The notes under the pieces: generated by a model
What the model was told of the DNA's origin: nothing
The model's database searches: none
The model's input: only the letters and a program-made list of their open reading frames with translations
Origin: an uncultured Thermotogae bacterium
GTDB taxonomy: Bacteria > Bipolaricaulota > Bipolaricaulia > UBA7950 > UBA9294
Length of the DNA stretch: 53,081 bases
Assembly: GCA_964635895.1 (NCBI GenBank)
Contig: CAZWQN010000001.1
Coordinates: 1-53,081, forward strand
Direction: 5' to 3'
Translations under genes and position numbers: made by a program
Shown here: positions 1 through 53,081 of the stretch, one piece after another
How the letters are laid out: the number at the start of each line of letters is the position of its first letter
Position numbering within the stretch: the stretch's first letter is position 1

Positions 1-1
1 C

Positions 2-196
2 GGAGTGCGGCTGTCGCTTCAGGCAAGTGCTGAGGCCTACAGCCAGGACAAGCAACGGCTTGCGTTCTCGTACTGGGAGAGGTACGACAGCTCGACGGGC
101 TGGCAGGCCTTCGCGGAGACCCAGACGCTCACGGTCACGCTACAGCAGGGAGGCCAGATCCGCGCGGTGTACCACCGGTCCACCGCTCTGTACTAG
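2..196 (+). CDS. C-terminal fragment of a hypothetical protein whose start lies upstream of the window
   Basis: Frame is open from the window edge to TAG 194-196. A hairpin terminator follows at 222-257. No recognisable domain in the visible 64 residues. Confidence 0.45.
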   Translation, partial: GVRLSLQASAEAYSQDKQRLAFSYWERYDSSTGWQAFAETQTLTVTLQQGGQIRAVYHRSTALY

Positions 197-221
197 AAGC
201 AGCTGGAAGCGATCGCGAGGA

Positions 222-257
222 GGGCTCCGCGCAGGAGTGCCGGAGCCCTTCTCTCTT
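222..257 (+). terminator. Rho-independent terminator candidate
   Basis: Stem GGGCTCCG (222-229) / CGGAGCCC (241-248) followed by the T-rich run TTCTCTCTT. Confidence 0.55.
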
Positions 258-334
258 GACGCCGGGGGACCGCCTCGTTTACGCTACGTCGCACGAAGGG
301 AAGGGAGAGGAGCGGGTTTCGTGCCCTCCGCTCC

Positions 335-363
335 TTGTCATCTTCGTGCAATCCAGCTACGCT
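335..363 (+). promoter_or_regulatory. Sigma70-like promoter candidate for the tRNA cluster
   Basis: TTGTCA (335-340), 17-nt spacer, TACGCT (358-363). The first tRNA starts at 368. A second candidate, TTGACG (256-261)-18 nt-TACGCT (280-285), lies upstream. Confidence 0.4.
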
Positions 364-367
364 CGTC

Positions 368-449
368 GCGAAGGTGGCGGAATCGGCAGACGCGCTAGCC
401 TTAGGAGCTAGTGCCCACGGGCGTGCGGGTTCGAGTCCCGCCCTTCGCA
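368..449 (+). tRNA. tRNA-Leu (anticodon TAG)
   Basis: Acceptor GCGAAGG/CCTTCGC. Anticodon stem CTAGC/GCTAG with loop CTTAGGA. Long variable arm. T-arm GCGGG-TTCGAGT-CCCGC. CCA not encoded. Confidence 0.9.
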
Positions 450-492
450 GTTGATGGGATCAGGGCGCGAAGCTATAATCGCCGGGCTTCGC

Positions 493-567
493 GCGGGAAT
501 AGCTCAGTGGTAGAGCACTGCCTTGCCAAGGCAGGGGTCGCGGGTTCAAGTCCCGTTTCCCGCTCCA
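493..567 (+). tRNA. tRNA-Gly (anticodon GCC)
   Basis: Acceptor GCGGGAA/TTCCCGC. D-arm AGCTCAGTGGTAGAGC. Anticodon stem CTGCC/GGCAG with loop TTGCCAA. 3' CCA encoded. Confidence 0.92.
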
Positions 568-593
568 GAGGCAGCCGGGGAGTCAATGCGGAC

Positions 594-677
594 GCCGGGA
601 TGGCGGAACAGGCAGACGCAAGGGACTTAAAATCCCTTGAGGGATTCCTCGTGCGGGTTCGACTCCCGCTCCCGGCA
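594..677 (+). tRNA. tRNA-Leu (anticodon TAA)
   Basis: Acceptor GCCGGGA/TCCCGGC. Anticodon stem AGGGA/TCCCT with loop CTTAAAA. Long variable arm. T-arm GCGGG-TTCGACT-CCCGC. Confidence 0.9.
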
Positions 678-685
678 GAAGATAT

Positions 686-762
686 CGCGGGGTGGAGCAA
701 TCAGGAAGCTCGTCGGGCTCATAACCCGGAGGTTGTCGGTTCGAATCCGGCCCCCGCAACCA
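686..762 (+). tRNA. Initiator tRNA-fMet (anticodon CAT)
   Basis: 5' CGCGGGG and 3' CCCCGCA give a C1xA72 mismatch. Three consecutive G:C pairs close the anticodon stem (TCGGG-CTCATAA-CCCGA). 3' ACCA encoded. Confidence 0.9.
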
Positions 763-770
763 GCAGGCAG

Positions 771-845
771 GGCGGCGTAGCTCAACCGGTCTAGAGCGCT
801 CGGCTCATATCCGAGAGGTTCGGGGTTCGAGTCCCTGCGCCGCTA
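771..845 (+). tRNA. tRNA with CAT anticodon, either elongator tRNA-Met or lysidine-modified tRNA-Ile2
   Basis: Acceptor GGCGGCG/CGCCGCT. Anticodon stem CTCGG/CCGAG with loop CTCATAT. T-arm CGGGG-TTCGAGT-CCCTG. Met versus Ile2 cannot be decided by eye. Confidence 0.85.
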
Positions 846-866
846 TTGGCAGAACAGACAGCGTCT

Positions 867-940
867 GGGGGCGTAGCTCTAATCGGGAGAGCGCTGCGTT
901 CGCATCGCAGAGGTTGGCGGTTCGAATCCGCTCGCCTCCA
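867..940 (+). tRNA. tRNA-Ala (anticodon CGC)
   Basis: Acceptor GGGGGCG/CGCCTCC gives the G3:U70 alanine identity pair. Anticodon stem CTGCG/CGCAG with loop TTCGCAT. Confidence 0.9.
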
Positions 941-947
941 AGAGAGC

Positions 948-976
948 GACGGGAAGGGGGCATGCCCCTTCCCGTC
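948..976. terminator. Strong hairpin between convergent units, a bidirectional terminator candidate
   Basis: Perfect 13-bp stem GACGGGAAGGGGC / GCCCCTTCCCGTC with a 2-nt loop. It sits between the tRNA cluster (+) and CDS 1002-2249 (-). Confidence 0.6.
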
Positions 977-1001
977 ATCGCGTTCGCTCCGTTCGATTCG
1001 C

Positions 1002-2249
1002 CTACCAGGACACCCGCAACGAGACGGTCCACTCGCGGAAGCCGTTCGTGTCGACGCTGATCCCCGTCGACATCGACACGAACGAACCGAGCGCCAGCGT
1101 GACTCCCATCGTGCTTTCCGCCCACTCGAACAGGAGCCCGCCCGTCGCGCTGAAGCAGGTCTCGACGGCAAACGAGAATCCAGACCCAGGCGGCGGAACG
1201 TCGACCTCAAGGGCGACGATCTCCCAGTAGTCCTGCGGGTAGTAGAGGTGCCCCTCCTCCACGGCGTCCGTCAGGGACTCGACGATCCAGCCAAACTCGG
1301 GTCGCGTGATCACGTACTGCGTGGTGTCGAGGTTCGAGATGCTCGTGAACGTCCCCCCGCCGATCGTCGCCTGGAACTTGATCCCGAACACGTCGATCGC
1401 GTCGATCAGGCCGCCGGTCCCGATGAGCTTCGTGTACAGGAAGAGGCAACCGTAGTCCGTCGCCAGCGACGGCGTGAACACGTAGCTCGCGGTTTGGATC
1501 TCGTAGAGAAGGTCGAGTGTCATGATCAACGGGACCCCGAAGAGCGGACCGATGGCCAGCTCGATCTCTTCGCTCTCGAATCCGGTTGCCGTGAACGACG
1601 TCACGCTCTCCAGGTGAGCGCATCCGAACGCACTCGCCGTGAACGTGATCTGCTCGCCGGAGAACGCACAGAACGCCGGCGCGGCCGTCGGGTCGGTGAG
1701 GAACGTCTTGGTCAGCAATGTGGAGTCGGTCTGGGTCGCCGCCGCCGTGAACGTGATCTCGCTCAGGTCGGCGCCGAGGTACGTCAGGCTCTGGAAGGTT
1801 ACCAGGCCGTCCAGGAGTTCCCCGTAGACCTCGACCACCCACCCGTAGTTGGCCGACTCGGACTGCGTCGCCCCGACATACGCCCCATAGACACGGAACA
1901 GCATCGGATCGAATAGGAACGAGACGATCCCCTGTGCATAGAGGAACGACGACGACTGAGGATCGAACAGGATCTGGCCCTCGAAGCACACGGGACCCAG
2001 CCCCGCCATGAGGTCAAACTCCTGCCAGAGCCACCCGTCGAAGATGAAGTCCGAGATGCTCGAAAGCTCGACGAACTCAATCCGGAGTCCCACATCCAAC
2101 GTCGACTCGAACGAGCTGAATGCCTGCGGGCCCTGCGGAGAGAGGCCGATCTCGGTCTGCCAGCTGCCCGTGAACCACTCGCCTCCGTAGCCCGCCACGG
2201 CACCGCCGAGGATCAGGACCGCCCACAGGAACAAGACTCGGCTTTTCAC
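1002..2249 (-). CDS. Secreted hypothetical protein with beta-barrel-like features
   Basis: GTG start with GGGGGAG RBS. N-terminal signal peptide (KSRVLFLWAVLILGGAVAG). Alternating hydrophobic beta-strand pattern and C-terminal aromatic end ...VSLRVSW. No known domain recognised. Confidence 0.75.
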   Translation of the reverse strand: MKSRVLFLWAVLILGGAVAGYGGEWFTGSWQTEIGLSPQGPQAFSSFESTLDVGLRIEFVELSSISDFIFDGWLWQEFDLMAGLGPVCFEGQILFDPQSSSFLYAQGIVSFLFDPMLFRVYGAYVGATQSESANYGWVVEVYGELLDGLVTFQSLTYLGADLSEITFTAAATQTDSTLLTKTFLTDPTAAPAFCAFSGEQITFTASAFGCAHLESVTSFTATGFESEEIELAIGPLFGVPLIMTLDLLYEIQTASYVFTPSLATDYGCLFLYTKLIGTGGLIDAIDVFGIKFQATIGGGTFTSISNLDTTQYVITRPEFGWIVESLTDAVEEGHLYYPQDYWEIVALEVDVPPPGSGFSFAVETCFSATGGLLFEWAESTMGVTLALGSFVSMSTGISVDTNGFREWTVSLRVSW

Positions 2250-2452
2250 CGTCCACTCCCCCTCAGTTCTGCGTCGTGAGATGCGCGTTCATTGCGGGGC
2301 GATCGCCTCGTGACGCGTATCGCCATGCTGACCGTATCCGGCGCGTCAACGGCCACCTACGCTCCGCGACCGTCGGTGAGGGGAAACAGATCACCCGGGA
2401 AGCCAGCCAACGTCCTGTTCGACGGCGGCTCCCCAACGGTAGGTGAAACGGC

Positions 2453-2481
2453 TTGGCGGTCTCGGATGGGCACGGTAGACT
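2453..2481 (+). promoter_or_regulatory. Promoter candidate giving a leaderless trmY-like mRNA
   Basis: TTGGCG (2453-2458), 17-nt spacer, TAGACT (2476-2481). The ATG at 2488 is 7 nt downstream and no SD lies between. Confidence 0.35.
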
Positions 2482-2487
2482 CGCGGC

Positions 2488-3297
2488 ATGAGACGATTCG
2501 TGATTCTCGGCCACAAGGTTCCCGTCTCCGGGGACTTCACCCTGAACGACCTCCCCGGGAGTGCAGGACGCCTGGACGTGCTGTGCCGGGCGGTCGGAGC
2601 TTCGTTGTTCGTGTCGCACGGCATTCGCCGCGACACCGAGGTCGTGCTCCTGATCCAGAACTCCGTGGAGATCCGCATCGCCGGCGATCGTGTTCGTCGC
2701 CTGAACCCCGACGAGCGCTCCACGGCCGCTCTGCTCCAACAGGCGCTCCAGCAGGCAACGGACGAGGAACTCCAAGCATCTCCCGGCATCCTCGTGGCCC
2801 GGAGCTCGCTCGAGTCGACGCTCGACGGACTTGTCCGCCGGGGAGCTCGCCCGGTCGTCCTGCATGAAGATGGAGAACTGCTCGACCCCGGCGCGCTTCC
2901 GGCCGATCCGGCCTTCATTCTCTCGGATCACCTCGACTTCACGGACGAGGAGCTTCGCATCCTGGAGGAGCTGCCTCGGCTCTCTCTCGGACCCACGGCG
3001 CTGCACACCAGCCAGTGCATCACCATTACCCACTACCTCCTCGACCGCTGCACGGAAGACGCCGAGCTCGATCTCGTGCTCTGCCACAAGGTGTGGAGCG
3101 AGGCGAAGGCACAGCTCATCGCCGGCCTTCTCCTCGACTTCGACATCCCCGTGAACCTCGTCCGCCAGTCGCCCCCCACGCTGTACCCCGTGACAGTCGA
3201 CGGCCTCGGGGAGGTGCGGATCATGGTTCGCCCGCGGGACCTCGACCGAGCCCGCGTCGTGATTGGCGACTACTTCGAGGACCCGGTAGAGGAGTGA
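2488..3297 (+). CDS. trmY: TrmY-like SPOUT tRNA (pseudouridine54-N1)-methyltransferase fused to a C-terminal DUF2007-like domain
   Basis: N-terminal ~195 aa align by eye with archaeal TrmY (RFVILGHK..GDFTLNDLPGSAGRLDVLCR..SLFVSHGIRRD...FILSDHLDF..EE...LSLGP..LHTSQCITITH). The last ~70 aa resemble the small DUF2007 fold. Confidence 0.85.
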   Translation: MRRFVILGHKVPVSGDFTLNDLPGSAGRLDVLCRAVGASLFVSHGIRRDTEVVLLIQNSVEIRIAGDRVRRLNPDERSTAALLQQALQQATDEELQASPGILVARSSLESTLDGLVRRGARPVVLHEDGELLDPGALPADPAFILSDHLDFTDEELRILEELPRLSLGPTALHTSQCITITHYLLDRCTEDAELDLVLCHKVWSEAKAQLIAGLLLDFDIPVNLVRQSPPTLYPVTVDGLGEVRIMVRPRDLDRARVVIGDYFEDPVEE

Positions 3298-3309
3298 ACG
3301 AACCCGGCC

Positions 3310-3999
3310 ATGGATAAGCGGGCGGACGGCGAAGCATCCTTCCAAGCCGAGCGCGCTCGCATGGTCGAGCGGGACCTTCGCCGACGCGGGATTCGGGATC
3401 CGCACGTCCTGGAGGTGATGGGGCGCGTGCCGCGGCATCGCTTCGTGTCCCGGGCTCTTGCCCACGTTGCCTATGCGGACGCTCCGCTCCCCACGGCCGA
3501 AGGCCAGACGATTTCCCAGCCGTACATCGTGGCCCTGATGACGCAGGCCCTGGCGCTCACCCGCGGAGAGAAGGTGCTCGAAGTGGGGACCGGATCCGGG
3601 TATCAGACCGCCGTCCTCGCGGAGCTCGGCGCCGAGGTCTGGTCCGTCGAGTGCAGAACGGCGCTCCTCACGGCCGCCGCCTCGCGCCTCGCCGCCCTGG
3701 GCTACGACCGGATCCACCTTGTCGAGGCGGACGGGACCCTCGGTCTTCCGTCGGAGGCGCCGTTCGATCGGATTCTCGCCACGGGCAGCCTACCGCAGCT
3801 CCCGCCCAAGCTCGCGTCTCAGCTCCGCTCCGGCGGCGTGTTCGTCGGTCCCATCGGACCGCTCTTCGATCAACGCCTGGTCCGGATCGAGTATGATCCC
3901 CCGCGCGTGCGGGAAGAAACGCTGTGCGCGTGCCGTTTCGTCCCGCTCGTCGGCGCGGCGGGATGGCCGGCGACCGCCCATCCAGAGGAGGACCCGTGA
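3310..3999 (+). CDS. pcm: Protein-L-isoaspartate O-methyltransferase
   Basis: Motifs [15 protein letters not shown] and [18 protein letters not shown] (SAM binding), with typical length. Confidence 0.92.
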
Positions 4000-5072
4000 G
4001 GCTGATCGACCTGCGCAGCGATACCGTGACGCAGCCCACCGAAGGAATGCGTCGCGCCATGGCAGATGCCGTCGTTGGAGACGACGTCTACGGCGAGGAC
4101 CCGACCGTCCGGCGGCTCGAGGAACGGACGGCCGACCTCCTCGGAAAGGAAGCGGGCCTCTTCCTCGCCAGCGGGACGATGGCGAACCTCGTCGCACTCC
4201 TGACGCATGCCGGGCGGGGAGACGAGATCATCGTAGGGGATCTTGCCCACACGTTTCTCTACGAGGTGGGCGGAAGCGCCGCTCTGGGCGGCATCCACTC
4301 CTCGATCCTCCCCAATCGCGATGACGGGACGCTCGACCTCGCCGCCGTCGACGCCGCGGTGCGGAGCCGCGATGACGTGCACGTGCCGCGGACGAAGCTC
4401 CTCTGCCTGGAGAACACCCACAACCGCTGCGGAGGCATCGCGCTCTCCGTCGACTACCTCGGCGGGGCCGCCCGCCTGGCCCAGACTCGAGGGCTCGCCC
4501 TGCACATGGACGGCGCGCGGCTGTTCAACGCCGCTCGCGCTTTGCACGTCGAAGCCGCGGCCCTGTCCCGCGGCGCCGACTCCGTCGCGGTCTGTTTCTC
4601 TAAGGGGCTCGGCGCCCCGGTCGGCTCCACCCTCTGCGGCCCGCGGGACTTCATTCGCGAGGCGAGGCGCTGGCGCAAGACGGTCGGCGGCGGGATGCGC
4701 CAGGCGGGAATCCTTGCAGCCGCTGGGCTGTACGCCCTCGACCACCACGTCGAGCGACTGGACGAAGACCACGCCAACGCGCGAAGACTGGCGGAGGGAA
4801 TCGCCGCGACGCCAGGGCTTTCCTGCCCTCAGTCCCGCCCTGCGGCCACCGCGTGGACGAACCTCGTCTACCTCGCGGTGGATCCCGAGCTGGCCCGGAA
4901 GCGTGGGTTGGACGCCGAGACGCTCTCCGACCGGCTCCGCGAACGCGGCGTCCTTGCGCTCCCCCTCGGCAAGGATCGCCTGCACATGCGGCTCGTGACG
5001 CACCTCGATGTGACCTCCCAAGACATCGACGTCGCCCTCGAAGCCCTCCAGTCCGCGGTGCGCGGGACGTAG
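3996..5072 (+). CDS. ltaE: Low-specificity L-threonine aldolase (PLP-dependent)
   Basis: [30 protein letters not shown] and the lysine motif [12 protein letters not shown]. The GTG start at 3996 overlaps the pcm stop (GTGA). Confidence 0.88.
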
Positions 5073-5227
5073 GTCCGTCCCCTCCCTGAACGACGTCGTC
5101 CCCCTTCGGAGTGGTTGCCCTGTCCGCGCGACGTCGCCGGTCCTACCCTGGCCGTACCGGGTGGCGAGAGCGTCTCTGCCTTGCAGAGATGCTTGACCCC
5201 ACGCATCGCACAGCCGAAGGGGGAACG

Positions 5228-6037
5228 ATGAAGGGGCTAGCGTCGGTTCTTGGGGTGATCCTGCTCAGCGGGTGCGCCGCACTCGCCGGACCTCTTGAAG
5301 TATCCATCGGCGGGGGAGTGTCCGCCGTGTCCCTCGACGCGTATAACGGGATCCTCGAGTCCTGGAACGCGCTGATCGAGCACCTGAACGAGACCTTCTT
5401 GGTTCACCCCGACGTCTCCGGCACCGTCCGAACCCTCGACCTTCTATCGAACGGCATGGGCTTCCAGGTGGCGGAGTGGTACTGGCCTCTCGGCTGGCTG
5501 GCCCTCGGCGCCCGGTTCGAGTACGAGCAATCCAAGACCGCAACCCGTGGGACCTACGTGGGAGCCGGGACGTCGACGATCGACATCGCCCTGGAGTGGC
5601 AGACGATCGGTGTCCTCGCCGGGGCGCGCTTTCTCATCCTAGATGCCGGCGTTCGACTCTCCGGCGACCTCGCCCTCGGGTACTTCCACGGAGCGCTCGC
5701 CCACTCGGTCACGTTCGAGGTCCCGAGTGAGTACACGGACGCCCTCGCGGGCCTTCCGCCGGAAGGCGGCGGTCGCCACACCGGAGACACGGTTGGACTC
5801 GCGGCACAGCTCTCTGTGGACGTTCCCATCGCGGCGGGACTCGGCCTCGGGGCGGCCGTTGGGTATCGCTCGGCCGTGATCGGCGCCCTAACCGATGCGT
5901 CCGATGCGTCCGGCGACCCGCTGGATCTCGACGGGGACGAGACCTCCGAAGAGGCCAACCTGTCTGGTATTGGCGTGCGGCTCACCCTGTCCTTCGACAT
6001 TGACCTCTCCCTCGACGGAGAAGGGGAAAAGGAGTAG
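5228..6037 (+). CDS. Lipoprotein with beta-barrel-like strand pattern (hypothetical)
   Basis: ATG with GAAGGGGGA RBS. Lipobox LLSGC. Amphipathic beta-strand repeats (GLAAQLSVDVPI, GAAVGYRSAVI, GIGVRLTLSFDI). Acidic tail. Confidence 0.7.
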   Translation: MKGLASVLGVILLSGCAALAGPLEVSIGGGVSAVSLDAYNGILESWNALIEHLNETFLVHPDVSGTVRTLDLLSNGMGFQVAEWYWPLGWLALGARFEYEQSKTATRGTYVGAGTSTIDIALEWQTIGVLAGARFLILDAGVRLSGDLALGYFHGALAHSVTFEVPSEYTDALAGLPPEGGGRHTGDTVGLAAQLSVDVPIAAGLGLGAAVGYRSAVIGALTDASDASGDPLDLDGDETSEEANLSGIGVRLTLSFDIDLSLDGEGEKE

Positions 6038-6039
6038 CT

Positions 6040-6705
6040 ATGAAAGGGGCACGACTCTGTCTGTTGCTCGGCGCGACGGCCCTTGTGATTGGGTCCGTCG
6101 GCGGCTGTCTGGAGTTCGGCGTGACCCAGCCGCAGGCGCTGTTCACCGCCTCCCCCGCCGAGCACGTCATCCCGTTCACGGCGAGCTTCGACGGGACTCT
6201 GTCCCGCAAGGCTGGCTGTGACATCGTTTCGTACGTCTGGACGTTCGGTGACGGAGGCGGCGCCACCGGAGCCCTGGTCGACCACGCCTATACGGTGGAC
6301 GGCGTCTACAAGGTAACCCTGACGGTGATCGACGAGCGAGGGGCGTCCGACTCCACCTCGACGCACGTCGACGCCCAGAACCCGCTGCCGACCGCCACGT
6401 TCTCCTACTCGCCGAAGAGCAACATGGAAGGGACGTACATCATCGGCGCGAGCGAATGGGTCACGTTCGACGCCTCGGAGTCGGCCGACGACAGCGGGAT
6501 CACTCTGTACGAGTGGGACTTCGGCAACGGCGACACGGCCGTGGGCTCGATCGTCGAGTACCGCTACAGGATCGCCGGCATCTACAACGTCGTCCTCACG
6601 GTGACGGACGACGACGGAGATTCGTCGAGCTATGTGCAGCAAGTCACGGTCTTCGGCAACTCCCCGTGCGGCGCGGACGACACCGACGGAGGGACGTGCT
6701 CATGA
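6040..6705 (+). CDS. PKD domain-containing lipoprotein (2 PKD domains)
   Basis: Lipobox SVGGC. Two PKD signatures (FTASFDG...YVWTFGDG...HAYTVDGVYKVTLTVIDERG and VTFDAS...YEWDFGNGD...YRYRIAGIYNVVLTVTDDDG). Confidence 0.88.
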   Translation: MKGARLCLLLGATALVIGSVGGCLEFGVTQPQALFTASPAEHVIPFTASFDGTLSRKAGCDIVSYVWTFGDGGGATGALVDHAYTVDGVYKVTLTVIDERGASDSTSTHVDAQNPLPTATFSYSPKSNMEGTYIIGASEWVTFDASESADDSGITLYEWDFGNGDTAVGSIVEYRYRIAGIYNVVLTVTDDDGDSSSYVQQVTVFGNSPCGADDTDGGTCS

Positions 6706-7658
6706 TCCGACGACTCTGCGTGATCGCCCTCGTCCTCGCCCCGCTCTTCCTGTCCGGCTGCGTTCTGAACACGATCCTCGACGACGTGGTGAACTCCCTC
6801 CCTCGGTCGGTCATCGACGCCGCGCCCACCCAAGGCGCCGCGCCGCTCACCGTCACGCTCGACGCCCACTTCTCGCATGACGACGACGGATCCATCGTCG
6901 GGTACCGGTGGGACCTCGGCGACCCTGCCGCGGCCACCGGAGCCCAGCTTGGCTCGACGTGCACGCACACCTACCAGTACCCGGGGACGTACTTGGTCAA
7001 GCTGTCGGTCGTCGACAACGAGGGAGCGACGGACTCCCAGCAGATCGCGATCGTCGCGACGAACGCACCCCCCGTCGCGCAGGCGACGGCGAGCAACTCG
7101 GCCCCCTACCCGGGAGACCCCGTGACGTTCGACGCGTCCGACTCCTACGATGCGACGGGGACGATCGTGAGCTATGCGTGGACCTTCGGCGACGGCGGGA
7201 CCGGCGAGGGCGTGACGGCGGCCCACACGTACTCCAAGGAAGGAAGCTATACCGTGAGGCTGACTGTCACCGACAACGAGGCTGCATCGTCGGACACGAC
7301 GCTCGTGGTGGACGTCCGGGTGGGGTCGAGCAACTGCGGCGACGGTGATTGCGGCGACTCGTACACCCCGCTCGCCGTGATCACGGGCTTGCGCAACGGC
7401 TGCTCCAACTACCATACCGTCGGCAGTCCCGCCACGTTCGACGGCCTCTCCTCCCGATCGGAAGGCGGAAGCATCGTCCGCTATGAGTGGGACTTCGGCG
7501 ACGGCTCCACGGGCAGCGGCAGCACCGTGAGCCACACGTACGCCACCAGCGGCACGTTCGTCGTGAGGCTCACCATCACCGACGAGGCGGGAGCAGTGGG
7601 AACGGGTTCCGGCTACGAGAAGGTGCGCTTCCCATCAGATGGAGGCATCTGCCCGTAG
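6702..7658 (+). CDS. PKD domain-containing lipoprotein (3 PKD domains)
   Basis: ATG 6702 overlaps the upstream stop (ATGA). Lipobox FLSGC. Three PKD units with WDLGD/WTFGDG/WDFGDG cores. Cys-rich linker NCGDGDCGD. Confidence 0.88.
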   Translation: MIRRLCVIALVLAPLFLSGCVLNTILDDVVNSLPRSVIDAAPTQGAAPLTVTLDAHFSHDDDGSIVGYRWDLGDPAAATGAQLGSTCTHTYQYPGTYLVKLSVVDNEGATDSQQIAIVATNAPPVAQATASNSAPYPGDPVTFDASDSYDATGTIVSYAWTFGDGGTGEGVTAAHTYSKEGSYTVRLTVTDNEAASSDTTLVVDVRVGSSNCGDGDCGDSYTPLAVITGLRNGCSNYHTVGSPATFDGLSSRSEGGSIVRYEWDFGDGSTGSGSTVSHTYATSGTFVVRLTITDEAGAVGTGSGYEKVRFPSDGGICP

Positions 7659-7719
7659 GCCTCCTGCAGGGCACATGCGCGGCCCGCCCCTCTCCCGACC
7701 GGGGTGGGCTGCCGTCGTT

Positions 7720-8411
7720 CTACGGAGACGCCGCGGTCACCACGTCGACGTCGACGAGCGAGCCGTCGGCGTTGTAGTACTCCAGGACGAGGAAGAGGGA
7801 GGCGTCCGCATCGACGACGACCAGGCCCCAGAACTCCTCCTTGAGGCCCACGTCGGTCGCCGTGCTCACGTACCGCGCGACGCGCGGCTCGAGCTGGAAC
7901 GGCGTAGAGGCGGCGACCCCGCCCTCTGCGTCGTACAGCACCAAGGTTCCCGCGACGACTCGGTCGTGCGGGTTGACGAGCCCGATCCCCGTGGTGCGGT
8001 TCGGCGTGCTGGCGTAGTCCGCCACCTGCGCGACCGTCCCGACCGTGCGGACGACTTCGACGTTCTCCACCGCGACCCACGCCCCCGACGCGGAGATCCA
8101 CAGGGCGACCGCCAACTCGATCGGCGACTCGATCCGCAGCAGCCCCCACGTTCCCCGTTCGGCCAAGAGGTCATCGACGAACAGCACCGTCGAAGCGTGT
8201 GCCGCGAGGGACTGCGACGTCTCGACGATCACCGCACCGTCCGTGTCATAGACCAAGCAGGAGAAGACGCCGGGCTCACTCCCGACGTTGGAAACGACGA
8301 GCGCGGTGCTCGTCTGGGCCGTGGCGTCGTAGTACGCCGAGTAGGTGTCGGCAAGAGCCGCGGCGGGCGCCGCGAGCAGGAAGAAGAGAAGCCAGCACAG
8401 AACGTTTCGAT

Positions 8412-8415
<4 letters not shown>
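7720..8415 (-). CDS. Secreted hypothetical protein with an internally duplicated ~100-aa domain
   Basis: The GTG start overlaps the uvrA stop (GTGA). Signal peptide [14 protein letters not shown]. Two similar halves (..VVSNVG...CLVYDTDG.. and ..GLVNPH...LVLYDAEGG..). Confidence 0.7.
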
Positions 8416-11248
<2,833 letters not shown>

Positions 11249-11252
<4 letters not shown>

Positions 11253-13246
11253 AGACCCTTCCTGACGTTCCGCAGCTCATCGCGCAGGGTCGCGGCCAGC
11301 TCGAATTCGAGCCGCTCGGCCGCCCGGAGCATCTGAGCCTCCAGGTCCCGCGCGTACGCGAGAAGCTCGTCGCGCTTCGTGGCCTGCGGTCGCTCGCGCA
11401 CCGCGGCCGGAGTCTCCGGGCGCACGGCGTGGAGCGCCTGCAGGATGTCGGTGACCTCGCGCTCGATGCTCCTCGGGGTGATCCCGTGCTTCTCGTTGTA
11501 GGCGACCTGGATGCGGCGCCGGCGGTTCGTCTCGTCGACGGCGTGGCGGATCGAATCGGTCATCGTGTCGGCATAGAGGAGCACCCGGCCGCGGACGTTG
11601 CGCGCCGCCCGCCCGATCGTCTGCACGAGCGACGTCCCCGAGCGCAGGAACCCCTCCTTGTCGGCGTCGAGCACCGCGACGAGCGCTACTTCCGGAAGGT
11701 CGAGCCCCTCGCGCAAGAGGTTGATTCCCACCAGGACGTCGAACTTCCCGAGGCGCAGGTCGCGGAGGATGTCAATGCGGTCGAGCGTCTCGATCTCCGA
11801 GTGCAGGTAGCGCGCCCGCACTCCCGCGTCGACGAGGTACTCGGTCAGATCCTCGGCCATCCGCTTGGTCAGCGTCGTGACGAGCGCGCGGTCCCCGCGC
11901 TCGACGGTGGTGCGGATCTGGCCGAGCAAGTGGTCGATCTGCCCCTTCACAGGGAGAACGCTCACCTCTGGATCGATGAGCCCCGTCGGGCGGATGACCT
12001 GCTCGACCACCCGCTGGCTCTTCCGCTCCTCGTACAGGCCGGGGGTCGCCGACGTAAAGATCACCTGGTTCACCCGCTCCTCGAACTCCGAGAAGGTGAG
12101 AGGCCGGTTGTCGAGCGCCGACGGAAGTCGGAACCCGTAATCGACGAGCGTCGTCTTCCGCGATCGATCTCCGTGGTACATCCCGCGCACCTGGGGCACT
12201 GTCTGGTGCGACTCGTCGACCACGAGGAGGAAGTCGCTCGGGAAGTAGTCGATGAGCACGGACGGAGGCTGGCCGGCGCGGCGCCCGTCGAGGTGGCGGG
12301 AGTAGTTCTCAATGCCGTTGCAGTACCCCATCTGCTGCATCATCTCGAGGTCGTAGCGGGTGCGCTGCTCGAGACGCTGCGCCTCGAGGAGGCGGTTCTC
12401 GTTGCGCAGCACGGCGAGACGCTCCTCCAGCTCCTCCTCCACCGTGGACGTCGCCCGCTGCATCTGCTCGTCGGGCGTGATGAAGTGCGACGCCGGGAAG
12501 ATCGTGATCGCCGCGACGTCCTCGATCGCATGTCCGGTGACCGGGTCGAGGAGGGCGATCCGCTCGATCTCGTCGCCGAAGAACTCGAGGCGCACGACCC
12601 GTTCCTCGTACGCGGGGATGATTTCCACCGTGTCGCCCCGGGCGCGGAACGTCCCTCGCTCGAAGCCGATCTCGTTCCGGCTGTACTGCAGGCCGACCAT
12701 CCGCCGCATGACGTCGTCGCGATCCCACGACGAACCGCGCTCGAGGGTGACCGACATGTCGTAGTAGCTCGCCGGCGACCCAAGGCCGTAAATGCACGAG
12801 ACGGATGCGACGATGATCACATCGCGCCGCTCGAACAGCGCCGCGGTCGCCGCGTGGCGGAGTCGATCGATCTCGTCGTTGATCGAGGAGTCCTTCTCGA
12901 TGTAGGTGTCCGTCTGCGGGATGTACGCTTCCGGCTGGTAGTAGTCGTAGTAGGAGACGAAGTAGTGAACTGCGTTGTCGGGAAACAGCTCGCGGAACTC
13001 GTTCGCCAGCTGCGCGGTGAGGGTCTTGTTGTGCGCGATCACCAGGGTCGGCCGCTGCACCTCCTGGATGACGTGAGCGATCGTGAACGTCTTTCCGGTC
13101 CCGGTCGCCCCCCACAACGTCTGGAACTGCAATCCCGAGCGAACCCCGTCCACCAGCCGCTCGATGGCCGCCGGCTGGTCGCCGCAGGGCTCGAGCCTGT
13201 TCGAGATTCGGAAACCCGCCGCTTCGCCGATCCGTGAAAGTCTCAT
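11249..13246 (-). CDS. uvrB: Excinuclease ABC subunit UvrB
   Basis: GDQPAAI..L, helicase motif [15 protein letters not shown] box, C-terminal UVR motif. ATGA overlap with uvrA. Confidence 0.98.
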
Positions 13247-13258
13247 CCCAAGCTAGGA

Positions 13259-13287
13259 ATGGTACCGGTCCCGGGACGTTCCAGCAA
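13259..13287 (-). promoter_or_regulatory. Promoter candidate for uvrB
   Basis: On the minus strand: TTGCTG, 17-nt spacer, TACCAT, ending 12 nt before the uvrB ATG. Confidence 0.3.
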
Positions 13288-13331
13288 CGCGTCGGGAACG
13301 ACGATCGGACGGCCCCGGCGGCAGCCGGCAG

Positions 13332-13607
13332 CTAACGCACGATCCGGAAGCTCGTGTGGGACTCGGTCGGCGCAAGCCACGCCGCGTCGACACGCTCGAC
13401 CGAGGCGCGCTCCGGTCCGCGAGACAACCACTCGAGGAGCGCCTCGAGGGCCGGTCGCTCGCCTTCCGCGGCCACGAACACGCTCCCGTCGGAGTCGTTC
13501 TGGACCGTCCCGACAAGGCCGAGGCGTTCCGCCTGGGCGAGCGTGTTCTGGCGGAAGAAGACGCCCTGAACCCGTCCGTGGACGTGCGCTTCGAGGCGGG
13601 CCTTCAT
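13332..13607 (-). CDS. acyP: Acylphosphatase
   Basis: 91 aa with the signature VHGRVQGVFFR and GLVGTVQN..DGSV. Confidence 0.9.
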   Translation of the reverse strand: MKARLEAHVHGRVQGVFFRQNTLAQAERLGLVGTVQNDSDGSVFVAAEGERPALEALLEWLSRGPERASVERVDAAWLAPTESHTSFRIVR

Positions 13608-13708
13608 ACGGCCAGTCTACTGCAGCCGCGGGCGGTGGGAGGCTTCGGGCGCACGGAGCCGGTCAACGGGCCCAACGACGGCCCCGTAGGAGCTGAGTAG
13701 AAGAAACG

Positions 13709-14170
13709 CTACAGGTGCGGCGTCAGAAGCCCGAGGATCCGCTCGAGCGGCGCGACGTCGTCTCGCGTGAACTGAGCAAGCCGGGATGAATCCACATCGA
13801 ACACAGCCACGACGTCTCGATCCTTGAGCACGGGGATCGCGATCTCGCTCCGTGCTCGCTTGTCGCAAGGGATATGCCCCGGGAACGCTGCGACATCCGG
13901 GACGATGACCGCCGCCCTCGTGGCGACCGCGCGAAGACAGACGCCGCCGTCCCGCAGCACCTGGCACGCGAGCGGACCCTGGTACGGGCCGACGTGGAGC
14001 TCGTCTCCGGCCACCAGGTAGAAGCCCGTCCACAGGTGATGCGGCATCTTGGCGTGGAGCACGGCACAGACCGTCGACATCGCCGCACAGAGGCTCGGCG
14101 AGCCGCCGTCCATCAGCTCCCGCAGCTGCTCGTAGATTCGCTCGTACCGTCCGCCGCGATCGCCGATCAC
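13709..14170 (-). CDS. GAF domain protein (free methionine-R-sulfoxide reductase/YebR-like)
   Basis: ~150 aa single GAF with WTGFYL....L.VGPYQG..AC and SEIAIPV motifs. The GTG start overlaps the upstream stop (GTGA). Confidence 0.75.
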   Translation of the reverse strand: MIGDRGGRYERIYEQLRELMDGGSPSLCAAMSTVCAVLHAKMPHHLWTGFYLVAGDELHVGPYQGPLACQVLRDGGVCLRAVATRAAVIVPDVAAFPGHIPCDKRARSEIAIPVLKDRDVVAVFDVDSSRLAQFTRDDVAPLERILGLLTPHL

Positions 14171-15048
14171 AAAGTCTTCCTTTCAGCACAAGCCGCCCGC
14201 TGCCCGGCGCGGCTGGCCAGCGCCGCGCCCGCAATCGCGATGACTCCCCCCACCACGGTAAGCGCCGCAGGGACCTCCGACAACCAGATCCACGCGATGA
14301 CAAGCGCGAGGACCGGGTTCAGGTAGAGGAAGCTGGCCAGGGCGGAGGCGGGAAACCGCGCCAGCGCCGCAACCCACAGGACGTAGGCGATGGCTCCCGG
14401 GAACACCCCAAGATAGAGGGCGGACGCCGTCGCCGCCGGGCGCGCCTCTCCGATGGTGCGGACGAGCCCCGGCGCGAACACGAGCATCGGGATCGTCCCC
14501 GCCCAGATGATGTAGGTCGCGAACTCGAGGGGGCCGTAGCGCGTCATGACCCGCTTCTGAAGAACGTTGTACGCACTGGCGCAGACCGCGGCGACGACGA
14601 CGATCCCCGCGCCCGCCTCCATCCGCACTCCGGCCCCCTCGCCGAGCGCGATGAGGGCGACTCCGGCGAAGCCGACGGCGATCCCGACCCACCCGATCGG
14701 CCTCATCCTCTCCCCCAGGACCGGCATCGCGAGGAGCGCTGTGAACAACGGAACCGACGCGATGAGCAGGCTGGCCGTTCCGGCCGACACACTCGTCTCC
14801 CCGAAGTTGAGAGCAAGGTGGTACCCGGTGATCCCGAGCCCGCCAAGCAGGAGGAGGATCGGCACGTCCCGCCCGCGAGGAAGACGCATCCTCCGCGCCC
14901 CCGCGACAAGACCCAGAACGAAGGACGCCGTGAGGAACCGCAAGAGCGCCAGCTCCCCCGGTCCGTACGCGGACAACCCGACGCGGATCGCGGCAAAGGC
15001 GGACGCCCAGAGGAGCAGGAGAATCCCGAGGCCCACGTACGAAGTCAT
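14167..15048 (-). CDS. EamA/DMT family transporter
   Basis: Ten predicted TM helices in two EamA repeats. Start chosen at ATG 15048 (MTSYVGLGILLLLWASAFAAIRV) with GGGGAG RBS. Confidence 0.82.
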   Translation of the reverse strand: MTSYVGLGILLLLWASAFAAIRVGLSAYGPGELALLRFLTASFVLGLVAGARRMRLPRGRDVPILLLLGGLGITGYHLALNFGETSVSAGTASLLIASVPLFTALLAMPVLGERMRPIGWVGIAVGFAGVALIALGEGAGVRMEAGAGIVVVAAVCASAYNVLQKRVMTRYGPLEFATYIIWAGTIPMLVFAPGLVRTIGEARPAATASALYLGVFPGAIAYVLWVAALARFPASALASFLYLNPVLALVIAWIWLSEVPAALTVVGGVIAIAGAALASRAGQRAACAERKTL

Positions 15049-15276
15049 CTGCTCATCTCCCCTGCGAACGGGCGTTTCCGTCCCCGATCCCCGTGGACGG
15101 ATTGTACTGGCCCATCGACGCCAGCTCCGCGGCGGCTCGAGGACGCACCGCAGGACGAGCCACTGGCCGCCGCCCGTAGAGGTGCGGTACATGAACTCAA
15201 GGATCCGTTCGGGGGTCCGAGGCAGGTCCTGCGGGGCCGTTGAGTAGAGGTGCGGTCAGCGAACCGGGAGGGCGGG

Positions 15277-15879
15277 ATGGACGTAGCGGGAATCGTCGCC
15301 TTGGGGGCCGTGGGCGTCCTTGCGATCGTCTGGCGGGTCGTGGTTGCCGCGCAACGTCGACGATCCGATGCGACGACAGGGGAGTTGGGGGACGCATCGC
15401 TGTCGCGACGGCTTGCTTCGAGGGAACGATGCGAGCGACCTGGCCTCGACACTGGGGGAAGGTCCTTCCTTACTACGGTTCTCCTTGCCCTGTTCGTCTT
15501 CGCCTACTTGGGCTGTTTCCTGATGATGATTGAAGACATCGGCGCGCACGACCGCGGAGAGGCAATGGCCCACTGGCGTGTCTGGGGGCCGATCTTGGTC
15601 GGCAGCCCCCTCGTCCTCGTCCTTTGCCTGAGAGCCGCCGGCCTCACCACTCGCCCGGTCTACACCACAGCGGGCGTCGTAGGCCTCATCTTCCTTCTCA
15701 TGGACGCTGGGGGACTTGCGATTCGCCGCTTCATCCTGTGGCCCGCCTGGGCCCCGACGCTGGCCCTCTTCGTCGTCCACCGGGTTCTTACCGCGCCGAG
15801 TCGGGTTCGCGAGGATCGCCAGAGCGGCAGAAGGAAACCGCTCTTCAGGACATACAAGGAGAAAGCCTCGAATCGCTGA
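15277..15879 (+). CDS. Hypothetical membrane protein
   Basis: ATG with GGGAGGG RBS. Several hydrophobic helices. No known domain recognised. Confidence 0.55.
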   Translation: MDVAGIVALGAVGVLAIVWRVVVAAQRRRSDATTGELGDASLSRRLASRERCERPGLDTGGRSFLTTVLLALFVFAYLGCFLMMIEDIGAHDRGEAMAHWRVWGPILVGSPLVLVLCLRAAGLTTRPVYTTAGVVGLIFLLMDAGGLAIRRFILWPAWAPTLALFVVHRVLTAPSRVREDRQSGRRKPLFRTYKEKASNR

Positions 15880-15965
15880 AACGTTCGCGGCAGCAGCCGT
15901 CGCGAGCAATCGAATGCGCTACCCTGAGAGGCTCGACTCATCGGTAAGAGAGGAGGTCACGACCC

Positions 15966-16469
15966 ATGAACGATGCCCTTCACTGGATCACCCGCCGTCG
16001 CTCGATTCGCCAGTTCACCGGGGATCCGGTCCCCCGCGAGAAGATCACCGCGGCTCTGCAGGCGGCCATGACTGCGCCCTCCGCGCGCAACCTGCAGCCG
16101 TGGAACTTCGTCGTCGTGACGGACAGGGAGACCCGGGCCGCGCTCGCCAAGGCACACCCGTACGCCGGATTCGCCGTCGATGCGGGAGCGATCGTCGTTC
16201 CGTTCGGGAAGAAGAAGGGCGCCATGTCGTTCGACCAGGACATGGCGGCGGCCACGGAGAACCTCCTGATCGCCGTTGCTGGCCTTGGGCTTGGAGCGAC
16301 GTGGTGTGGGCTGGACGACACGCTCCAGGATCGGGTGCGCGCGCTCCTGGGGGTTCCCGACGACTTCCACCTCTTCGCCCTCATCCCGGTCGGCGTTCCC
16401 GCCGAGGAGAAGCCGGCGCGCACCCAGTACGACGAAACCAAGGTCCACTGGGACAAGTACAAAGCGTAG
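15966..16469 (+). CDS. Nitroreductase family protein
   Basis: RRSIRQF....V, APSARNLQPW.FVVV. RBS AGAGGAGG. Confidence 0.85.
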   Translation: MNDALHWITRRRSIRQFTGDPVPREKITAALQAAMTAPSARNLQPWNFVVVTDRETRAALAKAHPYAGFAVDAGAIVVPFGKKKGAMSFDQDMAAATENLLIAVAGLGLGATWCGLDDTLQDRVRALLGVPDDFHLFALIPVGVPAEEKPARTQYDETKVHWDKYKA

Positions 16470-16484
16470 CTGTCCGCTGGACCG

Positions 16485-17183
16485 CTAATCGGAGCTCGGC
16501 GTCCAGAAGCCCGTGCGCGCGGCGCCGCAGTGGAGTGACAAGAGCTCCGCGAACCGAATACACCACGAGCCAAGCGTTGACCCGGCTTCCCCGACGGGCG
16601 CGTACAGCACCGCCAGGACGTTCGTCGTACCGGATTGGACCTTGGTGGCCATTGCGTCCTTGACCGGATTGCCGCACGGACGCCATGCGTCGTCGCGGCG
16701 CCCACACACAACCAGCACGTCCTCCAGGTCGATCGACTGCCCCGATGAGTTGAACACGTAGGCTTCCCCCGCCTCGCCCCGGCGGAGCAGGAGCTCGCGC
16801 CCGGAGAGGTCGGCGTCGAAGATCGACGCGGGAAGCCCGGACTCCAGGCTGACCGCGTTGTTGACGTCGACCGGACCGTTGACCCGTGGAAACTCCCCCG
16901 CGAGCGCCGCCCGGAGGAGAAACTCGCTGGCGGGCTTTCCCCTCCCGCTCGGCTTGTACCGGCCGAAGCGGAGCATGGCGCGCACGCTGTCCCGGACGGC
17001 CTGCGGGACGAAGTCCTCGCCCGCCTGGCGAACCCGATCCAGGAGCGGAAGAAGGAACGGCGGGGTCGACGAACTCGGCACGACCCGGACTCCCTCCGCC
17101 CAGACAAGCCCCGGGACGACCGGCGGCGGAGACAGCCGAGGGTCCAGATCGACCGAGCACATGCCGCCGAGCGGGTCGCTCAT
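16485..17183 (-). CDS. B3/B4 tRNA-binding domain-containing protein
   Basis: Resembles the stand-alone PheT B3_4-like family (FGRYKPSGRGKPASEFLLR, VNGPVDVNNAVSLESGLP). ATG 17183 overlaps the upstream stop (ATGA). Confidence 0.7.
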   Translation of the reverse strand: MSDPLGGMCSVDLDPRLSPPPVVPGLVWAEGVRVVPSSSTPPFLLPLLDRVRQAGEDFVPQAVRDSVRAMLRFGRYKPSGRGKPASEFLLRAALAGEFPRVNGPVDVNNAVSLESGLPASIFDADLSGRELLLRRGEAGEAYVFNSSGQSIDLEDVLVVCGRRDDAWRPCGNPVKDAMATKVQSGTTNVLAVLYAPVGEAGSTLGSWCIRFAELLSLHCGAARTGFWTPSSD

Positions 17184-17614
17184 CGCGGGATCGCCACGGC
17201 GCCGCTCCACTTGAACGTCGTTGAGACGCCGTTCGCCGCCAGCTCGTACTCCCCCAGCGGCAGCCCGTCGAGCGCGAGCGGTGTCGTGACCTCGAACGTC
17301 TTCACGGTCTGCGCGCAGACCTCGTCCACCGGACGCTCGGTCGTCACCGTAAGGATGAGCAGGTTGTCCCGCCGTTGCTGCCTGACAGAGGAGATCCGCG
17401 TGCACGTGTCGCGCAGGGTACCCTTCACGACGGCGCTGAGACATGTGGGGTATCCGTCGACCGCTCGGACCTCGACAGTGTCGACATCGGCGAGGCCGAA
17501 GATGTACTCGGCCGGGCCCTTGCCCGCCCGGCAGCCGGAGACAAGGGCCATTCCCGAGGCGAGGACTAGGAGAAGAACAAGTCGGGAGAATGCGACGCAA
17601 AGCGATCTCGCCAT
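17180..17614 (-). CDS. Small lipoprotein (hypothetical)
   Basis: ATG 17614 with GGGAGGAG RBS. Lipobox LVSGC. This is the only plausible part of the 703-aa ORF 17180-19291. Confidence 0.7.
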   Translation of the reverse strand: MARSLCVAFSRLVLLLVLASGMALVSGCRAGKGPAEYIFGLADVDTVEVRAVDGYPTCLSAVVKGTLRDTCTRISSVRQQRRDNLLILTVTTERPVDEVCAQTVKTFEVTTPLALDGLPLGEYELAANGVSTTFKWSGAVAIPR

Positions 17615-17678
17615 GACTCCTCCCGATCCTCCCAGCAGGTGGCTCATCGTACCCGACGCTCCCGCCATCGAAAAGGAG

Positions 17679-18074
17679 CTAGGCTCGCTCGGCACGAACC
17701 GTGACGATGGGAGGTGAGTCAAGGTGCGCCGTGACGGCGCACTTCCTCGCCGCCCGGACGCACGCCTCCGTGGTCTCGTCGGGCAGGCCCTGCGGAAGGC
17801 GAATTCGGATCTCGACGTTCGGGACCCGGTGGGCGACCTCATCCCACGTCGTGGAGAGAGCGAGGGACACTCCGTCGACGGGGATTCCCCGCGCCTGGAG
17901 GAACGCGAGCACGTAGTGCCCGGTGCACGTTCCCAACGAGGCGAAGAACAGGTCGAACGGAGAGGGAGCCGAGTTCGCTCCGCCGGAGGCCTCCGGTTGA
18001 TCGGTCCGAACCACGAATCCCTTGAAGCTGGCGTCCACTCGCTTCCCGCCGGGGAAGTCGATCCGCATCTCCAT
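17679..18074 (-). CDS. OsmC family peroxiredoxin-like protein
   Basis: SPFDLFFASLGTCTG and AR.KCAV motifs. ATG 18074 with AAGGAGAG RBS. Confidence 0.82.
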   Translation of the reverse strand: MEMRIDFPGGKRVDASFKGFVVRTDQPEASGGANSAPSPFDLFFASLGTCTGHYVLAFLQARGIPVDGVSLALSTTWDEVAHRVPNVEIRIRLPQGLPDETTEACVRAARKCAVTAHLDSPPIVTVRAERA

Positions 18075-18172
18075 GAGCTCTCCTTCCGCCGTCCCGCCAG
18101 CCGCCAAGCATACCCTCCCCGACGAGGGATCGCCCGCCACAGCGCGCTAGAATGGTCGTTGCGGGAGGATCC

Positions 18173-19108
18173 ATGTCCAAGCGACCGTTTCTCATCGACA
18201 CCGACACGGCATCCGACGACGCCGTCGCCCTCGTCATGGCGCTGCGCCACCCCGACGTCGAGGTCGAGGCGATCACCGTTGTCGCGGGCAACGTTCCGCT
18301 GGATCAGGGGGTGCAGAACGCCCTGTACACGGTCGAGCGGTGTGGGCGCCGAACCCCCGTACACCGCGGGATCGCCCGCCCGCTCCTGCGCCCGCTCCAG
18401 ACGGCCCAGTTCTGTCACGGCGAGGACGGAATGGGCGACATCGGGCTCCCGCTGTCCGGCCGCCACCCCGCGGAAGGCCACGCGGTCGACGTTCTCGTCG
18501 AAGCGTCCCGGCGCCTCGCCGGCCGCCTGACCCTGGTCACCCTCGGCCCGCTCACGAATCTCGCCGTGGCCCTGCTCAAGGAGCCCCGCGTCGCCGAGTG
18601 GATCGAGCGGTGCGTCGTCATGGGAGGCATCGGCCTGGGACACGGGAACATCGTCCCCGCCGCGGAGTACAACCTCTGGGTCGATCCCGAGGCGGCGAAG
18701 ATCGTCTTCCAGTCCGGCCTGCCGCTCTGCATGGTTGGGTGGGACGTTTCGCACCGTCGGGCCACGTTCACCGACGCCGAGGCGGAGTCGCTCCACCAAA
18801 CCTCGGAACTCGGGGCGTTCTGCGTCGACATCCAGAAGGGGCTCCGAGAGTTCGGCATCCACTACCTCAAGCAGGAGGGGTTCGATCTCCCCGATCCCAT
18901 CGCGATGGCCGTCGCCCTCGACCCGACCGTGGCCACCGACACCCGGACCCTGCGGGTGGACATCGAGACGGGAAGCGAGTTGACGCGCGGACAATCGGTC
19001 GTCGATCACCTTCGCGTCACGGGGCGGGAGCCGAACGTCGACGTGGTTCTCGACGCGTCGCGTGACGGGTTCCTCCGCCTGCTCCACGCCGCCACGCTCG
19101 CCGCGTGA
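18173..19108 (+). CDS. Nucleoside hydrolase (IUNH family)
   Basis: N-terminal FLIDTDTASDDAVAL aspartate cluster, VTLGPLTNLA, AEYNLWVDPEAA. RBS GGGAGGA. Confidence 0.9.
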   Translation: MSKRPFLIDTDTASDDAVALVMALRHPDVEVEAITVVAGNVPLDQGVQNALYTVERCGRRTPVHRGIARPLLRPLQTAQFCHGEDGMGDIGLPLSGRHPAEGHAVDVLVEASRRLAGRLTLVTLGPLTNLAVALLKEPRVAEWIERCVVMGGIGLGHGNIVPAAEYNLWVDPEAAKIVFQSGLPLCMVGWDVSHRRATFTDAEAESLHQTSELGAFCVDIQKGLREFGIHYLKQEGFDLPDPIAMAVALDPTVATDTRTLRVDIETGSELTRGQSVVDHLRVTGREPNVDVVLDASRDGFLRLLHAATLAA

Positions 19109-19147
19109 GCCCCACGCATCGGACACGGACCCCCTTATAATCCGCGC

Positions 19148-20392
19148 ATGTCGCTGGCCCGGGAGTACCTGACGCAGGTTCGCCGCTTCAACCCGAACGC
19201 ACGGTGGTACCTCGCGTACACGTTCATGAGCGGCATCGGATTCGGGATCTCTGGGCTGTTCTATAACCTCTACGTCCTCTCCCTCGGCCATAGCCCGGCG
19301 TTCCTCGGGATTCTCCTTGCCCTACCGCTCGTCGCCGTGACCGTGCTCGCCGTACCGGCCGGCGTTCTCGGGCGGAGGATCGGGTATCGCAACACACTCC
19401 TCTGGGGGGTCGTAGCTCTCGTCGTGTCGCTCGTCGGAACCAGCGTCGCCCCGTCGGCCGCCGGCCTGATGGTCTTCGCCGTTGGGTTCGGACTGATGCA
19501 CGCCCTGCTTGACGTCAGCAACGCGCCGTTCGTCGCGGAGAACAGCAGCCCGTCGGAGCGCACCCACTTGTTCAGCGTGCAGTTCGCCGTACGGCTGTTT
19601 GCCAGCTTCTTCGGATCTCTCGGCGCCGGCCTGCTCCCGACACAGTTCGGCCGGATTCTGCGCATCGGCGCGGAGTCGCCGGGGGCCTATCGGGCCACCC
19701 TTCTGCTCTCCGCCGCGGTCTTCGTCCTCGCTCTCGTCCCCCTCGTTCGCGTCCGGCGCATCCACGCCGTGACGCCCGCGAACGCCGCCTCGCCCCTGCG
19801 TCCGACGGGCAAGCTGTCGCGGGAGGAGGCCGCCGTTCTCACCAAGCTGTTCGTCCCCCAGGTCATCATCGGCATGGGGGCCGGCGCCCTCGTCCCCTTT
19901 CTGAATGTGTTCTTCAAGGTGCGCTTTCACGTCTTCGACGGCCTGCTTGGCGTGCTGTTCGCGCTTCAGGCGGTCGCAATGGGTGTGGCGACCCTCGCCG
20001 GCCCGGCCGTCGCCGCTCGACTCGGGCGGGTGCGAACCGTCGTCTTAACCCAGGTCCTGTCGATTCCCTTCCTCGCCGTGCTCGGCTTCGTCCCGTCTCT
20101 GCCTCTCGCTTCCATCGCCTTTCTGGCGCGCGCCGGCCTCATGAACATGGGCCACCCCCTCTACTCGGCTTTCGCGATGGATCGAGTGGACGAGGCCAGG
20201 CGAGGGACGGCCAATGCGCTCCTGATCATGAGCTCACAAGGAAGCCGGGCGGTCAGCTCGTGGCTGGCGGGACTCCTTCAGCAGGGGCCGGGATTCTCGC
20301 CGATCTTCGCGCTGACGATCACCTGCTACCTTGCTGCGTCCGGGTTGACTCACCGCTTCTTCTCGCGGCGCGCGGAACCCGATCGCGGGTGA
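19148..20392 (+). CDS. MFS transporter
   Basis: 12 predicted TM helices with a GRRIGYR loop motif between TM2 and TM3. Confidence 0.85.
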   Translation: MSLAREYLTQVRRFNPNARWYLAYTFMSGIGFGISGLFYNLYVLSLGHSPAFLGILLALPLVAVTVLAVPAGVLGRRIGYRNTLLWGVVALVVSLVGTSVAPSAAGLMVFAVGFGLMHALLDVSNAPFVAENSSPSERTHLFSVQFAVRLFASFFGSLGAGLLPTQFGRILRIGAESPGAYRATLLLSAAVFVLALVPLVRVRRIHAVTPANAASPLRPTGKLSREEAAVLTKLFVPQVIIGMGAGALVPFLNVFFKVRFHVFDGLLGVLFALQAVAMGVATLAGPAVAARLGRVRTVVLTQVLSIPFLAVLGFVPSLPLASIAFLARAGLMNMGHPLYSAFAMDRVDEARRGTANALLIMSSQGSRAVSSWLAGLLQQGPGFSPIFALTITCYLAASGLTHRFFSRRAEPDRG

Positions 20393-20769
20393 CGGGCGAC
20401 AGAGCACAAGGCGAGGATGACGATGCAGGCGAACGTGGCCCCGGCGGCATCGAATGCAAGCCCTAGCAGGTTGAAGTGCCGGGTCGGGACCGCGAGTTGG
20501 GCCGCCTCGAGCGCCCACCCGTAGGCCGTGGCCGCGGCCCCCGCGAGCAGGATCCGCCTCCGAGACCAACCCAGGACGAGCACGAACAGCGCCGCGAGGA
20601 GCGCGTACGCCGGGAGGTGAAGGTATCCGTTCCCGAGGACGCGAACGGCCCGATCGAGGGGAGCGTCTCCCACGGGCCGGAGCGACATCCAGCCGATCCC
20701 GCCGAGGGCGATCCCCAAGGCGACCCGGGAGGCCCAGACCCGCCCGCTCTCGTTCGTCCTGTCGATCAT
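20350..20769 (-). CDS. VanZ family membrane protein
   Basis: ~139 aa with 4 TM helices and H.PAYA.LA..., E..Q motifs typical of VanZ-like proteins. Its 3' end overlaps the MFS 3' end by 43 bp. Confidence 0.65.
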   Translation of the reverse strand: MIDRTNESGRVWASRVALGIALGGIGWMSLRPVGDAPLDRAVRVLGNGYLHLPAYALLAALFVLVLGWSRRRILLAGAAATAYGWALEAAQLAVPTRHFNLLGLAFDAAGATFACIVILALCSVARHPRSGSARREKKR

Positions 20770-20960
20770 TCGACGGCCTCTTCGTTCCGCTGCGCCCCAG
20801 GCGCCGAGCCTCCAGTGTCGGCCCGTCGCGACAGGGGGTCAACTGCGCCCGGCCGCCGTTCGCCTTCGCGCCTCGATCGGAGTAGAGTGCAGGAGCGTTC
20901 TCTCGTGCGGAGTGTGGCGAGCCACGGTGCGAACGTTCGAAGAAGAGAAGGGGGGAAGGA

Positions 20961-21611
20961 ATGCGCAGAATTCTCCTGGGGATGCTTCTTGTTCTCCTTG
21001 CCGCGAGTGGTCGTGCGGCCGCCGTCGGTCTCCACTCTCTGTCGCTGGGCCTGCACCTCACTCCATCGGTGGACCGCGTCGAGGGACGTCGAGTCTGGGA
21101 CCTGTCGCTGTCGGTATCCGGAGCCGTCCGGCTGGACGCGTACGACTCGATCGAGTGCACGGTCGTCGTCGACAGCACCCCGACGACGCTCGGGACCATT
21201 GCCGAGTACCGCCACGACGTCACGGCTCGGTTCTCCGCCGGAGCCGGCATGACCATCCTGTGGTCGTTCGACAAGGACCAGAAGCTGCTTGCCCCGATCG
21301 TGGAGTCGTTCGCCCTCGCGACGGTCCACGGCGCTCTCCTGGAGGCCCTCGACGCCGGGCTTGGCGTGTCTTTCCCGATCGTCACCATCGCCAACGTGGG
21401 CGACAAGTGGAAGATCATCCCGCTCGCCGGGCTGCCGGCCGTGTCAACGAGCCTGGCTCTGGAGCTCTCTCGCGGCGTGGAGTTGGAGACCCATCTAACC
21501 CTGCAACCCGTCCTCGTCGATGCAACCGCGTTCACGGATCCCATCGGCCGTCTGACCGACAACATCCTGGTGCTGCCGACGATCTCGGCCTATCAGCGGT
21601 ACCTCCCGTAG
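20961..21611 (+). CDS. Secreted hypothetical protein (beta-rich)
   Basis: RBS GGGGGGAAGGA. Signal peptide LLVLLAASGRAAA. No known domain. Confidence 0.65.
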   Translation: MRRILLGMLLVLLAASGRAAAVGLHSLSLGLHLTPSVDRVEGRRVWDLSLSVSGAVRLDAYDSIECTVVVDSTPTTLGTIAEYRHDVTARFSAGAGMTILWSFDKDQKLLAPIVESFALATVHGALLEALDAGLGVSFPIVTIANVGDKWKIIPLAGLPAVSTSLALELSRGVELETHLTLQPVLVDATAFTDPIGRLTDNILVLPTISAYQRYLP

Positions 21612-21647
21612 GGTCGGGCTCGGTAGGTCGTAGCGCGGCGTCATCAC

Positions 21648-21693
21648 ATCGTGCCGCGGCGCGGCGGGGCCGTCAGATCGTGCCGCGGCGCGG
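21648..21693. repeat. 17-nt direct repeat ATCGTGCCGCGGCGCGG x2 (29-bp period) in a convergent intergenic region
   Basis: Exact copies at 21648-21664 and 21677-21693. Confidence 0.8.
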
Positions 21694-21719
21694 TCACACC
21701 ATTCTGTGGCGCGGCCTTC

Positions 21720-23012
21720 TCAGAGGTTGCCTCGCACGAGATCGAGCAGCCGGCCGAGAACGCGTTCGCCGTCCAAGCGAAGTCCGTTGTGCTCGTACTC
21801 GCTCGTCACCCACGTCTTCATCCCTCGGATCGCCGCGGCGGTCTCTTCGGAGAAGGCCCGCTCCACGTACATATCGTGCACGTAGATCGCGGCGGCGCAG
21901 GGAACCTCGTTCCTCGCCAAGGCCGCCCGGTCGTACAACGCCGGCCAGTCCGATCTCTCGGCCAGAAGGTGGGCCGCCGCGCGCAGCGGGCGAAGCTCTC
22001 TGTACTCGTCGAACATCCACGGATAGACCATCTCTCCGGTGAAGAGGAGCCGGCCCGGCGGCGCGGCGTCGAACTCCGAGTGCTCGGTGCGGATCCGTTC
22101 CGCCGCCCAGCGCGTCGCGCTCCCCTGCGCGTACAGCGGCTCGTGGAGGATCGCATAGATCGGGTTCGTCTGGAACGAGAACGCCTGGTCGAAGTGCGCG
22201 AGGAACGCGAAGCCGAGATCCGCGGCGTCGTCCCCGCCGGGAAACGCCTCCTCGAGCAGGTAGTGGACGTGCTCGAATCCGTCGCTCGCCCCGAACCGGA
22301 TCCCGAGTTGCTGGAAGCGGCGAATGGTCAGGCGATCCCCGTCTGCAAGCCGAACGTCGCCCGCTGCGAGGCGGTCGGCAATTCGCCGCGCCACCGCCTC
22401 GTCCTCTGGGTACCGCGCGTAGTAGAGGCCGTTCTTCTCCAAGAGGGTGCGGTACGTCGCTCGATAGACGTCGTCCGCGGTCCGGTCAATCGGCGGCAGC
22501 CCTCCCGTGAACAGCGCGGCCGCGAGACCCTCAGGGGCTGCAGAGAGGTACCGCAGGGCGCAGAATCCTCCGTAGCTTTGGCCAAGGACGGTCCACGTCC
22601 GGTCCGTTCCGAGAAGCTCGCGCCGAATCTCCTCGGCGTCGGCGACGATCGAGTCGGCGCGGAAATGCGCGAGGTACTCGGCCTGGGCCCGCGCGTTCGG
22701 GAGACGAGAGAGCAGGAACGTGGTGACCGGCGAACTGCGGCCTGTGCCGCGCTGGTCCAGGAGGAGAACCCGGTAGTCGACGAGCGCCCGCTTCAGCCAC
22801 CCCGAGAGCGCGTCCGGGCGGGGCGCCGGGAAGCCGGGACCTCCCTGGAGGAACACCAGCCACGGAAGCTCGGCCGCCTCCTTCTCCGCGGCGACGACCT
22901 CGCGGGCGAAGACAGAGATCCTCTCGTCGTGAGGCCTTCCGTGATCAAGCGGTACGAGAAAGCGGTGGTCGGTCAGCACGAGACCCGGCAGGCGGTGAAC
23001 AGCGAGCTTCAT
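21720..23012 (-). CDS. Prolyl aminopeptidase / alpha-beta hydrolase (S33 family)
   Basis: LQGGPGFP, LLDQRGTGRS, nucleophile elbow GQSYGG. RBS AAGGAG. Confidence 0.88.
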   Translation of the reverse strand: MKLAVHRLPGLVLTDHRFLVPLDHGRPHDERISVFAREVVAAEKEAAELPWLVFLQGGPGFPAPRPDALSGWLKRALVDYRVLLLDQRGTGRSSPVTTFLLSRLPNARAQAEYLAHFRADSIVADAEEIRRELLGTDRTWTVLGQSYGGFCALRYLSAAPEGLAAALFTGGLPPIDRTADDVYRATYRTLLEKNGLYYARYPEDEAVARRIADRLAAGDVRLADGDRLTIRRFQQLGIRFGASDGFEHVHYLLEEAFPGGDDAADLGFAFLAHFDQAFSFQTNPIYAILHEPLYAQGSATRWAAERIRTEHSEFDAAPPGRLLFTGEMVYPWMFDEYRELRPLRAAAHLLAERSDWPALYDRAALARNEVPCAAAIYVHDMYVERAFSEETAAAIRGMKTWVTSEYEHNGLRLDGERVLGRLLDLVRGNL

Positions 23013-23092
23013 GGACGGCTCCTTTCCTAGAGAAGACGAGAGGATACAGCCACGGCTGAACCCGCGCTCAGACTCACCCGTCGGCCGCGCCG

Positions 23093-24403
23093 CTATCCCG
23101 GGAGCTTAAGGTCGGCCGGCCCGTAGGTTTGCACGAGATACTCCGGGCCCGGGAGCGTCGCGCTGAAGAACACGTGGAGCTCGTACGGCGAGTTGTCGAG
23201 CCGCTTCCCGGGCACGACGTCCACCGTGTACGTTCCCGGCGGAACCTCATGCCAGCCGCTGTAGATCGGCCCCGACACGCCGAGCTTCGCGGCCACGCGC
23301 TGACCGCCGGCGTCATAAACGTAGGCTGTAATCCAGTCCCCGGCTTGATCGATCAGCGCGAGCGCGATGAAACCGGCCGTGCCGAGGGTGAAGGTGTGCG
23401 TGTCCTTGTCGCACAGCCCCATGTTGAAGTCGTAGTCGCTGGGGCAATCGCGATCGATGGCCCCCCATGCCGAGAGCACGATGCCCCCGCCGTAGATGGA
23501 CCATCCCCAGGAGGGCGCGGGGCCCGGAGCCCCGCTCGGCGTGGAAAAAGGCGGAGACACGGTGCTCGTCGTCCCCGAATCGTCGGATGAGGCATCCGTC
23601 GTGAGCACGATTCGGTACGACCCGATGGTGGCGTCGTCGCCGTACGCACGTACGGTCGCATAGTAGTGTCCCGCGGCCAGCGAGCCCGCCATCCGGCTCG
23701 CCTTCGCGTCGCCCCCATCGTCGTCCTCGGCAAGCAGCCGCCCCGCCTCGTCGTACAGCCGCAGCACGGTGTCCCCGTCTGTCTCTGTTTCGAGGACCAC
23801 CCTCGACGCCGACGTCAACGCGAACGAGTACACATCGATGTCGCCTGCCGGAGTCACCGTGCCCGAGCGGCACGCCGTACCGCGCGGCGCGGACAGGACG
23901 TCGGCCCGCGATGCGGTGTCGTTCGGCTCTTCTTCCCAAGGGCACTCGGCACCCGCCGCAGCCGACGTCGCCGCGCTTGCCTGAACCCACACCTCGTACG
24001 ACGACACCGTGTTCGAGCCGTAGGCAGAGACGATCAGCACGTACAGCCCAGGTTCCAGAACGCCCTCCAACCGGCTGGCGCGCCCCTCTCCCGCATCGTC
24101 ATCCTCGCCGAGAAGCCCCGCGCCGCTTTCGTACACGGACAGGAGGGTGTCTCCCTGCGTGCGCGTCTCAGCCACTGCCGACACCCGCTCCGTAACCTCG
24201 AACCAGTACACGTCGACATCCCCTGCCGGGAAGATCATCCCGCTCCGACAGCCGGTCCCGGGATAGGTTCCGAGTCCGTCCGCCGTCGCTTCCGTGTCGT
24301 TCGATTCCACTTCGGGTCGGCACTGCGCGCTGCCCAGGAGCACGACGACCCCAATGAGGCAGGCCACCACCAGCAGGAAGACGATGAGCCGCACGCCCGT
24401 CAT
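23093..24403 (-). CDS. Membrane-anchored protein with three pre-peptidase C-terminal (PPC)-like repeats and no protease domain
   Basis: ATG 24403 with GAGGAGGG RBS and an N-terminal TM helix. Two clear PPC units (E.ESNDT..A..L...GD.DVYWF and EEEPNDT..A..L...GDIDVYSF...GHYYATVRAYG) plus a degenerate third. Confidence 0.8.
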   Translation of the reverse strand: MTGVRLIVFLLVVACLIGVVVLLGSAQCRPEVESNDTEATADGLGTYPGTGCRSGMIFPAGDVDVYWFEVTERVSAVAETRTQGDTLLSVYESGAGLLGEDDDAGEGRASRLEGVLEPGLYVLIVSAYGSNTVSSYEVWVQASAATSAAAGAECPWEEEPNDTASRADVLSAPRGTACRSGTVTPAGDIDVYSFALTSASRVVLETETDGDTVLRLYDEAGRLLAEDDDGGDAKASRMAGSLAAGHYYATVRAYGDDATIGSYRIVLTTDASSDDSGTTSTVSPPFSTPSGAPGPAPSWGWSIYGGGIVLSAWGAIDRDCPSDYDFNMGLCDKDTHTFTLGTAGFIALALIDQAGDWITAYVYDAGGQRVAAKLGVSGPIYSGWHEVPPGTYTVDVVPGKRLDNSPYELHVFFSATLPGPEYLVQTYGPADLKLPG

Positions 24404-24453
24404 GTCATCCCTCCTCGCGTCGCTAAGGACCGCTCTGCCGGCCCACGCTGATC

Positions 24454-25233
24454 CTAGCCGCGGTTCGTGGCGCGAGGCAACCGCCGTCGCATGGCGGCCG
24501 CCGCCCGCCGGACGCCGCCGAGATGGTCCCACGCATGCTCCGCTTCCCTGCGGCAGGTCTTCGCGTGCGTCCACGGCTCGGACGGGTCGTAGGTCGGGAA
24601 CCGCGTCGGCACGTACACCCGCACACGGGCCTTGCCGGAGATGCCTACGAGATAGGCCCGCGCATCGGCGAGCAGTCGAACACAACGGTCGAGAGGCGCC
24701 TCTGCGGGATCCTCCTCGGGTTCGGGCAGCTTGTCGTCGATCCGCGACGCGTACCACCAGATGCAGTTGCCGACGTGGGTGAACGCGTCGTCGATCGAGC
24801 GTCCGCCCGTCCGGCGACCGCGGGTCCTTTCTTCCTGAGACAGCCCGGCGACCGCCTCCGCCATGTCCGAGAGCGCGGCGGCAACCACGTCCAGGTGAGC
24901 CATGACTTCACGGTTGGAGAGCGGCCGACGATCGACCGAGAACAGGGCGGCCGCGTTTCCCGAGATCCAGACCGGAGCTCCGGGCACCGCCTCGACCTCT
25001 CGCCAGCTCGCTTCGCGAAGCTCCGCCGCGGCACGAGGCGCCGCCGCGAGGCCGTGCGACGCGGCCCACCGCGCGTAGGCAGAGAGGTCGGCGCGAAGGC
25101 GACGGTCGCGCGACGCCCCGCGCCCGACCTTCACCGAGAAGCCAGGCAGGCTCGGCGCGTGGACGAGCTCGTCACCGTCTGCAGCCACCTCGACGTAGAG
25201 TTCGAGAGAGCGCTCGCCCTTCCTCTCCGGCAC
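24454..25233 (-). CDS. Hypothetical protein, possibly a HicB-like N-terminal fold plus a DinB-like helical domain
   Basis: GTG start with GAGGAGGGAGG RBS, 24 bp downstream of the ABC permease. The domain assignment is only a weak impression. Confidence 0.6.
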   Translation of the reverse strand: MPERKGERSLELYVEVAADGDELVHAPSLPGFSVKVGRGASRDRRLRADLSAYARWAASHGLAAAPRAAAELREASWREVEAVPGAPVWISGNAAALFSVDRRPLSNREVMAHLDVVAAALSDMAEAVAGLSQEERTRGRRTGGRSIDDAFTHVGNCIWWYASRIDDKLPEPEEDPAEAPLDRCVRLLADARAYLVGISGKARVRVYVPTRFPTYDPSEPWTHAKTCRREAEHAWDHLGGVRRAAAAMRRRLPRATNRG

Positions 25234-25257
25234 GCCGGCCTCCCTCCTCGTCTCGGT

Positions 25258-26118
25258 CTAGTACATCGTCTGCATGTCGAGAAGCCCCCGCGCCCGTGCC
25301 CGTCGCTCGGCGATCCGAAACACGACGACGGCGAGTCCCGCGAGGACGATGGTCGAGCCGACGATGACGGCGAGGAGCACCCCGTTGGAGAGCCCCTCGA
25401 ACGCCGGCGTCCTCGTGCCCAAGAGCGCCCTCCGGAACGCCTCGATCCAGTAGGTGATCGGGATGGCGCGCCCGACGATCCCGAGCCACGACGGCAGCGT
25501 GTCGAGCGGAAACACGACCCCGCACAGGAGGTAGAGGCCGCCCGCCACCGCCTCGCCGACCCCGTAGTTGTGCCGCGCCGTGACCAGGGTCACTCCGCCG
25601 AGCAGGATCCCGAAGAACGCGAGCATCACGCATCCGCACACCAGGGCGCCCGCGGCCAGCGGCCCGTCGAGGACACCCAGCCCGATCGGCACCCTGAGCG
25701 CGAACGCGCCGAGCAGCAGGGTGATCACGACGGCGACCGTCGCCACCGCCGCCTTCGCGACCCCGCGACCGACGAGGTAGGCGAACACGCTCACCGGCGC
25801 GGTGTACACGTACTTCAGCATCCCGTAGTGCTCCCGATCGTCGATGATCGTCCAACTGATCCCGGCCAGTACCGCGGGAACGTAGATGAACACCGCGTTG
25901 CCGACGAACACCCCCGGGAAGAGGGGGCTCGCGAGTCCCCCCTTCGCGATCACGGCGTACATGAAGACCAGGATCAACGCGCCCGCCAGGGGCTTCACGA
26001 GCGAGTAGATCGCGAACACGAACGGGTCGGCCCAATTCGATTCGATCTGCCATCCCAACCACGTGGCAACGCGGAAGCTCCGCACCGCTTCCTCGAGACC
26101 TCGACCGGACCGCATCAT
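25258..26118 (-). CDS. ABC-2 type transporter permease
   Basis: Six TM helices. ATG 26118 overlaps the upstream stop (ATGA). Confidence 0.82.
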   Translation of the reverse strand: MMRSGRGLEEAVRSFRVATWLGWQIESNWADPFVFAIYSLVKPLAGALILVFMYAVIAKGGLASPLFPGVFVGNAVFIYVPAVLAGISWTIIDDREHYGMLKYVYTAPVSVFAYLVGRGVAKAAVATVAVVITLLLGAFALRVPIGLGVLDGPLAAGALVCGCVMLAFFGILLGGVTLVTARHNYGVGEAVAGGLYLLCGVVFPLDTLPSWLGIVGRAIPITYWIEAFRRALLGTRTPAFEGLSNGVLLAVIVGSTIVLAGLAVVVFRIAERRARARGLLDMQTMY

Positions 26119-26942
26119 TGCCCCCTGACCGTGAGCCGCCCCTCGCGCCGCGCCAGCTTCTCGAAGTACGAGAGCGCGCGATGCGCGAGGAACAGAAAGA
26201 GGACCGAGGCTCCCACGAGGATCGCGAGTTCCACCTCGGCGGACAAGAACCGCAGGCTCGTCATCATCGATGGGAACAGGAGCTGTCGCATCGCGTCGAG
26301 GCCGAGCGTGATCGGCAAGACCGACGCCGCCGCGGCCACCAGCTGCCCCAGCGCCCGCACCGGGAAGTAGAACCCCGACACGAGGGACACTGGCTCCTGC
26401 AACAGGTTCGAGAAGTGCCATGCCTCGCGCCCGAAGAGAAGGAAGAGCGAGCTCAGCATCATGCCAAGCCCGTACAGAGCCACAAGGGTCGTCAGGAACA
26501 CCCCGAGGAGCACGGGGATGTTCGTGACGGTCATCGACACGCGGAACAGGAGTGCGCCGATCGTGATGATCGCCGCCGCGCGGAGCGTCGTCTGGAACAT
26601 GCCGCCGAGCGCCATGCCGAGGAGGATCGCCATCCTCGACGTCGGCGCCACCACGTACAGCTCGAGGTTCCCCGTCTCCTTCTCCCAGTACAGCTGGCTC
26701 GCCATGCTCCAGAGCACGTTCAACCAGTAGGCCGACATCGCCCCGCCGAGGACCACGAACCCGAGGAATTCAGGTGGCGCCTGGATCGCGCGGTAGATGA
26801 ACACGTAGGCGGTCACCTGGAGCAAAGGGAGGAAGATCTCGAAGAATACCCAGCTCTTCTCGCGCTGTGCTCCGATGACCCGCGGGTACGCCCGGCCGCG
26901 AACGGTTCGCCAGAACGTCGTCCACTTCGAGCGCCCGGTCAC
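26115..26942 (-). CDS. ABC-2 type transporter permease
   Basis: Six TM helices. The GTG start overlaps the ATPase stop (GTGA). Confidence 0.82.
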   Translation of the reverse strand: MTGRSKWTTFWRTVRGRAYPRVIGAQREKSWVFFEIFLPLLQVTAYVFIYRAIQAPPEFLGFVVLGGAMSAYWLNVLWSMASQLYWEKETGNLELYVVAPTSRMAILLGMALGGMFQTTLRAAAIITIGALLFRVSMTVTNIPVLLGVFLTTLVALYGLGMMLSSLFLLFGREAWHFSNLLQEPVSLVSGFYFPVRALGQLVAAAASVLPITLGLDAMRQLLFPSMMTSLRFLSAEVELAILVGASVLFLFLAHRALSYFEKLARREGRLTVRGQ

Positions 26943-27952
26943 GCCGCACCTCCTCCGTTCGGCTCCTCGAATCCGTGACCGACCACCTCGAGGAACACGT
27001 CCTCCAGGGTCGGCTCTCGCTTCTCCAGCGACACGAGCGCCCCGCCGCCTGCCTCCACCGCGGCGAGGAGGCTCGTCAGCGCGGCGTCGCTCGCCAGGAT
27101 GACGTCGGCCTCCAGGTGATCGTCGTGCGCCCTCTGAGCGAATCGGCTCACCCCGGGAAGCGGCTCCACCGCCGCGCGGACGTCATCGACGCCACCGATT
27201 CGGAGTCGGACGATCGCTTCGCGCTTCAGGCCGCGCTTCAGGTTGGCCGGCGCGTCGCACGCCAGGATCCGCCCCCGATCGATGATCGCCACGCGGGCGC
27301 ACAGCTCGTCCGCCTCGTGCATCGCGTGGGTCGTCAGGAGAATCGTCCGGTCGGGGTGCTCCAGGAGCCAGTTCGAGACGAAGCCCCGCAGGGTGCGCGC
27401 CGTCTGCACATCCAGACCGAGCGTCGGTTCGTCGAGGAACAAGATCTCGGGCTCGGTCAGGAAGCCGCGTACGAAGTTCATCTTCTGCCTCATCCCGGTC
27501 GACAGGTGGTAGATCTTCGTCCGAGAGCGATCGCTCAACCCGACAACCGCCAGCAGCTCCCGGATTCGCGCGCGAGCCGTCCGGGTCTCCATCCCGTAGA
27601 ATTGGGAGAACATCCACAGGTTCTCCTCCACCGTGAGGAGTCCGTAGCCCGACGTCTCGCCACCCGACACCATGCCGATGTGCTCGCGCACCCCCTTGGG
27701 GTCGGCGGCGACGTCGACGCCGGCCACCCACGCCCGGCCCGACGTGGGGGTCAGCAGGGTGGCCAGGATCTTGATCGTCGTGGTCTTTCCGGCGCCGTTC
27801 GGGCCGAGCACCCCGAACAGCTCGCCGCGAGGGACCGCGAAGCTGATCCCGTCGAGCGCGACAACCTCCCGCTTCTGCTTCTTCGCTTCCCGCTTCCGCG
27901 CCCGAAACACCCGGCGCAGGTCCTCCGTACGAATCGCAATCTCACTGGACAT
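26939..27952 (-). CDS. ABC transporter ATP-binding protein (DrrA-like)
   Basis: Walker A GPNGAGKTTT, signature LSTGMRQK, Walker B LFLDEPT. ATG 27952 with AAGGAG RBS. Confidence 0.92.
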   Translation of the reverse strand: MSSEIAIRTEDLRRVFRARKREAKKQKREVVALDGISFAVPRGELFGVLGPNGAGKTTTIKILATLLTPTSGRAWVAGVDVAADPKGVREHIGMVSGGETSGYGLLTVEENLWMFSQFYGMETRTARARIRELLAVVGLSDRSRTKIYHLSTGMRQKMNFVRGFLTEPEILFLDEPTLGLDVQTARTLRGFVSNWLLEHPDRTILLTTHAMHEADELCARVAIIDRGRILACDAPANLKRGLKREAIVRLRIGGVDDVRAAVEPLPGVSRFAQRAHDDHLEADVILASDAALTSLLAAVEAGGGALVSLEKREPTLEDVFLEVVGHGFEEPNGGGAA

Positions 27953-27988
27953 ATCCAAGACTCCTTGCGTTCTATCATGAAGGCGCCC

Positions 27989-28009
27989 GCCTGTCGCGAA
28001 GCGACAGGC
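27989..28009 (-). terminator. Hairpin downstream of the DOMON-like gene, a weak terminator candidate
   Basis: Perfect 9-bp stem GCCTGTCGC-GAA-GCGACAGGC with no clear U-tract. Confidence 0.35.
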
Positions 28010-28128
28010 ACGCGCTCTCTCGTCGTCGGGGTTCCCGGCCGCGTCACGCGACGCCGGAACGTCCACGCGTCATCCGGTGAGTGGACGAACCGATCTCCTT
28101 GGATTCGACTCGGCCCTCTGCGCCGCGG

Positions 28129-28839
28129 CTACGGCGCCGGGTCGAGCGTGATCTCCCCGGTCCCGCGCCGGGTATGGCGCATGGAGAAGTCGTCGGAGAG
28201 GTCGTTGTAGGCGACGAGGATGGGATACGTTCCCCCGGGCACCAGCCTCTTGTCCGTCGAGTCGCCCGAGTCGAGCGGAATCACGAACTCGACCACCGTC
28301 TGGTCCGCCCACTGGTGCCCGGCGGAGGACATCACGTGGTCCGCCCCCCCGAGCTTCGTATCCGCGTCGTGGCCGGTGGTGGAGTTGCCGTAGTCATCGC
28401 GGACCGTCACGATCCCCTCGCGGACCGATCCCAAGATGAAGTTCGCTCCAAGCATCCCGTCCACAGGGTCCAGGCCGATGGCCACGTACCCCGTTCCGGG
28501 GCTGACGAGGCCGACGCACAGGACTCGGCTGTCGTTCATCCAGTGCACCTCGACGTCAGAGACCTTTGTCGAGTGCGCATACTCGCCCTCCGAGATGACG
28601 CCCTCCACAGACGACAGGGCCGTTCGTGGCGGCGCCGCCGGCTTGGGCTCGGGACTCGGAGCCTGCGTCACCGGCGCCGCCGTGCTCCCCTCGACGGCCG
28701 CAGGCACCTGGGGTGCCTCCGCCGCCGGCGTCGTCTCCGTCACCGCCGACTCTCCCGCCGGCCACTGCGTCAACACGAGCCAAGTCGCGAACCCCGCTGC
28801 AAGAGCCACGCCAAGAACAACCAAGATCCACTTGCTCAC
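28129..28839 (-). CDS. Membrane-anchored DOMON-like (EB_dh/haem-binding-like) domain protein, paralog 1
   Basis: GTG 28839 with GGAGGGGG RBS (alternative ATG 28869). N-terminal TM helix, Pro/Ala/Thr linker, C-terminal domain GEYAHST...HW.ND...GYVAIG.DP...M.GANF. About half of the residues are identical to CDS 31555-32394 by eye. Confidence 0.75.
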   Translation of the reverse strand: MSKWILVVLGVALAAGFATWLVLTQWPAGESAVTETTPAAEAPQVPAAVEGSTAAPVTQAPSPEPKPAAPPRTALSSVEGVISEGEYAHSTKVSDVEVHWMNDSRVLCVGLVSPGTGYVAIGLDPVDGMLGANFILGSVREGIVTVRDDYGNSTTGHDADTKLGGADHVMSSAGHQWADQTVVEFVIPLDSGDSTDKRLVPGGTYPILVAYNDLSDDFSMRHTRRGTGEITLDPAP

Positions 28840-29212
28840 GAGAACCCCCTCCTGCCCCCGCGAGGGCATGCGACGTGTCCATGCACTCTACTGCGGAAGG
28901 TAACGCAAGCCAAGCGCCCGTCAGGCGGGTTTCGACGCCCTTCCTGCCGAACGCGCGACTCCCGCGAAAGTGACGCACATCACAAATGAGGACGCTCGGG
29001 ATTCTTCGCGCTTGTCATCCTTCGGCTTCGTTCCGTTTCGCCCCGACGCCGTCGAGCCCGTCGTCGCGCCGGCAGAAGTGAGCCATTCGCCCCGGGATGA
29101 GCGGATGCCGCGACGGCGTCCTTGCGGGCGCCGATCCCGTTAACCGCCCGCCGAACGAGCCGCCGGCAAGGCTTCACGCGATGACTCCGGAAGAGGGGGC
29201 CCGCGTTTGGCC

Positions 29213-30349
29213 CTACGGAGCCGCGGCGAAGCGGAGCTCGCCTGGGCAGAGATCGAGAAGCTGCGCGGACTGGGTCTTCCATCCCGCCGACCACACCAGC
29301 TCCTGGACCCGTGGCGCGACGTAGGCGTAGCACTCCTCGGCCGAGGTCATCCCATCCCCATCTCCTTGGGCGTCGGCGAGACCGTCGAGCGCCTCAAGCA
29401 GGGCGTAGGTGAACGCGCCGTGTCCAAGCGCGTTAAGTTCCCACGAGTACTCGTCGTACCGACACGCCGCGACCGCGACGATCGACTTGACGAGCTGATC
29501 CAGGTCGCGCGTCCGCGGCTCCGCCAGCCGCGCGAGGTCGTCGAGGAAGTCGCCCGGCTCCGCGTCGGGGTGCGCGCCCAACGAGTTCAGTTGGCCGCCG
29601 GAGTAACAGGCGTCGATCATCACCACGATGCGACTCATCGGAACTTGCGACAGAAGTGCCTGCAACGTGTCGTCGCGGAAGTACGTCTGATCGTAGAGGC
29701 ACAGGCACTCGTCCTGCAGGTCGGCCTCCTCGAAGGCGTCGTCATCCCACGCCTTCGTCCCGTGGCCGGAGAAGAAGAAGAAGAGCGTGTCCCAAGCGCT
29801 CGCATCGTCCAACGCATCCACCGCGGCCGCGAGATTCGCCGCCGTCGCGTTCCCGTTGACGAGCAGCGTCACGTTGGCGGGATTCCACCCGCCTGTCTGC
29901 CGCAACCACGCCGCGACCGACTGAGCGTCGTCGTCCGTGAACGAGAGCGCGGGGAGCTGCGGATCCGCGTACGCTGCGATCCCCACGACGATCGCGTAGC
30001 TCGCTCCCTGATGGGCAACGACCTGCCCGGTCGTCTCGCTCTTCTCGCCGCTGTTGTCCGTCACCGCCAACGTCACAGAGAACGTTCCGGCCGTGGTGTA
30101 CGTGTGGGTCGGCGTCGGCCCCCACGCCGTCTCCCCGTCGCCGAAGCGCCACGAGTAGGAGGAGACGTAGCCGTCCGGATCGTACGAACCCGTCGCATCG
30201 AAGCTGACGTAGAGCGGCGCCCCGCCCTCCGTTGGCGCCGCGGTGAATCGCGCCACGGGAAGCTGATTCTCGAACAGGAAGCACCCTCCCAGAAAGAGGG
30301 CGCACCCAAGGCATAACCCCAAGACAGCGATCCGTCTACCGCTTCTCAT
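29213..30349 (-). CDS. Lipoprotein with an N-terminal PKD domain and a C-terminal caspase-like (peptidase C14) domain
   Basis: RBS GAGGTGA. Lipobox LGGC. PKD unit (VSFDATGSYDPDG..SYSWRFGDG...HTYTTAGTFSVTLAVTDNSG). Caspase His motif FFFFSGHG and Cys motif VMIDACYSGG. Confidence 0.88.
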   Translation of the reverse strand: MRSGRRIAVLGLCLGCALFLGGCFLFENQLPVARFTAAPTEGGAPLYVSFDATGSYDPDGYVSSYSWRFGDGETAWGPTPTHTYTTAGTFSVTLAVTDNSGEKSETTGQVVAHQGASYAIVVGIAAYADPQLPALSFTDDDAQSVAAWLRQTGGWNPANVTLLVNGNATAANLAAAVDALDDASAWDTLFFFFSGHGTKAWDDDAFEEADLQDECLCLYDQTYFRDDTLQALLSQVPMSRIVVMIDACYSGGQLNSLGAHPDAEPGDFLDDLARLAEPRTRDLDQLVKSIVAVAACRYDEYSWELNALGHGAFTYALLEALDGLADAQGDGDGMTSAEECYAYVAPRVQELVWSAGWKTQSAQLLDLCPGELRFAAAP

Positions 30350-30758
30350 CGCTTCACCTCTCGCGTTCTTCTACACCATGGGCCGCCGCCCTCCTCGCCC
30401 GAGGATCGTATCCCCAGGGGATCCACGGGCCAACCCAGCCCATCACCTCTTCGTCCCGTCCCGTCGCGGGGACGGCACGTTCCAGCATGACGCCGGGCCG
30501 GCATCGGCAGAAGCAGCAGCCACAGCCTTGTTCAGCCGCCTTCCTCGCGCCTGGACTCGGGGCTACCACTCTGCCCCACGGGAGGGTAAACTGGTATGGT
30601 TCACCGCGGAGACCGCGCCCTTAGGGAGGCTTGGCGTGGTGCCGCCAAATGAGGGCCAGCTAAGCGGGCGCTCTACCTACCCGCGATCCTGGTGGGCGTT
30701 TCGTGAAGGTGTATTTCGAAGTGGGAGCGCAAGGAGCTCCGACGAAAAGGGAGTCGAT

Positions 30759-31412
30759 ATGCTGCGGCGTTTGGGCGTGCTACTGTGCGTAGTTGGGCTA
30801 CTGGCATTCGCTGTCGGTTGCGGGGGACCGTCCGAGAAGAGCTTCACGGAACTGTCCGGTCAAGTGGCGGCGCTGGCGAAGCAGATCACCGACCTTCAGG
30901 CGTCGACCGCGAGCCTCCAGACGAAGGTTGATCAAGCGACGCAGGCGACGACGGCCGTGAGGACGGAAGTGACGAATCAGGGATCGTCGGTGAAGCAGCT
31001 GACGACGAAGTTGTCGGCTCTCGAGACGGCGCTCCAGAATCACATGGATCCGCCGCTTATTGTCGAGGTCACGACCCTCACGTCGCCGGTCAAGGTCGGG
31101 GACAAGGTTGAGCTTGTCGCGAAGACGCGCGCCGGCACCCGCTGCGCGATCGCGATCACCTACCCCGCCGAGACCAAGATCAAGGCCCCGACACTCCGGG
31201 ATGCGGTCGCGGACAAGAACGGCAAGGTCGACTGGTCTTGGAAGGTCGACAAGAAACTGCCCGCCGGAACGTACACGGTGAAGATCACCGCCACCCTCGG
31301 CGGGAAGACGGCGACCCAGAACGCCACGTTCACGGTGACCGTTCCGCCCGCCGCGGTCAAGAAGACGACGGAAACAAAGACGGACACGAAGACGTCGAGC
31401 GGAAAGGGCTAG
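30759..31412 (+). CDS. Lipoprotein with a coiled-coil segment and an Ig-like beta domain (hypothetical)
   Basis: ATG 30759 with AAAAGGGAG RBS. Lipobox AVGC. Heptad-like Q/T/A-rich segment and Lys/Thr-rich tail. Confidence 0.75.
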   Translation: MLRRLGVLLCVVGLLAFAVGCGGPSEKSFTELSGQVAALAKQITDLQASTASLQTKVDQATQATTAVRTEVTNQGSSVKQLTTKLSALETALQNHMDPPLIVEVTTLTSPVKVGDKVELVAKTRAGTRCAIAITYPAETKIKAPTLRDAVADKNGKVDWSWKVDKKLPAGTYTVKITATLGGKTATQNATFTVTVPPAAVKKTTETKTDTKTSSGKG

Positions 31413-31441
31413 CGGGTCACGTTCATCTGGTAAACGGACCT

Positions 31442-31469
31442 CCGGGGACGCTGCCTCCAGCGTCCCCGG
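31442..31469 (+). terminator. Rho-independent terminator candidate
   Basis: Perfect 12-bp stem CCGGGGACGCTG / CAGCGTCCCCGG with loop CCTC, followed by the pyrimidine-rich ATCTCCTCTTCTTCC. Confidence 0.65.
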
Positions 31470-31554
31470 ATCTCCTCTTCTTCCCTCCCTACCCACTTCC
31501 CCGGCGGGGGCCCTCCTCTCCGGCCCCGGCAGGGCACGCCTCGGGCAGGTCGCG

Positions 31555-32394
31555 CTATCCCGGATCTAAGCGCATCTTCCCAGCGCCGCGGCGGCTGTGG
31601 TACGTGTCGAAGTCGTCGCTCGTCTCGTGGAAAGCGATGACGATGTCGTAGGTATTTCCCGGCAGGAGCGGCTTGTCCATCCGGTCCCCGGAGTTGAGCG
31701 CGATCATGAACTCCACGTACGTCTGTCCCTCCATCTCGCGACCTGCGGCGGCCAGGATGTCGTCGGTGCCTCCGAGACTCACGTCCGCCGCGTGAGTCAG
31801 GGCTCCGTTCCCGTAGTCGTCACGCGTCCAAAGCTGGCCGTCCCGCACCGCCGCCAACACGAAGTTCGCTCCCTGCATCCGATCGTCCGGATCGAACCCG
31901 ACCGCGACGTACCCAGCCCCGGGGCTGAGCACCCCCACGCGCAGGAACGAGGCGTCGTTCCACCAGTGGATCTCGAACCCGCCCGCCTCGGTGCTGTGGG
32001 CGTACTCGCCCGCATAGATCACTCCGTCGACCGCAATCACCGGCGGCCCACCCGGGTTGGGTAGGGGCTGCAACTCCGTCGGCTCCACGACTTGGACGAA
32101 CGACGAGGCGGGCGCGGGCTGCGGTGAAGCAGCCTGCGGCTGGGTCGTGGTCGCCGCTGCCGCCGGGCTGGCCGACGTCGAGGACACGGGTTTCGTCGTG
32201 GTCGCGGCGGTCGCGACCTGCGCTGACGTCGTCGCGTAAGGAGGTGATATCGTCTGCGAATGTGCTGCATGCGTCGCCGGCACTTCGGCAACGCCGTCGC
32301 CCCCGGACGACGCGAGCGCTACCACCAGCGCGATGATCCCCGCTGCAACAAGAATCCCAATCAGGATAAGGGTTTCCTTATTGATGACCACCAT
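31555..32394 (-). CDS. Membrane-anchored DOMON-like domain protein, paralog 2
   Basis: ATG with GAAGGAGG RBS. N-terminal TM helix, Thr/Ala/Pro/Ser linker. The C-terminal domain is collinear with CDS 28129-28839. Confidence 0.8.
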   Translation of the reverse strand: MVVINKETLILIGILVAAGIIALVVALASSGGDGVAEVPATHAAHSQTISPPYATTSAQVATAATTTKPVSSTSASPAAAATTTQPQAASPQPAPASSFVQVVEPTELQPLPNPGGPPVIAVDGVIYAGEYAHSTEAGGFEIHWWNDASFLRVGVLSPGAGYVAVGFDPDDRMQGANFVLAAVRDGQLWTRDDYGNGALTHAADVSLGGTDDILAAAGREMEGQTYVEFMIALNSGDRMDKPLLPGNTYDIVIAFHETSDDFDTYHSRRGAGKMRLDPG

Positions 32395-32552
32395 GGGGCC
32401 GCCTCCTTCTCAAGCCGTCCACGAGATCCACTCTAGGTCATGGGAGCCGCTCGAGGCAACACGCCCGGAAGAGAGGGCAACCGGAGCCGCCCCGGACTCA
32501 CCGGAATGGACGCGTCGGAGTGGAAGGTCTACGCTGGCTCCGGTGGTCTACT

Positions 32553-33641
32553 ATGAGGCATCTCGGTGCGGTCCTCGCTGCGGCTGCCCTCCTGGTCCTA
32601 TGTTGTGCGGTCGATTCGTCGACGGCTGAGCCCGCACAGCTTCCGACCGGCTCCTCGATCCGAGAGGCGGTCGCCGGCGCCGCGCCGTTCACCGTCATTG
32701 AACTCGGTGCGGGGATCTTCCACGAGTCGCTCGTCATCGATCGGTCCGTGACTCTGCGCGGAGCCGCCGAGGGGACGACGATCGAGGGTACGGCGTCCGG
32801 GCCGGCAGTCCGGATCTCCGGGACAGACCTCCGCGTTCGCCTTGAGAACCTGACGATCGCAGGCGGACGCGGGTGGAACGGGCACGGGATCCAGATTGAG
32901 GGGTCTCCGTCCGTCCATCTCGACGCGGTGACATCGACGCGGAACGCGTGGTGCGGTCTGTGGGTCACCGACAAGAGCGTCGTCACGCTCAGTCGTTGCC
33001 GCCTGGTGGAGAACGGCACGCACGGGCTGTACACATGGGACTTCGCCCGCATCGAGGCGCAGGAGTGCGAGATCTCCAGGAACTGCACGCACGCCGTCCT
33101 CGCGTTCCACCTCTCCGAGCTCTGGCTCCGCGACTGCGTAGTCTCCGCAAACCTGTCCGGCGTCTGCGTCTGGGACGGCGTGCGCTTCCACGCGTCCAGC
33201 ACGGCTGTCACCGACAACGCGCTGTGCGGTCTCGTCGCACAGAACGGATCCTGGCTCGACCTGTCCGGGTGCGAGGTGGCCCAGAACGGCAAGAACGGGC
33301 TGTGGTTCACGGACTCCGGTCGTGGATCCCTGTCGGGCTGCGCCATCCGTGCCAACGGCGACGACGGCGTGTTCATCGAGCGCGACGGGATTGCCGACTT
33401 CGTCCAGTGCGTCGTCAACGACAACGCCGGATTCGGCATCCGAGCCTCTGTGCCGTCGTGCACCGGCGGGTTCGTGTCCGGGGAGCCGTACAAGGGCTGG
33501 ATCGAGGGGACGGCTAACGTCGTTCCCGGCTCGAGCGAGCCTAGCGGGAATCGCCTTGGGGGTCTCTGCCCGAGCTATCCAGGTTCGATTTGGCCACCGG
33601 GGTTCCTCTCGACGCCCCAGGGAGGGGGCGACGGTCCGTAG
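32553..33641 (+). CDS. Secreted right-handed parallel beta-helix repeat protein
   Basis: Signal peptide MRHLGAVLAAAALLVLCCA. Repeated ~22-aa units (N.L.I.GG...G..I, ...C.L..NG..G, ...C.I..N...). Alternative GTG start at 32520. Confidence 0.78.
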   Translation: MRHLGAVLAAAALLVLCCAVDSSTAEPAQLPTGSSIREAVAGAAPFTVIELGAGIFHESLVIDRSVTLRGAAEGTTIEGTASGPAVRISGTDLRVRLENLTIAGGRGWNGHGIQIEGSPSVHLDAVTSTRNAWCGLWVTDKSVVTLSRCRLVENGTHGLYTWDFARIEAQECEISRNCTHAVLAFHLSELWLRDCVVSANLSGVCVWDGVRFHASSTAVTDNALCGLVAQNGSWLDLSGCEVAQNGKNGLWFTDSGRGSLSGCAIRANGDDGVFIERDGIADFVQCVVNDNAGFGIRASVPSCTGGFVSGEPYKGWIEGTANVVPGSSEPSGNRLGGLCPSYPGSIWPPGFLSTPQGGGDGP

Positions 33642-33671
33642 TCGTCACACGGGGACATTCGATGAACCTAG

Positions 33672-33975
33672 CGGGTTCGGTGAGTTCGTTGAGTTCGTCG
33701 GGTTCACTGAGTTCGGCGGGCGATCGGAAGCTGAGATCGTAGGGCAACCGGAAACTCGTCCCGGAACCCTACGAACTCAACGAGCCCAACGAACATCTGT
33801 CTCGCCCGTCGTCCGATCGAGCCCTACGGACTCAACGAACAGCTGCCTCGCTCATCGTTCGATCGAACACTACGAACAGCGGCGCCGCCCGCTCCGCGCG
33901 GTCAACCCAACGAGCCCAACGAGCTCTATGAACTCTATGGACTCTTCGAACCCGACGAACCCGCGCCTCGCCCGT
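33672..33975. repeat. Non-coding region of degenerate direct and inverted short repeats
   Basis: GAGTTCG x3 (33682-33715). Its complement lies within CCCTACGAACTCAACGAG (33767-33784) and CCCTACGGACTCAACGAAC (33822-33840). Exact 15-mer CAACGAGCCCAACGA at 33778-33792 and 33908-33922. Perfect 13-nt inverted repeat GTTCGTCGGGTTC (33693-33705) / GAACCCGACGAAC (33948-33960). Confidence 0.8.
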
Positions 33976-35370
33976 TTACGGTGTCGGCGACGCGATGTCG
34001 ATCTTCCCCATTCCTGCGCTGAGCGTGATCTGGGCCGCGCCGGCTCCGAGCACGGCGTCGAGCGTGCGTGAGATGACGCCGCGCGGCGTTCCGACCGTCT
34101 CCGAGAACCCGCCGATCGTGAGCTCGCCCATTCCGACCGACGCGGCGATCGTCGCAGAGGCGTCCGGGAGCAGGGTCAACGCGATCTCGCCCATCCCGAT
34201 GTGGGCTGTGAGGAGGCTCGCCTGCGGGTAGGTGACCACCAGCGCGCCGACGCCGGCGCTGACCGACAAGGTCGTGGCCTGCGTTCCCGTGACCACGACC
34301 GCCCCAGCCCCGAGCGAGATCGAGATCTCCGTCCCGGCGTAGGGAGCGAGTTCGATCCGCCCCGACCCTCCCACGATGTCGAGGTCCATTCCCGTCGGGA
34401 CGAGGATCGCGTAGTCGACGCTTCCCCCTTTCCCGACGGTGCGCATCAAGATGCTCGTCGCGGTCGGCGCTACCTCGACGTCAAGGTCGGCGAGTCCCTG
34501 CGGCCGTGACGCCCGTCGGACGGCCTCCCACTCGATCGTGCGGTGAGACGACGTCTGGGACGTTCCCGCGGGGGACGACGCGATCTGGATCGTGCCCATC
34601 CCGCCTTCGATCGACAGCTTCGTGGCACTTCCGACGTCGATGGATCCGCTGCTCGTCGCCGTCCTCGCCGCGTCGCGCTCTTCGCTCCCTCCGCCGATTC
34701 CCCCGAAGACGAGCGAGATGCCGACGAACACCCCCGAGAGGTCGAGCGACGGCGCTGGGACCCCAATCGCGTACCCGAAGTCGACGCCGACCACGGGGAG
34801 GAGATAGCCGATTCGGACCTCCACTCCCAGGAAGCTCAGGATCTGAGCCTCCATGCTGACGTACGGGAGGACGAAGCCGTACGCGCGGCCGATCGTGCGC
34901 TCCTCCGTCGGCACGGGAGTGATGCCGTGCGGGCCGGCAAGCGGCTCAACGGCCGGGTACACCAGCGTCAGGACCGTCGCGCCTCCCCCGAGCACCGCTC
35001 CGAGCGTGAGAACCGATCGCTCGTCGCCGCCAACGGCGTACCCGATGTCGAACCCGCCCGCGCCGACTACGAGCTCGGCGACGCGGTCGGCTTCCTCAGG
35101 CGTCGTCGCAACCATGCCGAATCCCATGCCCCCGACGGCCATCCCGCCAATTACGCCGCCTCGGCCGCCCCCTCCGCCGCCGAGGAGGAAGCTTCCCAGC
35201 GGATCCATCCCGTTCTCTGACAGGTACGCATTGACCCCGGCGAGATCCGGGAAGAACGCCATCGCGCCGCTGCCCCCAAAGCCAAACCCAAGCGTCGCCG
35301 CCGCGCCCGCGAACGAGGCACTCGACACAGCCAACGCCACGAGAACCCAACCTGAGAACTGCCTTCGCAT
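33976..35370 (-). CDS. Secreted protein with a Gly-rich beta-barrel-like N-terminal half and a DUF4097-like (putative adhesin) C-terminal half
   Basis: RBS GAGGAGGGG. Signal peptide. The C-terminal half has repeated short beta units (GSG.IEL, GAG.VVV, GMGEI.L, GMGKIDI). Confidence 0.72.
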   Translation of the reverse strand: MRRQFSGWVLVALAVSSASFAGAAATLGFGFGGSGAMAFFPDLAGVNAYLSENGMDPLGSFLLGGGGGGRGGVIGGMAVGGMGFGMVATTPEEADRVAELVVGAGGFDIGYAVGGDERSVLTLGAVLGGGATVLTLVYPAVEPLAGPHGITPVPTEERTIGRAYGFVLPYVSMEAQILSFLGVEVRIGYLLPVVGVDFGYAIGVPAPSLDLSGVFVGISLVFGGIGGGSEERDAARTATSSGSIDVGSATKLSIEGGMGTIQIASSPAGTSQTSSHRTIEWEAVRRASRPQGLADLDVEVAPTATSILMRTVGKGGSVDYAILVPTGMDLDIVGGSGRIELAPYAGTEISISLGAGAVVVTGTQATTLSVSAGVGALVVTYPQASLLTAHIGMGEIALTLLPDASATIAASVGMGELTIGGFSETVGTPRGVISRTLDAVLGAGAAQITLSAGMGKIDIASPTP

Positions 35371-35466
35371 GGACCCCTCCTCGCGCGGTCGCCCATGATA
35401 CGGACCGCGGGACCTTCGACTGATCCTAGCTCGTTAGAGGTTGGTCGGCGAATTCGCCTTGAAGGT

Positions 35467-37428
35467 TCAGACGGGCGAGGGGTTGTTGGTCCTGTGGTCG
35501 TACCGCTTCCAGCCGTTGCGGCCGCGGTTCTTGACGTTGTACATCGCCGCGTCGGCCCGCTGCAGGAGTCGCGTTCCGTCGTCCCCGTCGTCGGGGTAGA
35601 GGGCGATGCCGATGCTGACCGACAGGCCGCGCGCGAGCTCCGCCGCGTGGAACGCGTCGCGAAGCGTCCCGAGGATCTTCCCCGCGGCAAGCTCCGCGTC
35701 GCGCGGCGAGTCGATCCCCGGCAGGAGAGCGACGAACTCGTCTCCGCCCAGGCGCGCCACCGTGTCGCTCGCCCGCAGCGCCTCGCGGAGACGGGCCGCC
35801 ACCTCTCGCAACACGCGATCGCCGGCCTCGTGTCCGTGGATGTCGTTGACTTGCTTGAAGCGATCGAGGTCAAGGTAGAACACGGCCAGGCGCTCCAGGT
35901 TTCTCTTCGCGCGAGCGATCTCGAGGGTCAGCACGTCGTTGAGCGCGCTCCGCGTCAAGAGTCCCGTCAGCGGGTCGTGGCTCGCGAGGAACGTCAGCTC
36001 CTCCTGCTGACGCAGAAGCTCGGTGACGTCACGGATGATCCCCTGGTACACCCGCTCCTCCGTCCCGGGCAGCTTCTCGGTGATGGTCGTCAGGAGGCAG
36101 CGCACGAGCGCGCCGTTCTTCTTGCGGAGAGTCACCGGGTAGCTCGTGACGAACCCCTTCGCCGCGATGGCCTCGCGAAAGGCGTCTCGATCCTCAGAGC
36201 GCGCGTACAGCTCCCCCGCCGTCTTCGCCATGATCTCGTCCCTCGAGTACCCGAACAGCTCAACGAGCGCCGGGTTCACGTCCACGAAGTGCCCGTCCTC
36301 CGCCGTGATGTAGATCGGATCGCGCGACGAGTCAAACAGGTTGTGATATCGCCGCTCACTCTGCGCGAGCGCCGTGTTGGACTCGTCAATCGCCGCAAGC
36401 ATGCCGTTGATGTTCGTGACCAGCCCCCCGAGCTCGTCCTTCCCCTCCTCGCCCACGCGCGACGACGGATCCTTGTCGCGAGCGATTTGCGCCACCCTGT
36501 GTGTAATCTTCGCCATTCGTCTCAGCACGCGTCGGTCGGTGAAGAGCAGGAACCCACCGGCCAAGAGGGCAAACGTGCCAAGAGCGGCGTTCGTCAGAGC
36601 CGCCAGCGTCCTCATGCCCGCCATGTACGTGATGCGCGGCATGTTGATCGCGAGAACCGCGATCGGCGTCCCGTGCAGGTCACGCCAGAGGGAGTACGCC
36701 GCCACGACTTCCTCACTCACCGGCACGACGGCGGTGGGCATCTGCGTGGCATCGTCGCCCGTCAGAGCCGCCACAACGCCCGGGTCGCTTCTTGGATCGT
36801 CCATCATGCGGAAGACGAGCGGAAGGATGACCTTGGCGGACAACCGCAGAACCTCCGCCGCAGTGAGAGTTCGCACAAGCACGAGAGTGCCCCGCGCCGG
36901 AGGCTTGTGGGTGCTGGCCAGGATCGGGTGGATGGCGACAAGTGCCAGGGATCCGTCGATCAAGAGTAATCCCGTGCGGCCGGCGGTGTCGGCGGGCAAA
37001 GGCGTCGTCGGAACAATCGTGCGCAAGGCTCCCATCATGTCTGCGGACGTCGCCGTCGACACCCCCTCTTCCAGGTCGAACGCCCTCGCATCCACGAGGC
37101 GCCCCGAGCCGTCGTAGAGCGCCATCAGGTTCAGCCGCAGGTTGGCGAACGTTTCGGCCGTGAGGTTGTCCTCGATGAACCTGGGGTTCTTCCCCTGAAC
37201 GAACTCAAAGGTGTCATCCCACGCCGCCCAGTCGTGAGACGCCGTCTCCATACCGGCGAGCTCCGTGCTGACCGCGTTGCGCGCCGTGTCCAGGTTGCGG
37301 CGCACGTCCATCCGTTCCATCTCGAGGAACTGGTTCCGCAAGTACAGGGTCCCCACGCTGATGAAGAGCGCCACGGCGATCGCCGCGACAACCGCAAGCC
37401 CCACAAGCACCTGGGTGCGTAGCCGCAT
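35467..37428 (-). CDS. Sensor diguanylate cyclase (CHASE4-like periplasmic domain, HAMP, PAS, GGDEF)
   Basis: N-terminal TM helix, periplasmic segment with the W..WDDT..F motif, second TM helix, PAS (SERRYHNLFDSSRDPIY), GGDEF active site RLGGDEFVALL. Confidence 0.9.
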   Translation of the reverse strand: MRLRTQVLVGLAVVAAIAVALFISVGTLYLRNQFLEMERMDVRRNLDTARNAVSTELAGMETASHDWAAWDDTFEFVQGKNPRFIEDNLTAETFANLRLNLMALYDGSGRLVDARAFDLEEGVSTATSADMMGALRTIVPTTPLPADTAGRTGLLLIDGSLALVAIHPILASTHKPPARGTLVLVRTLTAAEVLRLSAKVILPLVFRMMDDPRSDPGVVAALTGDDATQMPTAVVPVSEEVVAAYSLWRDLHGTPIAVLAINMPRITYMAGMRTLAALTNAALGTFALLAGGFLLFTDRRVLRRMAKITHRVAQIARDKDPSSRVGEEGKDELGGLVTNINGMLAAIDESNTALAQSERRYHNLFDSSRDPIYITAEDGHFVDVNPALVELFGYSRDEIMAKTAGELYARSEDRDAFREAIAAKGFVTSYPVTLRKKNGALVRCLLTTITEKLPGTEERVYQGIIRDVTELLRQQEELTFLASHDPLTGLLTRSALNDVLTLEIARAKRNLERLAVFYLDLDRFKQVNDIHGHEAGDRVLREVAARLREALRASDTVARLGGDEFVALLPGIDSPRDAELAAGKILGTLRDAFHAAELARGLSVSIGIALYPDDGDDGTRLLQRADAAMYNVKNRGRNGWKRYDHRTNNPSPV

Positions 37429-37606
37429 CGAACCCCCATTCGAAGCCGTCTTCTCGCGCCTCTTCTGCGATGCTTCGATACTGCCTCATTCAGGAGCATG
37501 TCCAGACGACCCCACCCGGTTCCGAGCCCGCAAGTCCAGGGCAGGACGACCGAACGGCCCCCCGCAAAGCCGGTCGTGGGCGCGAGGGCGCTCGTCCGAG
37601 CCGCCT

Positions 37607-38008
37607 CTACGAAACGCGATGCACGTGCTGGCCTTCCTCCCAGTTCTCCCGCCAGGCGATCGTCTCCGGCACGATCCTGAGGAGGCCGTACGGCTTCGAC
37701 TCCGGTCCCTCCGGGAAGTACCCCGCGAGATCGTAGGACGCCTTGCCCCACACGCGTCGCTTCGTGTCCTTATCTTCGACAAGAGCAGCCCGTCCACGCA
37801 CGGTCGCACCCTGGTCGCCATCGGGAAGAGAGGCGAAGTGCAGACACACGTTCGGGTTCTTGCGGATCTCCTTCACCTTGTCCGCGTTCGCGAACGTCAC
37901 GATCCACATAGATAGGTCGTCTTCGACAATGGGAGATACGGAACGGATGACCGGCGCGTCTCCGCGCATGCGCTGAAGTACAATCCCCGTCCCCGGTGGT
38001 TGTACCAC
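37607..38008 (-). CDS. Pyridoxamine 5'-phosphate oxidase family protein (general stress protein 26-like)
   Basis: Motifs W.VT....DKVKEIRKNPNV.L.F and R..G.A.LVED. GTG start 38008 (alternative ATG 37969). Short N-terminus relative to typical members. Confidence 0.7.
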   Translation of the reverse strand: MVQPPGTGIVLQRMRGDAPVIRSVSPIVEDDLSMWIVTFANADKVKEIRKNPNVCLHFASLPDGDQGATVRGRAALVEDKDTKRRVWGKASYDLAGYFPEGPESKPYGLLRIVPETIAWRENWEEGQHVHRVS

Positions 38009-38040
38009 CGGGTTCCGACGGGCTGATCAAGGGGGGCGGA

Positions 38041-39813
38041 GTGAAATCCCTGCGCGCGGTGCTCCATCACGTGAAGCGGTACCGACTTCCGCTCACGCTG
38101 GCCATGCTGAGCATGCTCGCCCTCGTGGCGATCCAACTCGTGGGCCCGTGGCTTGTGCGGATGATGGTCGCCGCCGTCACCTCCCCGGGAGCCGGCCCGG
38201 AGGCCCTCGCCCTCGTCGCCCGCCTCGCGCTCGCGACCCTCGCGATCTACGTCGTCCGCTCTGTGATGCAGTTCGCCCGCAGCTACGCGGCCCACGTCGC
38301 CGGGTGGCATGTCGTCGCCGACGTCCGCGACGAGGTCTATCGACACCTTCAGCAGCTGTCCCTCCGCTTCTACGAGAGCCGACAGACCGGGCAGCTCATG
38401 TCCCGCACGGTGAACGACTCCGAGCTGCTCGAGCAGCTGGTCGCGCACGCGATCCCCGACCTCATTATCAACATCCTGCTCCTCTTCGGCGTCGTCGCCG
38501 TGCTGATGAGCATGAGCTGGCAGCTCGCTCTGCTCAGCATGATCCCGATCCCGCTCGTCGTCCTCGCCATGCGTGGGTTCTCGCGCTACGTGCGCCCGGC
38601 GTTCCGACGCCGCCAGGTCGAGCTCGGCGAGCTGAATGCGGCGTTGAACGACAACATCTCCGGGATCCGCGAGATCCAGGCGTTCACGCGTGAAGACACC
38701 GAGGGCGAACGCATCTGGGGCCGCATCGTCCGCTACCGCGACTCCCTCCTGCACGCGCTGCGGCTGATGGCCGTGTTCCACCCCGCGATCGAGTTCTCTG
38801 CGTCGCTCGGGACCGTGATCCTCATCTACTTCGGCGGGAAGCTCGTTCTCAACCAGACCCTTCCCGTCGCCGACCTCGTCGCCTACTTCCTCTACCTCGA
38901 ACTCCTCTACCAGCCGGTGCGGGCGCTCTCCGGGGTGTGGGAGTCGATCCAGCAGTCCGCGGCGGGCGCGGACCGCATCGCCGAGTTGCTCGAGCAGGAG
39001 CCCGACGTCGCCGAGCGTTCGGGCGCGGTCGCTCTTGCGGGGCGGGCGCGCGGCGCCCTTCGCTTCGAGAACGTCAGCTTCCGCTACAGCGTCGGCGACA
39101 TGGTGCTCGAGAACATCAACCTCGACGTCCCGCCGGGCTCCGTCGTCGCCCTCGTCGGTCCGACCGGCGTCGGGAAGACGACCCTGTCGATGCTCATTCC
39201 GCGCTTCTACGACGTCACCGAGGGGGCGATCACCCTCGACGGCCACGACGTCCGTGACCTGACGCTCGACAGCCTGCGGCAGCAGACGAGCCTCGTGCTG
39301 CAGGAGGTGTTCCTGTTCCACGGTAGCGTGCGTGAAAACATCCTCTTCGGCCGCCCCGGGGCCACGGATGAAGACATGATGGACGCCGCCCGGGTGGCGA
39401 ACGCCCACGAGTTCATCACCGAGCTGTCCGACGGCTACGACACCATGATCGGCGAGCGCGGCGTCAAGCTCTCCGGCGGGCAGCGCCAGCGCCTCGCCAT
39501 CGCCCGCGCCGTCCTCAGGGACGCGCCCATCCTCATCCTCGACGAGGCGACCTCGTCCGTCGACACCGAGACCGAGTTCTTGATCCAGCAAGCGCTCGAG
39601 CGCCTCATGCGCGGCCGCACCACCGTCGTCATCGCTCACCGCCTCTCCACCGTCCGCCAGGCCGACAAGATCGTCGTCCTCCAGGAAGGGCGGATCGTCG
39701 AGGAGGGAACCCACGCCGAGCTCATGGCCCACGACGGCCTGTATTGCCGCCTGAACGAAGTTCAGACCCAGAACGGCATCTGGCGCGCCTCGCCCCGCGA
39801 AGAGGGCCCGTAG
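38041..39813 (+). CDS. ABC exporter, fused permease/ATPase (MsbA/multidrug type)
   Basis: Six TM helices, then Walker A GPTGVGKTT, signature LSGGQRQR, Walker B ILILDEATS. GTG 38041 with AAGGGGGG RBS (the ORF also has an ATG at 37996). Confidence 0.92.
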   Translation: MKSLRAVLHHVKRYRLPLTLAMLSMLALVAIQLVGPWLVRMMVAAVTSPGAGPEALALVARLALATLAIYVVRSVMQFARSYAAHVAGWHVVADVRDEVYRHLQQLSLRFYESRQTGQLMSRTVNDSELLEQLVAHAIPDLIINILLLFGVVAVLMSMSWQLALLSMIPIPLVVLAMRGFSRYVRPAFRRRQVELGELNAALNDNISGIREIQAFTREDTEGERIWGRIVRYRDSLLHALRLMAVFHPAIEFSASLGTVILIYFGGKLVLNQTLPVADLVAYFLYLELLYQPVRALSGVWESIQQSAAGADRIAELLEQEPDVAERSGAVALAGRARGALRFENVSFRYSVGDMVLENINLDVPPGSVVALVGPTGVGKTTLSMLIPRFYDVTEGAITLDGHDVRDLTLDSLRQQTSLVLQEVFLFHGSVRENILFGRPGATDEDMMDAARVANAHEFITELSDGYDTMIGERGVKLSGGQRQRLAIARAVLRDAPILILDEATSSVDTETEFLIQQALERLMRGRTTVVIAHRLSTVRQADKIVVLQEGRIVEEGTHAELMAHDGLYCRLNEVQTQNGIWRASPREEGP

Positions 39814-39836
39814 CCGCGGGTGCGCCGCCCGGCAGA

Positions 39837-39861
39837 GAAACCGGGACACAAACCCTATTTC
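39837..39861 (+). repeat. REP copy (imperfect palindrome GAAACCGGGACACAAACCCTATTTC)
   Basis: Read directly. Can form a ~9-bp stem with loop ACACAAA. Confidence 0.85.
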
Positions 39862-39893
39862 TCCCGAGTCTGCGGCCACCCGAGTCGGAGCAA

Positions 39894-39918
39894 GAAACCG
39901 GGACACAAACCCTGTTTC
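39894..39918 (+). repeat. REP copy (GAAACCGGGACACAAACCCTGTTTC)
   Basis: Differs at 1 nt from the copy at 39837. The period is 57 bp. Confidence 0.85.
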
Positions 39919-39990
39919 GCGCGAGCCCCGGCTGCCGGAATGGAAATGCGACGAGCCCCACATCTCCTTACCTTTATGCTATGATCGTGC

Positions 39991-40647
39991 ATGCCGCGCA
40001 TTGGGCGGATCGTCATCCCGGGCCTCGCGCACCATGTCACCCAACGCGGCGTGCGCCGGATGAGCGTCTTCTTCACTGACGCAGATCGTCTCATGTACCT
40101 TCACCTCCTCCGCGAGCAGGCAGATCGGGCAAACCTCCACTTCGTTGCCTGGTGTCTGATGCCCAACCACGTGCATCTCATCGCGGTCCCCGAACGTGAG
40201 ACGAGCCTCGCGAGGGGCATCGGCGAGGGCCACCGTCGCTACACGTGTGCCCTCAACCAGCGCGAGGGTTGGCGGGGCTACCTCTTCCAGGGGCGGTTCT
40301 ACTCCTGCCCGCTGGAGGGAGCGCATGTCGTTGCCGCTGTGCGATACGTTCTGCGAAACCCAGTTCGCGCAGGAATGGTCGCCCAACCTTGGGAGTACGA
40401 GTGGTCGAGTGCCCGATGGACCGTCGGATATACGTCAGCAGATCCCTTGGCGGAGCGCACGCCTCTCACGGACGAAGTCGGCGACTGGAAGAGCCTTCTT
40501 CGCGAGGAGCCGTCCGAGGGCGACGTTCTTCGCCGCCATACGCGGACAGGAAGGCCTCTTGGCAGTCCCGCGTTTGTCAGGCAGCTGGAGGACCTCACCG
40601 GCCGAGTCCTTGAGCTACGCTCACCGGGGCGCCCGCCGCGGCATTAG
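39991..40647 (+). CDS. REP-associated tyrosine transposase (RAYT, Y1/IS200-like HUH transposase)
   Basis: HUH motif LMPNHVHLI and Tyr motif RYVLRNPVRAGMV. 218 aa, single gene with no tnpB. Flanked by REPs. Confidence 0.88.
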   Translation: MPRIGRIVIPGLAHHVTQRGVRRMSVFFTDADRLMYLHLLREQADRANLHFVAWCLMPNHVHLIAVPERETSLARGIGEGHRRYTCALNQREGWRGYLFQGRFYSCPLEGAHVVAAVRYVLRNPVRAGMVAQPWEYEWSSARWTVGYTSADPLAERTPLTDEVGDWKSLLREEPSEGDVLRRHTRTGRPLGSPAFVRQLEDLTGRVLELRSPGRPPRH

Positions 40648-41595
40648 GGTTTGTGTCCCGGATTCCTCGACGAGCCTGCCGACGTCGAGCGGCTCGGGCT
40701 TCGACGGGTCACGGACGAGAGACAGCGCGCCCTTCGGGCACTTCGAGACGCACACGCCGCACCCCATGCAGCGGGCCTCGTCGACGCGGACCGCCGTCTC
40801 TCCCATCTCGAGCGCCCCGAACGGGCACGCCTCGACACACGCGCCGCAGCGGACACACGACGTCTCGACAACGCGGCTCACGTAGCCGGACGACGCAAGC
40901 ATCGGTGTCCCGTGTAGGAAGGACTGCATCGCGCCGCAGCAGCACGAGCAGCAGTTGCAGATCGCGTAGAACCGACCGAGCATCGCGTCCTTGAGGAAGG
41001 CGTGGTGCACGTGGCCACGCTCGTGTTCGGCGCGCAGGATCTCGGTCGCCTCGGTCTGGGTGACCCAACGCGACGTCTCCGGCTGGTGCTCGGCGATGAA
41101 GCTCGCGAACGGCTCCCCCACGATCAGGCACACGTCGAGCGGCAGGCACGGTTTCTCTCTTGCCGAGCGACACGGACACTCCAGCGCGACGATGTGGTCG
41201 GGATGCTTGAGCACGATGTCGCGTGCGGCGGGGTATGGGATCACCTGCTCGAGACCGCGCAGCTCGACGTCCACATCGAGAGTGACGAGCCGCTCCGCCG
41301 CGTCAAGCGGCATCACTTTCCCGTGGTAGTGGTCGGCGAACGCGTTGTGCCCTGCTTGCGTCCCGCCCTTCCTCCGAGACGCCATCCACAGCCCGAAGTA
41401 GGCGATCGGCCGCATCCAGAATCGAGTTGACTTCGGCCGGATCGCCGTGCCGATGTACTCGTACGGCCACCGCCCGTAGATGTAGGCGTGCACGAAGTCG
41501 AGCAGCGAGTAGCCCTCGAGCTTCCGCCCTTCGCGGTAGAACGCACGCGTCGATGTTCGGACGAGTCGCCACCTGCCTCGCGCTTGCATCATCAC
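40621..41595 (-). CDS. 4Fe-4S dicluster domain-containing protein with an additional Cys-rich motif
   Basis: Two ferredoxin motifs (CVRCGACVEACP, CMGCGVCVSKCP) plus CNCCSCCCG and CPC. The C-terminal 9 codons overlap the RAYT 3' end and the REP. Confidence 0.8.
   Translation of the reverse strand: MMMQARGRWRLVRTSTRAFYREGRKLEGYSLLDFVHAYIYGRWPYEYIGTAIRPKSTRFWMRPIAYFGLWMASRRKGGTQAGHNAFADHYHGKVMPLDAAERLVTLDVDVELRGLEQVIPYPAARDIVLKHPDHIVALECPCRSAREKPCLPLDVCLIVGEPFASFIAEHQPETSRWVTQTEATEILRAEHERGHVHHAFLKDAMLGRFYAICNCCSCCCGAMQSFLHGTPMLASSGYVSRVVETSCVRCGACVEACPFGALEMGETAVRVDEARCMGCGVCVSKCPKGALSLVRDPSKPEPLDVGRLVEESGTQTLMPRRAPR
40645..40665 (-). repeat. REP copy, inverted orientation (TAGGGTTTGTGTCCCGGATTC)
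   Basis: Reverse complement of the core CCGGGACACAAACCCTA. It starts at the RAYT stop codon. Confidence 0.85.
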
Positions 41596-41661
41596 CTCCC
41601 ACTGGATCGAGCCATCACAGAGCGCTCCCCATCCTGCCCAGCCTGTTCGGCGTCACATCCA

Positions 41662-42411
41662 TCATCCGTGCCCCTCTTGCCGCCCTGATCGTCGCCACGA
41701 GAGAGACAGCACATGCCTGGGGCAGACGTCGACGCAGCGTGCACAGAGAACGCACTCGGAGTTCGACATGCGGTCTTGTTGCACCATTCCCTGAACGTCG
41801 AGGCCCATTGGGCAAGCACGGCTGCACGCGTCGCAGGCAACGCATGCCAGAGATCTCGCACGAAGGCGCGGCCCAGGCAGCCGCAGGCGATCGCGAAGCG
41901 CGCGCCCCAAGATCATGAACGGCGCCATCCAGCAGAGCGTGTGGCAGAATCCGCGTCGCCCGGCCCAGAGCGTCAGCCCGACAACGAGAGCCAGCACCCC
42001 GGCGAGCACCACCAGGCTGTAGACGCCCGAGACTGAGATCCCATGCCACGTCTGGTAACCGAGCTCGACGCGCCGCAGGCCTCCGGCCTTGACGGACAAG
42101 AACACGATGACGCCGAGCCACGGAAGCCACACGACGTACTTCACGCCGTCGAGGAGGCGCCAACGGAATGGCCGGTCACGAAGTCTGCTCGTTCCCTCCG
42201 CAATCGCGCCCGCAGGGCAGACCCATCCGCAGAACGCCCGGCCGAAGCCAAGGGCGAAGAGCAGCTGCGCGCCGAAGAGAACGAGGCTCCCGCTGGCAAT
42301 CCCCTCGCTTGCGGCCTGCAGCACAAGGTACGGCGACAGATAGTAGAACGTCACTGGAATGAGAAGGCCTGACACGGCCAAGACCATCGATCGAACGCGC
42401 TGACGAGACAT
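41662..42411 (-). CDS. Membrane-bound 4Fe-4S binding protein (NapH/MauN-like polyferredoxin)
   Basis: TM helices with the FCGWVCP motif. C-terminal CVACDACSRACP and CVLCARCVDVCP. Confidence 0.8.
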   Translation of the reverse strand: MSRQRVRSMVLAVSGLLIPVTFYYLSPYLVLQAASEGIASGSLVLFGAQLLFALGFGRAFCGWVCPAGAIAEGTSRLRDRPFRWRLLDGVKYVVWLPWLGVIVFLSVKAGGLRRVELGYQTWHGISVSGVYSLVVLAGVLALVVGLTLWAGRRGFCHTLCWMAPFMILGRALRDRLRLPGPRLRARSLACVACDACSRACPMGLDVQGMVQQDRMSNSECVLCARCVDVCPRHVLSLSWRRSGRQEGHG

Positions 42412-42464
42412 CCCTACATCACCTCACGGCCGACTGCTCGAACCGTATACCGCGCGCAGCGCCG

Positions 42465-42881
42465 TCATCGCTTGGCCGGCGGGACGAACGCGGAGTCGTC
42501 CACCGGCGCGCCGAATTCCTCCCGGGCGATCTTGAGCAGGAGCTTCCTGTGGCAGGGCTTGTCGTTTCCCTCGTAGCAGATGAGGAAGATGTCGCGCGTC
42601 TTCGCCCGCTCCGCGAGATCCTTGAGCCGGGCCACCGCCGCAGGGTCGTTCTTGACCTGCTCGCGGAACCGGGCTTCGTAGTTCGACTTCGCCCACGCGT
42701 AGTGAAAAGCCGTGGGGTATCCCTCGCCAGGCTTGAACTTCGCCTTCCACTCGTTGAAGTCGTCGAGCAGCTCCTTCGACGGCGCGATCTCATCGTTCCC
42801 CCGCCCGTGCATGACGAGCACGTACTCGGCGTTCTTCGGAAGCCGATCCTTCATGCTCAGATACGTTTGTCGCAGCGCCAT
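42465..42881 (-). CDS. DUF488 family protein
   Basis: ~138 aa with LAPS.EL, the F...Y..E motif and the CYE....CHR cysteine-histidine signature. Confidence 0.75.
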   Translation of the reverse strand: MALRQTYLSMKDRLPKNAEYVLVMHGRGNDEIAPSKELLDDFNEWKAKFKPGEGYPTAFHYAWAKSNYEARFREQVKNDPAAVARLKDLAERAKTRDIFLICYEGNDKPCHRKLLLKIAREEFGAPVDDSAFVPPAKR

Positions 42882-42963
42882 GCTTGACCCTTTCTGGGGC
42901 CGCGCCGCTGGACGAGGAGCGTCCCGTCCCCGCGGCGGCTCAGCCTCCCCTTCACGTCTTCAG

Positions 42964-44310
42964 CTACTCGCCGGAGTCCTCCACCACCTGCGGCGCTTCG
43001 ATCGTCACGGGACCATTCACGTCGGAGAGCTCCATCGTCCAGAGCGCCGAGCCCTCGTTTCCTTCCTCATCGATGGCCTTCGCCGTGAAGCGATAGCGAA
43101 CCGGATACCCTGCCTCGGCCATCCAGACATCTCCGGAGGCCTCCGCGACGTTGACGTCCTCGCTCTGCATCCAATCGCTGTACGTCGATGTATAGTGCCG
43201 TGCGGGAACCCCGTTCACTATCTCCGTTCCAACATACGTGGACGTCGTCCCGACGCCCTCCGCCAGCTCCGGCCAACTCGTCGACGGCGCGAACACGACA
43301 ACGGCCTGGGACACGAGCTCAGCGACCATCGTTGGGACGGGCGTCCACGTCTCACCCTCCCGCATCCAGGCCTCATTGCCGATGCGGATGATGCCGAACT
43401 CCTCGTCCGACTCCAGGTCTTTCCAGCTCACCATCTGGCGGTCGGGCCCCGCGACAGCGCCGCGCATCTCGATCGATCCCGATTCCGGCTCCCCCTCGAC
43501 TTTGCCGGTGAACGAGAACACGGTGACGTAGCGGTAGCTCTGCAGCCCCGCCAAGGCATCCACCGACTGCGCGAAGGCGACATCCGAAGCCGCGACGGCC
43601 TGATCGCCCTGCGCCTTCGCCGCGTCCACCGCGGGCGCAACCGGAGGCGCGGGAGAAGGCGCCGCCGCAGCCGCTGTCGCCACGATGGGCGCCGTTTGGA
43701 CAGCAGTCCCTGCGGCAAGCGCCGGAACAACGGTCCTCGCCGCGGGAGATTCCGCCGCAGGGGCTGTCGCCGTGGCAGCAGGCGCCGCGGCTTCCGCCGC
43801 AGGTTGACCCGCGGGACCTGGAACCTCCGGAGACTCGGGAGGCGGCACCACGGCCGCTGGCGTCACGGCAGGCCCCGTCTGGACTGCGGCCGCTGCGACG
43901 AACTCCGACACACTCGCAGAAGCCGTCGCCGGCGCCGCTGCCGCAGGAGGCGATGGTAGCGGTAGCGGCGCTGGCGGCGGAGTCTCTGCCGGCGCGGCCG
44001 CAGGAGGTGTCGTGACCGCAGTGGCTGTCACTTCTGGAGTCGGCGCTCCCGGAGCTGGTCCAGCAGGCGACGGCGCGGCAGACACTGGAGCCGCCGCCGT
44101 GGAGGCTCCGGCCACCGGGGTGGTCGTGGCCGCCGCAGGCGGCGTCGGCGCGACAGCCGCAGGAGCCTTGGTCGTGGTCGAAGTTGCTGTCTTCGGCGCC
44201 GGCGAGCTCGCAGGCTTCCGGCTCGACGTGCAGGCCACTACGGTGAGAAGCAGCGCCAACGCGAGGATCGCGAGCCCCGCGCACGTGACGATCACGGTTC
44301 TTCGTCTCAT
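42964..44310 (-). CDS. Lipoprotein with a ~220-aa Ala/Pro/Thr-rich linker and a C-terminal globular domain (hypothetical)
   Basis: RBS GAGAGGGGG. Lipobox TVVAC. Low-complexity stretch (roughly 43560-44230). C-terminal ~200 aa of mixed composition with no domain recognised. Confidence 0.72.
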   Translation of the reverse strand: MRRRTVIVTCAGLAILALALLLTVVACTSSRKPASSPAPKTATSTTTKAPAAVAPTPPAAATTTPVAGASTAAAPVSAAPSPAGPAPGAPTPEVTATAVTTPPAAAPAETPPPAPLPLPSPPAAAAPATASASVSEFVAAAAVQTGPAVTPAAVVPPPESPEVPGPAGQPAAEAAAPAATATAPAAESPAARTVVPALAAGTAVQTAPIVATAAAAAPSPAPPVAPAVDAAKAQGDQAVAASDVAFAQSVDALAGLQSYRYVTVFSFTGKVEGEPESGSIEMRGAVAGPDRQMVSWKDLESDEEFGIIRIGNEAWMREGETWTPVPTMVAELVSQAVVVFAPSTSWPELAEGVGTTSTYVGTEIVNGVPARHYTSTYSDWMQSEDVNVAEASGDVWMAEAGYPVRYRFTAKAIDEEGNEGSALWTMELSDVNGPVTIEAPQVVEDSGE

Positions 44311-44466
44311 CCTAACCCCCTCTCTTCCCGAGGTCGAAGAGCAGACCCCCGCTCTCCTCGTCCATGCCAGAGGGCGGGCCCGCTCTCCTCGCTTGGTCCG
44401 AGAGCGGACGTCCCACTCTAGCCACCGGCCACGGTGCTAGACAAAGCGCACTCGCACCGGCCGGTT

Positions 44467-44521
44467 GGGGACACAACCCAATTCGCAACGGAGACGATCG
44501 GCGAATCGGGATTGCGTCCCC
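44467..44521. repeat. REPIN-like doublet (two inverted REPs)
   Basis: GGGGACACAACCCAATTCGC (44467-44486) and the inverted GCGAATCGGGATTGCGTCCCC (44501-44521), separated by 14 nt. Confidence 0.8.
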
Positions 44522-44550
44522 GTGCGGTCGACCCGCAACGGAGACGATCA

Positions 44551-44569
44551 GCGAATCGGGATTGTGTCC
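44551..44569 (-). repeat. REP copy (GCGAATCGGGATTGTGTCC)
   Basis: Part of a 35-nt unit GCAACGGAGACGATC[G/A]GCGAATCGGGATTG[C/T]GTCC duplicated with a 50-bp period (44485-44519 and 44535-44569). Confidence 0.8.
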
Positions 44570-44601
44570 TTCGCACAGGCGGTCCGTAGCGCAGACAGCC
44601 C

Positions 44602-44620
44602 GCGAATCAGGTTGTGTCCC
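44602..44620 (-). repeat. REP copy (GCGAATCAGGTTGTGTCCC)
   Basis: Read directly. Same family core GGGACACAACC in inverted orientation. Confidence 0.75.
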
Positions 44621-44662
44621 GCAACCGTTGACGGCGGCCACATCGTCCTCTACTCTGCGCAC

Positions 44663-45358
44663 ATGCCAAAGCGCGTCCTGGTCATCGACAACTCGACCCA
44701 TCCCGCCACCTATCGCCCAGTCGACGAGTGGTCGCGGAACTTCAGTCGGGTGCCGTTCGATGTGGTCCACGTCCCGTCCCGCGAGCCCGTCCCGCCCCTC
44801 GATCGATACAGCCATCTCCTCATAACCGGGTCCGAAGCGTCGGTGTGTGATCCCCAGAATTGGTTCGACGTGGAGGCCGAAGCCATCCGTACTGCCGTGG
44901 AGCGAGGTCTCGCCGTGCTCGGCAGCTGTTTCGGCCATCAGATGCTCGCGTGGGCCCTCTCCGGCCGCGGGTACGTGCGCCGCGCGCCGACCCCCGAGCT
45001 TGGCTGGGTGACGATCGATATCCTCGCGCCCGATCCCCTGCTCGCGGATCTGCCGACGCCGTGGCACACGTTCGCCGCGCACCTCGACGAGGTTGTCGAG
45101 CCCCCTGCGCCGTGGCGTGTTCTTGCCGCCAGCCGAGCCTGCGCCGTGCAGGCCATGCGCTACGGAGACCGCCCGATCTGGGGAATCCAGCCTCACCCGG
45201 AAACCTCGCCCGACGAAGCCAGGACCCAGATGCGGGCGGGGATCAGCCAGCACCCCGAGTACGAGCGCGAGATCCGCGCCGCCATCGCGTCGCCCGTCCG
45301 CGACGACCGCACCGCCCCGAAGCTCGCCGCCGCGTTCCTCGCCTGCCGCGCAAACTGA
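44663..45358 (+). CDS. Class I glutamine amidotransferase-like protein
   Basis: Nucleophile elbow GSCFGHQ and IWGIQPHPE (His/Glu of the triad). Start at ATG 44663. Confidence 0.85.
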   Translation: MPKRVLVIDNSTHPATYRPVDEWSRNFSRVPFDVVHVPSREPVPPLDRYSHLLITGSEASVCDPQNWFDVEAEAIRTAVERGLAVLGSCFGHQMLAWALSGRGYVRRAPTPELGWVTIDILAPDPLLADLPTPWHTFAAHLDEVVEPPAPWRVLAASRACAVQAMRYGDRPIWGIQPHPETSPDEARTQMRAGISQHPEYEREIRAAIASPVRDDRTAPKLAAAFLACRAN

Positions 45359-45393
45359 GGCGCGAAGACAAGGTACGTGTCCCCCTCGTCGTA

Positions 45394-45446
45394 GGGACAT
45401 GACCCGATTCGCATCCGCGTCTCGCGCAAATCGGGATCGTGCCCCC
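45394..45446. repeat. REPIN-like doublet
   Basis: GGGACATGACCCGATTCGC (45394-45412) and the inverted GCGCAAATCGGGATCGTGCCCCC (45424-45446). Collinear with the doublet at 44467-44521. Confidence 0.75.
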
Positions 45447-45472
45447 AGTGTTCCTGCAACGCAGGTCAGAAT

Positions 45473-45488
45473 GCGATTTGTGTCCCGG
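45473..45488 (-). repeat. REP copy (GCGATTTGTGTCCCGG)
   Basis: Read directly. Followed by the partial TTTGTGTCC (45489-45497). Confidence 0.7.
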
Positions 45489-45508
45489 TTTGTGTCCATC
45501 GCGCTCGA

Positions 45509-45532
45509 GATAGGGTTTATGTCCCGGGTTTC
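45509..45532 (-). repeat. REP copy nearly identical to the RAYT-flanking REP (GATAGGGTTTATGTCCCGGGTTTC)
   Basis: Compared with the reverse complement of 39837-39861 (GAAATAGGGTTTGTGTCCCGGTTTC), a few differences. Confidence 0.8.
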
Positions 45533-45548
45533 TGCGGCAGACACAGCC

Positions 45549-46229
45549 TCACGCGAGACGCCGGATGCGAACCTCGATTTCGGGATGGTCGCGCAGGAGC
45601 GCGACGATGCGCGATGTGTCGGTGTCTCCGAAGTGGTACGGGTAGAGGAGCTTCGGCCGGATCGCGACCGCGGCGTCGGCGACCATCTCCGGCGTCATCG
45701 TGTACGGCAGATTCATCGGCAGGAAGGCGACGTCGATGTCGCGCAGCGCCTTAAGCTCGAGCGTGTTCTCCGTGTCGCCGGCGACGAGCACCCGCAAGTC
45801 GCCGAATGTGAGGATGTAGCCGTTGCCCTCGCCGCAAGGGTGGAAGGGATCTCCGCTCTCGCGTTTGTGGAGCAGGTTGTACGCCGGGACCGCCTCGACG
45901 CCGAGGCCCTGCACGACGGCCGTGTCGCCGTTTCGCATCGTCGTGCCGCCCTGGATCGCCCCCTCGCACAGCGCCGTGTGGACTACGCTCGTCGTCTTCG
46001 TACGGATGTGGGCCAGCGCGCCGGGGTCAAGGTGGTCGCGGTGCTCGTGTGTAATGAGGATCACATCCGCCTTCGGGAGCGTCGAGTAGTCGGCCACGCG
46101 GCTGAACGGATCGACATACACGTTCTTTCCCTCGTAGCGGAAGAGGAGCGACCCGTGCCCGAGGAACGTGATCTTCAAGTCCCCCTGCGACGTCTTGATC
46201 GTGTCTGTCTCAAACCCTTGCACCTGCAT
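45549..46229 (-). CDS. MBL-fold metallo-hydrolase
   Basis: THEHRDH metal motif. ATG 46229 with GGGAGGTG RBS. Confidence 0.85.
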   Translation of the reverse strand: MQVQGFETDTIKTSQGDLKITFLGHGSLLFRYEGKNVYVDPFSRVADYSTLPKADVILITHEHRDHLDPGALAHIRTKTTSVVHTALCEGAIQGGTTMRNGDTAVVQGLGVEAVPAYNLLHKRESGDPFHPCGEGNGYILTFGDLRVLVAGDTENTLELKALRDIDVAFLPMNLPYTMTPEMVADAAVAIRPKLLYPYHFGDTDTSRIVALLRDHPEIEVRIRRLA

Positions 46230-46373
46230 CCGCCCACCTCCCAAGTCGGCTCGCCCTCATCGTCTCCGACCAGTCTATCCGGGTCGCGCCGCCGAGTGGA
46301 GATGCGACGCGTGCCCCCCGATCCTCCACAGACGCTTCACAGCGTGCCCGCACGCGCGGAGTATGGTGCCGTC

Positions 46374-47321
46374 ATGGTCAAGAGACGCATCGCTCGCCGA
46401 TGGAGGGTCGCCCTGTGGATCGTGGGAGCGCCGGCTCTCGCCGTCGGCGGCCTCGCCCTCGCGCTCGTCTTGTCGACACCCTCGCCGCCCGCCGACTTCG
46501 TGCCAACCGTCGCGCGAAAAGAGATCCCCGCCGGCTGGGTCTCCGCCGACGTGCCCGTCGCCAGCTCTCCTGTGGCACGCACAGACGAGCCGGCCGCCGG
46601 CTTGGCCATGCCGTATGTCACCACGGGGAAGCTCGCGCTCTTCGCGAACGGGAAGCCGTTCGGAGAGGAAACGTACGAGCTGCGCATCGCGGAAGAAGGC
46701 ACGACGCTCACTTCGCGTGGGCGCTTCTGGTTTAAGGTCGTCCTCGCCACCGTCCAGGTTTCCTTCGAGCAGACGCTTGAGGCGGACTCCGACCTCCGGC
46801 CCATCCTCTACGTCGCGGAGTTCCACGCCCCCTTAGGCATGGATCGGAGCATTCGCGCGGCCGTCGCTAGCGACCGGCTCCTCGTCGAGCGGTCGGGAAG
46901 AGAGGAGGAGATCCAGATCGATCGAGATCGGACGTTCACGCTCGGCACGTTCAGCACGTACGCCCTCCTGCCCCAGCTGTTCGCGTTGCGCCGGAACGCA
47001 GACTCGGCGTCGCTCCAGGCCATCGTGCTCGGCGGCCCTCCGAGCCAAGAGGCGGACGCCGCAGGCACCCTTCCCCTCATCACCGTGCAATACGCCGGGA
47101 CAGCGCGGCTTCGTGCTGGACATTCCGTCTCCGCCGGGGACTTCGTCCTCGACGTCGACCACTGTCGTATCTCCAGCGCCGAGGGAGAGAGTGACCTGTA
47201 CGCCCGCGGCGCCGAGTTCCTCGCGTTTCGCGCCGGTGACGAAGACAACGTGCTGTGGGTCTACCGAGCCGACTTCTTCCCCAACGGCGTCGAGATTGTC
47301 GAGCAAGCGCCGTCGCCGTAG
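46374..47321 (+). CDS. Membrane-anchored hypothetical protein
   Basis: N-terminal TM helix (WRVALWIVGAPALAVGGLALALVL). This is the only plausible part of the 742-aa ORF 45093-47321. No domain recognised. Confidence 0.6.
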   Translation: MVKRRIARRWRVALWIVGAPALAVGGLALALVLSTPSPPADFVPTVARKEIPAGWVSADVPVASSPVARTDEPAAGLAMPYVTTGKLALFANGKPFGEETYELRIAEEGTTLTSRGRFWFKVVLATVQVSFEQTLEADSDLRPILYVAEFHAPLGMDRSIRAAVASDRLLVERSGREEEIQIDRDRTFTLGTFSTYALLPQLFALRRNADSASLQAIVLGGPPSQEADAAGTLPLITVQYAGTARLRAGHSVSAGDFVLDVDHCRISSAEGESDLYARGAEFLAFRAGDEDNVLWVYRADFFPNGVEIVEQAPSP

Positions 47322-47431
47322 CCCCCATCCTGCGGGGCGACCCGCTCCAGCACCGCGCCAGGGACCCACAGGGCAAGCGGCGATGCCGCGTACCTAGACT
47401 CCCCATTCTTACGGGTGTACAGAGCTGAGGT

Positions 47432-47526
47432 GCGTGTCCCCAGATCGCTGCGCAAGAGCCATTGGCAACCCCGGCCGCCGCGTTACATTGCTCAAGACCG
47501 CGTGCGCGTGTGTGTCCCCCGATCTC
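47432..47526. repeat. Two direct copies of a GTGTCCCC[A/C]GATC-containing motif
   Basis: GCGTGTCCCCAGATCGC (47432-47448) and GTGTGTGTCCCCCGATCTC (47508-47526) in a convergent intergenic region. Confidence 0.6.
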
Positions 47527-47528
47527 CG

Positions 47529-48692
47529 TCAGTCGAGCGCGTGCAGGCAGTCGGCGTACCCGGCCACCTCGAGATCCTCCTCAGCGATGAAGCGCAGCGC
47601 GGCGGAGTTGACGCAGTACCGCTTGCCGGTCGGCGCAGGGCCGTCATCGAACACGTGCCCCAGGTGGGAGTCGGCGTAGCGGCTGCGAACCTCGACGGCG
47701 GGGAAGAAGGCGGTTCGATCCTCGCGCGTCACCACGCTGCCCGGCTCGATCGGGCGGGTGAAGCTCGGCCAGCCGGTCCCGGAGTCGAACTTGTCGCGTG
47801 AGTCGAACAGCGGCTCGCCAGAGACAACGTCGACGTAGATCCCCGCCTCGTGGTGGTCCCAGTACTCGTTCTGGAACGGCGGCTCGGTCCCGTTCTCCTG
47901 CGTCACCGAGTACTGAAGCGGCGTCAGCGTCTGCCGCAGCTCCTCGGGCGACGGCTTCTGGAAGCCGATCCACGGCCGCTCGGGCGGAAAGAGCGACAGG
48001 CCCTCGAACCCCGCCCACGCCCGCTCGACGAACGCCGCTCGCCCCGTGCCCGCGCTGTACGCGCGGAAGTGCACTGCATTCTTCAGGTAGTAGTCCTGGT
48101 GGTACTCCTCCGCGGGGTAGAACGCGCCGGCGGGCAGGATCTGCGTCGCGAGCGGCTGGGCGAACACCCCGGCCGCTTCGAGCGCCCGCTTCGACGTCTC
48201 CGCCTGCTGCCGCTGTCCTTCGTCCCCGTAGAAGATGGCGGTGCGATACTGGCTGCCGCGGTCGTAGAACTGGCCGCCCGCGTCGGTGGGGTCGATGTGC
48301 CGCCAGAAGACCTCGAGGAGCTCCTTGTAGGAGATCTTCCCGGCGTCGTACCGCACGCGAATCGCCTCGAAGTGGCCGGTCGTACCCGTGCAGACCGCCG
48401 CGTAGGACGGGTTCTCAACCTCGCCGCCCGTGTACCCGGACACCACGTCGAGGACCCCCGGCAGCGGCTCGAAGATCGACTCCATGCACCAGAAGCATCC
48501 GCCCGCGAAGATCGCCTCTTCGATCGGGCCTCGGCCTTCGCTCGTCTTGTACATCTCGTCCTCCTGGGCGGCCGCGTCGCCCATCAGGCCGGCCTGCCAT
48601 CCGGTCAATGATGCCACCAACGCCGCACCTGCAACCGCGGTAACGGCGGCGCGAATCCGTGACCCACGCCTCGTGCCGTTCATCGTGTTCAT
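47529..48692 (-). CDS. msrAB: Bifunctional peptide methionine sulfoxide reductase MsrA/MsrB with an N-terminal export signal
   Basis: MsrA motif GGCFWCMES. MsrB motifs GTGWPSF and [10 protein letters not shown]-terminal [24 protein letters not shown] 48692 with AAAGGGGG RBS. Confidence 0.9.
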
Positions 48693-48846
48693 CGCCCCCT
48701 TTCGCCCGCCACAGAGCCTCACACCCATGGCCGGCCCGATTCGTGACCCCTTCTCACGTCACGGGAGGGAATACTGCGCCGGCGTGAACTGGAAGTGAAG
48801 AACCTTTGGGCTTTCAGCGTCATCCGGCCTGGGGCGCCGCCGCCTC

Positions 48847-48861
48847 CTAGTGTCGTGTCCC
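48847..48861 (-). repeat. Motif copy CTAGTGTCGTGTCCC (reverse complement GGGACACGACACTAG)
   Basis: Read directly. Related to the copies at 48945 and 49167. Confidence 0.7.
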
Positions 48862-48944
48862 GTTCGTAGCCGTGCGGAGGAGCCTGAGGCGGATCCGCCA
48901 TTGGGCGGAGCCTGCCGACATCGTTGTCCGTTCAGCGATTTCGA

Positions 48945-48968
48945 GGACGCGACACTAGCGTCGCGTCC
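48945..48968. repeat. Palindromic element GGACGCGACACTAGCGTCGCGTCC
   Basis: 9-bp stem GGACGCGAC/GTCGCGTCC. Contains the motif GGACGCGACACTAG. Confidence 0.75.
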
Positions 48969-49166
48969 TTCAAGTCTCTGAGCCGGCAAGCGCGCCGGCG
49001 GTCTTCGCCCACCGCAACGTCGGTTCTCTTGAGAACAACGCGTGATGTGCGCCGGTGACGTGGCCGTCACGTCGCTCTTCTGGGGAGATGCTGCGACGCC
49101 ATTGGTGCGTACCTGAGCGGGATGAGACAGCACCCCAATCCCACCCGATACGAGACATCACTAACA

Positions 49167-49180
49167 GGACGCGACACTAG
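49167..49180 (+). repeat. Motif copy GGACGCGACACTAG
   Basis: Exact 14-mer shared with 48945-48958. Confidence 0.75.
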
Positions 49181-49229
49181 CAGGTTCGGCTGCAGGATGG
49201 CTGCCGAGCACTGCGAGAGGTCTTCCCCG

Positions 49230-50585
49230 TCAGGGGATGATACGGACGGCCTTCGGGGCTCTGTCAGCCCTGGAAACGTCATAGACCGTGTCTATGTCGG
49301 CGGCTGTGAGCCCCCAGGGGTCGACGCCGAGGGGGACGTAGCCGCCTTCGACGGCGGTTTCGGCGAAGGCGTAGGTCTTGCCGCCGTACTGCCAGAAGCT
49401 GCGGTCGGGGTGCGCGGCGACAAACGACGGCTGGACGGGAACCCAGGCGATCATGTGGTCGGCGTAGCCGTCGCCGCTGGTGTCGACGGCGACCATCAGC
49501 GCACCGTGGCCGAGGGTCCGGACGAGGCTGGTGTAGAGGATGGCGGTGTCTTCGCAGTCGCCGATCTTGTCGACGAGCATCTCGACGGGGTAGCGGGGGT
49601 ACTCGTACCACAGGGGGTCGTAGACGTACTGAATGCAGTTCTGCACGAAGAACAGGGCGTTCTCAAGCTGTTCGTGGTAGTCGACGGAGTTGCCGACGAT
49701 CTCGGCGGTGACTTCTTCGAGGTACTCGTCGTCGAGCGGATCGAGGACGTATTCGTCGTAGTCTCTGTTCGCCCACGGGGTCCGTAGTTGTGACTTGTAG
49801 TAGCGGTACAGGTCGAGGGAGATGTCAAGATCGCAGGTCTCTTCCTCTCCGCCGTATTCCCACTCGTAGTGTCGGGCCACGGTCCCTGAGGAGTTGATCA
49901 CGTTCGCGATCTCGACACCGGTCGTCGCGGTCTGCTCGCCGCCGTCGTTGTCCTCGATCGTGAGAGAGACGGCGTACGTGCCCACGGCGGAGTATTGGTG
50001 GTACGCGTTGGCGCCCGTGCCCGCGGCTCCGTCCCCGAAGCTCCACTGGTATGACACGATCTCACCGTCGGGGTCGTACGACCCGTTTGCGCTGAATCGG
50101 ACGGTCTGTCGTGGATACGCCGGGGACGGAAAAACGGAGAGCGCGGCGACGGGAAGCTCGTTCGATCCACGAACGCGGATCTCTACGGACGCGGCGGTTC
50201 GCCCTCCGCGCTTGTCGGTCACGGTGAGGGTGGCTTCGTAGGTTCCGCCGACTGCGTAGGTGTGGTCGATCCGCGATCCCGTGCCCTCATCTCCGTCGTC
50301 GAAGTCCCACTCGTAGCGGCGAATCACGCCGTCGGGGTCGTAGGAGCCGGTGCCGTCAAACTCGACGGTGAGCGGCGCAAGTCCCTGGGTCGGCTCGGCC
50401 TCGATCTCCGCCACCGGGAGGGTGTTCGGGAAGAGGAAGCATCCGGCTGCCGCAGATGCTGTCGCAGCAAGCAAAGCTGCCGCACACACAGCTCTCAAGG
50501 TGACGCAAGCTCTGCTAACCGCACCCCCGTTCGACTCACGCTCGCGTGCCGACCTCCAAGACCTACAGCCCATAGCAGAGAGCAT
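49230..50585 (-). CDS. Lipoprotein with two PKD domains and a C-terminal transglutaminase-like cysteine protease domain
   Basis: Lipobox AAAGC. PKD units (VEFDGTGSYDPDG..YEWDFDDGD and VRFSANGSYDPDG..YQWSFGDG). Core motifs GDCEDTAILYTSLVRTLG (Cys) and ADHMIAWV (His). The start is uncertain (ATG 50585 or 50573). Confidence 0.82.
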   Translation of the reverse strand: MLSAMGCRSWRSARERESNGGAVSRACVTLRAVCAAALLAATASAAAGCFLFPNTLPVAEIEAEPTQGLAPLTVEFDGTGSYDPDGVIRRYEWDFDDGDEGTGSRIDHTYAVGGTYEATLTVTDKRGGRTAASVEIRVRGSNELPVAALSVFPSPAYPRQTVRFSANGSYDPDGEIVSYQWSFGDGAAGTGANAYHQYSAVGTYAVSLTIEDNDGGEQTATTGVEIANVINSSGTVARHYEWEYGGEEETCDLDISLDLYRYYKSQLRTPWANRDYDEYVLDPLDDEYLEEVTAEIVGNSVDYHEQLENALFFVQNCIQYVYDPLWYEYPRYPVEMLVDKIGDCEDTAILYTSLVRTLGHGALMVAVDTSGDGYADHMIAWVPVQPSFVAAHPDRSFWQYGGKTYAFAETAVEGGYVPLGVDPWGLTAADIDTVYDVSRADRAPKAVRIIP

Positions 50586-50969
50586 CAGGAGGATGGCCGC
50601 TCGCCTGTCCGTAGTCCGGGGTCCACGGTCGGCGGTCTGCGGCCGGCGATGAGCGGGGCACGCGCGTTCCGCCTGTTTGCTCTTCCGTCCCATGACGCGA
50701 ATAGGATGCGGGAGCACGGCCTCCGTGACAAGGGCACGGCGGGGTTCGTTGGGTTGCGGAATCGCTCCGTGGTCACGACCGATTGGCTGGGCTCGTGGCC
50801 TGTGGTGTGTGGCATGTGGAGACGGCGTTCGTTGAGTTTCGAGGCAGCCTGTCGCCGGTGGAAGGAACAACGGGCGGTCGCGCGGCGCCGTTCCCTTGAT
50901 CTACACACCACGCACCGTAGGCCGTGCTCCTGCCTTACAGTCGCAAGGCTACATGCTGCAGGCCATGCT

Positions 50970-52043
50970 CTACTCGACCAGGACGGTCGTCTCCCCCGTT
51001 CCGAGATCGACGCGGACAAGGCGGTGGCGGTCGTCGTCGGCTTCGAAGCCGAGGGCGAGCACGCCGACGCCGAGCCACGAGCAGATGGCGACGTCTTCGC
51101 TGCCGGCGACGGTGGCGGTCTCGCCGGAGGCGAGGTCGCGCACGACGACGCGGGGCACGTCGTCCTCCGCCGCGGCAGTGATGTAGGCAAGCGCGGCGCC
51201 GTCGGGCGAGAAGCAAGGGGCGATCCCGATCCGCGTGAGGCGGTCGCTCGTCGCTTCCCGCGTGTCGATCAGGTAGAGGGCCGGTACTTCGTCTTCGTGC
51301 ACCGGGTCGATGAGAACTTGGTCGTAGACGCAGAGGGCGACAAAACGGCCGCTGGGGTCGACGTCCCACAGGAAGCCGTGCGGAAGCAGCGAGTACGTCG
51401 ACAACGTCTGCTCGCTCCACACGAGCGACGCGACGGTCGCGCGGGGCTCGCCGTACTCCGCGAAGCGCACGACGCGGGCGAGGACGAGCGGGCCGACCTT
51501 CTCGGCGACGATGAGCGTCACCGTCTCACGGTCGGCGCCGAGGTGGAAGCCGACGACGTCCTCGGCCAGTCGTGAGCCTCCCCCGGTCGCCGGGTCGAGG
51601 CGCTCGAGAACGCCGAACGACTCGCCGGCGAGGCGAAGGACGAGGATGCCACCGTCGGCGGCGAACGCCGCTCGGACGATGGCGTCCTCGGACCGAAGCA
51701 CTTCCTTCGGCACGGCATCGGCGGCCGCAGCGACACGAAACAGGACCGAGTCGTACTCGGCGAACTCGTCGCCCTCGTCGAGGGTCGTGTACAGGATCTC
51801 GGCTCCGTCGCGCGACCAGTCGGCGACGCCACCGGGCCCGAAGAGCGTCGCGGCCGGGATCGAGACGAACTCATCTCCCCGGAGAACACAGAGGGTTCCC
51901 GTCTCGGCGAACAGCGCGTAGGCGCCGTCGTCCGCCAGGAACAGGGCGGCGTCGCCGGTCGGGCCGAGGACAGGCTGGTTCGCCGAGAAGAGACACCCCG
52001 CGAGAGACAAGACTCCCAACAGAAGAAGCGCGCGCGCCTTCAC
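50970..52043 (-). CDS. PD40/WD40-like beta-propeller lipoprotein (TolB-like repeats)
   Basis: GTG 52043 (VKARALLLLGVLSLAGC lipobox). Repeats containing WSRDG, DPSGRF, FSPDG. Confidence 0.7.
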   Translation of the reverse strand: MKARALLLLGVLSLAGCLFSANQPVLGPTGDAALFLADDGAYALFAETGTLCVLRGDEFVSIPAATLFGPGGVADWSRDGAEILYTTLDEGDEFAEYDSVLFRVAAAADAVPKEVLRSEDAIVRAAFAADGGILVLRLAGESFGVLERLDPATGGGSRLAEDVVGFHLGADRETVTLIVAEKVGPLVLARVVRFAEYGEPRATVASLVWSEQTLSTYSLLPHGFLWDVDPSGRFVALCVYDQVLIDPVHEDEVPALYLIDTREATSDRLTRIGIAPCFSPDGAALAYITAAAEDDVPRVVVRDLASGETATVAGSEDVAICSWLGVGVLALGFEADDDRHRLVRVDLGTGETTVLVE

Positions 52044-52292
52044 GGAATCAGTGTAGCGCAACGTGTCGCTTGGTGCGCAACACCGCAGGGCACGGCTCGG
52101 CAGCGTCACGTCCGGCGCGGGGTCACGGTTAAGGCTGTCGCGGTTGGCGAGGAGCGGCCGGGCGGCGGTCTCGCGCCGCTGCCTTGCTGCCGCCCGACAG
52201 CGAGGTGGCGTCGGAGCCTGTCCTAGCCTACTGGCGGACACACCCGGCGGCCGCGGCGGCCCGGAGAATGCCCGGACGCAGCGCGTCGGCCG

Positions 52293-52913
52293 TCACTCCC
52301 CTTCCCGCCGCTCGCGCGCCGACCACCTCTCGAGCGTTGCGAGACCGATCAGCGCCCGCGGCGGGGACTCGGAAAACATGAGCAAACGAATGGCTTCGAC
52401 GATCGATCGGATCTGCTCGGCGCCCGCACCGAGCCGGATGTCAAGCTCGTCGAGACGTCGCGTGAGTTCGATGTGCGAGGCGTGGATGCTCCGCAGCCGC
52501 ACGGAGGCTCGGACGAGGAACACGCTCATCTCAACGGCCCGAGGCGTTTCGAGGACGAAGGCGGCCATCATTGCCCCGCGCTCTGTGTAGACGAACGGCA
52601 GCAGCCGCTTGCGACGGTGCTTGTCATGCCGCGCTGTCGATTGGGCGGTCACCCTCCCGACTTCCTGCTCGCTGAGCTGGAAGACGAAGTCCTCCGGGAA
52701 GCGTCCCACATTCCGCCGAACGGCCTGATTGAGCGTGCGAGTGGCAACGCCGTACAAGGCGGCAAGGTCGGAGTCCAGAATCACTCTCGCGCCGCGAATC
52801 GCGCGGATCGTTGGCTTGGTGCGCCCGACCGGGACGGGACCGTGCGCCGTCGTAGAACGCTCCTCGCTCGAGGATGTGCCCGTCGACTCGCGTTCGCGGC
52901 CCTCGTGCCTCAT
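52293..52913 (-). CDS. ORF6N (KilA-N-like) domain-containing protein
   Basis: IRG.RVILDSDLAALYGV.T..LNQAVRRN..RFPEDFVFQL..E matches the ORF6N signature. Confidence 0.8.
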   Translation of the reverse strand: MRHEGRERESTGTSSSEERSTTAHGPVPVGRTKPTIRAIRGARVILDSDLAALYGVATRTLNQAVRRNVGRFPEDFVFQLSEQEVGRVTAQSTARHDKHRRKRLLPFVYTERGAMMAAFVLETPRAVEMSVFLVRASVRLRSIHASHIELTRRLDELDIRLGAGAEQIRSIVEAIRLLMFSESPPRALIGLATLERWSARERREGE

Positions 52914-52980
52914 GATGCCTATGATGTTACCCTATGTTCCCCTCATGGGCAACTGGAGCGACGTACGAGCCGCTCCGCGG

Positions 52981-53009
52981 TTGACTGGCGATGCATGTCT
53001 CTCTACGCT
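52981..53009 (+). promoter_or_regulatory. Sigma70-like promoter candidate
   Basis: TTGACT (52981-52986), 17-nt spacer, TACGCT (53004-53009). Followed by the AAGGGGG RBS and ATG 53041. Confidence 0.4.
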
Positions 53010-53040
53010 CGCGACATCTCGGAAACGCAAGGGGGCAAGC

Positions 53041-53081
53041 ATGCAAGGGTACCGTGCCGGTCTTGCGGTCGCCATCGCGGC
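53041..53081 (+). CDS. 5' fragment of an unknown gene running off the window
   Basis: ATG preceded by AAGGGGGCAAGC. Only 13 codons are visible (MQGYRAGLAVAIA). Confidence 0.3.
   Translation, partial: MQGYRAGLAVAIA

Follow-up and report, generated by a model that had tools for sequence, protein, structure and literature searches.

The C14 gene and its neighbours

The gene under study lies on the minus strand of the window, a 53,081-nt stretch of DNA. It encodes a protein of 378 residues, in which a lipobox signal peptide is followed by a single PKD domain and then by a complete Peptidase_C14 domain. The gene, its ribosome-binding signal and the surrounding genes are as follows.

29213..30349 (-), whole C14 gene, 378 codons plus stop, supported by the list of open reading frames, Pfam and orthologues
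30355..30360 (-), Shine-Dalgarno-like GAGGTG, 5 nt 5' of the ATG, read straight from the sequence
28129..28869 (-), downstream gene for a protein with an N-terminal TM helix, a Pro/Ala-rich linker and a DOMON domain (Pfam DOMON E 3e-10; synteny)
26115..28066 (-), ABC-2 type transporter genes downstream of the DOMON gene, comprising a DrrA-like ATPase (26939-28066) and a permease (26115-26942), from Pfam and synteny
30759..31412 (+), divergent Lpp/alanine-zipper-like lipoprotein with the lipobox AFAVGC, a coiled-coil region and an Ig-like domain at its C-terminus
31555..32394 (-), second DOMON paralogue (TM helix, linker, DOMON; Pfam E 1e-11), within the syntenic block
49230-50585 (-), PKD-transglutaminase protein with the lipobox AAGC followed by FLFPN, two PKD domains and a Transglut_core match at exactly the threshold (23.0 bits)

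A gap of 343 nt separates the C14 gene from the downstream DOMON gene. Homologues and domains are confined to the minus-strand frame, and the antisense open reading frame at 29207-30316 (+; 369 residues) was therefore rejected as a by-product of the 67% G+C. Scanning positions 28000-31600 for promoters and terminators yielded nothing beyond chance expectation, and Rfam at its gathering thresholds reported only a distant tRNA cluster, with no RNA element beside the C14 gene.

Architecture and putative active site of the C14 protein

Within the gene, the following features were assigned, given from the N- to the C-terminus of the protein.

30284..30349 (-), signal peptide, residues 1-22, with n-region MRSGRR and h-region IAVLGLCLGCALFLGG; the structure model predicts a helix at residues 3-23
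30281..30292 (-), lipobox L20-G21-G22-C23, with Cys23 as the predicted lipidation site and first mature residue; in agreement with the PROSITE-type rule
30032..30268 (-), PKD domain, residues 28-106, starting 5 residues past the predicted lipidated Cys (Pfam PKD_4 E 2e-21)
29216..30001 (-), caspase/hemoglobinase-fold domain, residues 117-378, with p20-like and p10-like parts in one chain (Pfam, AF2, Foldseek)
29927..29929 (-), Asp141 (TDDD), predicted acidic residue of the S1 pocket; aligns with the Asp of metacaspase GC(I/V)ND and is invariant
29762..29764 (-), predicted catalytic His196 (SGHG); its motif lines up with SGHG in AtMC4, in GSU0716 and in the C. glabrata metacaspase
29690..29746 (-), acidic cluster, residues 202-220 (DDDAFEEADLQDECLCLYD), corresponding to the metacaspase motif D..GDE.DG.DE..(x)D past the catalytic His
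29612..29614 (-), Asp246 (D-A-C), second predicted acidic residue of the S1 pocket; aligns with the Asp of metacaspase DSC and is invariant
29606..29608 (-), predicted catalytic Cys248 (DACYSGG); matched in the alignment by the Cys of DSCHSGG in AtMC4
29510..29602 (-), low-confidence loop, residues 250-280, past the catalytic Cys (pLDDT 31-41), equivalent of the p20/p10 linker
29330..29374 (-), EF-hand-like loop DAQGDGDGMTSAEEC, residues 326-340, with invariant D326, G329, G333, S336, E338 and E339

The N-terminus of the protein reads MRSGRRIAVLGLCLGCALFLGG and continues with Cys23. The PROSITE-type rule looks for a Cys at position 15-35 that follows a basic n-region and an h-region without charges; Cys23, R2, R5 and R6 within the first seven residues, and an h-region free of charge agree with it. 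Alignment of the 52 orthologues with a complete N-terminus revealed that all of them keep the equivalent of Cys23, followed directly by the conserved motif F/M-L-x-x-N-x-x-P-V-A. The strict lipobox rule is passed by 45 of these, the others having Pro, Trp or Gln near the box. In addition, the window holds at least eight open reading frames with a lipobox, so lipoproteins are in routine use here, and the junction GC-FLF-x-N recurs at the lipobox of the second PKD protein (49230-50585). Neither Lgt nor LspA is encoded in the window itself. These observations support a protein of the exported lipoprotein type, predicted to be lipid-anchored outside the cytoplasmic membrane.

The PKD assignment rests on profile matches of 76 and 55 bits (PF18911 and PF00801), with PKD_4 above its gathering cut-off, and on a beta-sandwich fold resembling the PKD domains of the clostridial collagenases ColG and ColH (36%-42% identity; target TM 0.85-0.94 in Foldseek). 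Residues N28, D57, D59 and D98 do not vary among the orthologues and align with residues of the ColH PKD domain, suggesting a match to the collagenase Ca2+ site. In ColG and ColH, the PKD domain joins a metalloprotease to collagen-binding domains, whereas here a single one joins the predicted lipid anchor to a cysteine peptidase.

The second domain matches Peptidase_C14 (PF00656) over residues 118-324 with 71.4 bits, above the gathering score of 21.4. The AlphaFold (AF2) model of the protein (pLDDT 83, pTM 0.80) is caspase-like, and its top 50 matches in Foldseek are GSU0716 (3bij), AtMC9, AtMC4, yeast metacaspases and MALT1, at E 1e-13 to 1e-8 and a probability of 1.00. The motifs LFFFFSGHGT and IVVMIDACYSGG supply the His motif FFFFSGHG and the Cys motif VMIDACYSGG, and both His196 and Cys248 are invariant in 27 orthologues. 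Furthermore, Cys248 aligns exactly with the mutated Ala of the Arabidopsis metacaspase chains C139A (6w8r) and AtMC9 C147A (8a53). The aligned dyad and the fold support the prediction of a catalytically intact C14 domain, and the intact, invariant dyad and S1 residues argue against a pseudo-enzyme. Four elements that an earlier note had read from this gene, namely the signal peptide with the lipobox LGGC, one PKD domain, a caspase-like domain and His and Cys motifs forming a catalytic dyad, were all borne out by these comparisons.

Since Asp141 and Asp246 are invariant at the S1 positions of metacaspases, the protein is predicted to cleave after Arg or Lys, not after Asp; the pocket role of Asp141 is assigned by analogy with metacaspases. 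The acidic cluster aligns with those of AtMC4 and GSU0716, its residues E208, D210, D213, E214 and D220 are invariant in the orthologue alignment, and it may form a Ca2+ site. The fourth Ca2+ ligand position of metacaspases, seven residues past the Cys, is N, D, R or G across the orthologues, which leaves Ca2+ dependence uncertain. In most orthologues a basic residue precedes the invariant D282-L283, and the loop at residues 250-280 is a candidate region for autoprocessing.

Conservation of the locus and relatives of the protein

About 58 full-length orthologues share the lipobox-PKD-C14 architecture, at 41%-93% identity and in a compact form of about 376 residues. Every named orthologue comes from Bipolaricaulota, and a GTDB genome scan found full-length matches only in metagenome-assembled genomes of the Bipolaricaulota type. 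The DOMON gene lies directly 3' of the C14 gene in all nine loci with downstream sequence, that is, the window and eight relatives (L001, L003, L005, L008, L009, L011, L012 and L014). The Lpp-like lipoprotein is found upstream in eight of ten loci including the window, its orthologues lying 0.4-2.1 kb away from the C14 gene in L001, L003, L005, L008, L009, L013 and L014, and some genomes carry inserted genes between the two. The downstream DOMON gene, on which the earlier note is silent, is a more tightly linked neighbour of the C14 gene than the coiled-coil lipoprotein. The two DOMON proteins of the locus are 39% identical to each other. At the two most distant loci, L006 and L007, the upstream neighbours differ, and the contigs stop within about 0.3-0.5 kb of the gene, leaving its downstream neighbourhood out of the comparison. 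Because the genomes all belong to one class, the synteny may stem from common descent and not from a functional link.

Two proposals of the earlier note on neighbouring proteins stand in part. The coiled-coil lipoprotein at 30759-31412 is indeed divergent and has a lipobox and a coiled coil, but its suggested role as a partner or substrate draws only on synteny among fairly close relatives. The architecture said to be shared with the protein at 49230-50585 extends to a lipobox followed by PKD; that protein has two PKD domains, not one, and its transglutaminase match sits at the threshold. By contrast, the idea that export makes this caspase homologue unusual, set against the note's background that bacterial ones are mostly discussed as cytoplasmic, is not supported. 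Among the 130 closest full-length caspase-domain relatives from other phyla, 78% have signal-peptide-like N-termini by a crude hydrophobicity rule, against 2% of internal segments used as a control; N-terminal helices or signal peptides, and extracellular domains, had already been noted in prokaryotic metacaspases by Asplund-Samuelsson et al. in 2012 (PMC3501461). Export appears to be common to most of the proteins closest to it in other bacteria, which makes the protein a genuine but fairly ordinary find.

The nearest caspase-domain relatives outside Bipolaricaulota, with taxonomy taken from the GTDB genome scan, are 26%-46% identical and comprise secreted C14 proteins with several domains from Bacteroidota, Nitrospirota, Ignavibacteriota, Rokubacteria, Planctomycetota and others. 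Like the present protein, they mostly combine signal peptides with secretion or surface modules (T9SS tails, PPC, CARDB, PKD and BACON), and PKD repeats occur in P0140 and P0260. Combinations of PKD with C14 and of a lipobox with C14 also occur outside Bipolaricaulota, the latter in the small relatives P0157, P0166, P0178 and P0190. The relatives differ in that C14 is often C-terminal in proteins of 600-1100 residues, or directly follows the signal peptide with PPC, T9SS, LRR or VWA tails; a Pfam scan of the 378-residue protein found neither a C-terminal T9SS sorting domain nor a PPC domain. The C14 protein belongs to a class of exported bacterial C14 peptidases that is common but little studied, and is a member of it specific to one lineage.

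Comparison with known systems places this member near the metacaspases. The best structural match is GSU0716 of Geobacter sulfurreducens (PDB 3BIJ, from structural genomics; Foldseek E 1e-13, target TM 0.62-0.65), in which SGHG and D-x-C-H-SG align, the acidic stretch D-E-x-D-G-x-DE is the same and a single chain likewise holds the p20 and p10-like domain; yet GSU0716 has no PKD domain and is only 21% identical. Among solved structures, the best sequence matches are eukaryotic metacaspases (AtMC4 6W8S, AtMC9 8A53, Yca1 4F6O and TbMCA2 4AFR; E 4e-9 to 4e-3). The alignment covers their dyad and the two S1 Asp residues, and the acidic cluster past the His is conserved, but identity is 16%-19%, and they are cytosolic, Ca2+-dependent enzymes with prodomains or long linkers; of the four positions that supply their Ca2+ ligands, one is not conserved in the present protein. 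Gingipains (C25) and clostripain/PmC11 (C11) are exported clan-CD peptidases of anaerobes with a caspase fold and a His-Cys dyad, which cleave after Arg or Lys and are often joined to Ig-like domains and the cell surface; in place of a lipobox, gingipains rely on T9SS and on anchoring through A-LPS. They resemble the C14 protein as caspase-fold His-Cys peptidases outside the cytoplasm, but belong to other families and give no significant sequence match to it. Orthocaspases and bacterial metacaspase-like proteases (reviewed in PMC6426788 and PMC7935541) combine a His-Cys dyad with an acidic specificity pocket, which directs cleavage to Arg/Lys (PMC6426788), and the corresponding pocket Asp residues are invariant here. 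The characterised ones, for example MaOC1 of Microcystis aeruginosa, are cyanobacterial and treated as intracellular, and MaOC1 cleaves an antitoxin; the present protein, known from its sequence alone, adds a signal peptide with a lipobox, and a PKD domain.

A putative role in the cell envelope

The gene product is probably a lipoprotein that is exported and works as a peptidase of family C14, of the metacaspase-like or orthocaspase type; its most likely task is limited proteolysis or turnover of envelope proteins. A toga-like outer membrane has been reported for Bipolaricaulota (PMC6092417; bioRxiv 10.1101/2025.11.21.689855), and the following model is proposed. By the sequence rules, the Sec signal peptide would be cut before Cys23 and the Cys lipidated, leaving a mature acidic protein of about 38 kDa anchored on the side of a membrane that looks onto the periplasm or toga space of this Bipolaricaulota bacterium, an atypical diderm. 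The single PKD domain, five residues past the lipid anchor and probably Ca2+-stabilised, may serve as a short rigid spacer. Catalysis would be performed by the caspase-fold domain, whose His196/Cys248 dyad appears intact from alignment and fold, with cleavage after Arg or Lys, not Asp, as suggested by Asp141 and Asp246, and with the disordered loop 250-280 as the likely site of activating autoprocessing. In the weakest step of the model, the enzyme, kept no more than a few nanometres from the membrane, would carry out limited proteolysis or turnover of envelope proteins. An envelope role is favoured over one in suicide or defence because the protein is predicted to be membrane-held and is inherited vertically within a block of envelope genes, namely two TM-anchored DOMON proteins, the Lpp-like lipoprotein and the ABC-2 transporter.

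The peptidase might instead serve nutrition, digesting exogenous proteins and peptides in an enlarged periplasm or toga space for an amino-acid-fermenting cell and leaving the cell's own envelope proteins unprocessed. Ran1, a sequenced member of the phylum, was predicted to depend on exogenous amino acids and to have only one extracellular protease (PMC6092417), and bacterial metacaspases have been suggested to degrade proteins outside the cell (PMC4933709). Many caspase-domain relatives carry modules of degradative enzymes (PPC, T9SS tails, CARDB and BACON), and PKD domains are a typical component of collagenases and of further hydrolases that are secreted. Such a role is possible but doubtful: a lipid tether with a spacer of one PKD domain would give the enzyme a short reach, metacaspase-type enzymes are usually selective endopeptidases, and the neighbours are envelope proteins and an export-type (ABC-2) transporter, not peptide uptake systems. 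Moreover, one copy in the window at a syntenic locus looks more like housekeeping than like an expandable degradative repertoire. Export without lipidation, either by an uncleaved signal anchor that leaves the protein TM-anchored or by a type I signal peptide that releases it into the periplasm, would account for the few orthologues with Pro or Trp at position -2 that fail the strict PROSITE rule. We regard it as improbable, because every complete orthologue retains a Cys right after the L-x-G/S that closes the h-region, a conservation over 41%-93% identity that would be hard to explain unless this Cys is the modified residue; the repeated GC-FLF-x-N junction and the canonical lipoboxes of several further open reading frames in the window also speak against it.

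The C14 domain could also be a transpeptidase or ligase that attaches proteins to an envelope component, or a non-catalytic binding module. Clan CD includes transpeptidases such as legumain and GPI transamidase, the protein gives a weak Peptidase_C13 match (E 0.003), and its gene is linked to genes for envelope-anchored proteins with long linkers. Nevertheless, the best sequence and fold matches are hydrolytic metacaspases and GSU0716, nothing points to an acceptor substrate, and the invariant dyad and S1 residues are intact, which makes either function very improbable. Finally, the gene might encode a cytoplasmic caspase, or one of defence or cell death of the NLR-, CHAT-, EACC1- or gasdermin-linked type, with an incidental hydrophobic N-terminus. 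The PADLOC caspase model does match (E 5e-19), but it is generic for the caspase domain, and the EACC1-associated caspase model of NCBIfam (NF047832) scores 77.7 bits, far under its cut-off of 140. No defence or cell-death genes were found with PADLOC among the four neighbours scanned, which gave only matches of E ~1e-3 to 6e-3 to coiled-coil or low-complexity parts; the neighbours encode DOMON proteins, a lipoprotein and an ABC transporter, and no EACC1/NTPase partner as in NTP-dependent conflict systems is among them. The distribution is vertical and syntenic, not patchy, the signal peptide and lipobox are conserved, and PKD domains are extracytoplasmic modules. This last reading was rejected as barely credible.

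Beyond the preferred role in envelope proteolysis, we offer a more specific conjecture, to which we give rather little credence. The lipobox-PKD-C14 protein and the DOMON protein that always follows it may form a Bipolaricaulota-specific envelope module, whose caspase-type protease would cut redox or anchor proteins of the toga-like outer sheath at specific sites after Arg or Lys and so bring about their maturation or regulation. If true, a caspase homologue would have a dedicated housekeeping function in building the envelope, instead of one in death or defence.

Published work on bacterial caspase homologues centres on cell death, stress and defence. Limited literature searches found no characterised member of the exported C14 subfamily and nothing specific on PKD with C14, on lipoprotein or periplasmic caspase domains, or on caspases in Bipolaricaulota. 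The find opens no new category and answers no long-standing question. The locus and the survey of relatives point to a large, widespread C14 subfamily whose members are predicted to be active beyond the cytoplasm, and a cysteine protease in an extracytoplasmic location fits a strictly anaerobic lineage. The first isolate of the Bipolaricaulota lineage has now been reported, and the protein, compact at about 355 mature residues, conserved and with its predicted dyad intact, is suited to biochemistry. Its characterisation would supply the first reference point for exported orthocaspases.

Domain organization and predicted lipid anchoring of the caspase protein

The protein under study is encoded by a single intact gene on the minus strand, with the following features.

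29213-30349, minus strand: C14 gene, intact ORF (378 codons)
5 nt upstream of its ATG: Shine-Dalgarno-like GAGGTG, read from the sequence
Residues 28-106 of the product: PKD_4 domain (Pfam E 2e-21, above the gathering score)
Residues 118-324 of the product: Peptidase_C14 domain (Pfam, 71.4 bits vs a gathering score of 21.4)

An earlier note had described this protein as a lipobox signal peptide followed by one PKD domain and a caspase-like domain, an organization that Pfam and a PROSITE-type lipoprotein rule bear out. The His and Cys motifs it had pointed to are both present in the 378-aa protein, as LFFFFSGHGT (His196) and IVVMIDACYSGG (Cys248). An antisense ORF of 369 aa (29207-30316, plus strand) was rejected as a by-product of the high G+C content (67%), the domains and homologues being found in the minus-strand frame only. 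Many similarly long antisense ORFs throughout the window are likewise high-G+C artefacts, not genes.

The N-terminus reads MRSGRR-IAVLGLCLGCALFLGG-C23. In line with the PROSITE-type rule, it has a Cys within positions 15-35 and an uncharged h-region leading to L-G-G-C, as well as the basic residues that the rule also asks for among the first seven, here supplied by MRSGRR. A search of 5.8 billion proteins yielded about 58 full-length orthologues of about 376 aa, all with the same PKD and C14 architecture. The Cys closing the hydrophobic stretch is kept in 52 of the 52 orthologues with a complete N-terminus, where the PKD domain begins right after it with F/M-L-x-x-N-x-x-P-V-A. The strict lipobox rule is passed by 45 of these 52, the remainder having Pro, Trp or Gln beside the box. 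Conservation of this Cys over 41-93% identity is our main argument for a putative lipoprotein and against a plain signal anchor. Moreover, at least eight ORFs of the window carry canonical lipoboxes, which argues that the lipoprotein pathway is in routine use. The protein would thus be cleaved and lipidated at Cys23 and tethered outside the cytoplasm, and the lipobox rule and the conserved Cys support the lipid-anchored, extracytoplasmic presentation predicted in the earlier note.

All orthologues with a named source come from Candidatus Bipolaricaulota (Acetothermia/OP1), strict anaerobes, a way of life that agrees well with a cysteine peptidase outside the cytoplasm. When one genome of each GTDB species was scanned, full-length matches were confined to Bipolaricaulota-type MAGs, two of them labelled Thermotogota. 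The MAGs of L012 and L014, two of the relatives' contigs that carry the C14 orthologue (all designated L), bear a Thermotogota/Thermotogae label, yet have a Bipolaricaulota-type locus with 49-77% identity and the same synteny; these bins could be wrongly labelled, or the naming could stem from how closely Thermotogota and Bipolaricaulota are related. Bipolaricaulota have been described as atypical diderms without LPS genes, and a toga-like outer sheath bearing an S-layer is reported for the first isolate (PMC6092417; bioRxiv 10.1101/2025.11.21.689855). Given this envelope, the predicted location of the mature, tethered protein is the periplasm or the toga space.

Caspase fold, catalytic dyad and putative specificity

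An AlphaFold2 model built on 27 orthologues (mean pLDDT 82.9, pTM 0.80) displays a caspase-type fold, with residues 250-280 as the sole poorly defined stretch. Foldseek against the PDB gave Geobacter GSU0716 (3BIJ) as the best match (E 1e-13), and further top matches are Arabidopsis metacaspases 9 and 4, yeast and Candida metacaspases, and MALT1. Superposition of the PKD part with the PKD domains of collagenases ColG/ColH gives a target TM of 0.85-0.94. Sequence alignments placed SGHG of the query over SGHG in AtMC4, GSU0716 and the fungal metacaspases, and DACYSGG over DSCHSGG; furthermore, the Ala substitutions of the crystal constructs AtMC4 C139A and AtMC9 C147A fall exactly under Cys248. 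The assignment of His196 and Cys248 as the catalytic dyad, as claimed before, is therefore secure at the sequence level.

Two residues invariant among the orthologues, D141 (TDDD) and D246 (D-A-C), match, in the alignment, the pair of acidic residues in the metacaspase S1 pocket, at the GCxND and DxC positions. In metacaspases and orthocaspases, an acidic S1 pocket is the basis for Arg/Lys specificity (PMC6426788), and the matching Asp positions suggest that the present protein would also cleave after Arg or Lys. An invariant acidic cluster following His196 (E208, D210, D213, E214 and D220) resembles the metacaspase Ca2+ site, although the residue at one ligand position, C-terminal to the Cys, varies. 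The loop of residues 250-280 corresponds to the p20/p10 linker, and autoprocessing might take place there. Sequence, profile and fold show a signal peptide with lipobox, a PKD domain, and a caspase fold whose dyad is intact and whose S1 pocket is acidic; we consider this molecular identity highly probable.

The gene neighbourhood and other PKD lipoproteins

The following features of the window surround the C14 gene or encode further PKD lipoproteins.

5090-7658, plus strand: three consecutive ORFs with canonical lipoboxes
6456-7658, plus strand: last of this trio, lipoprotein with three PKD domains
26115-28066, minus strand: ABC-2 transporter genes
28129-28869, minus strand: DOMON gene
30759-31412, plus strand: coiled-coil, Lpp/alanine-zipper-like lipoprotein with a C-terminal Ig-like domain
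31555-32394, minus strand: second DOMON paralogue
32520-33641, plus strand: right-handed beta-helix/NosD-like protein with a hydrophobic N-terminus, adjoining the envelope gene block
35467-37428, minus strand: CHASE4-HAMP-PAS-GGDEF diguanylate cyclase
49230-50585 (ORF reaching 50870), minus strand: PKD-transglutaminase lipoprotein, lipobox AAGC

Wherever downstream sequence exists (the window, L001, L003, L005, L008, L009, L011, L012 and L014), the next gene downstream of C14, in the same orientation, is a DOMON gene, whose product is TM-anchored and has a Pro/Ala-rich linker, with the ABC-2 transporter further downstream. Synteny across the loci indicates that the C14 gene is part of a vertically inherited envelope-gene block. 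Upstream of the C14 gene, the divergent Lpp-like lipoprotein, 38-78% identical between loci, is followed by the second DOMON paralogue. This lipoprotein had been proposed as a partner or substrate; it stands as a divergent neighbour kept in relatives, but the tightest link of the C14 gene is DOMON. The two DOMON paralogues flanking the caspase locus are 39% identical to each other; each carries a TM helix at the N-terminus and a long linker rich in Pro, Ala and Thr, and both proteins are conserved in relatives. The C14-DOMON gap is 343 nt in the window (28870-29212) and about 330-360 nt in L008 and L009, as against only 70-100 nt in L001, L003 and L005; scanning 28870-29212 brought up neither a terminator or promoter nor an Rfam match.

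Insertions distinguish some loci. L001 (6269-7177), L005 (5131-6042) and L014 (1323-2228) have a papain-family (Peptidase_C1) gene between C14 and the Lpp-like lipoprotein; this gene encodes no obvious signal peptide and is absent from the caspase locus of the window; in L005 the second DOMON paralogue sits there too. A P2-type cation ATPase of 937 aa separates the DOMON and ABC transporter genes in L001, L003, L005 and L014 and is absent from the window, L008, L009, L011 and L012; the L005 insertion also holds an H+-pyrophosphatase and a small PKD lipoprotein. A connection of this ATPase with Ca2+ handling for a metacaspase-type enzyme would be entirely speculative. The most divergent loci, L006 and L007, have other upstream genes, and their contigs end just past the C14 gene. 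CHASE4 and GGDEF genes are likewise found near the caspase block in L008.

The architecture said to be shared with the PKD-transglutaminase lipoprotein holds for the lipobox, the PKD domains (44% identical to that of the caspase protein) and the junction, AAGC followed by FLFxN-LPVA, identical in kind. The likeness is qualified by its two PKD domains and by the C-terminal transglutaminase-like (papain-fold) domain, which contains a GDCED motif and matches Transglut_core exactly at the Pfam threshold. PKD lipoproteins are also found beside C14 in L005 and L007. Their recurrence in the window and these two loci points to lipobox-PKD as a recurrent N-terminal presentation module of the lineage, and suggests a common means of surface presentation in this organism. 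The window further contains these features.

368-941, plus strand: tight cluster of six tRNAs (Leu-TAG, Gly-GCC, Leu-TAA, two Met-CAT, Ala-CGC)
8412-13246, minus strand: neighbouring uvrA (946 aa) and uvrB (665 aa)
47529-48728, minus strand: MsrA-MsrB fusion (methionine sulfoxide reductase) with an N-terminal extension of about 55 residues

The MsrA-MsrB extension is signal-peptide-like (...AAAQ) and possibly of Tat type, suggesting that oxidised Met may be repaired outside the cytoplasm.

Export among C14 relatives and the putative role

The caspase domain by itself (residues 112-378), when searched against 1.84 billion representative proteins, gave 28,623 matches at E <= 1e-3. Among the best 146 non-self representatives, 130 start with Met, and 101 of these (78%) show a hydrophobic N-terminus resembling a signal peptide, against 2% positives when the test was applied to random internal segments taken from these proteins. 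In 49 of them the signal peptide runs directly into the first caspase strand (YAVIVGIADY). Pfam analysis of twenty relatives revealed C14 paired with PPC, CARDB, VWA, LRR, BACON, CHU_C and Por_Secre_tail, of which CHU_C and Por_Secre_tail belong to type IX secretion; PKD repeats occur in two relatives (P0140 and P0260), and several of about 300 aa consist of a lipobox plus C14 and nothing more. PKD or a lipobox with C14 thus also occurs beyond the orthologues. In Nitrospirota, Bacteroidota, Ignavibacteriota, Rokubacteria and Planctomycetota genomes, a related domain is C-terminal in proteins of 600-1100 aa, nearly all with a signal-peptide-like start. Asplund-Samuelsson et al. (2012) reported TM helices in 15% of 671 prokaryotic metacaspases, in many cases probably signal peptides, and noted the extracellular nature of many associated domains (PMC3501461). 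Together, the N-termini and modules of the relatives and this survey indicate that export is the norm for this C14 branch, so that an exported caspase homologue is not the surprise it had been taken for.

As to function, a PADLOC scan of four neighbouring proteins gave no meaningful match to a defence system, and the EACC1-type caspase model scored 77.7 vs a cut-off of 140. Genomic context suggests that the protein may carry out limited proteolysis or turnover of envelope proteins near the membrane, the weakest step of our model; a nutritional role is the main rival, and we hold any specific biological role to be tentative, with the odds against it. The caspase protein represents an uncharacterised, lineage-specific architecture within a common but little-studied class, the exported bacterial C14 peptidases.

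Follow-up and report, generated by a model that had tools for sequence, protein, structure and literature searches.

A probable TIRtron in Bipolaricaulota and the spread of its terminal repeat through neighbouring intergenic DNA

Introduction

TIRYTs correspond to subclass 2.1 of the TnpA_Y1 proteins and to Group 1 of the RAYTs, and they form the largest RAYT-related group. The TIRtron/TIRYT class was described by Di Nocera, De Gregorio and Rocco (2013, BMC Genomics 14:522, PMC3733652), who gave GGGGWSAS as the majority terminal inverted repeat (TIR) motif of TIRYTs and reported TIR repeat families in few genomes only. Quentin et al. (2018, BMC Genomics 19:475) tabulated the motifs of subclass 2.1, namely NHVH or NH[YF]H as HuH motif, W[EQ] or FQ as W-motif, Y...NP and a tail SS, and found no REPs with this subclass. 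Subclass 2.1 is equivalent to RAYT Group 1 of Bertels, Gallie and Rainey (2017), who rated it as more IS-like than any other RAYT group; duplicates make up 6%, and plasmids carry some of its members. In the literature searched, where the term TIRYT occurs in two papers only, we found no biochemical study of any TIRYT.

Here we describe a locus in a stretch of 53,081 nt, hereafter the window (Table 1). An earlier note had read it as a complete REPtron in an apparently non-model lineage. To call it novel would be an overstatement, because members of the class to which we assign the locus had been described before, in Acidobacteria, Planctomycetes, Deltaproteobacteria and further groups. The locus belongs to this TIRYT/TIRtron class and is not a new system. 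With a probability of about 0.8, we consider it a TIRtron, that is, a TIRYT gene bounded by TIRs of ~25 nt in a relative of Candidatus Bipolaricaulis, with a protein that would mobilise the units. The host is judged to be such a relative by its UvrB, which shares 92% identity with the Ca. Bipolaricaulis sp. protein. The phylum Bipolaricaulota was unreported for the class, which the locus thus extends, while the current picture of REP/RAYT biology is left unchanged.

Table 1. Positions of the TIRYT gene, its flanking signals and the related repeat units in the window
Feature	Position	Strand	Score or basis
Distal direct copy of left unit, 57 nt upstream of the nearer one	39837..39861	+	39.0 bits; hairpin -5.2 kcal/mol, z -3.7
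Left terminal unit nearer the gene, GAAACCGGGACACAAACCCTGTTTC	39894..39918	+	36.9 bits; weak hairpin, -5.1 kcal/mol
Element TGcTATGAT, similar to an extended -10, with its end 5 nt from the ATG	39977..39985	+	
TIRYT gene, 218 aa, HUH/Y1 single-strand DNA transposase-like	39991..40647	+	Translation, Pfam, 4ER8 alignment, AF2
Right terminal unit, inverted; inner end is the TAG stop (40645-40647)	40641..40665	-	35.8 bits
69-nt inverted dimer of two diverged units, GGGG ends outward, REPIN/MITE-like	44460..44528	.	Unit scan
Two more units, 44551-44578 and 44601-44628	44551..44628	-	Unit scan, repeat list
Five-unit cluster between GATase and metallo-beta-lactamase genes	45364..45533	.	Unit scan
Pair of degenerate units in the intergenic region that follows	47421..47520	-	Unit 47421-47448: 10.5 bits
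Degenerate related copies, GGAC[AG]CGACACTAG	48849..49185	.	Family assignment tentative

Relationship of the protein to known Y1 transposases

The translation of the gene includes LMPNHVHLI and RYVLRNPVRAGMV, the HUH and Tyr motifs noticed earlier. Both align with the catalytic positions of E. coli TnpA_REP (YafM, PDB 4ER8), the HUH motif at N59-H60-V61-H62 with H-u-H and the predicted catalytic Tyr119 with Y115. These residues are unchanged across 28 homologues, in which NHVH, YLFQGRF, RYVLRNP and EWSSARW are invariant or nearly so. Pfam Y1_Tnp matches the protein at 35.5 bits against a cut-off of 23. The AF2 model (pLDDT 91.6) finds its best Foldseek match in 4ER8_A (E 1.2e-9, TM 0.75), followed by the TnpA proteins of IS608 and ISDra2 (E about 1e-6). 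The best match in both PDB and fold is thus TnpA_REP, and the expectation of an intact Y1/HUH enzyme nearer to RAYT than to IS200 holds. The gene is intact and conserved by purifying selection; compared with its orthologue in the related contig L008, its codons show 74 synonymous and 58 non-synonymous differences.

With the IS200/IS605 TnpA proteins (IS608, ISDra2), the TIRYT shares the catalytic fold and presumably the chemistry of single-strand cleavage and joining. However, its Y-motif is Y---NP and not Y---Q, it has 218 aa against a core-only protein of about 150 aa, and its ends are inverted repeats, whereas IS200/IS605 elements have two like-oriented subterminal hairpins. The neighbours encode an ABC exporter and a 4Fe-4S protein, and, as the earlier note had it, no tnpB or other IS gene adjoins the TIRYT gene. 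Nor is it a high-copy identical element in the Bipolaricaulis lineage; many identical IS-like copies, which would have pointed to an ordinary IS200, were not seen, and one locus is seen in the lineage. An ordinary IS200 was therefore rejected on the basis of Y-motif, protein length, lack of tnpB and conserved synteny.

The reading in the earlier note was a canonical REPtron, in which a domesticated RAYT of TnpA_REP type recognises a species-specific palindromic REP and spreads REPs and REPINs. Several features of the locus fit this picture: TnpA_REP is the best match in structure, inverted units stand on both sides of a single gene, a small hairpin forms in the units upstream, and copies of the flanking repeat are dispersed, mostly between genes, and make up inverted dimers. 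NF047646 REP_Tyr_transpos is the sole NCBIfam match of the protein, but its 65.6 bits lie below the equivalog cut-off of 80. The TIRYT was also compared by BLASTP with the sequences that Di Nocera et al. (2013) printed as their Additional file 5. Geobacter sulfurreducens GSU2396 is 48.6% identical over the full length (E 1e-64), including the C-terminal TGRPLG...GRP tail, and Pcar_3049, mlr6832, CC1445, BBta_5382 and Acid345_2776 are 41-45% identical, likewise over the full length. In contrast, RAYTs of E. coli, Pseudomonas and Stenotrophomonas show 24-30% identity restricted to the core (E. coli RAYT 24.6% over 134 aa, E 1e-6).

Recognition residues differ as well. In a register of the WQ and FQ motifs that was aligned by eye and is not structure-based, the GTAG-reading residues W94, Q95, E100, H101 and R104 of E. 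coli correspond to F99, Q100, S105, C106 and E109 of the TIRYT, so that only Q is kept. The TIRYT is also longer at its C-terminus than the protein of a REPtron, by a tail of about 75 aa. Together with a repeat that carries no GT[AG]G tag on either strand, has a core common to many phyla and includes an unfolded right unit (see below), and with the lack of REPs with subclass 2.1 (Quentin et al. 2018), these data largely refute a canonical REPtron in the strict sense, and we regard this reading as very improbable.

The motifs of subclass 2.1 are all found in the TIRYT: NHVH, FQ, Y---NP (as YVLRNP) and WSS in the proximal tail, which is followed by TGRPLG...GR...GRP. Its length is near the subclass median of 238 aa, and a wide, patchy distribution among phyla, low copy number and divergent paralogues are further likenesses. 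In the distal C-terminal tail, where the subclass has an HTH-like domain, Pfam detects no Bac_DnaA_C, HTH_23 or HTH_28, and the scan gave no match down to E 10. The AF2 model places three short helices here (166-203); they may represent the 'short version' known from subclass 2.1.2. A difference from the subclass is that the flanking unit is here weakly palindromic and heads a dispersed family.

Terminal repeats and gene start

The 25-mer GAAACCGGGACACAAACCCTRTTTC occurs twice upstream of the gene with a period of 57 nt, and recurs on the minus strand at the gene end with 3 mismatches, where shuffled sequences predict zero matches. The inverted copy, TAGGGTTTGTGTCCCGGATTC, begins at the TAG stop (40645). 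Hence both the direct copies and the inverted copy reported earlier are present. Left and right units share a perfect inverted repeat of 17 nt (CCGGGACACAAACCCTA / TAGGGTTTGTGTCCCGG), and the core GGGACAYRAMCC is found at 6 places, where 0.07 would be expected. The right unit also codes for the final residues of the convergent 4Fe-4S gene.

Of the palindrome that had been claimed for the unit, the upstream half of the claim stands. The two upstream units fold weakly, with 9 and 8 pairs around the loop ACACAAA, but the downstream unit folds no better than shuffles. Across the family (79 copies), within-unit complementarity is 3.90 against 3.62 +/- 0.10 in permuted controls. This excess over permuted partners is small, and we therefore take the unit for a TIR that is conserved in sequence and whose weak self-complementarity is lineage-specific. 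The GTAG/GTGG tag expected at the foot of a REP hairpin is absent from either strand of the unit.

Most of about 60 homologous loci from many phyla are bracketed by the same TIR of ~25 nt, with the consensus aatTccGGGGACAcaATAc.tattt, which exceeds the 8-nt motif known for TIRYTs. Sequence comparison identifies the unit core, (G/C)GGGACAC, with the GGGGWSAS motif found throughout the family; the copies that flank the gene in the window have CGGGACAC and agree with the motif at 7/8 positions. The right copy in L008, the dispersed copies in the window and most homologous loci have GGGGACAC or GGGGACAG. Since core and consensus are shared by loci across many phyla, the repeat is not a family of this TIRYT's own, as had been proposed, and in this it also differs from the species-specific repeats of REPtrons. 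A gene with TIRs bearing a core of GGGGWSAS type is what the TIRtron description leads one to expect, and so is the overlap of the right repeat with the gene end ('3'ov'). Among 49 loci, 36 have their right core no more than 18 nt from the stop codon. TIR-bracketed genes are also present in L008 and in CP070725 (L007, 21 nt).

In the window, no SD sequence precedes the ATG of the TIRYT gene, and the -10-like element in Table 1 is for this reason a candidate promoter of a leaderless mRNA, as had been guessed. A strict scan of the window for two-hexamer promoters returned no site at this gene, so the argument rests on the promoter profile of the family. Among 69 genes, this profile shows TTGAC at -35..-31, TG at -15/-14 and TAnnnT at -12..-7, and SD-like sequences are present in just 7 of them. 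The gene is thus probably transcribed as a leaderless mRNA from a promoter just inside the left repeat. This suggests a general layout of TIRYT loci, with a promoter next to the left end, probably a leaderless mRNA, and in most cases a stop codon inside the right end.

Inheritance and mobility of the gene

Sixteen contigs encode the exact TIRYT protein, and gene order was identical at all six of the loci examined among them. The orthologue in L008 (73.7% identical) has the same position beside the ABC exporter, and the neighbouring proteins of the two are 74-89% identical. Six strain-level contigs, 99.86-99.96% identical to the window, showed no gain or loss of units. With dimers at orthologous sites in L008, this means that no recent movement is seen in the lineage. 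The TIRYT gene is apparently inherited vertically among close relatives, which is a likeness to REPtrons.

These data bear on a second alternative, in which a unit of ~0.8 kb, made up of TIR, promoter, leaderless ORF and stop in TIR, is a minimal autonomous IS, self-mobile and spread horizontally. Scattered units and dimers would then be solo ends and MITE-like derivatives, and the fixed position would reflect low activity. Such a view would agree with the nearly invariant 25-nt TIR that closely flanks promoter and ORF in many phyla, and with the IS-like character of Group 1, its duplicates and its plasmid-borne members (Bertels et al. 2017). Moreover, several genomes have two or more TIRYT copies, and in two of them the copies are near-identical (L038, 99.6%; L065/L068, 98.2%). 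However, paralogues from one genome mostly share just 55-66% identity, and the gene stands here at one syntenic locus, which is also that of the 74% orthologue, with a GC content like that of the host (65% against 67% for the window) and without polymorphism among strains. A plasmid search gave 22 records with a TIRYT relative, all at no more than 37% identity; the distance of these relatives argues against plasmid-borne spread of the subfamily. We therefore regard a self-mobile IS as unlikely and keep to a TIRtron.

Dispersal of the repeat unit

A position-weight matrix scan of the window scored 13 units between 39835 and 47448, 10 of which sit in the intergenic regions 44460-44628 and 45364-45533. 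The earlier count of at least eight copies within 5 kb is thus sustained, with ten or more of them intergenic. One further match, at 3432-3459 (10.6 bits), falls within a long ORF; shuffled controls reach the same level, and it was set aside as chance.

Units have spread through the intergenic DNA of the lineage as singlets, tandem copies and inverted dimers of 69 nt. The first dimer in the window consists of units 44460-44487 (+) and 44501-44528 (-), folds into one long hairpin of -15 kcal/mol, and has the same offset, 41 nt, as the modal dimer in metagenome loci. Next to it, unit 44551-44578 is part of a 50-nt tandem duplication (44484-44519 and 44534-44569). The five-unit cluster contains an inverted dimer (45386-45453, -13.1 kcal/mol), which is also found at the orthologous site in L008 (9439 and 9490), a near-consensus unit (45506-45533, -) and a sixth, truncated core, GGACACAAA, which starts at 45497 (-) and was left unscored. 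Most dispersed copies in the window are of a diverged subtype (..CCCGATTCGC), unlike the gene-flanking type, and may be relics or the repeats of a second TIRYT not seen here.

The same tendency is seen outside the window. L008 (10.4 kb) has 12 core matches against 1.1 expected. A pattern scan of metagenomes, used as a proxy for a genome-wide count, gave 217 units in 80 loci, only 2 of which have a TIRYT gene; of 137 units, 37 were in predicted coding sequence, where 75% had been expected (P about 3e-31). Enrichment of the motif and its intergenic position, anticipated earlier, are thus borne out in the DNA scanned. Adjacent pairs are strongly oriented (+/- 51, -/+ 2), with a modal dimer of 69 nt, and dimers retain the polarity of the TIRtron, with GGGG ends outward. 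In relatives, dimers are near-perfect hairpins of 22 bp (-24 to -26 kcal/mol, z -7 to -8.6), while those of the window fold modestly (z about -1.8). Occurrence as singlets, dimers and clusters agrees with TIRtrons as described, whereas the density, about 1 per kb in parts of the window and L008, is unusually high for the class. The dimers, non-autonomous, intergenic and inverted, are analogous to REPINs, a further likeness to REPtrons such as E. coli TnpA_REP with its REP/BIME elements and the RAYT-REPIN systems of Pseudomonas.

Alternatively, the repeats may serve the host as terminators, mRNA-end stabilisers or protein-binding sites, with the transposase a passenger or regulator that moves nothing. 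The conservation of units at orthologous intergenic sites of the window and L008 and the lack of polymorphism among strains would be expected of such elements, and many units are found where genes end; in both species, one is inside the last codons of the 4Fe-4S gene. However, a terminator scan around the TIRYT gene found no terminator-like sites, and a TIRYT gene that is intact and under purifying selection is hard to reconcile with a passenger that moves nothing. An Rfam scan of 39-50 kb gave matches at chance level, and a structured RNA was dropped as an explanation. Moreover, contig L153 has multiple copies of 69-nt dimers with a conserved, non-palindromic spacer at separate sites, which indicates that the whole dimer is copied. 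A role confined to the host is thus quite improbable.

For the TIRtron, we infer mobilisation of the units by the TIRYT protein from analogy with related enzymes. The protein would bind a unit or the dimer hairpin in single-stranded DNA, as suggested by homology with TnpA_REP and IS608 TnpA, and would cut and rejoin the strand by means of Tyr119 and a metal bound by the HUH histidines. Dimers would then be copied or moved in trans, in the manner proposed for RAYTs and REPINs.

A more far-reaching idea, which we hold to be possible but doubtful, is that TIRYTs are unrecognised minimal ISs that hop between phyla and act on paired inverted ends, with dimers that bloomed in this lineage while the master gene became fixed. 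The substrate may then be the hairpin that 69-nt dimers form, with 22 bp and GGGGACAC at its foot, unlike in IS200/IS605 and REP, where the hairpins are single and subterminal. If so, the Bipolaricaulis lineage would be a rare case of MITE-like dimers at REPIN-like density with a fixed master gene, and a natural system for the transition from a selfish Y1 element to a resident partnership of REPIN-RAYT type. As a lineage in which a TIR end has multiplied into strongly oriented 69-nt hairpin dimers, it also supplies defined substrates for a first in-vitro test of a TIRYT.

Beyond the five-unit cluster, the units are degenerate (Table 1). The second unit of the pair following the cluster, at about 47497-47520, scores under the threshold. 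The copies at 48849..49185, tentatively assigned to the family, include a tight palindrome at 48944-48969 that folds at -12.3 kcal/mol (z -3.8).

Class of the transposase locus

The transposase ORF with its HUH and Tyr motifs, the two direct units upstream and the inverted unit at its TAG stop codon were all found as the earlier note described, and that note had read them as a complete REPtron, with a RAYT-type Y1 transposase bracketed by inverted copies of its own palindromic REP. The observation and the spirit of this reading hold, but its filing does not. Di Nocera et al. (2013, PMC3733652) named such genes TIRYTs (TIR-associated tyrosine transposases) and the units TIRtrons, noted a common TIR motif GGGGWSAS and overlaps with gene ends, and found TIR families to be moderately abundant, as dimers or clusters. 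According to Quentin et al. (2018), TIRYTs are TnpA_Y1 subclass 2.1, equal to RAYT Group 1 of Bertels, and the window protein carries all four motifs that they give for this subclass (NHVH, FQ, Y---NP and SS). The class was tested directly against the sequences printed in Additional file 5 of Di Nocera et al.: Geobacter sulfurreducens GSU2396 shares 48.6% identity with the window protein over the full length (E 1e-64) and five other TIRYTs share 41–45%, and identity to the E. coli RAYT is 24.6%, over 134 aa only. Moreover, the window unit differs from that of a canonical REPtron in lacking the GT[AG]G tag, and the GTAG-reading residues E100, H101 and R104 of E. coli TnpA_REP are S105, C106 and E109 in the window protein, with the WQ/FQ motifs aligned by eye. 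On the motifs, the homology, the missing tag and the residues together, the locus is a TIRtron and not a canonical REPtron. This type of arrangement is already published; what is new here is a Bipolaricaulota member, from a lineage whose end repeat has proliferated in the manner of REPINs.

The window protein matched Pfam Y1_Tnp with 35.5 bits (cut-off 23), and its sole NCBIfam match, the REP-associated tyrosine transposase equivalog, reached 65.6 bits, under the cut-off of 80. E. coli TnpA_REP (4ER8) was the top PDB sequence match; the HUH motifs align and the window Tyr stands opposite catalytic Y115. N59, H60, H62 and Y119 are invariant in 28 homologues. The AlphaFold model (pLDDT 91.6) also gave 4ER8_A as its top structural match (E 1.2e-9, TM 0.75), followed by the IS608, ISDra2 and IS200 transposases. 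GC content is 65% in the gene and 67% in the window.

Homologues are numerous, with >8000 clusters at 90% identity, and 461 (E<=1e-30) or 10,194 (E<=1e-10) representatives at 50% identity. In a collection with a single genome for each species, the source species not among them, >565 relatives were found, spread over Bipolaricaulota, Desulfobacterota, Planctomycetota, Alphaproteobacteria, Abditibacteriota, Elusimicrobia, Acidobacteria and other groups. Most of the roughly 60 loci that could be read have a conserved sequence (consensus aatTccGGGGACAcaATAc.tattt) in inverted copies on either side of the gene, and the right core lies <=18 nt from the stop codon in 36 of 49 loci, with the stop often inside the repeat.

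Repeat units at the gene and in the window

Transposase gene, terminal units and inverted dimers in the window
Feature	Position	Strand or orientation	Remarks
Left unit, distal copy	39837-39861	+	25-mer GAAACCGGGACACAAACCCT[A/G]TTTC
Left unit, gene-proximal copy	39894-39918	+	25-mer GAAACCGGGACACAAACCCT[A/G]TTTC
Transposase ORF	39991-40647	+	218 aa; translation carries LMPNHVHLI and RYVLRNPVRAGMV
Right unit	40641-40665	inverted	3 mismatches to 25-mer; its TAG is the stop codon of the gene
Inverted dimer	44460-44528	+/-, GGGG outward	decayed, -15 kcal/mol
Inverted dimer	45386-45453	+/-, GGGG outward	decayed, -13 kcal/mol

Shuffled sequence yielded zero 25-mer matches of this kind. Both upstream units form a small ssDNA hairpin (9 or 8 pairs, loop ACACAAA, -5.2 or -5.1 kcal/mol), and folding of the downstream unit was no better than that of shuffles. 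The convergent 4Fe-4S ORF and the transposase gene share 27 nt. The right unit, inserted at the 3′ end of the 4Fe-4S gene, encodes the final residues of that protein (..ESGTQTLMPRRAPR) and has taken the place of its original stop codon. This C-terminus is repeat-encoded in two species, at 40621-40665 in the window (..ESGTQTLMPRRAPR) and at 5082-5136 (..LGTQTPFPATARPAK) in L008, a 10.4-kb locus of a relative; its GTQT is the translation of GGGACACAAAC.

With a position-weight matrix made from the window and orthologue copies, at a threshold of about one false match per window, we located 13 units in the stretch from 39835 to 47448. Two intergenic regions, 44460-44628 and 45364-45533, account for ten of them, which bears out the earlier claim of at least eight related intergenic copies within 5 kb. 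Further, more degenerate copies occur at 47.4-47.5 kb and 48.85-49.19 kb, and of the units in the window only the right terminal one is not between called genes. Most dispersed copies belong to a diverged subtype (..CCCGATTCGC), unlike the gene-flanking type. A 50-nt tandem duplication at 44484-44569 (D19; 36 nt aligned, 94% identity) comprises one unit and its spacer. Gene callers dispute the start of the downstream GATase, 44522 or 44663, of which the later leaves the repeats intergenic.

Dimers and dispersal in relatives

The 10.4 kb of L008 contain 12 core matches where 1.1 would be expected by chance; the majority are near the consensus GAAAC.GGGGACACAAACCC.ATTTC, and among them are three inverted pairs and copies reaching into gene 3′ ends. 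An exact-pattern scan of JGI metagenomes gave 99 stretches; the 80 loci retrieved from these (458 kb) held 217 units, with a TIRYT gene in two loci only. Neighbouring units <=140 nt apart were oriented +/- 51 times and -/+ twice, and their modal offset of 41 nt makes a 69-nt dimer with GGGG ends outward. Dimer polarity is that of the TIRtron minus its gene, and both window dimers (44460-44528 and 45386-45453) are built in this way. High-GC dimers of relatives form 22-bp hairpins (-24 to -26 kcal/mol, z -7 to -8.6). On one lower-GC contig, three copies of a 69-nt dimer share a conserved, non-palindromic spacer, which indicates copying of whole dimers. This asymmetric family (left arm GGGACACAAACCCTATTTC, spacer AGGCTGCTCCTTGAGG, right arm GGAATTATGGTATGCGTCCCC) occurs in L091, L103, L153, L158 and other lower-GC metagenome loci, with the three copies on an 8.8-kb contig of ~53% GC, and is a MITE-like relative in another organism.

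The earlier note had proposed a genome-wide check of enrichment and intergenic bias. On the scale of the window, the 12-nt core is present six times where 0.07 copies would be expected. Units avoid coding DNA, with 37 of 137 in predicted genes against 75% expected (P about 3e-31, crude gene model).

Inheritance and mobility

UvrB of the window is 92% identical to that of 'Candidatus Bipolaricaulis sp.', which places the host in Bipolaricaulota (Acetothermia/OP1); uvrA (946 aa) and uvrB (665 aa) are neighbours on the minus strand at 8412-13246. The exact transposase occurs on 16 metagenome contigs, and all six places shown have one gene order (ABC exporter, transposase gene, convergent 4Fe-4S protein), with no tnpB or other IS gene beside it, as had been noted. 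L008 carries a 74%-identical orthologue at the equivalent position after the ABC exporter, flanked on each side by the same unit, the right copy likewise containing the stop codon. Neighbouring proteins of the two loci are 74-89% identical, and the TIRYT genes differ by 74 synonymous and 58 non-synonymous codons. Synteny and these differences indicate that the gene has descended vertically under purifying selection. The gene contexts of deeper relatives are different, and relatives on plasmids are rare and distant.

Six strain-level contigs, 99.86-99.96% identical to the window, showed no unit gain or loss, and L008 has at least one of the window dimers at the orthologous position. In this lineage the family thus looks old and slow, as has been described for REPINs. 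Within-genome paralogues are mostly 55-66% identical, with near-identical copies (98-99.6%) in two genomes, a pattern that fits Group 1, the 'most IS-like' RAYTs of Bertels et al. The near-identical genes, in a Syntrophaceae contig (L038, 28-699 and 2825-3496; 99.6%) and a Planctomycetota MAG (L065 and L068; 98.2%), are evidence for recent whole-gene duplication or transposition in other lineages.

In L008 (2770-5136), the TIRYT and 4Fe-4S genes are separated by a GGDEF and an FmdE gene, which like-oriented units (2782 - and 5126 -) bound, and the window junction at 40641-40665 is a single unit. This suggests repeat-mediated deletion or insertion at the junction.

Possible mechanism and expression

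The enzyme class is established, its catalytic residues are intact, and inverted units at the gene ends accompany oriented dimers dispersed between genes. By analogy with TnpA_REP and IS608 TnpA, the protein would bind ssDNA at the unit or dimer hairpin, Tyr119 and an HUH-bound metal would catalyse cleavage and rejoining, and these reactions could copy or move dimers in trans. The mean longest single-unit stem (3.90 against 3.62 +/- 0.10 for permuted partners) hints at a conserved single-unit hairpin; a hairpin of paired ends is the more plausible substrate. The main value of the locus is as a defined starting point toward the first biochemical study of a TIRYT.

A leaderless transcript had also been proposed. 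An extended -10-like element, TGcTATGAT, is separated from the ATG by 5 nt, no SD sequence is present, and a strict promoter scan of the window found nothing at the gene. Aligned upstream regions of 69 family members show TTGAC at -35..-31, TG at -15/-14 and TAnnnT at -12..-7, with SD-like tetramers in seven. This profile makes it likely for the family that the promoter sits directly inside the left repeat and that the mRNA is leaderless.

Other repeats in the window

A 55-nt inverted repeat without spacer (I1, 48902-49011, centre 48956/48957) holds a tight palindrome (48944-48969) and probably breaks assemblies, since metagenome contig L006 stops at 48958. T-arms of tRNA genes account for two near-matches of the repeat core, at 427 and 823; the genes belong to a six-tRNA cluster at 368-941 (Leu-TAG, Gly-GCC, Leu-TAA, two Met-CAT, Ala-CGC). 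Internal repeats with the motif Y(E/R)WDFGDG at 6456-7658 and 50059-50369 (D3, D7, I13) belong to PKD-domain proteins and are unrelated to the TIRYT locus. The repeat finder also returned a 139-nt direct repeat of 71% identity (D1, 28415-28553 and 31838-31976) and a 31-nt inverted repeat of 87% complementarity with a 58-nt gap (I8, 33675-33794).

Follow-up and report, generated by a model that had tools for sequence, protein, structure and literature searches.

The repeats described here have their nearest published counterparts in the TIRtrons (Di Nocera, De Gregorio & Rocco 2013, PMC3733652; subclass 2.1), in which inverted repeats other than REP palindromes flank a RAYT-like Y1/HUH transposase gene. 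The consensus GGGGWSAS is found in most, although not all, of the described TIRYT-associated inverted repeats (PMC3733652), the repeats are moderately abundant and occur as singles, dimers and clusters, and the protein carries the class-2 YxxxNP signature and exceeds the RAYTs in length by a C-terminal extension. In subclass 2.1 proteins this extension is HTH or DnaA_C-like, and no REP-like sequences were found near the corresponding genes (Quentin et al. 2018, bioRxiv 10.1101/279083); the published accounts (PMC3733652; bioRxiv 10.1101/279083) include no demonstrated TIRYT activity.

Here we examine a stretch of 53,081 nucleotides (the window) from a small, GC-rich genome of the Bipolaricaulota, in which both spacers around a class-I glutamine amidotransferase gene, 44311-44662 and 45359-45548, hold clustered copies of a repeat family headed by GGGGACAC. 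Judging from the sequence comparisons below, we consider it highly probable that these clusters are accumulated non-autonomous inverted-repeat elements of a single-copy Y1/HUH transposase, a TIRYT or 'TIRtron'-type relative of the REP-RAYT systems. Because single units are not significantly palindromic and their head fits GGGGWSAS, the system is TIRYT-type and REPIN-like, not classical GTAG REP; it is an ordinary kind of bacterial repeat, here in a new lineage.

The locus shares with the TIRtrons the RAYT-like Y1/HUH transposase gene between inverted repeats, the fit of the repeat head to GGGGWSAS, the moderate abundance as singles, dimers and clusters, the YxxxNP signature and a protein lengthened by a C-terminal extension, with the differences that the phylum Bipolaricaulota is absent among the published examples compared, that the C-terminal extension is without a Pfam HTH or DnaA_C match, that two to three sub-types co-exist with one detectable transposase and that a composite of a B hairpin and an A unit recurs. 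In contrast to the report on subclass 2.1, the flanking units here are clearly a dispersed family. The REPIN-RAYT systems of Pseudomonas and Enterobacteria (PMC3116915; PMC5581495) are alike in their single-copy, vertically inherited transposase, in inverted dimers that are copied whole, their arms conserved and their loops variable, and in intergenic location, lineage-specific sequence types and clusters; copy number here is about 10 times lower, however, the units are non-palindromic and lack GTAG, and the protein is distant from those groups. With E. coli REP/BIME and TnpA_REP (PMC3333891; PMC3479197) the likeness lies in the alignment of the HUH motif and the catalytic Tyr, in mosaic repeat arrays between convergent genes and in the proposed single-strand cleavage and rejoining. 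The sequences themselves are unrelated. In BIMEs, which are bound by host proteins, defined REP types (Y, Z) alternate with set linkers. Miniature elements derived from IS200/IS605 are likewise small and non-autonomous, with a Y1 transposase that works on subterminal hairpins, but there the left and right ends are distinct and on one strand and the transposase is multi-copy, whereas in the present case the transposase gene is single-copy and inverted repeats form the ends.

Transposase and Flanking Repeats

The transposase gene lies at 39991-40647 (+), 4.7 kb from the repeat-flanked amidotransferase gene, and encodes a TIRYT/RAYT-like Y1/HUH tyrosine transposase of 218 aa (Pfam Y1_Tnp, E 1.2e-8) that is present in one copy in the window's own assembly. 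Two forward A units are found upstream, spanning 39836-39921 (+) (39836-39863 and 39893-39921; 26.0 and 22.6 bits), and an inverted A unit at 40638-40666 (-) (20.4 bits) abuts the stop codon. The protein scores 65.6 bits against NCBIfam NF047646 (REP_Tyr_transpos), under the cut-off of 80. H60-V-H62 and Y119-VLR-N123-P124 (YxxxNP) are invariant among 8 homologues, and in an alignment with E. coli TnpA_REP (chain 4er8), against which the protein scores only 20.8 bits, Y119 falls on Y115. The C-terminal extension of ∼85 aa is conserved (TGRPLG...LE..TGR); these 85 residues have no Pfam match at E<=10, HTH and DnaA_C included. Protein length and the low copy number of the flanking 16-mer agree, only indirectly, with a possible placement in subclass 2.1 / RAYT Group 1.

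Orthologues in family-level relatives, at 55-78% identity, have in several cases a unit variant of their own in the corresponding places upstream and downstream. Variants are found on both sides of the gene in G016, G007, G020 and G001 and on one side in G009, G031, G004 and G023, and none was detected at the loci of G025, G032 and G019. The position of the inverted unit at the stop codon is occupied in orthologous loci too, and the linkage of transposase and amidotransferase genes recurs on one contig of G016.

Units, Sub-types and Hairpins

Units of the family are ∼20-25 nt long and are found singly or as ∼55-nt inverted dimers. Sub-type A, GGGACACAAACCCTATTTC, is the one that flanks the transposase gene; sub-type B, GGGGACAYGAYCCCGATTCGC, is 74% similar to A and occurs mainly as hairpin dimers with a conserved asymmetry; and sub-type C, GGGACACRTACYYNANCTC, predominates in G001 and G005 and appears in the window as a lone unit at 47422-47440 (-), downstream of msrAB. 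Compared with GGGGWSAS, B units and most A units on contig C37 have GGGGACAC, and the units beside the transposase gene have cGGGACAC, agreeing at 7/8 positions; neither a GTAG nor a CGTC tag occurs in the repeat units. On their own, the units show no significant self-palindromy (z -1.4 and +1.5 against shuffles), and since only the inverted dimers form hairpins the term REP in its strict sense does not suit the family. The label 'REP/RAYT' of a preliminary description of this DNA, made from the sequence alone, is therefore imprecise for units that lack self-palindromy and have the head of TIRYT repeats.

Chance does not account for the copy numbers. The 20-mer GGGACACAATCCCGATTCGC, allowing <=3 mismatches, gives 3 matches against 0.00 in shuffles, and the 12-mer head gives 23 against 4.55 +/- 2.34 (maximum 11), with 13 of the 23 falling within 39843-45525. 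Spacing and orientation of the units are irregular.

The six B hairpins, from two genomes, have arms, bulge and wobble in common while their loops differ in sequence and in length (11-15 nt). The asymmetry, one bulged base and one T:G position, is constant in every copy, which argues that the B element copies as a dimer. A search without gaps for inverted pairs of 19 nt detected none of the B hairpins, owing to the 1-nt bulge that sets their arms apart, and for these it was replaced by alignment. RNA z-scores of the hairpins against shuffles range from -3.3 to -9.1, those of the A dimers on C37 from -4.9 to -9.1.

Clusters Around the Amidotransferase Gene

The amidotransferase of 231 aa (Pfam GATase, E 2.4e-15) is encoded at 44663-45358 (+), in its ancestral position. 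Every repeat copy that had been listed in its two spacers is found, together with partial heads at 45372-45385 and 45487-45498, and each cluster begins, as had been described, with a REPIN-like inverted doublet of ∼54 bp. That on the left, a diverged B hairpin at 44467-44521 (+), is 55 nt long with arms at 44467-44486 (+) and 44501-44521 (-), a 14-nt loop at 44487-44500 and one compensatory pair relative to canonical B hairpins. The right doublet, a B hairpin at 45393-45446 (+), is 54 nt long with arms at 45393-45412 (+) and 45426-45446 (-) and a 13-nt loop; its left arm is identical over 21 nt to the hairpins on contig C62. The folding check proposed for the doublets has been carried out and both beat shuffled controls (RNA z -3.3 to -4.1), with DNA z -2.6 and RNA z -4.14 on the left and DNA z -2.6 and RNA z -3.27 (+) and -4.09 (-) on the right.

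The left cluster continues with a local duplicate of loop and right arm at 44534-44570 (-), 36 nt that are 94% identical to 44484-44519 at a spacing of 50, and that include an inverted copy at 44551-44570 (-). Segments 44484-44519 and 44534-44569 share the loop sequence, but the 14-nt fillers between them are unrelated and Tandem Repeats Finder makes no call on 44300-45600, so that what had been taken for a 50-bp tandem duplication is a 36-nt partial duplication, with only the repeated segment and its 50-bp spacing upheld. An independent ∼85-nt duplication of the same loop + arm kind occurs in G004. An outer inverted unit at 44602-44620 (-) pairs with 44468-44486 (89% complementary), and the whole 154-nt cluster closes as one long hairpin with an RNA z of -5.3.

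On the right, a partial unit head GGGGGACACGTACC at 45372-45385 (-), 13 nt past the amidotransferase stop, pairs with 45394-45401 as a small hairpin (z -2.0). Beyond the doublet lie a degenerate inverted unit (45467-45491) and a partial head (45487-45498), together 45467-45498 (-) at 9.9 bits, and an A-like unit, GGGACATAAACCCTATCTC, at 45504-45532 (-) (19.5 bits), 23 nt from the stop of a gene for an MBL-fold hydrolase at 45549-46244 (-) (Pfam Lactamase_B_3, E 6.4e-25). This last copy had been called almost identical to the repeat flanking the transposase gene; the two are similar only, matching at 17/19 core positions. Together, the B hairpin and the A-like unit make up a 'B hairpin + spacer + inverted A' composite that is found three to four times on C62. 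The segment 45465-45536 folds no better than shuffles (z +0.9), and the whole right spacer has z -1.1.

Two practical observations concern annotation. The clusters yield spurious long ORFs, 44465-45358 for example. Contigs of several relatives end inside or beside these genes, so that the clusters may help to break metagenome assemblies.

Copies in the Assembly and in Related Genomes

The census of the genome and its subfamilies, another check that had been proposed, gives 25 clear copies. These profile matches (E<0.01) lie on 3 of the 146 contigs of the 1.45-Mb assembly, with none below E 0.4 elsewhere; the assembly is 86% complete and the family total is put at ∼25-30 copies. All copies are confined to 5% of the assembly, which is not predicted by the mobile-element explanation; G020 instead shows a chromosome-wide spread. 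Sixteen A units are found at <=2 mismatches, a number that matches published values for Group 1 RAYTs, whose flanking 16-mers occur ∼12 times.

By profile score, the copies around the amidotransferase gene (7-19.5 bits, against 18-28 bits for those on C37 and C62) are the most decayed in the genome, and copy 45504-45532 has a positional counterpart adjoining the same gene in G003, of the same genus. The suggestion that the family has been proliferating recently is thus not supported for either cluster.

A-type units were found in 15 of 24 genomes of the same family, in 1 of 4 of the sister family and in 0 of 12 from other families of the class, with 0 matches for reversed-pattern controls. B-type units are confined to this genus and flank no transposase gene found; their dependence on this transposase may be surmised from co-location and from a resemblance of 74% to A units. 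In G003 (93% complete) no orthologue of the transposase turned up, and pattern counts at <=2 mismatches gave 0 units there; a broader pattern recovers 5 units of another sub-type, and 'no transposase orthologue, no repeats' was consequently dropped as a clean rule.

Comparison of syntenic loci, also proposed at the outset, establishes that related genomes differ in which of the copies they have. Amidotransferase orthologues keep conserved neighbors in G003 and G016. The order lipoprotein-amidotransferase-orf46275 is retained in G003, where the left spacer is 179 nt long rather than 352 nt and has no cluster; the two spacers align collinearly on both sides of a gap of ∼170 nt, and the gap is the cluster. 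Relative to G003 the left cluster is therefore a clean ∼170-nt insertion, and the repeats came to the gene. In G016, of another genus, the lipoprotein-amidotransferase spacer holds a hairpin of a different type. For the right spacer, an extra gene in the window makes a MAFFT alignment with G003 and G001 meaningless, and synteny was judged by tblastx in its place. The MBL-hydrolase gene is found in three different contexts within the genus, and each of the five genus genomes in which it was detected has a GGGGACAC-type dimer or cluster just past its stop codon, with the sub-type of the repeat and the neighboring gene differing among the five sites. Repeats lie on both sides of this gene in G005, and no unit is found on its 5' side in the window, G001 or G003. 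On this gene order the repeats did not move the amidotransferase gene, contrary to the idea of its mobilization as a unit, and the MBL-hydrolase gene is the one varying in position.

Origin of the Clusters

The preferred explanation, accumulation of elements dependent on the transposase, can be put as follows. The enzyme would recognize arms or hairpins on single-stranded DNA and copy the recognized elements into intergenic DNA, fresh copies landing beside old ones, and clusters may grow in addition through local duplication of 'loop + right arm'. The elements reached the spacers of a stationary amidotransferase gene and decayed there afterwards. If the convergent transcripts of the amidotransferase and MBL-hydrolase genes are affected at all, with 3' hairpins as putative stabilizers or terminators, this would be a by-product. 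This picture agrees with the proposal that a dispersed intergenic family is connected with the Y1 transposase gene at a distance of 4.7 kb, a proposal that the comparisons above bear out.

It is unlikely that selection instead maintains the clusters as RNA or DNA structures acting in cis on the flanking genes, a reading compatible with a mobile origin in which the right cluster would be a candidate bidirectional terminator or 3'-end stabilizer for the convergent transcripts and the left cluster a candidate insulator of divergent promoters. The stability of the right doublet in both transcript orientations fits with this, as does the site past the MBL-hydrolase stop, occupied in 5/5 genus genomes despite the differing sub-type and neighbor; such constant occupancy could reflect selection for the hairpin rather than neutral accumulation, and the G016 lipoprotein-amidotransferase spacer is likewise occupied. 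No T-run follows any hairpin, however, a promoter/terminator scan found no terminator-like site in either cluster, the G003 left spacer between the same genes has no cluster, and the copies here are more degenerate than any others in the genome, with parts of the right cluster folding no better than shuffles. A reading without any mobile family, by which the repeats are transcription-factor operators, a CRISPR-like array, an RNA gene or chance, is scarcely credible. Local clustering and the placement of some repeats within a divergent promoter region speak for it, but spacing and orientation are irregular, shuffles exclude chance, the same family flanks the transposase gene in many genomes and an orthologous site differs by presence or absence. 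A known regulatory RNA, put forward earlier as an alternative, is contradicted by Rfam, which at E<=1 over 39.5-46.5 kb gives two chance-level matches, both outside the clusters. CRISPR, integron attC and operator-site readings were rejected on spacing, absent signature boxes and the transposase link.

Two further readings keep a Y1 transposase and differ in what it does. Clusters of hairpins in the same orientation might be left and right ends between which the transposase, or recombination between clusters, moves an enclosed one- or two-gene cassette, a generalized form of the earlier idea of mobilization as a unit, and both clusters flanking the amidotransferase gene indeed have the same polarity, a forward arm followed by inverted arms. 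Composites in one orientation separate a VapBC pair and a nucleotidyltransferase-containing pair on C62, and the MBL-hydrolase gene with its three contexts has repeats always 3' and, in G005, on both sides. We regard this as improbable, given that the amidotransferase gene is at its ancestral position with the left cluster a simple insertion, that the MBL-hydrolase gene has no 5' unit in three of the genomes and that neither a duplicated cassette, nor an empty/filled-site pair with exact hairpin-edge junctions, nor a circular junction was seen; ordinary rearrangement of a variable region accounts for the data equally well. C62 does resemble integron attC arrays in that its imperfect hairpins of ∼100 nt in one orientation separate cassettes of one or two genes including toxin-antitoxin pairs, but no IntI gene is seen on this short contig, R''/R' boxes (RYYYAAC/GTTRRRY) are absent and the enzyme is a Y1/HUH transposase, so that the resemblance is one of layout only. 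There is a slim prospect that GGGGACAC-type hairpin clusters in this Bipolaricaulota genus mark the edges of small cassettes shuffled between intergenic sites, with the MBL hydrolase, VapBC and the nucleotidyltransferase pairs as candidates; if true, very small genomes would here exchange cassettes in an integron-like manner, driven by a TIRYT. A classical REP/REPIN-RAYT system, with a Group 2/3 RAYT and GTAG-type REP palindromes, is a very doubtful reading. The transposase is single-copy, vertically kept and flanked by its own repeats, the dimers are inverted, with arms conserved and loops free, and the clusters are intergenic, all as that reading would have it; yet the tags are missing, single units are not significant palindromes, ∼25-30 copies compare with tens to hundreds, the 218-aa protein has a C-terminal extension, 20.8 bits to E. 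coli TnpA_REP and a score under the NCBIfam cut-off, and the head fits the TIRYT motif instead.

Significance

TIRYT-type transposases are numerous, and this lineage offers a compact test case for their action on flanking repeats, with genome sizes of 1.5-2.4 Mb, a single intact gene for the enzyme, only ∼25-30 copies in two to three sub-types and numerous sequenced relatives across which enzyme and repeat diverged together. It also provides comparative data on how a cluster may form, by clean insertion, then local 'loop + arm' duplication and then decay, and on intergenic sites some of which remain occupied across species while the sub-type of the repeat changes.

Results and Discussion

Repeat units in the two spacers

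A gene for a class-I glutamine amidotransferase (44663-45358, +; Pfam GATase, E 2.4e-15) lies between two spacers. The left one (44311-44662) divides it from a divergent gene for a lipoprotein (42964-44310, -), and the right one (45359-45548) from a convergent gene for an MBL-fold hydrolase (45549-46244, -). All of the repeat copies that a preliminary description had placed in these spacers were recovered, and three methods agree on them: a repeat finder, a search with a degenerate 12-mer and a search with a profile. The left units lie at 44467-44486 (+), 44501-44521 (-), 44551-44570 (-) and 44602-44620 (-), and the right units at 45393-45412 (+), 45426-45446 (-), 45467-45491 (-) and 45504-45532 (-); partial heads occupy 45372-45385 and 45487-45498. 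A chance origin is excluded by counts in shuffled sequence, where the 20-mer (3 matches) was found 0.00 times and the 12-mer head (23 matches) 4.55 +/- 2.34 times. Three of the head matches, at 428-835 (GGGACTCGAACC, GGGACTTGAACC), appear to resemble a tRNA T-arm and not repeat units.

Each cluster opens with an inverted doublet of ~55 nt that is more stable than shuffled controls, both as RNA (z -4.14 on the left, -3.27 / -4.09 for the two strands on the right) and as DNA (z -2.6 each). The outcome named beforehand as one that would refute the preliminary description, doublets no more stable than shuffles, was therefore not obtained. The whole left cluster forms one long hairpin closed by its outermost arms (z -5.3), and neither the entire right spacer nor the downstream half of its cluster folded above shuffles. 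Single units are not significant palindromes when folded against shuffles, so that the label REP does not hold in its strict sense. What had been read as a 50-bp tandem duplication is really a 36-nt 'loop + right arm' repeat of 94% identity with unrelated 14-nt fillers, and TRF did not report the 50-bp-spaced repeat of the left cluster.

The longest ORF at 44465-45358 (297 aa, TTG start) spans the whole left cluster together with the amidotransferase gene; since orthologues begin at the ATG equivalent to 44663, gene callers may over-extend this gene into the cluster. A TAnnnT hexamer precedes the ATG, TACTCT in the window (44640-44665) and TACCCT in G003, of the same genus, and G016, of another genus (homologous regions L014 1480-1503 and L024 1478-1503), with a conserved spacing of ~7 nt in which no obvious ribosome-binding site is seen. 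The transcript may thus be leaderless, with its promoter immediately downstream of the left cluster. Contigs G001:C109, G004:C29 and G016:C50 of three relatives begin or stop inside the amidotransferase gene, where the adjacent repeats may break assemblies.

The transposase and the repeat family

A Y1/HUH transposase ORF at 39991-40647 (Pfam Y1_Tnp, E 1.2e-8), present once in the assembly, reaches 65.6 bits against the NCBIfam RAYT model, under the cut-off of 80. Its H60-V-H62 and Y119xxxN123-P124 motifs are invariant, and Y119 aligns to Y115 of the E. coli TnpA_REP chain. Two forward units of sub-type A, (gaaacc)GGGACACAAACCCTATTTC in this genome, lie upstream and one inverted A unit abuts the stop codon. 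Several orthologues from family-level relatives (55-78% identity) carry their own unit variant at equivalent positions (GGGACACATACCCTATTTC in G007 and G001, GGGACACAATACTCATTTCC in G020), which supports the proposed link between repeats and transposase. Units flank the gene on both sides in G016, G007, G020 and G001 and on one side in G009, G031, G004 and G023; none were detected at the orthologue loci of G025, G032 and G019. The A-like unit at 45504-45532 had been called almost identical to the transposase-flanking one; the two agree at 17 of 19 core positions, a similarity short of near identity.

The assembly (1.45 Mb, 146 contigs, 66.6% G+C, estimated ~86% complete) encodes, in the window, proteins whose named homologues are from Candidatus Bipolaricaulota. 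A profile search across it gave 25 matches at E<0.01, 7 on the window's contig C1 and 9 each on contigs C37 and C62, which together hold 5% of the bases; no match on the remaining contigs was better than E 0.4. The A units of C37 are paired as inverted dimers, whose 19-bp stems are perfect or nearly so (z -4.9 to -9.1). Units of sub-type B, the second one in this genome (GGGGACAYGAYCCCGATTCGC, ~74% like A), build hairpins, of which six from the window genome and its congener G004 have the same asymmetry of arms (a single bulged base and a single T:G position), with loops unlike in sequence and length; a compensatory change is seen at one position. Common arms and differing loops are the signature of a dimer copied as a unit. 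C62 carries the composite 'B hairpin, ~25 nt, inverted A unit' 3-4 times in a single orientation, and the right cluster of the window has the same architecture plus extra degenerate pieces.

A-type units were present in 15 of the 24 genomes of the same family, in 1 of the 4 of the sister family and in 0 of the 12 from other families of the class (reversed patterns gave zero throughout), and B-type units are confined to the window genus among the genomes searched. The one-contig relative G020 has at least 35 units around its whole chromosome, many in inverted pairs. The dominant sub-type varies within the genus, A and B in G000 (the window genome) and G004, C (GGGACACRTACYYNANCTC) in G001 and G005; G003 keeps five C-type units, and its assembly (93% complete) yielded no orthologue of the 218-aa transposase. 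Runs of 7-10 G stand at the unit heads of the B-type cluster of G004 (L028 2390-2575).

On C62 the composites delimit, in the same orientation, two gene pairs (L026 4400-7160), one of VapB-like and PIN-domain genes (4949-5508, -) and one in which a nucleotidyltransferase carrying an ArsR-type HTH (5779-6408, +) overlaps a 149-aa ORF (6386-6835, +) that has no Pfam match and is possibly its HEPN-type partner. For a G004 contig on which four A units share one orientation, the window genome has no counterpart at >=45% identity. The repeats are thus concentrated in variable, accessory DNA. The layout is suggestive of cassette exchange, a reading that nevertheless seems to us unlikely.

Insertion beside a stationary gene

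G003 has orf42419, lipoprotein, amidotransferase and orf46275 in the same order as the window, and its left spacer measures 179 nt as compared with 352 nt, the two aligning on either side of a ~170-nt gap that is the cluster. The left cluster has therefore been inserted into an unmoved gene neighborhood, contrary to the suggestion that the amidotransferase gene was mobilized as a unit. In G016 the transposase and amidotransferase share one contig, and the lipoprotein-amidotransferase spacer is occupied by just one hairpin, which belongs to a different sub-type. The record of this contig (L025, CAYUSW010000050.1) is titled 'uncultured Thermotogae bacterium'; ~60%-identical homologues of a G016 protein are named Candidatus Bipolaricaulota, so that the title is probably wrong.

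The variable gene is the MBL-hydrolase neighbor, in a region rearranged across the genus. In G003 and G001 the amidotransferase gene is followed by a 58-70 nt spacer, which by eye seems to hold degenerate C arms, and then by the orf46275 orthologue; at this site the window has the cluster and the MBL-hydrolase gene instead. In G001 that gene is 5.5 kb away on the same contig, further along; in G003 it is on a different contig, and in G004, the nearest relative, it comes after msrAB. Its position differs among G000, G001, G003 and G004 (loci including L028, L031, L035 and L037); it was not found in G002. Within ~25 nt past the stop codon, each of the five genus genomes in which the gene was found has repeats of the GGGGACAC type. 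In G000 and G004 they form a B hairpin or a cluster, in G001, G003 and G005 C-type dimers, and the first unit is A-like (...CCCTATCTC) in G000 (45504-45532) and G003. Hairpins bracket the gene on both sides in G005, and a conserved ~55-nt segment (GAGTAGACTGG...GGGAGG) precedes it in 4/4 genomes with a readable 5' flank. In the G004 cluster a separate duplication of ~85 nt ('loop + arm + spacer + arm') parallels the 50-bp-spaced repeat of the window, which points to clusters that regularly grow by local duplication. In orf46275 (46275-46826, -) and its G003 orthologue the final ~15 codons appear to derive from a degenerate GGGGRCRC-type unit (window 46295-46325; G003 L014 2246-2290), a repeat arm that appears to have been recruited into the coding 3' end.

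Age, function and classification

Profile scores are 7.1-19.5 bits for the spacer copies, 20-26 for the transposase flanks and 18-28 for copies on C37 and C62. The spacer copies thus match the profile least well, and this, with a positional counterpart of at least one of them in another species, indicates that the two clusters are old and decaying; the recent proliferation proposed earlier is suggested only by near-identical copies on C37 and C62, such as the C62 composites at 5572 and 7052. No hairpin in the clusters is followed by a T-run, and an Rfam search gave no match there. The persistence of repeats 3' of the MBL-hydrolase gene, and their occurrence in the lipoprotein-amidotransferase spacer of two genera, would each fit a hairpin with a useful role, a preferred site for landing or an old insertion overwritten from time to time.

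TIRYTs are RAYT-like transposases with inverted-repeat flanks in place of REPs; GGGGWSAS is common to many of these repeats, and some of them make up families of moderate abundance that include singles, dimers and clusters (Di Nocera et al.). They constitute subclass 2.1, with a C-terminal extension and a YxxxNP signature (Quentin et al.). The present units match GGGGWSAS (GGGGACAC), and the transposase fits the motifs, whereas for its conserved stretch of 85 C-terminal residues there is no Pfam match. For Group 1 RAYTs, flanking 16-mers occur ~12 times (Bertels et al.), a number near that of the 16 A units in the window genome. Our literature search returned no report of a TIRYT-type repeat family from the phylum Bipolaricaulota. 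Of the interpretation offered earlier, transposase-linked dispersed repeats remain, without REP palindromes or a mobilized amidotransferase gene. The repeat/transposase pair would behave like a REPIN-RAYT system but is better filed under the TIRYT type, the family being one of TIRYT-type, REPIN-like repeats.
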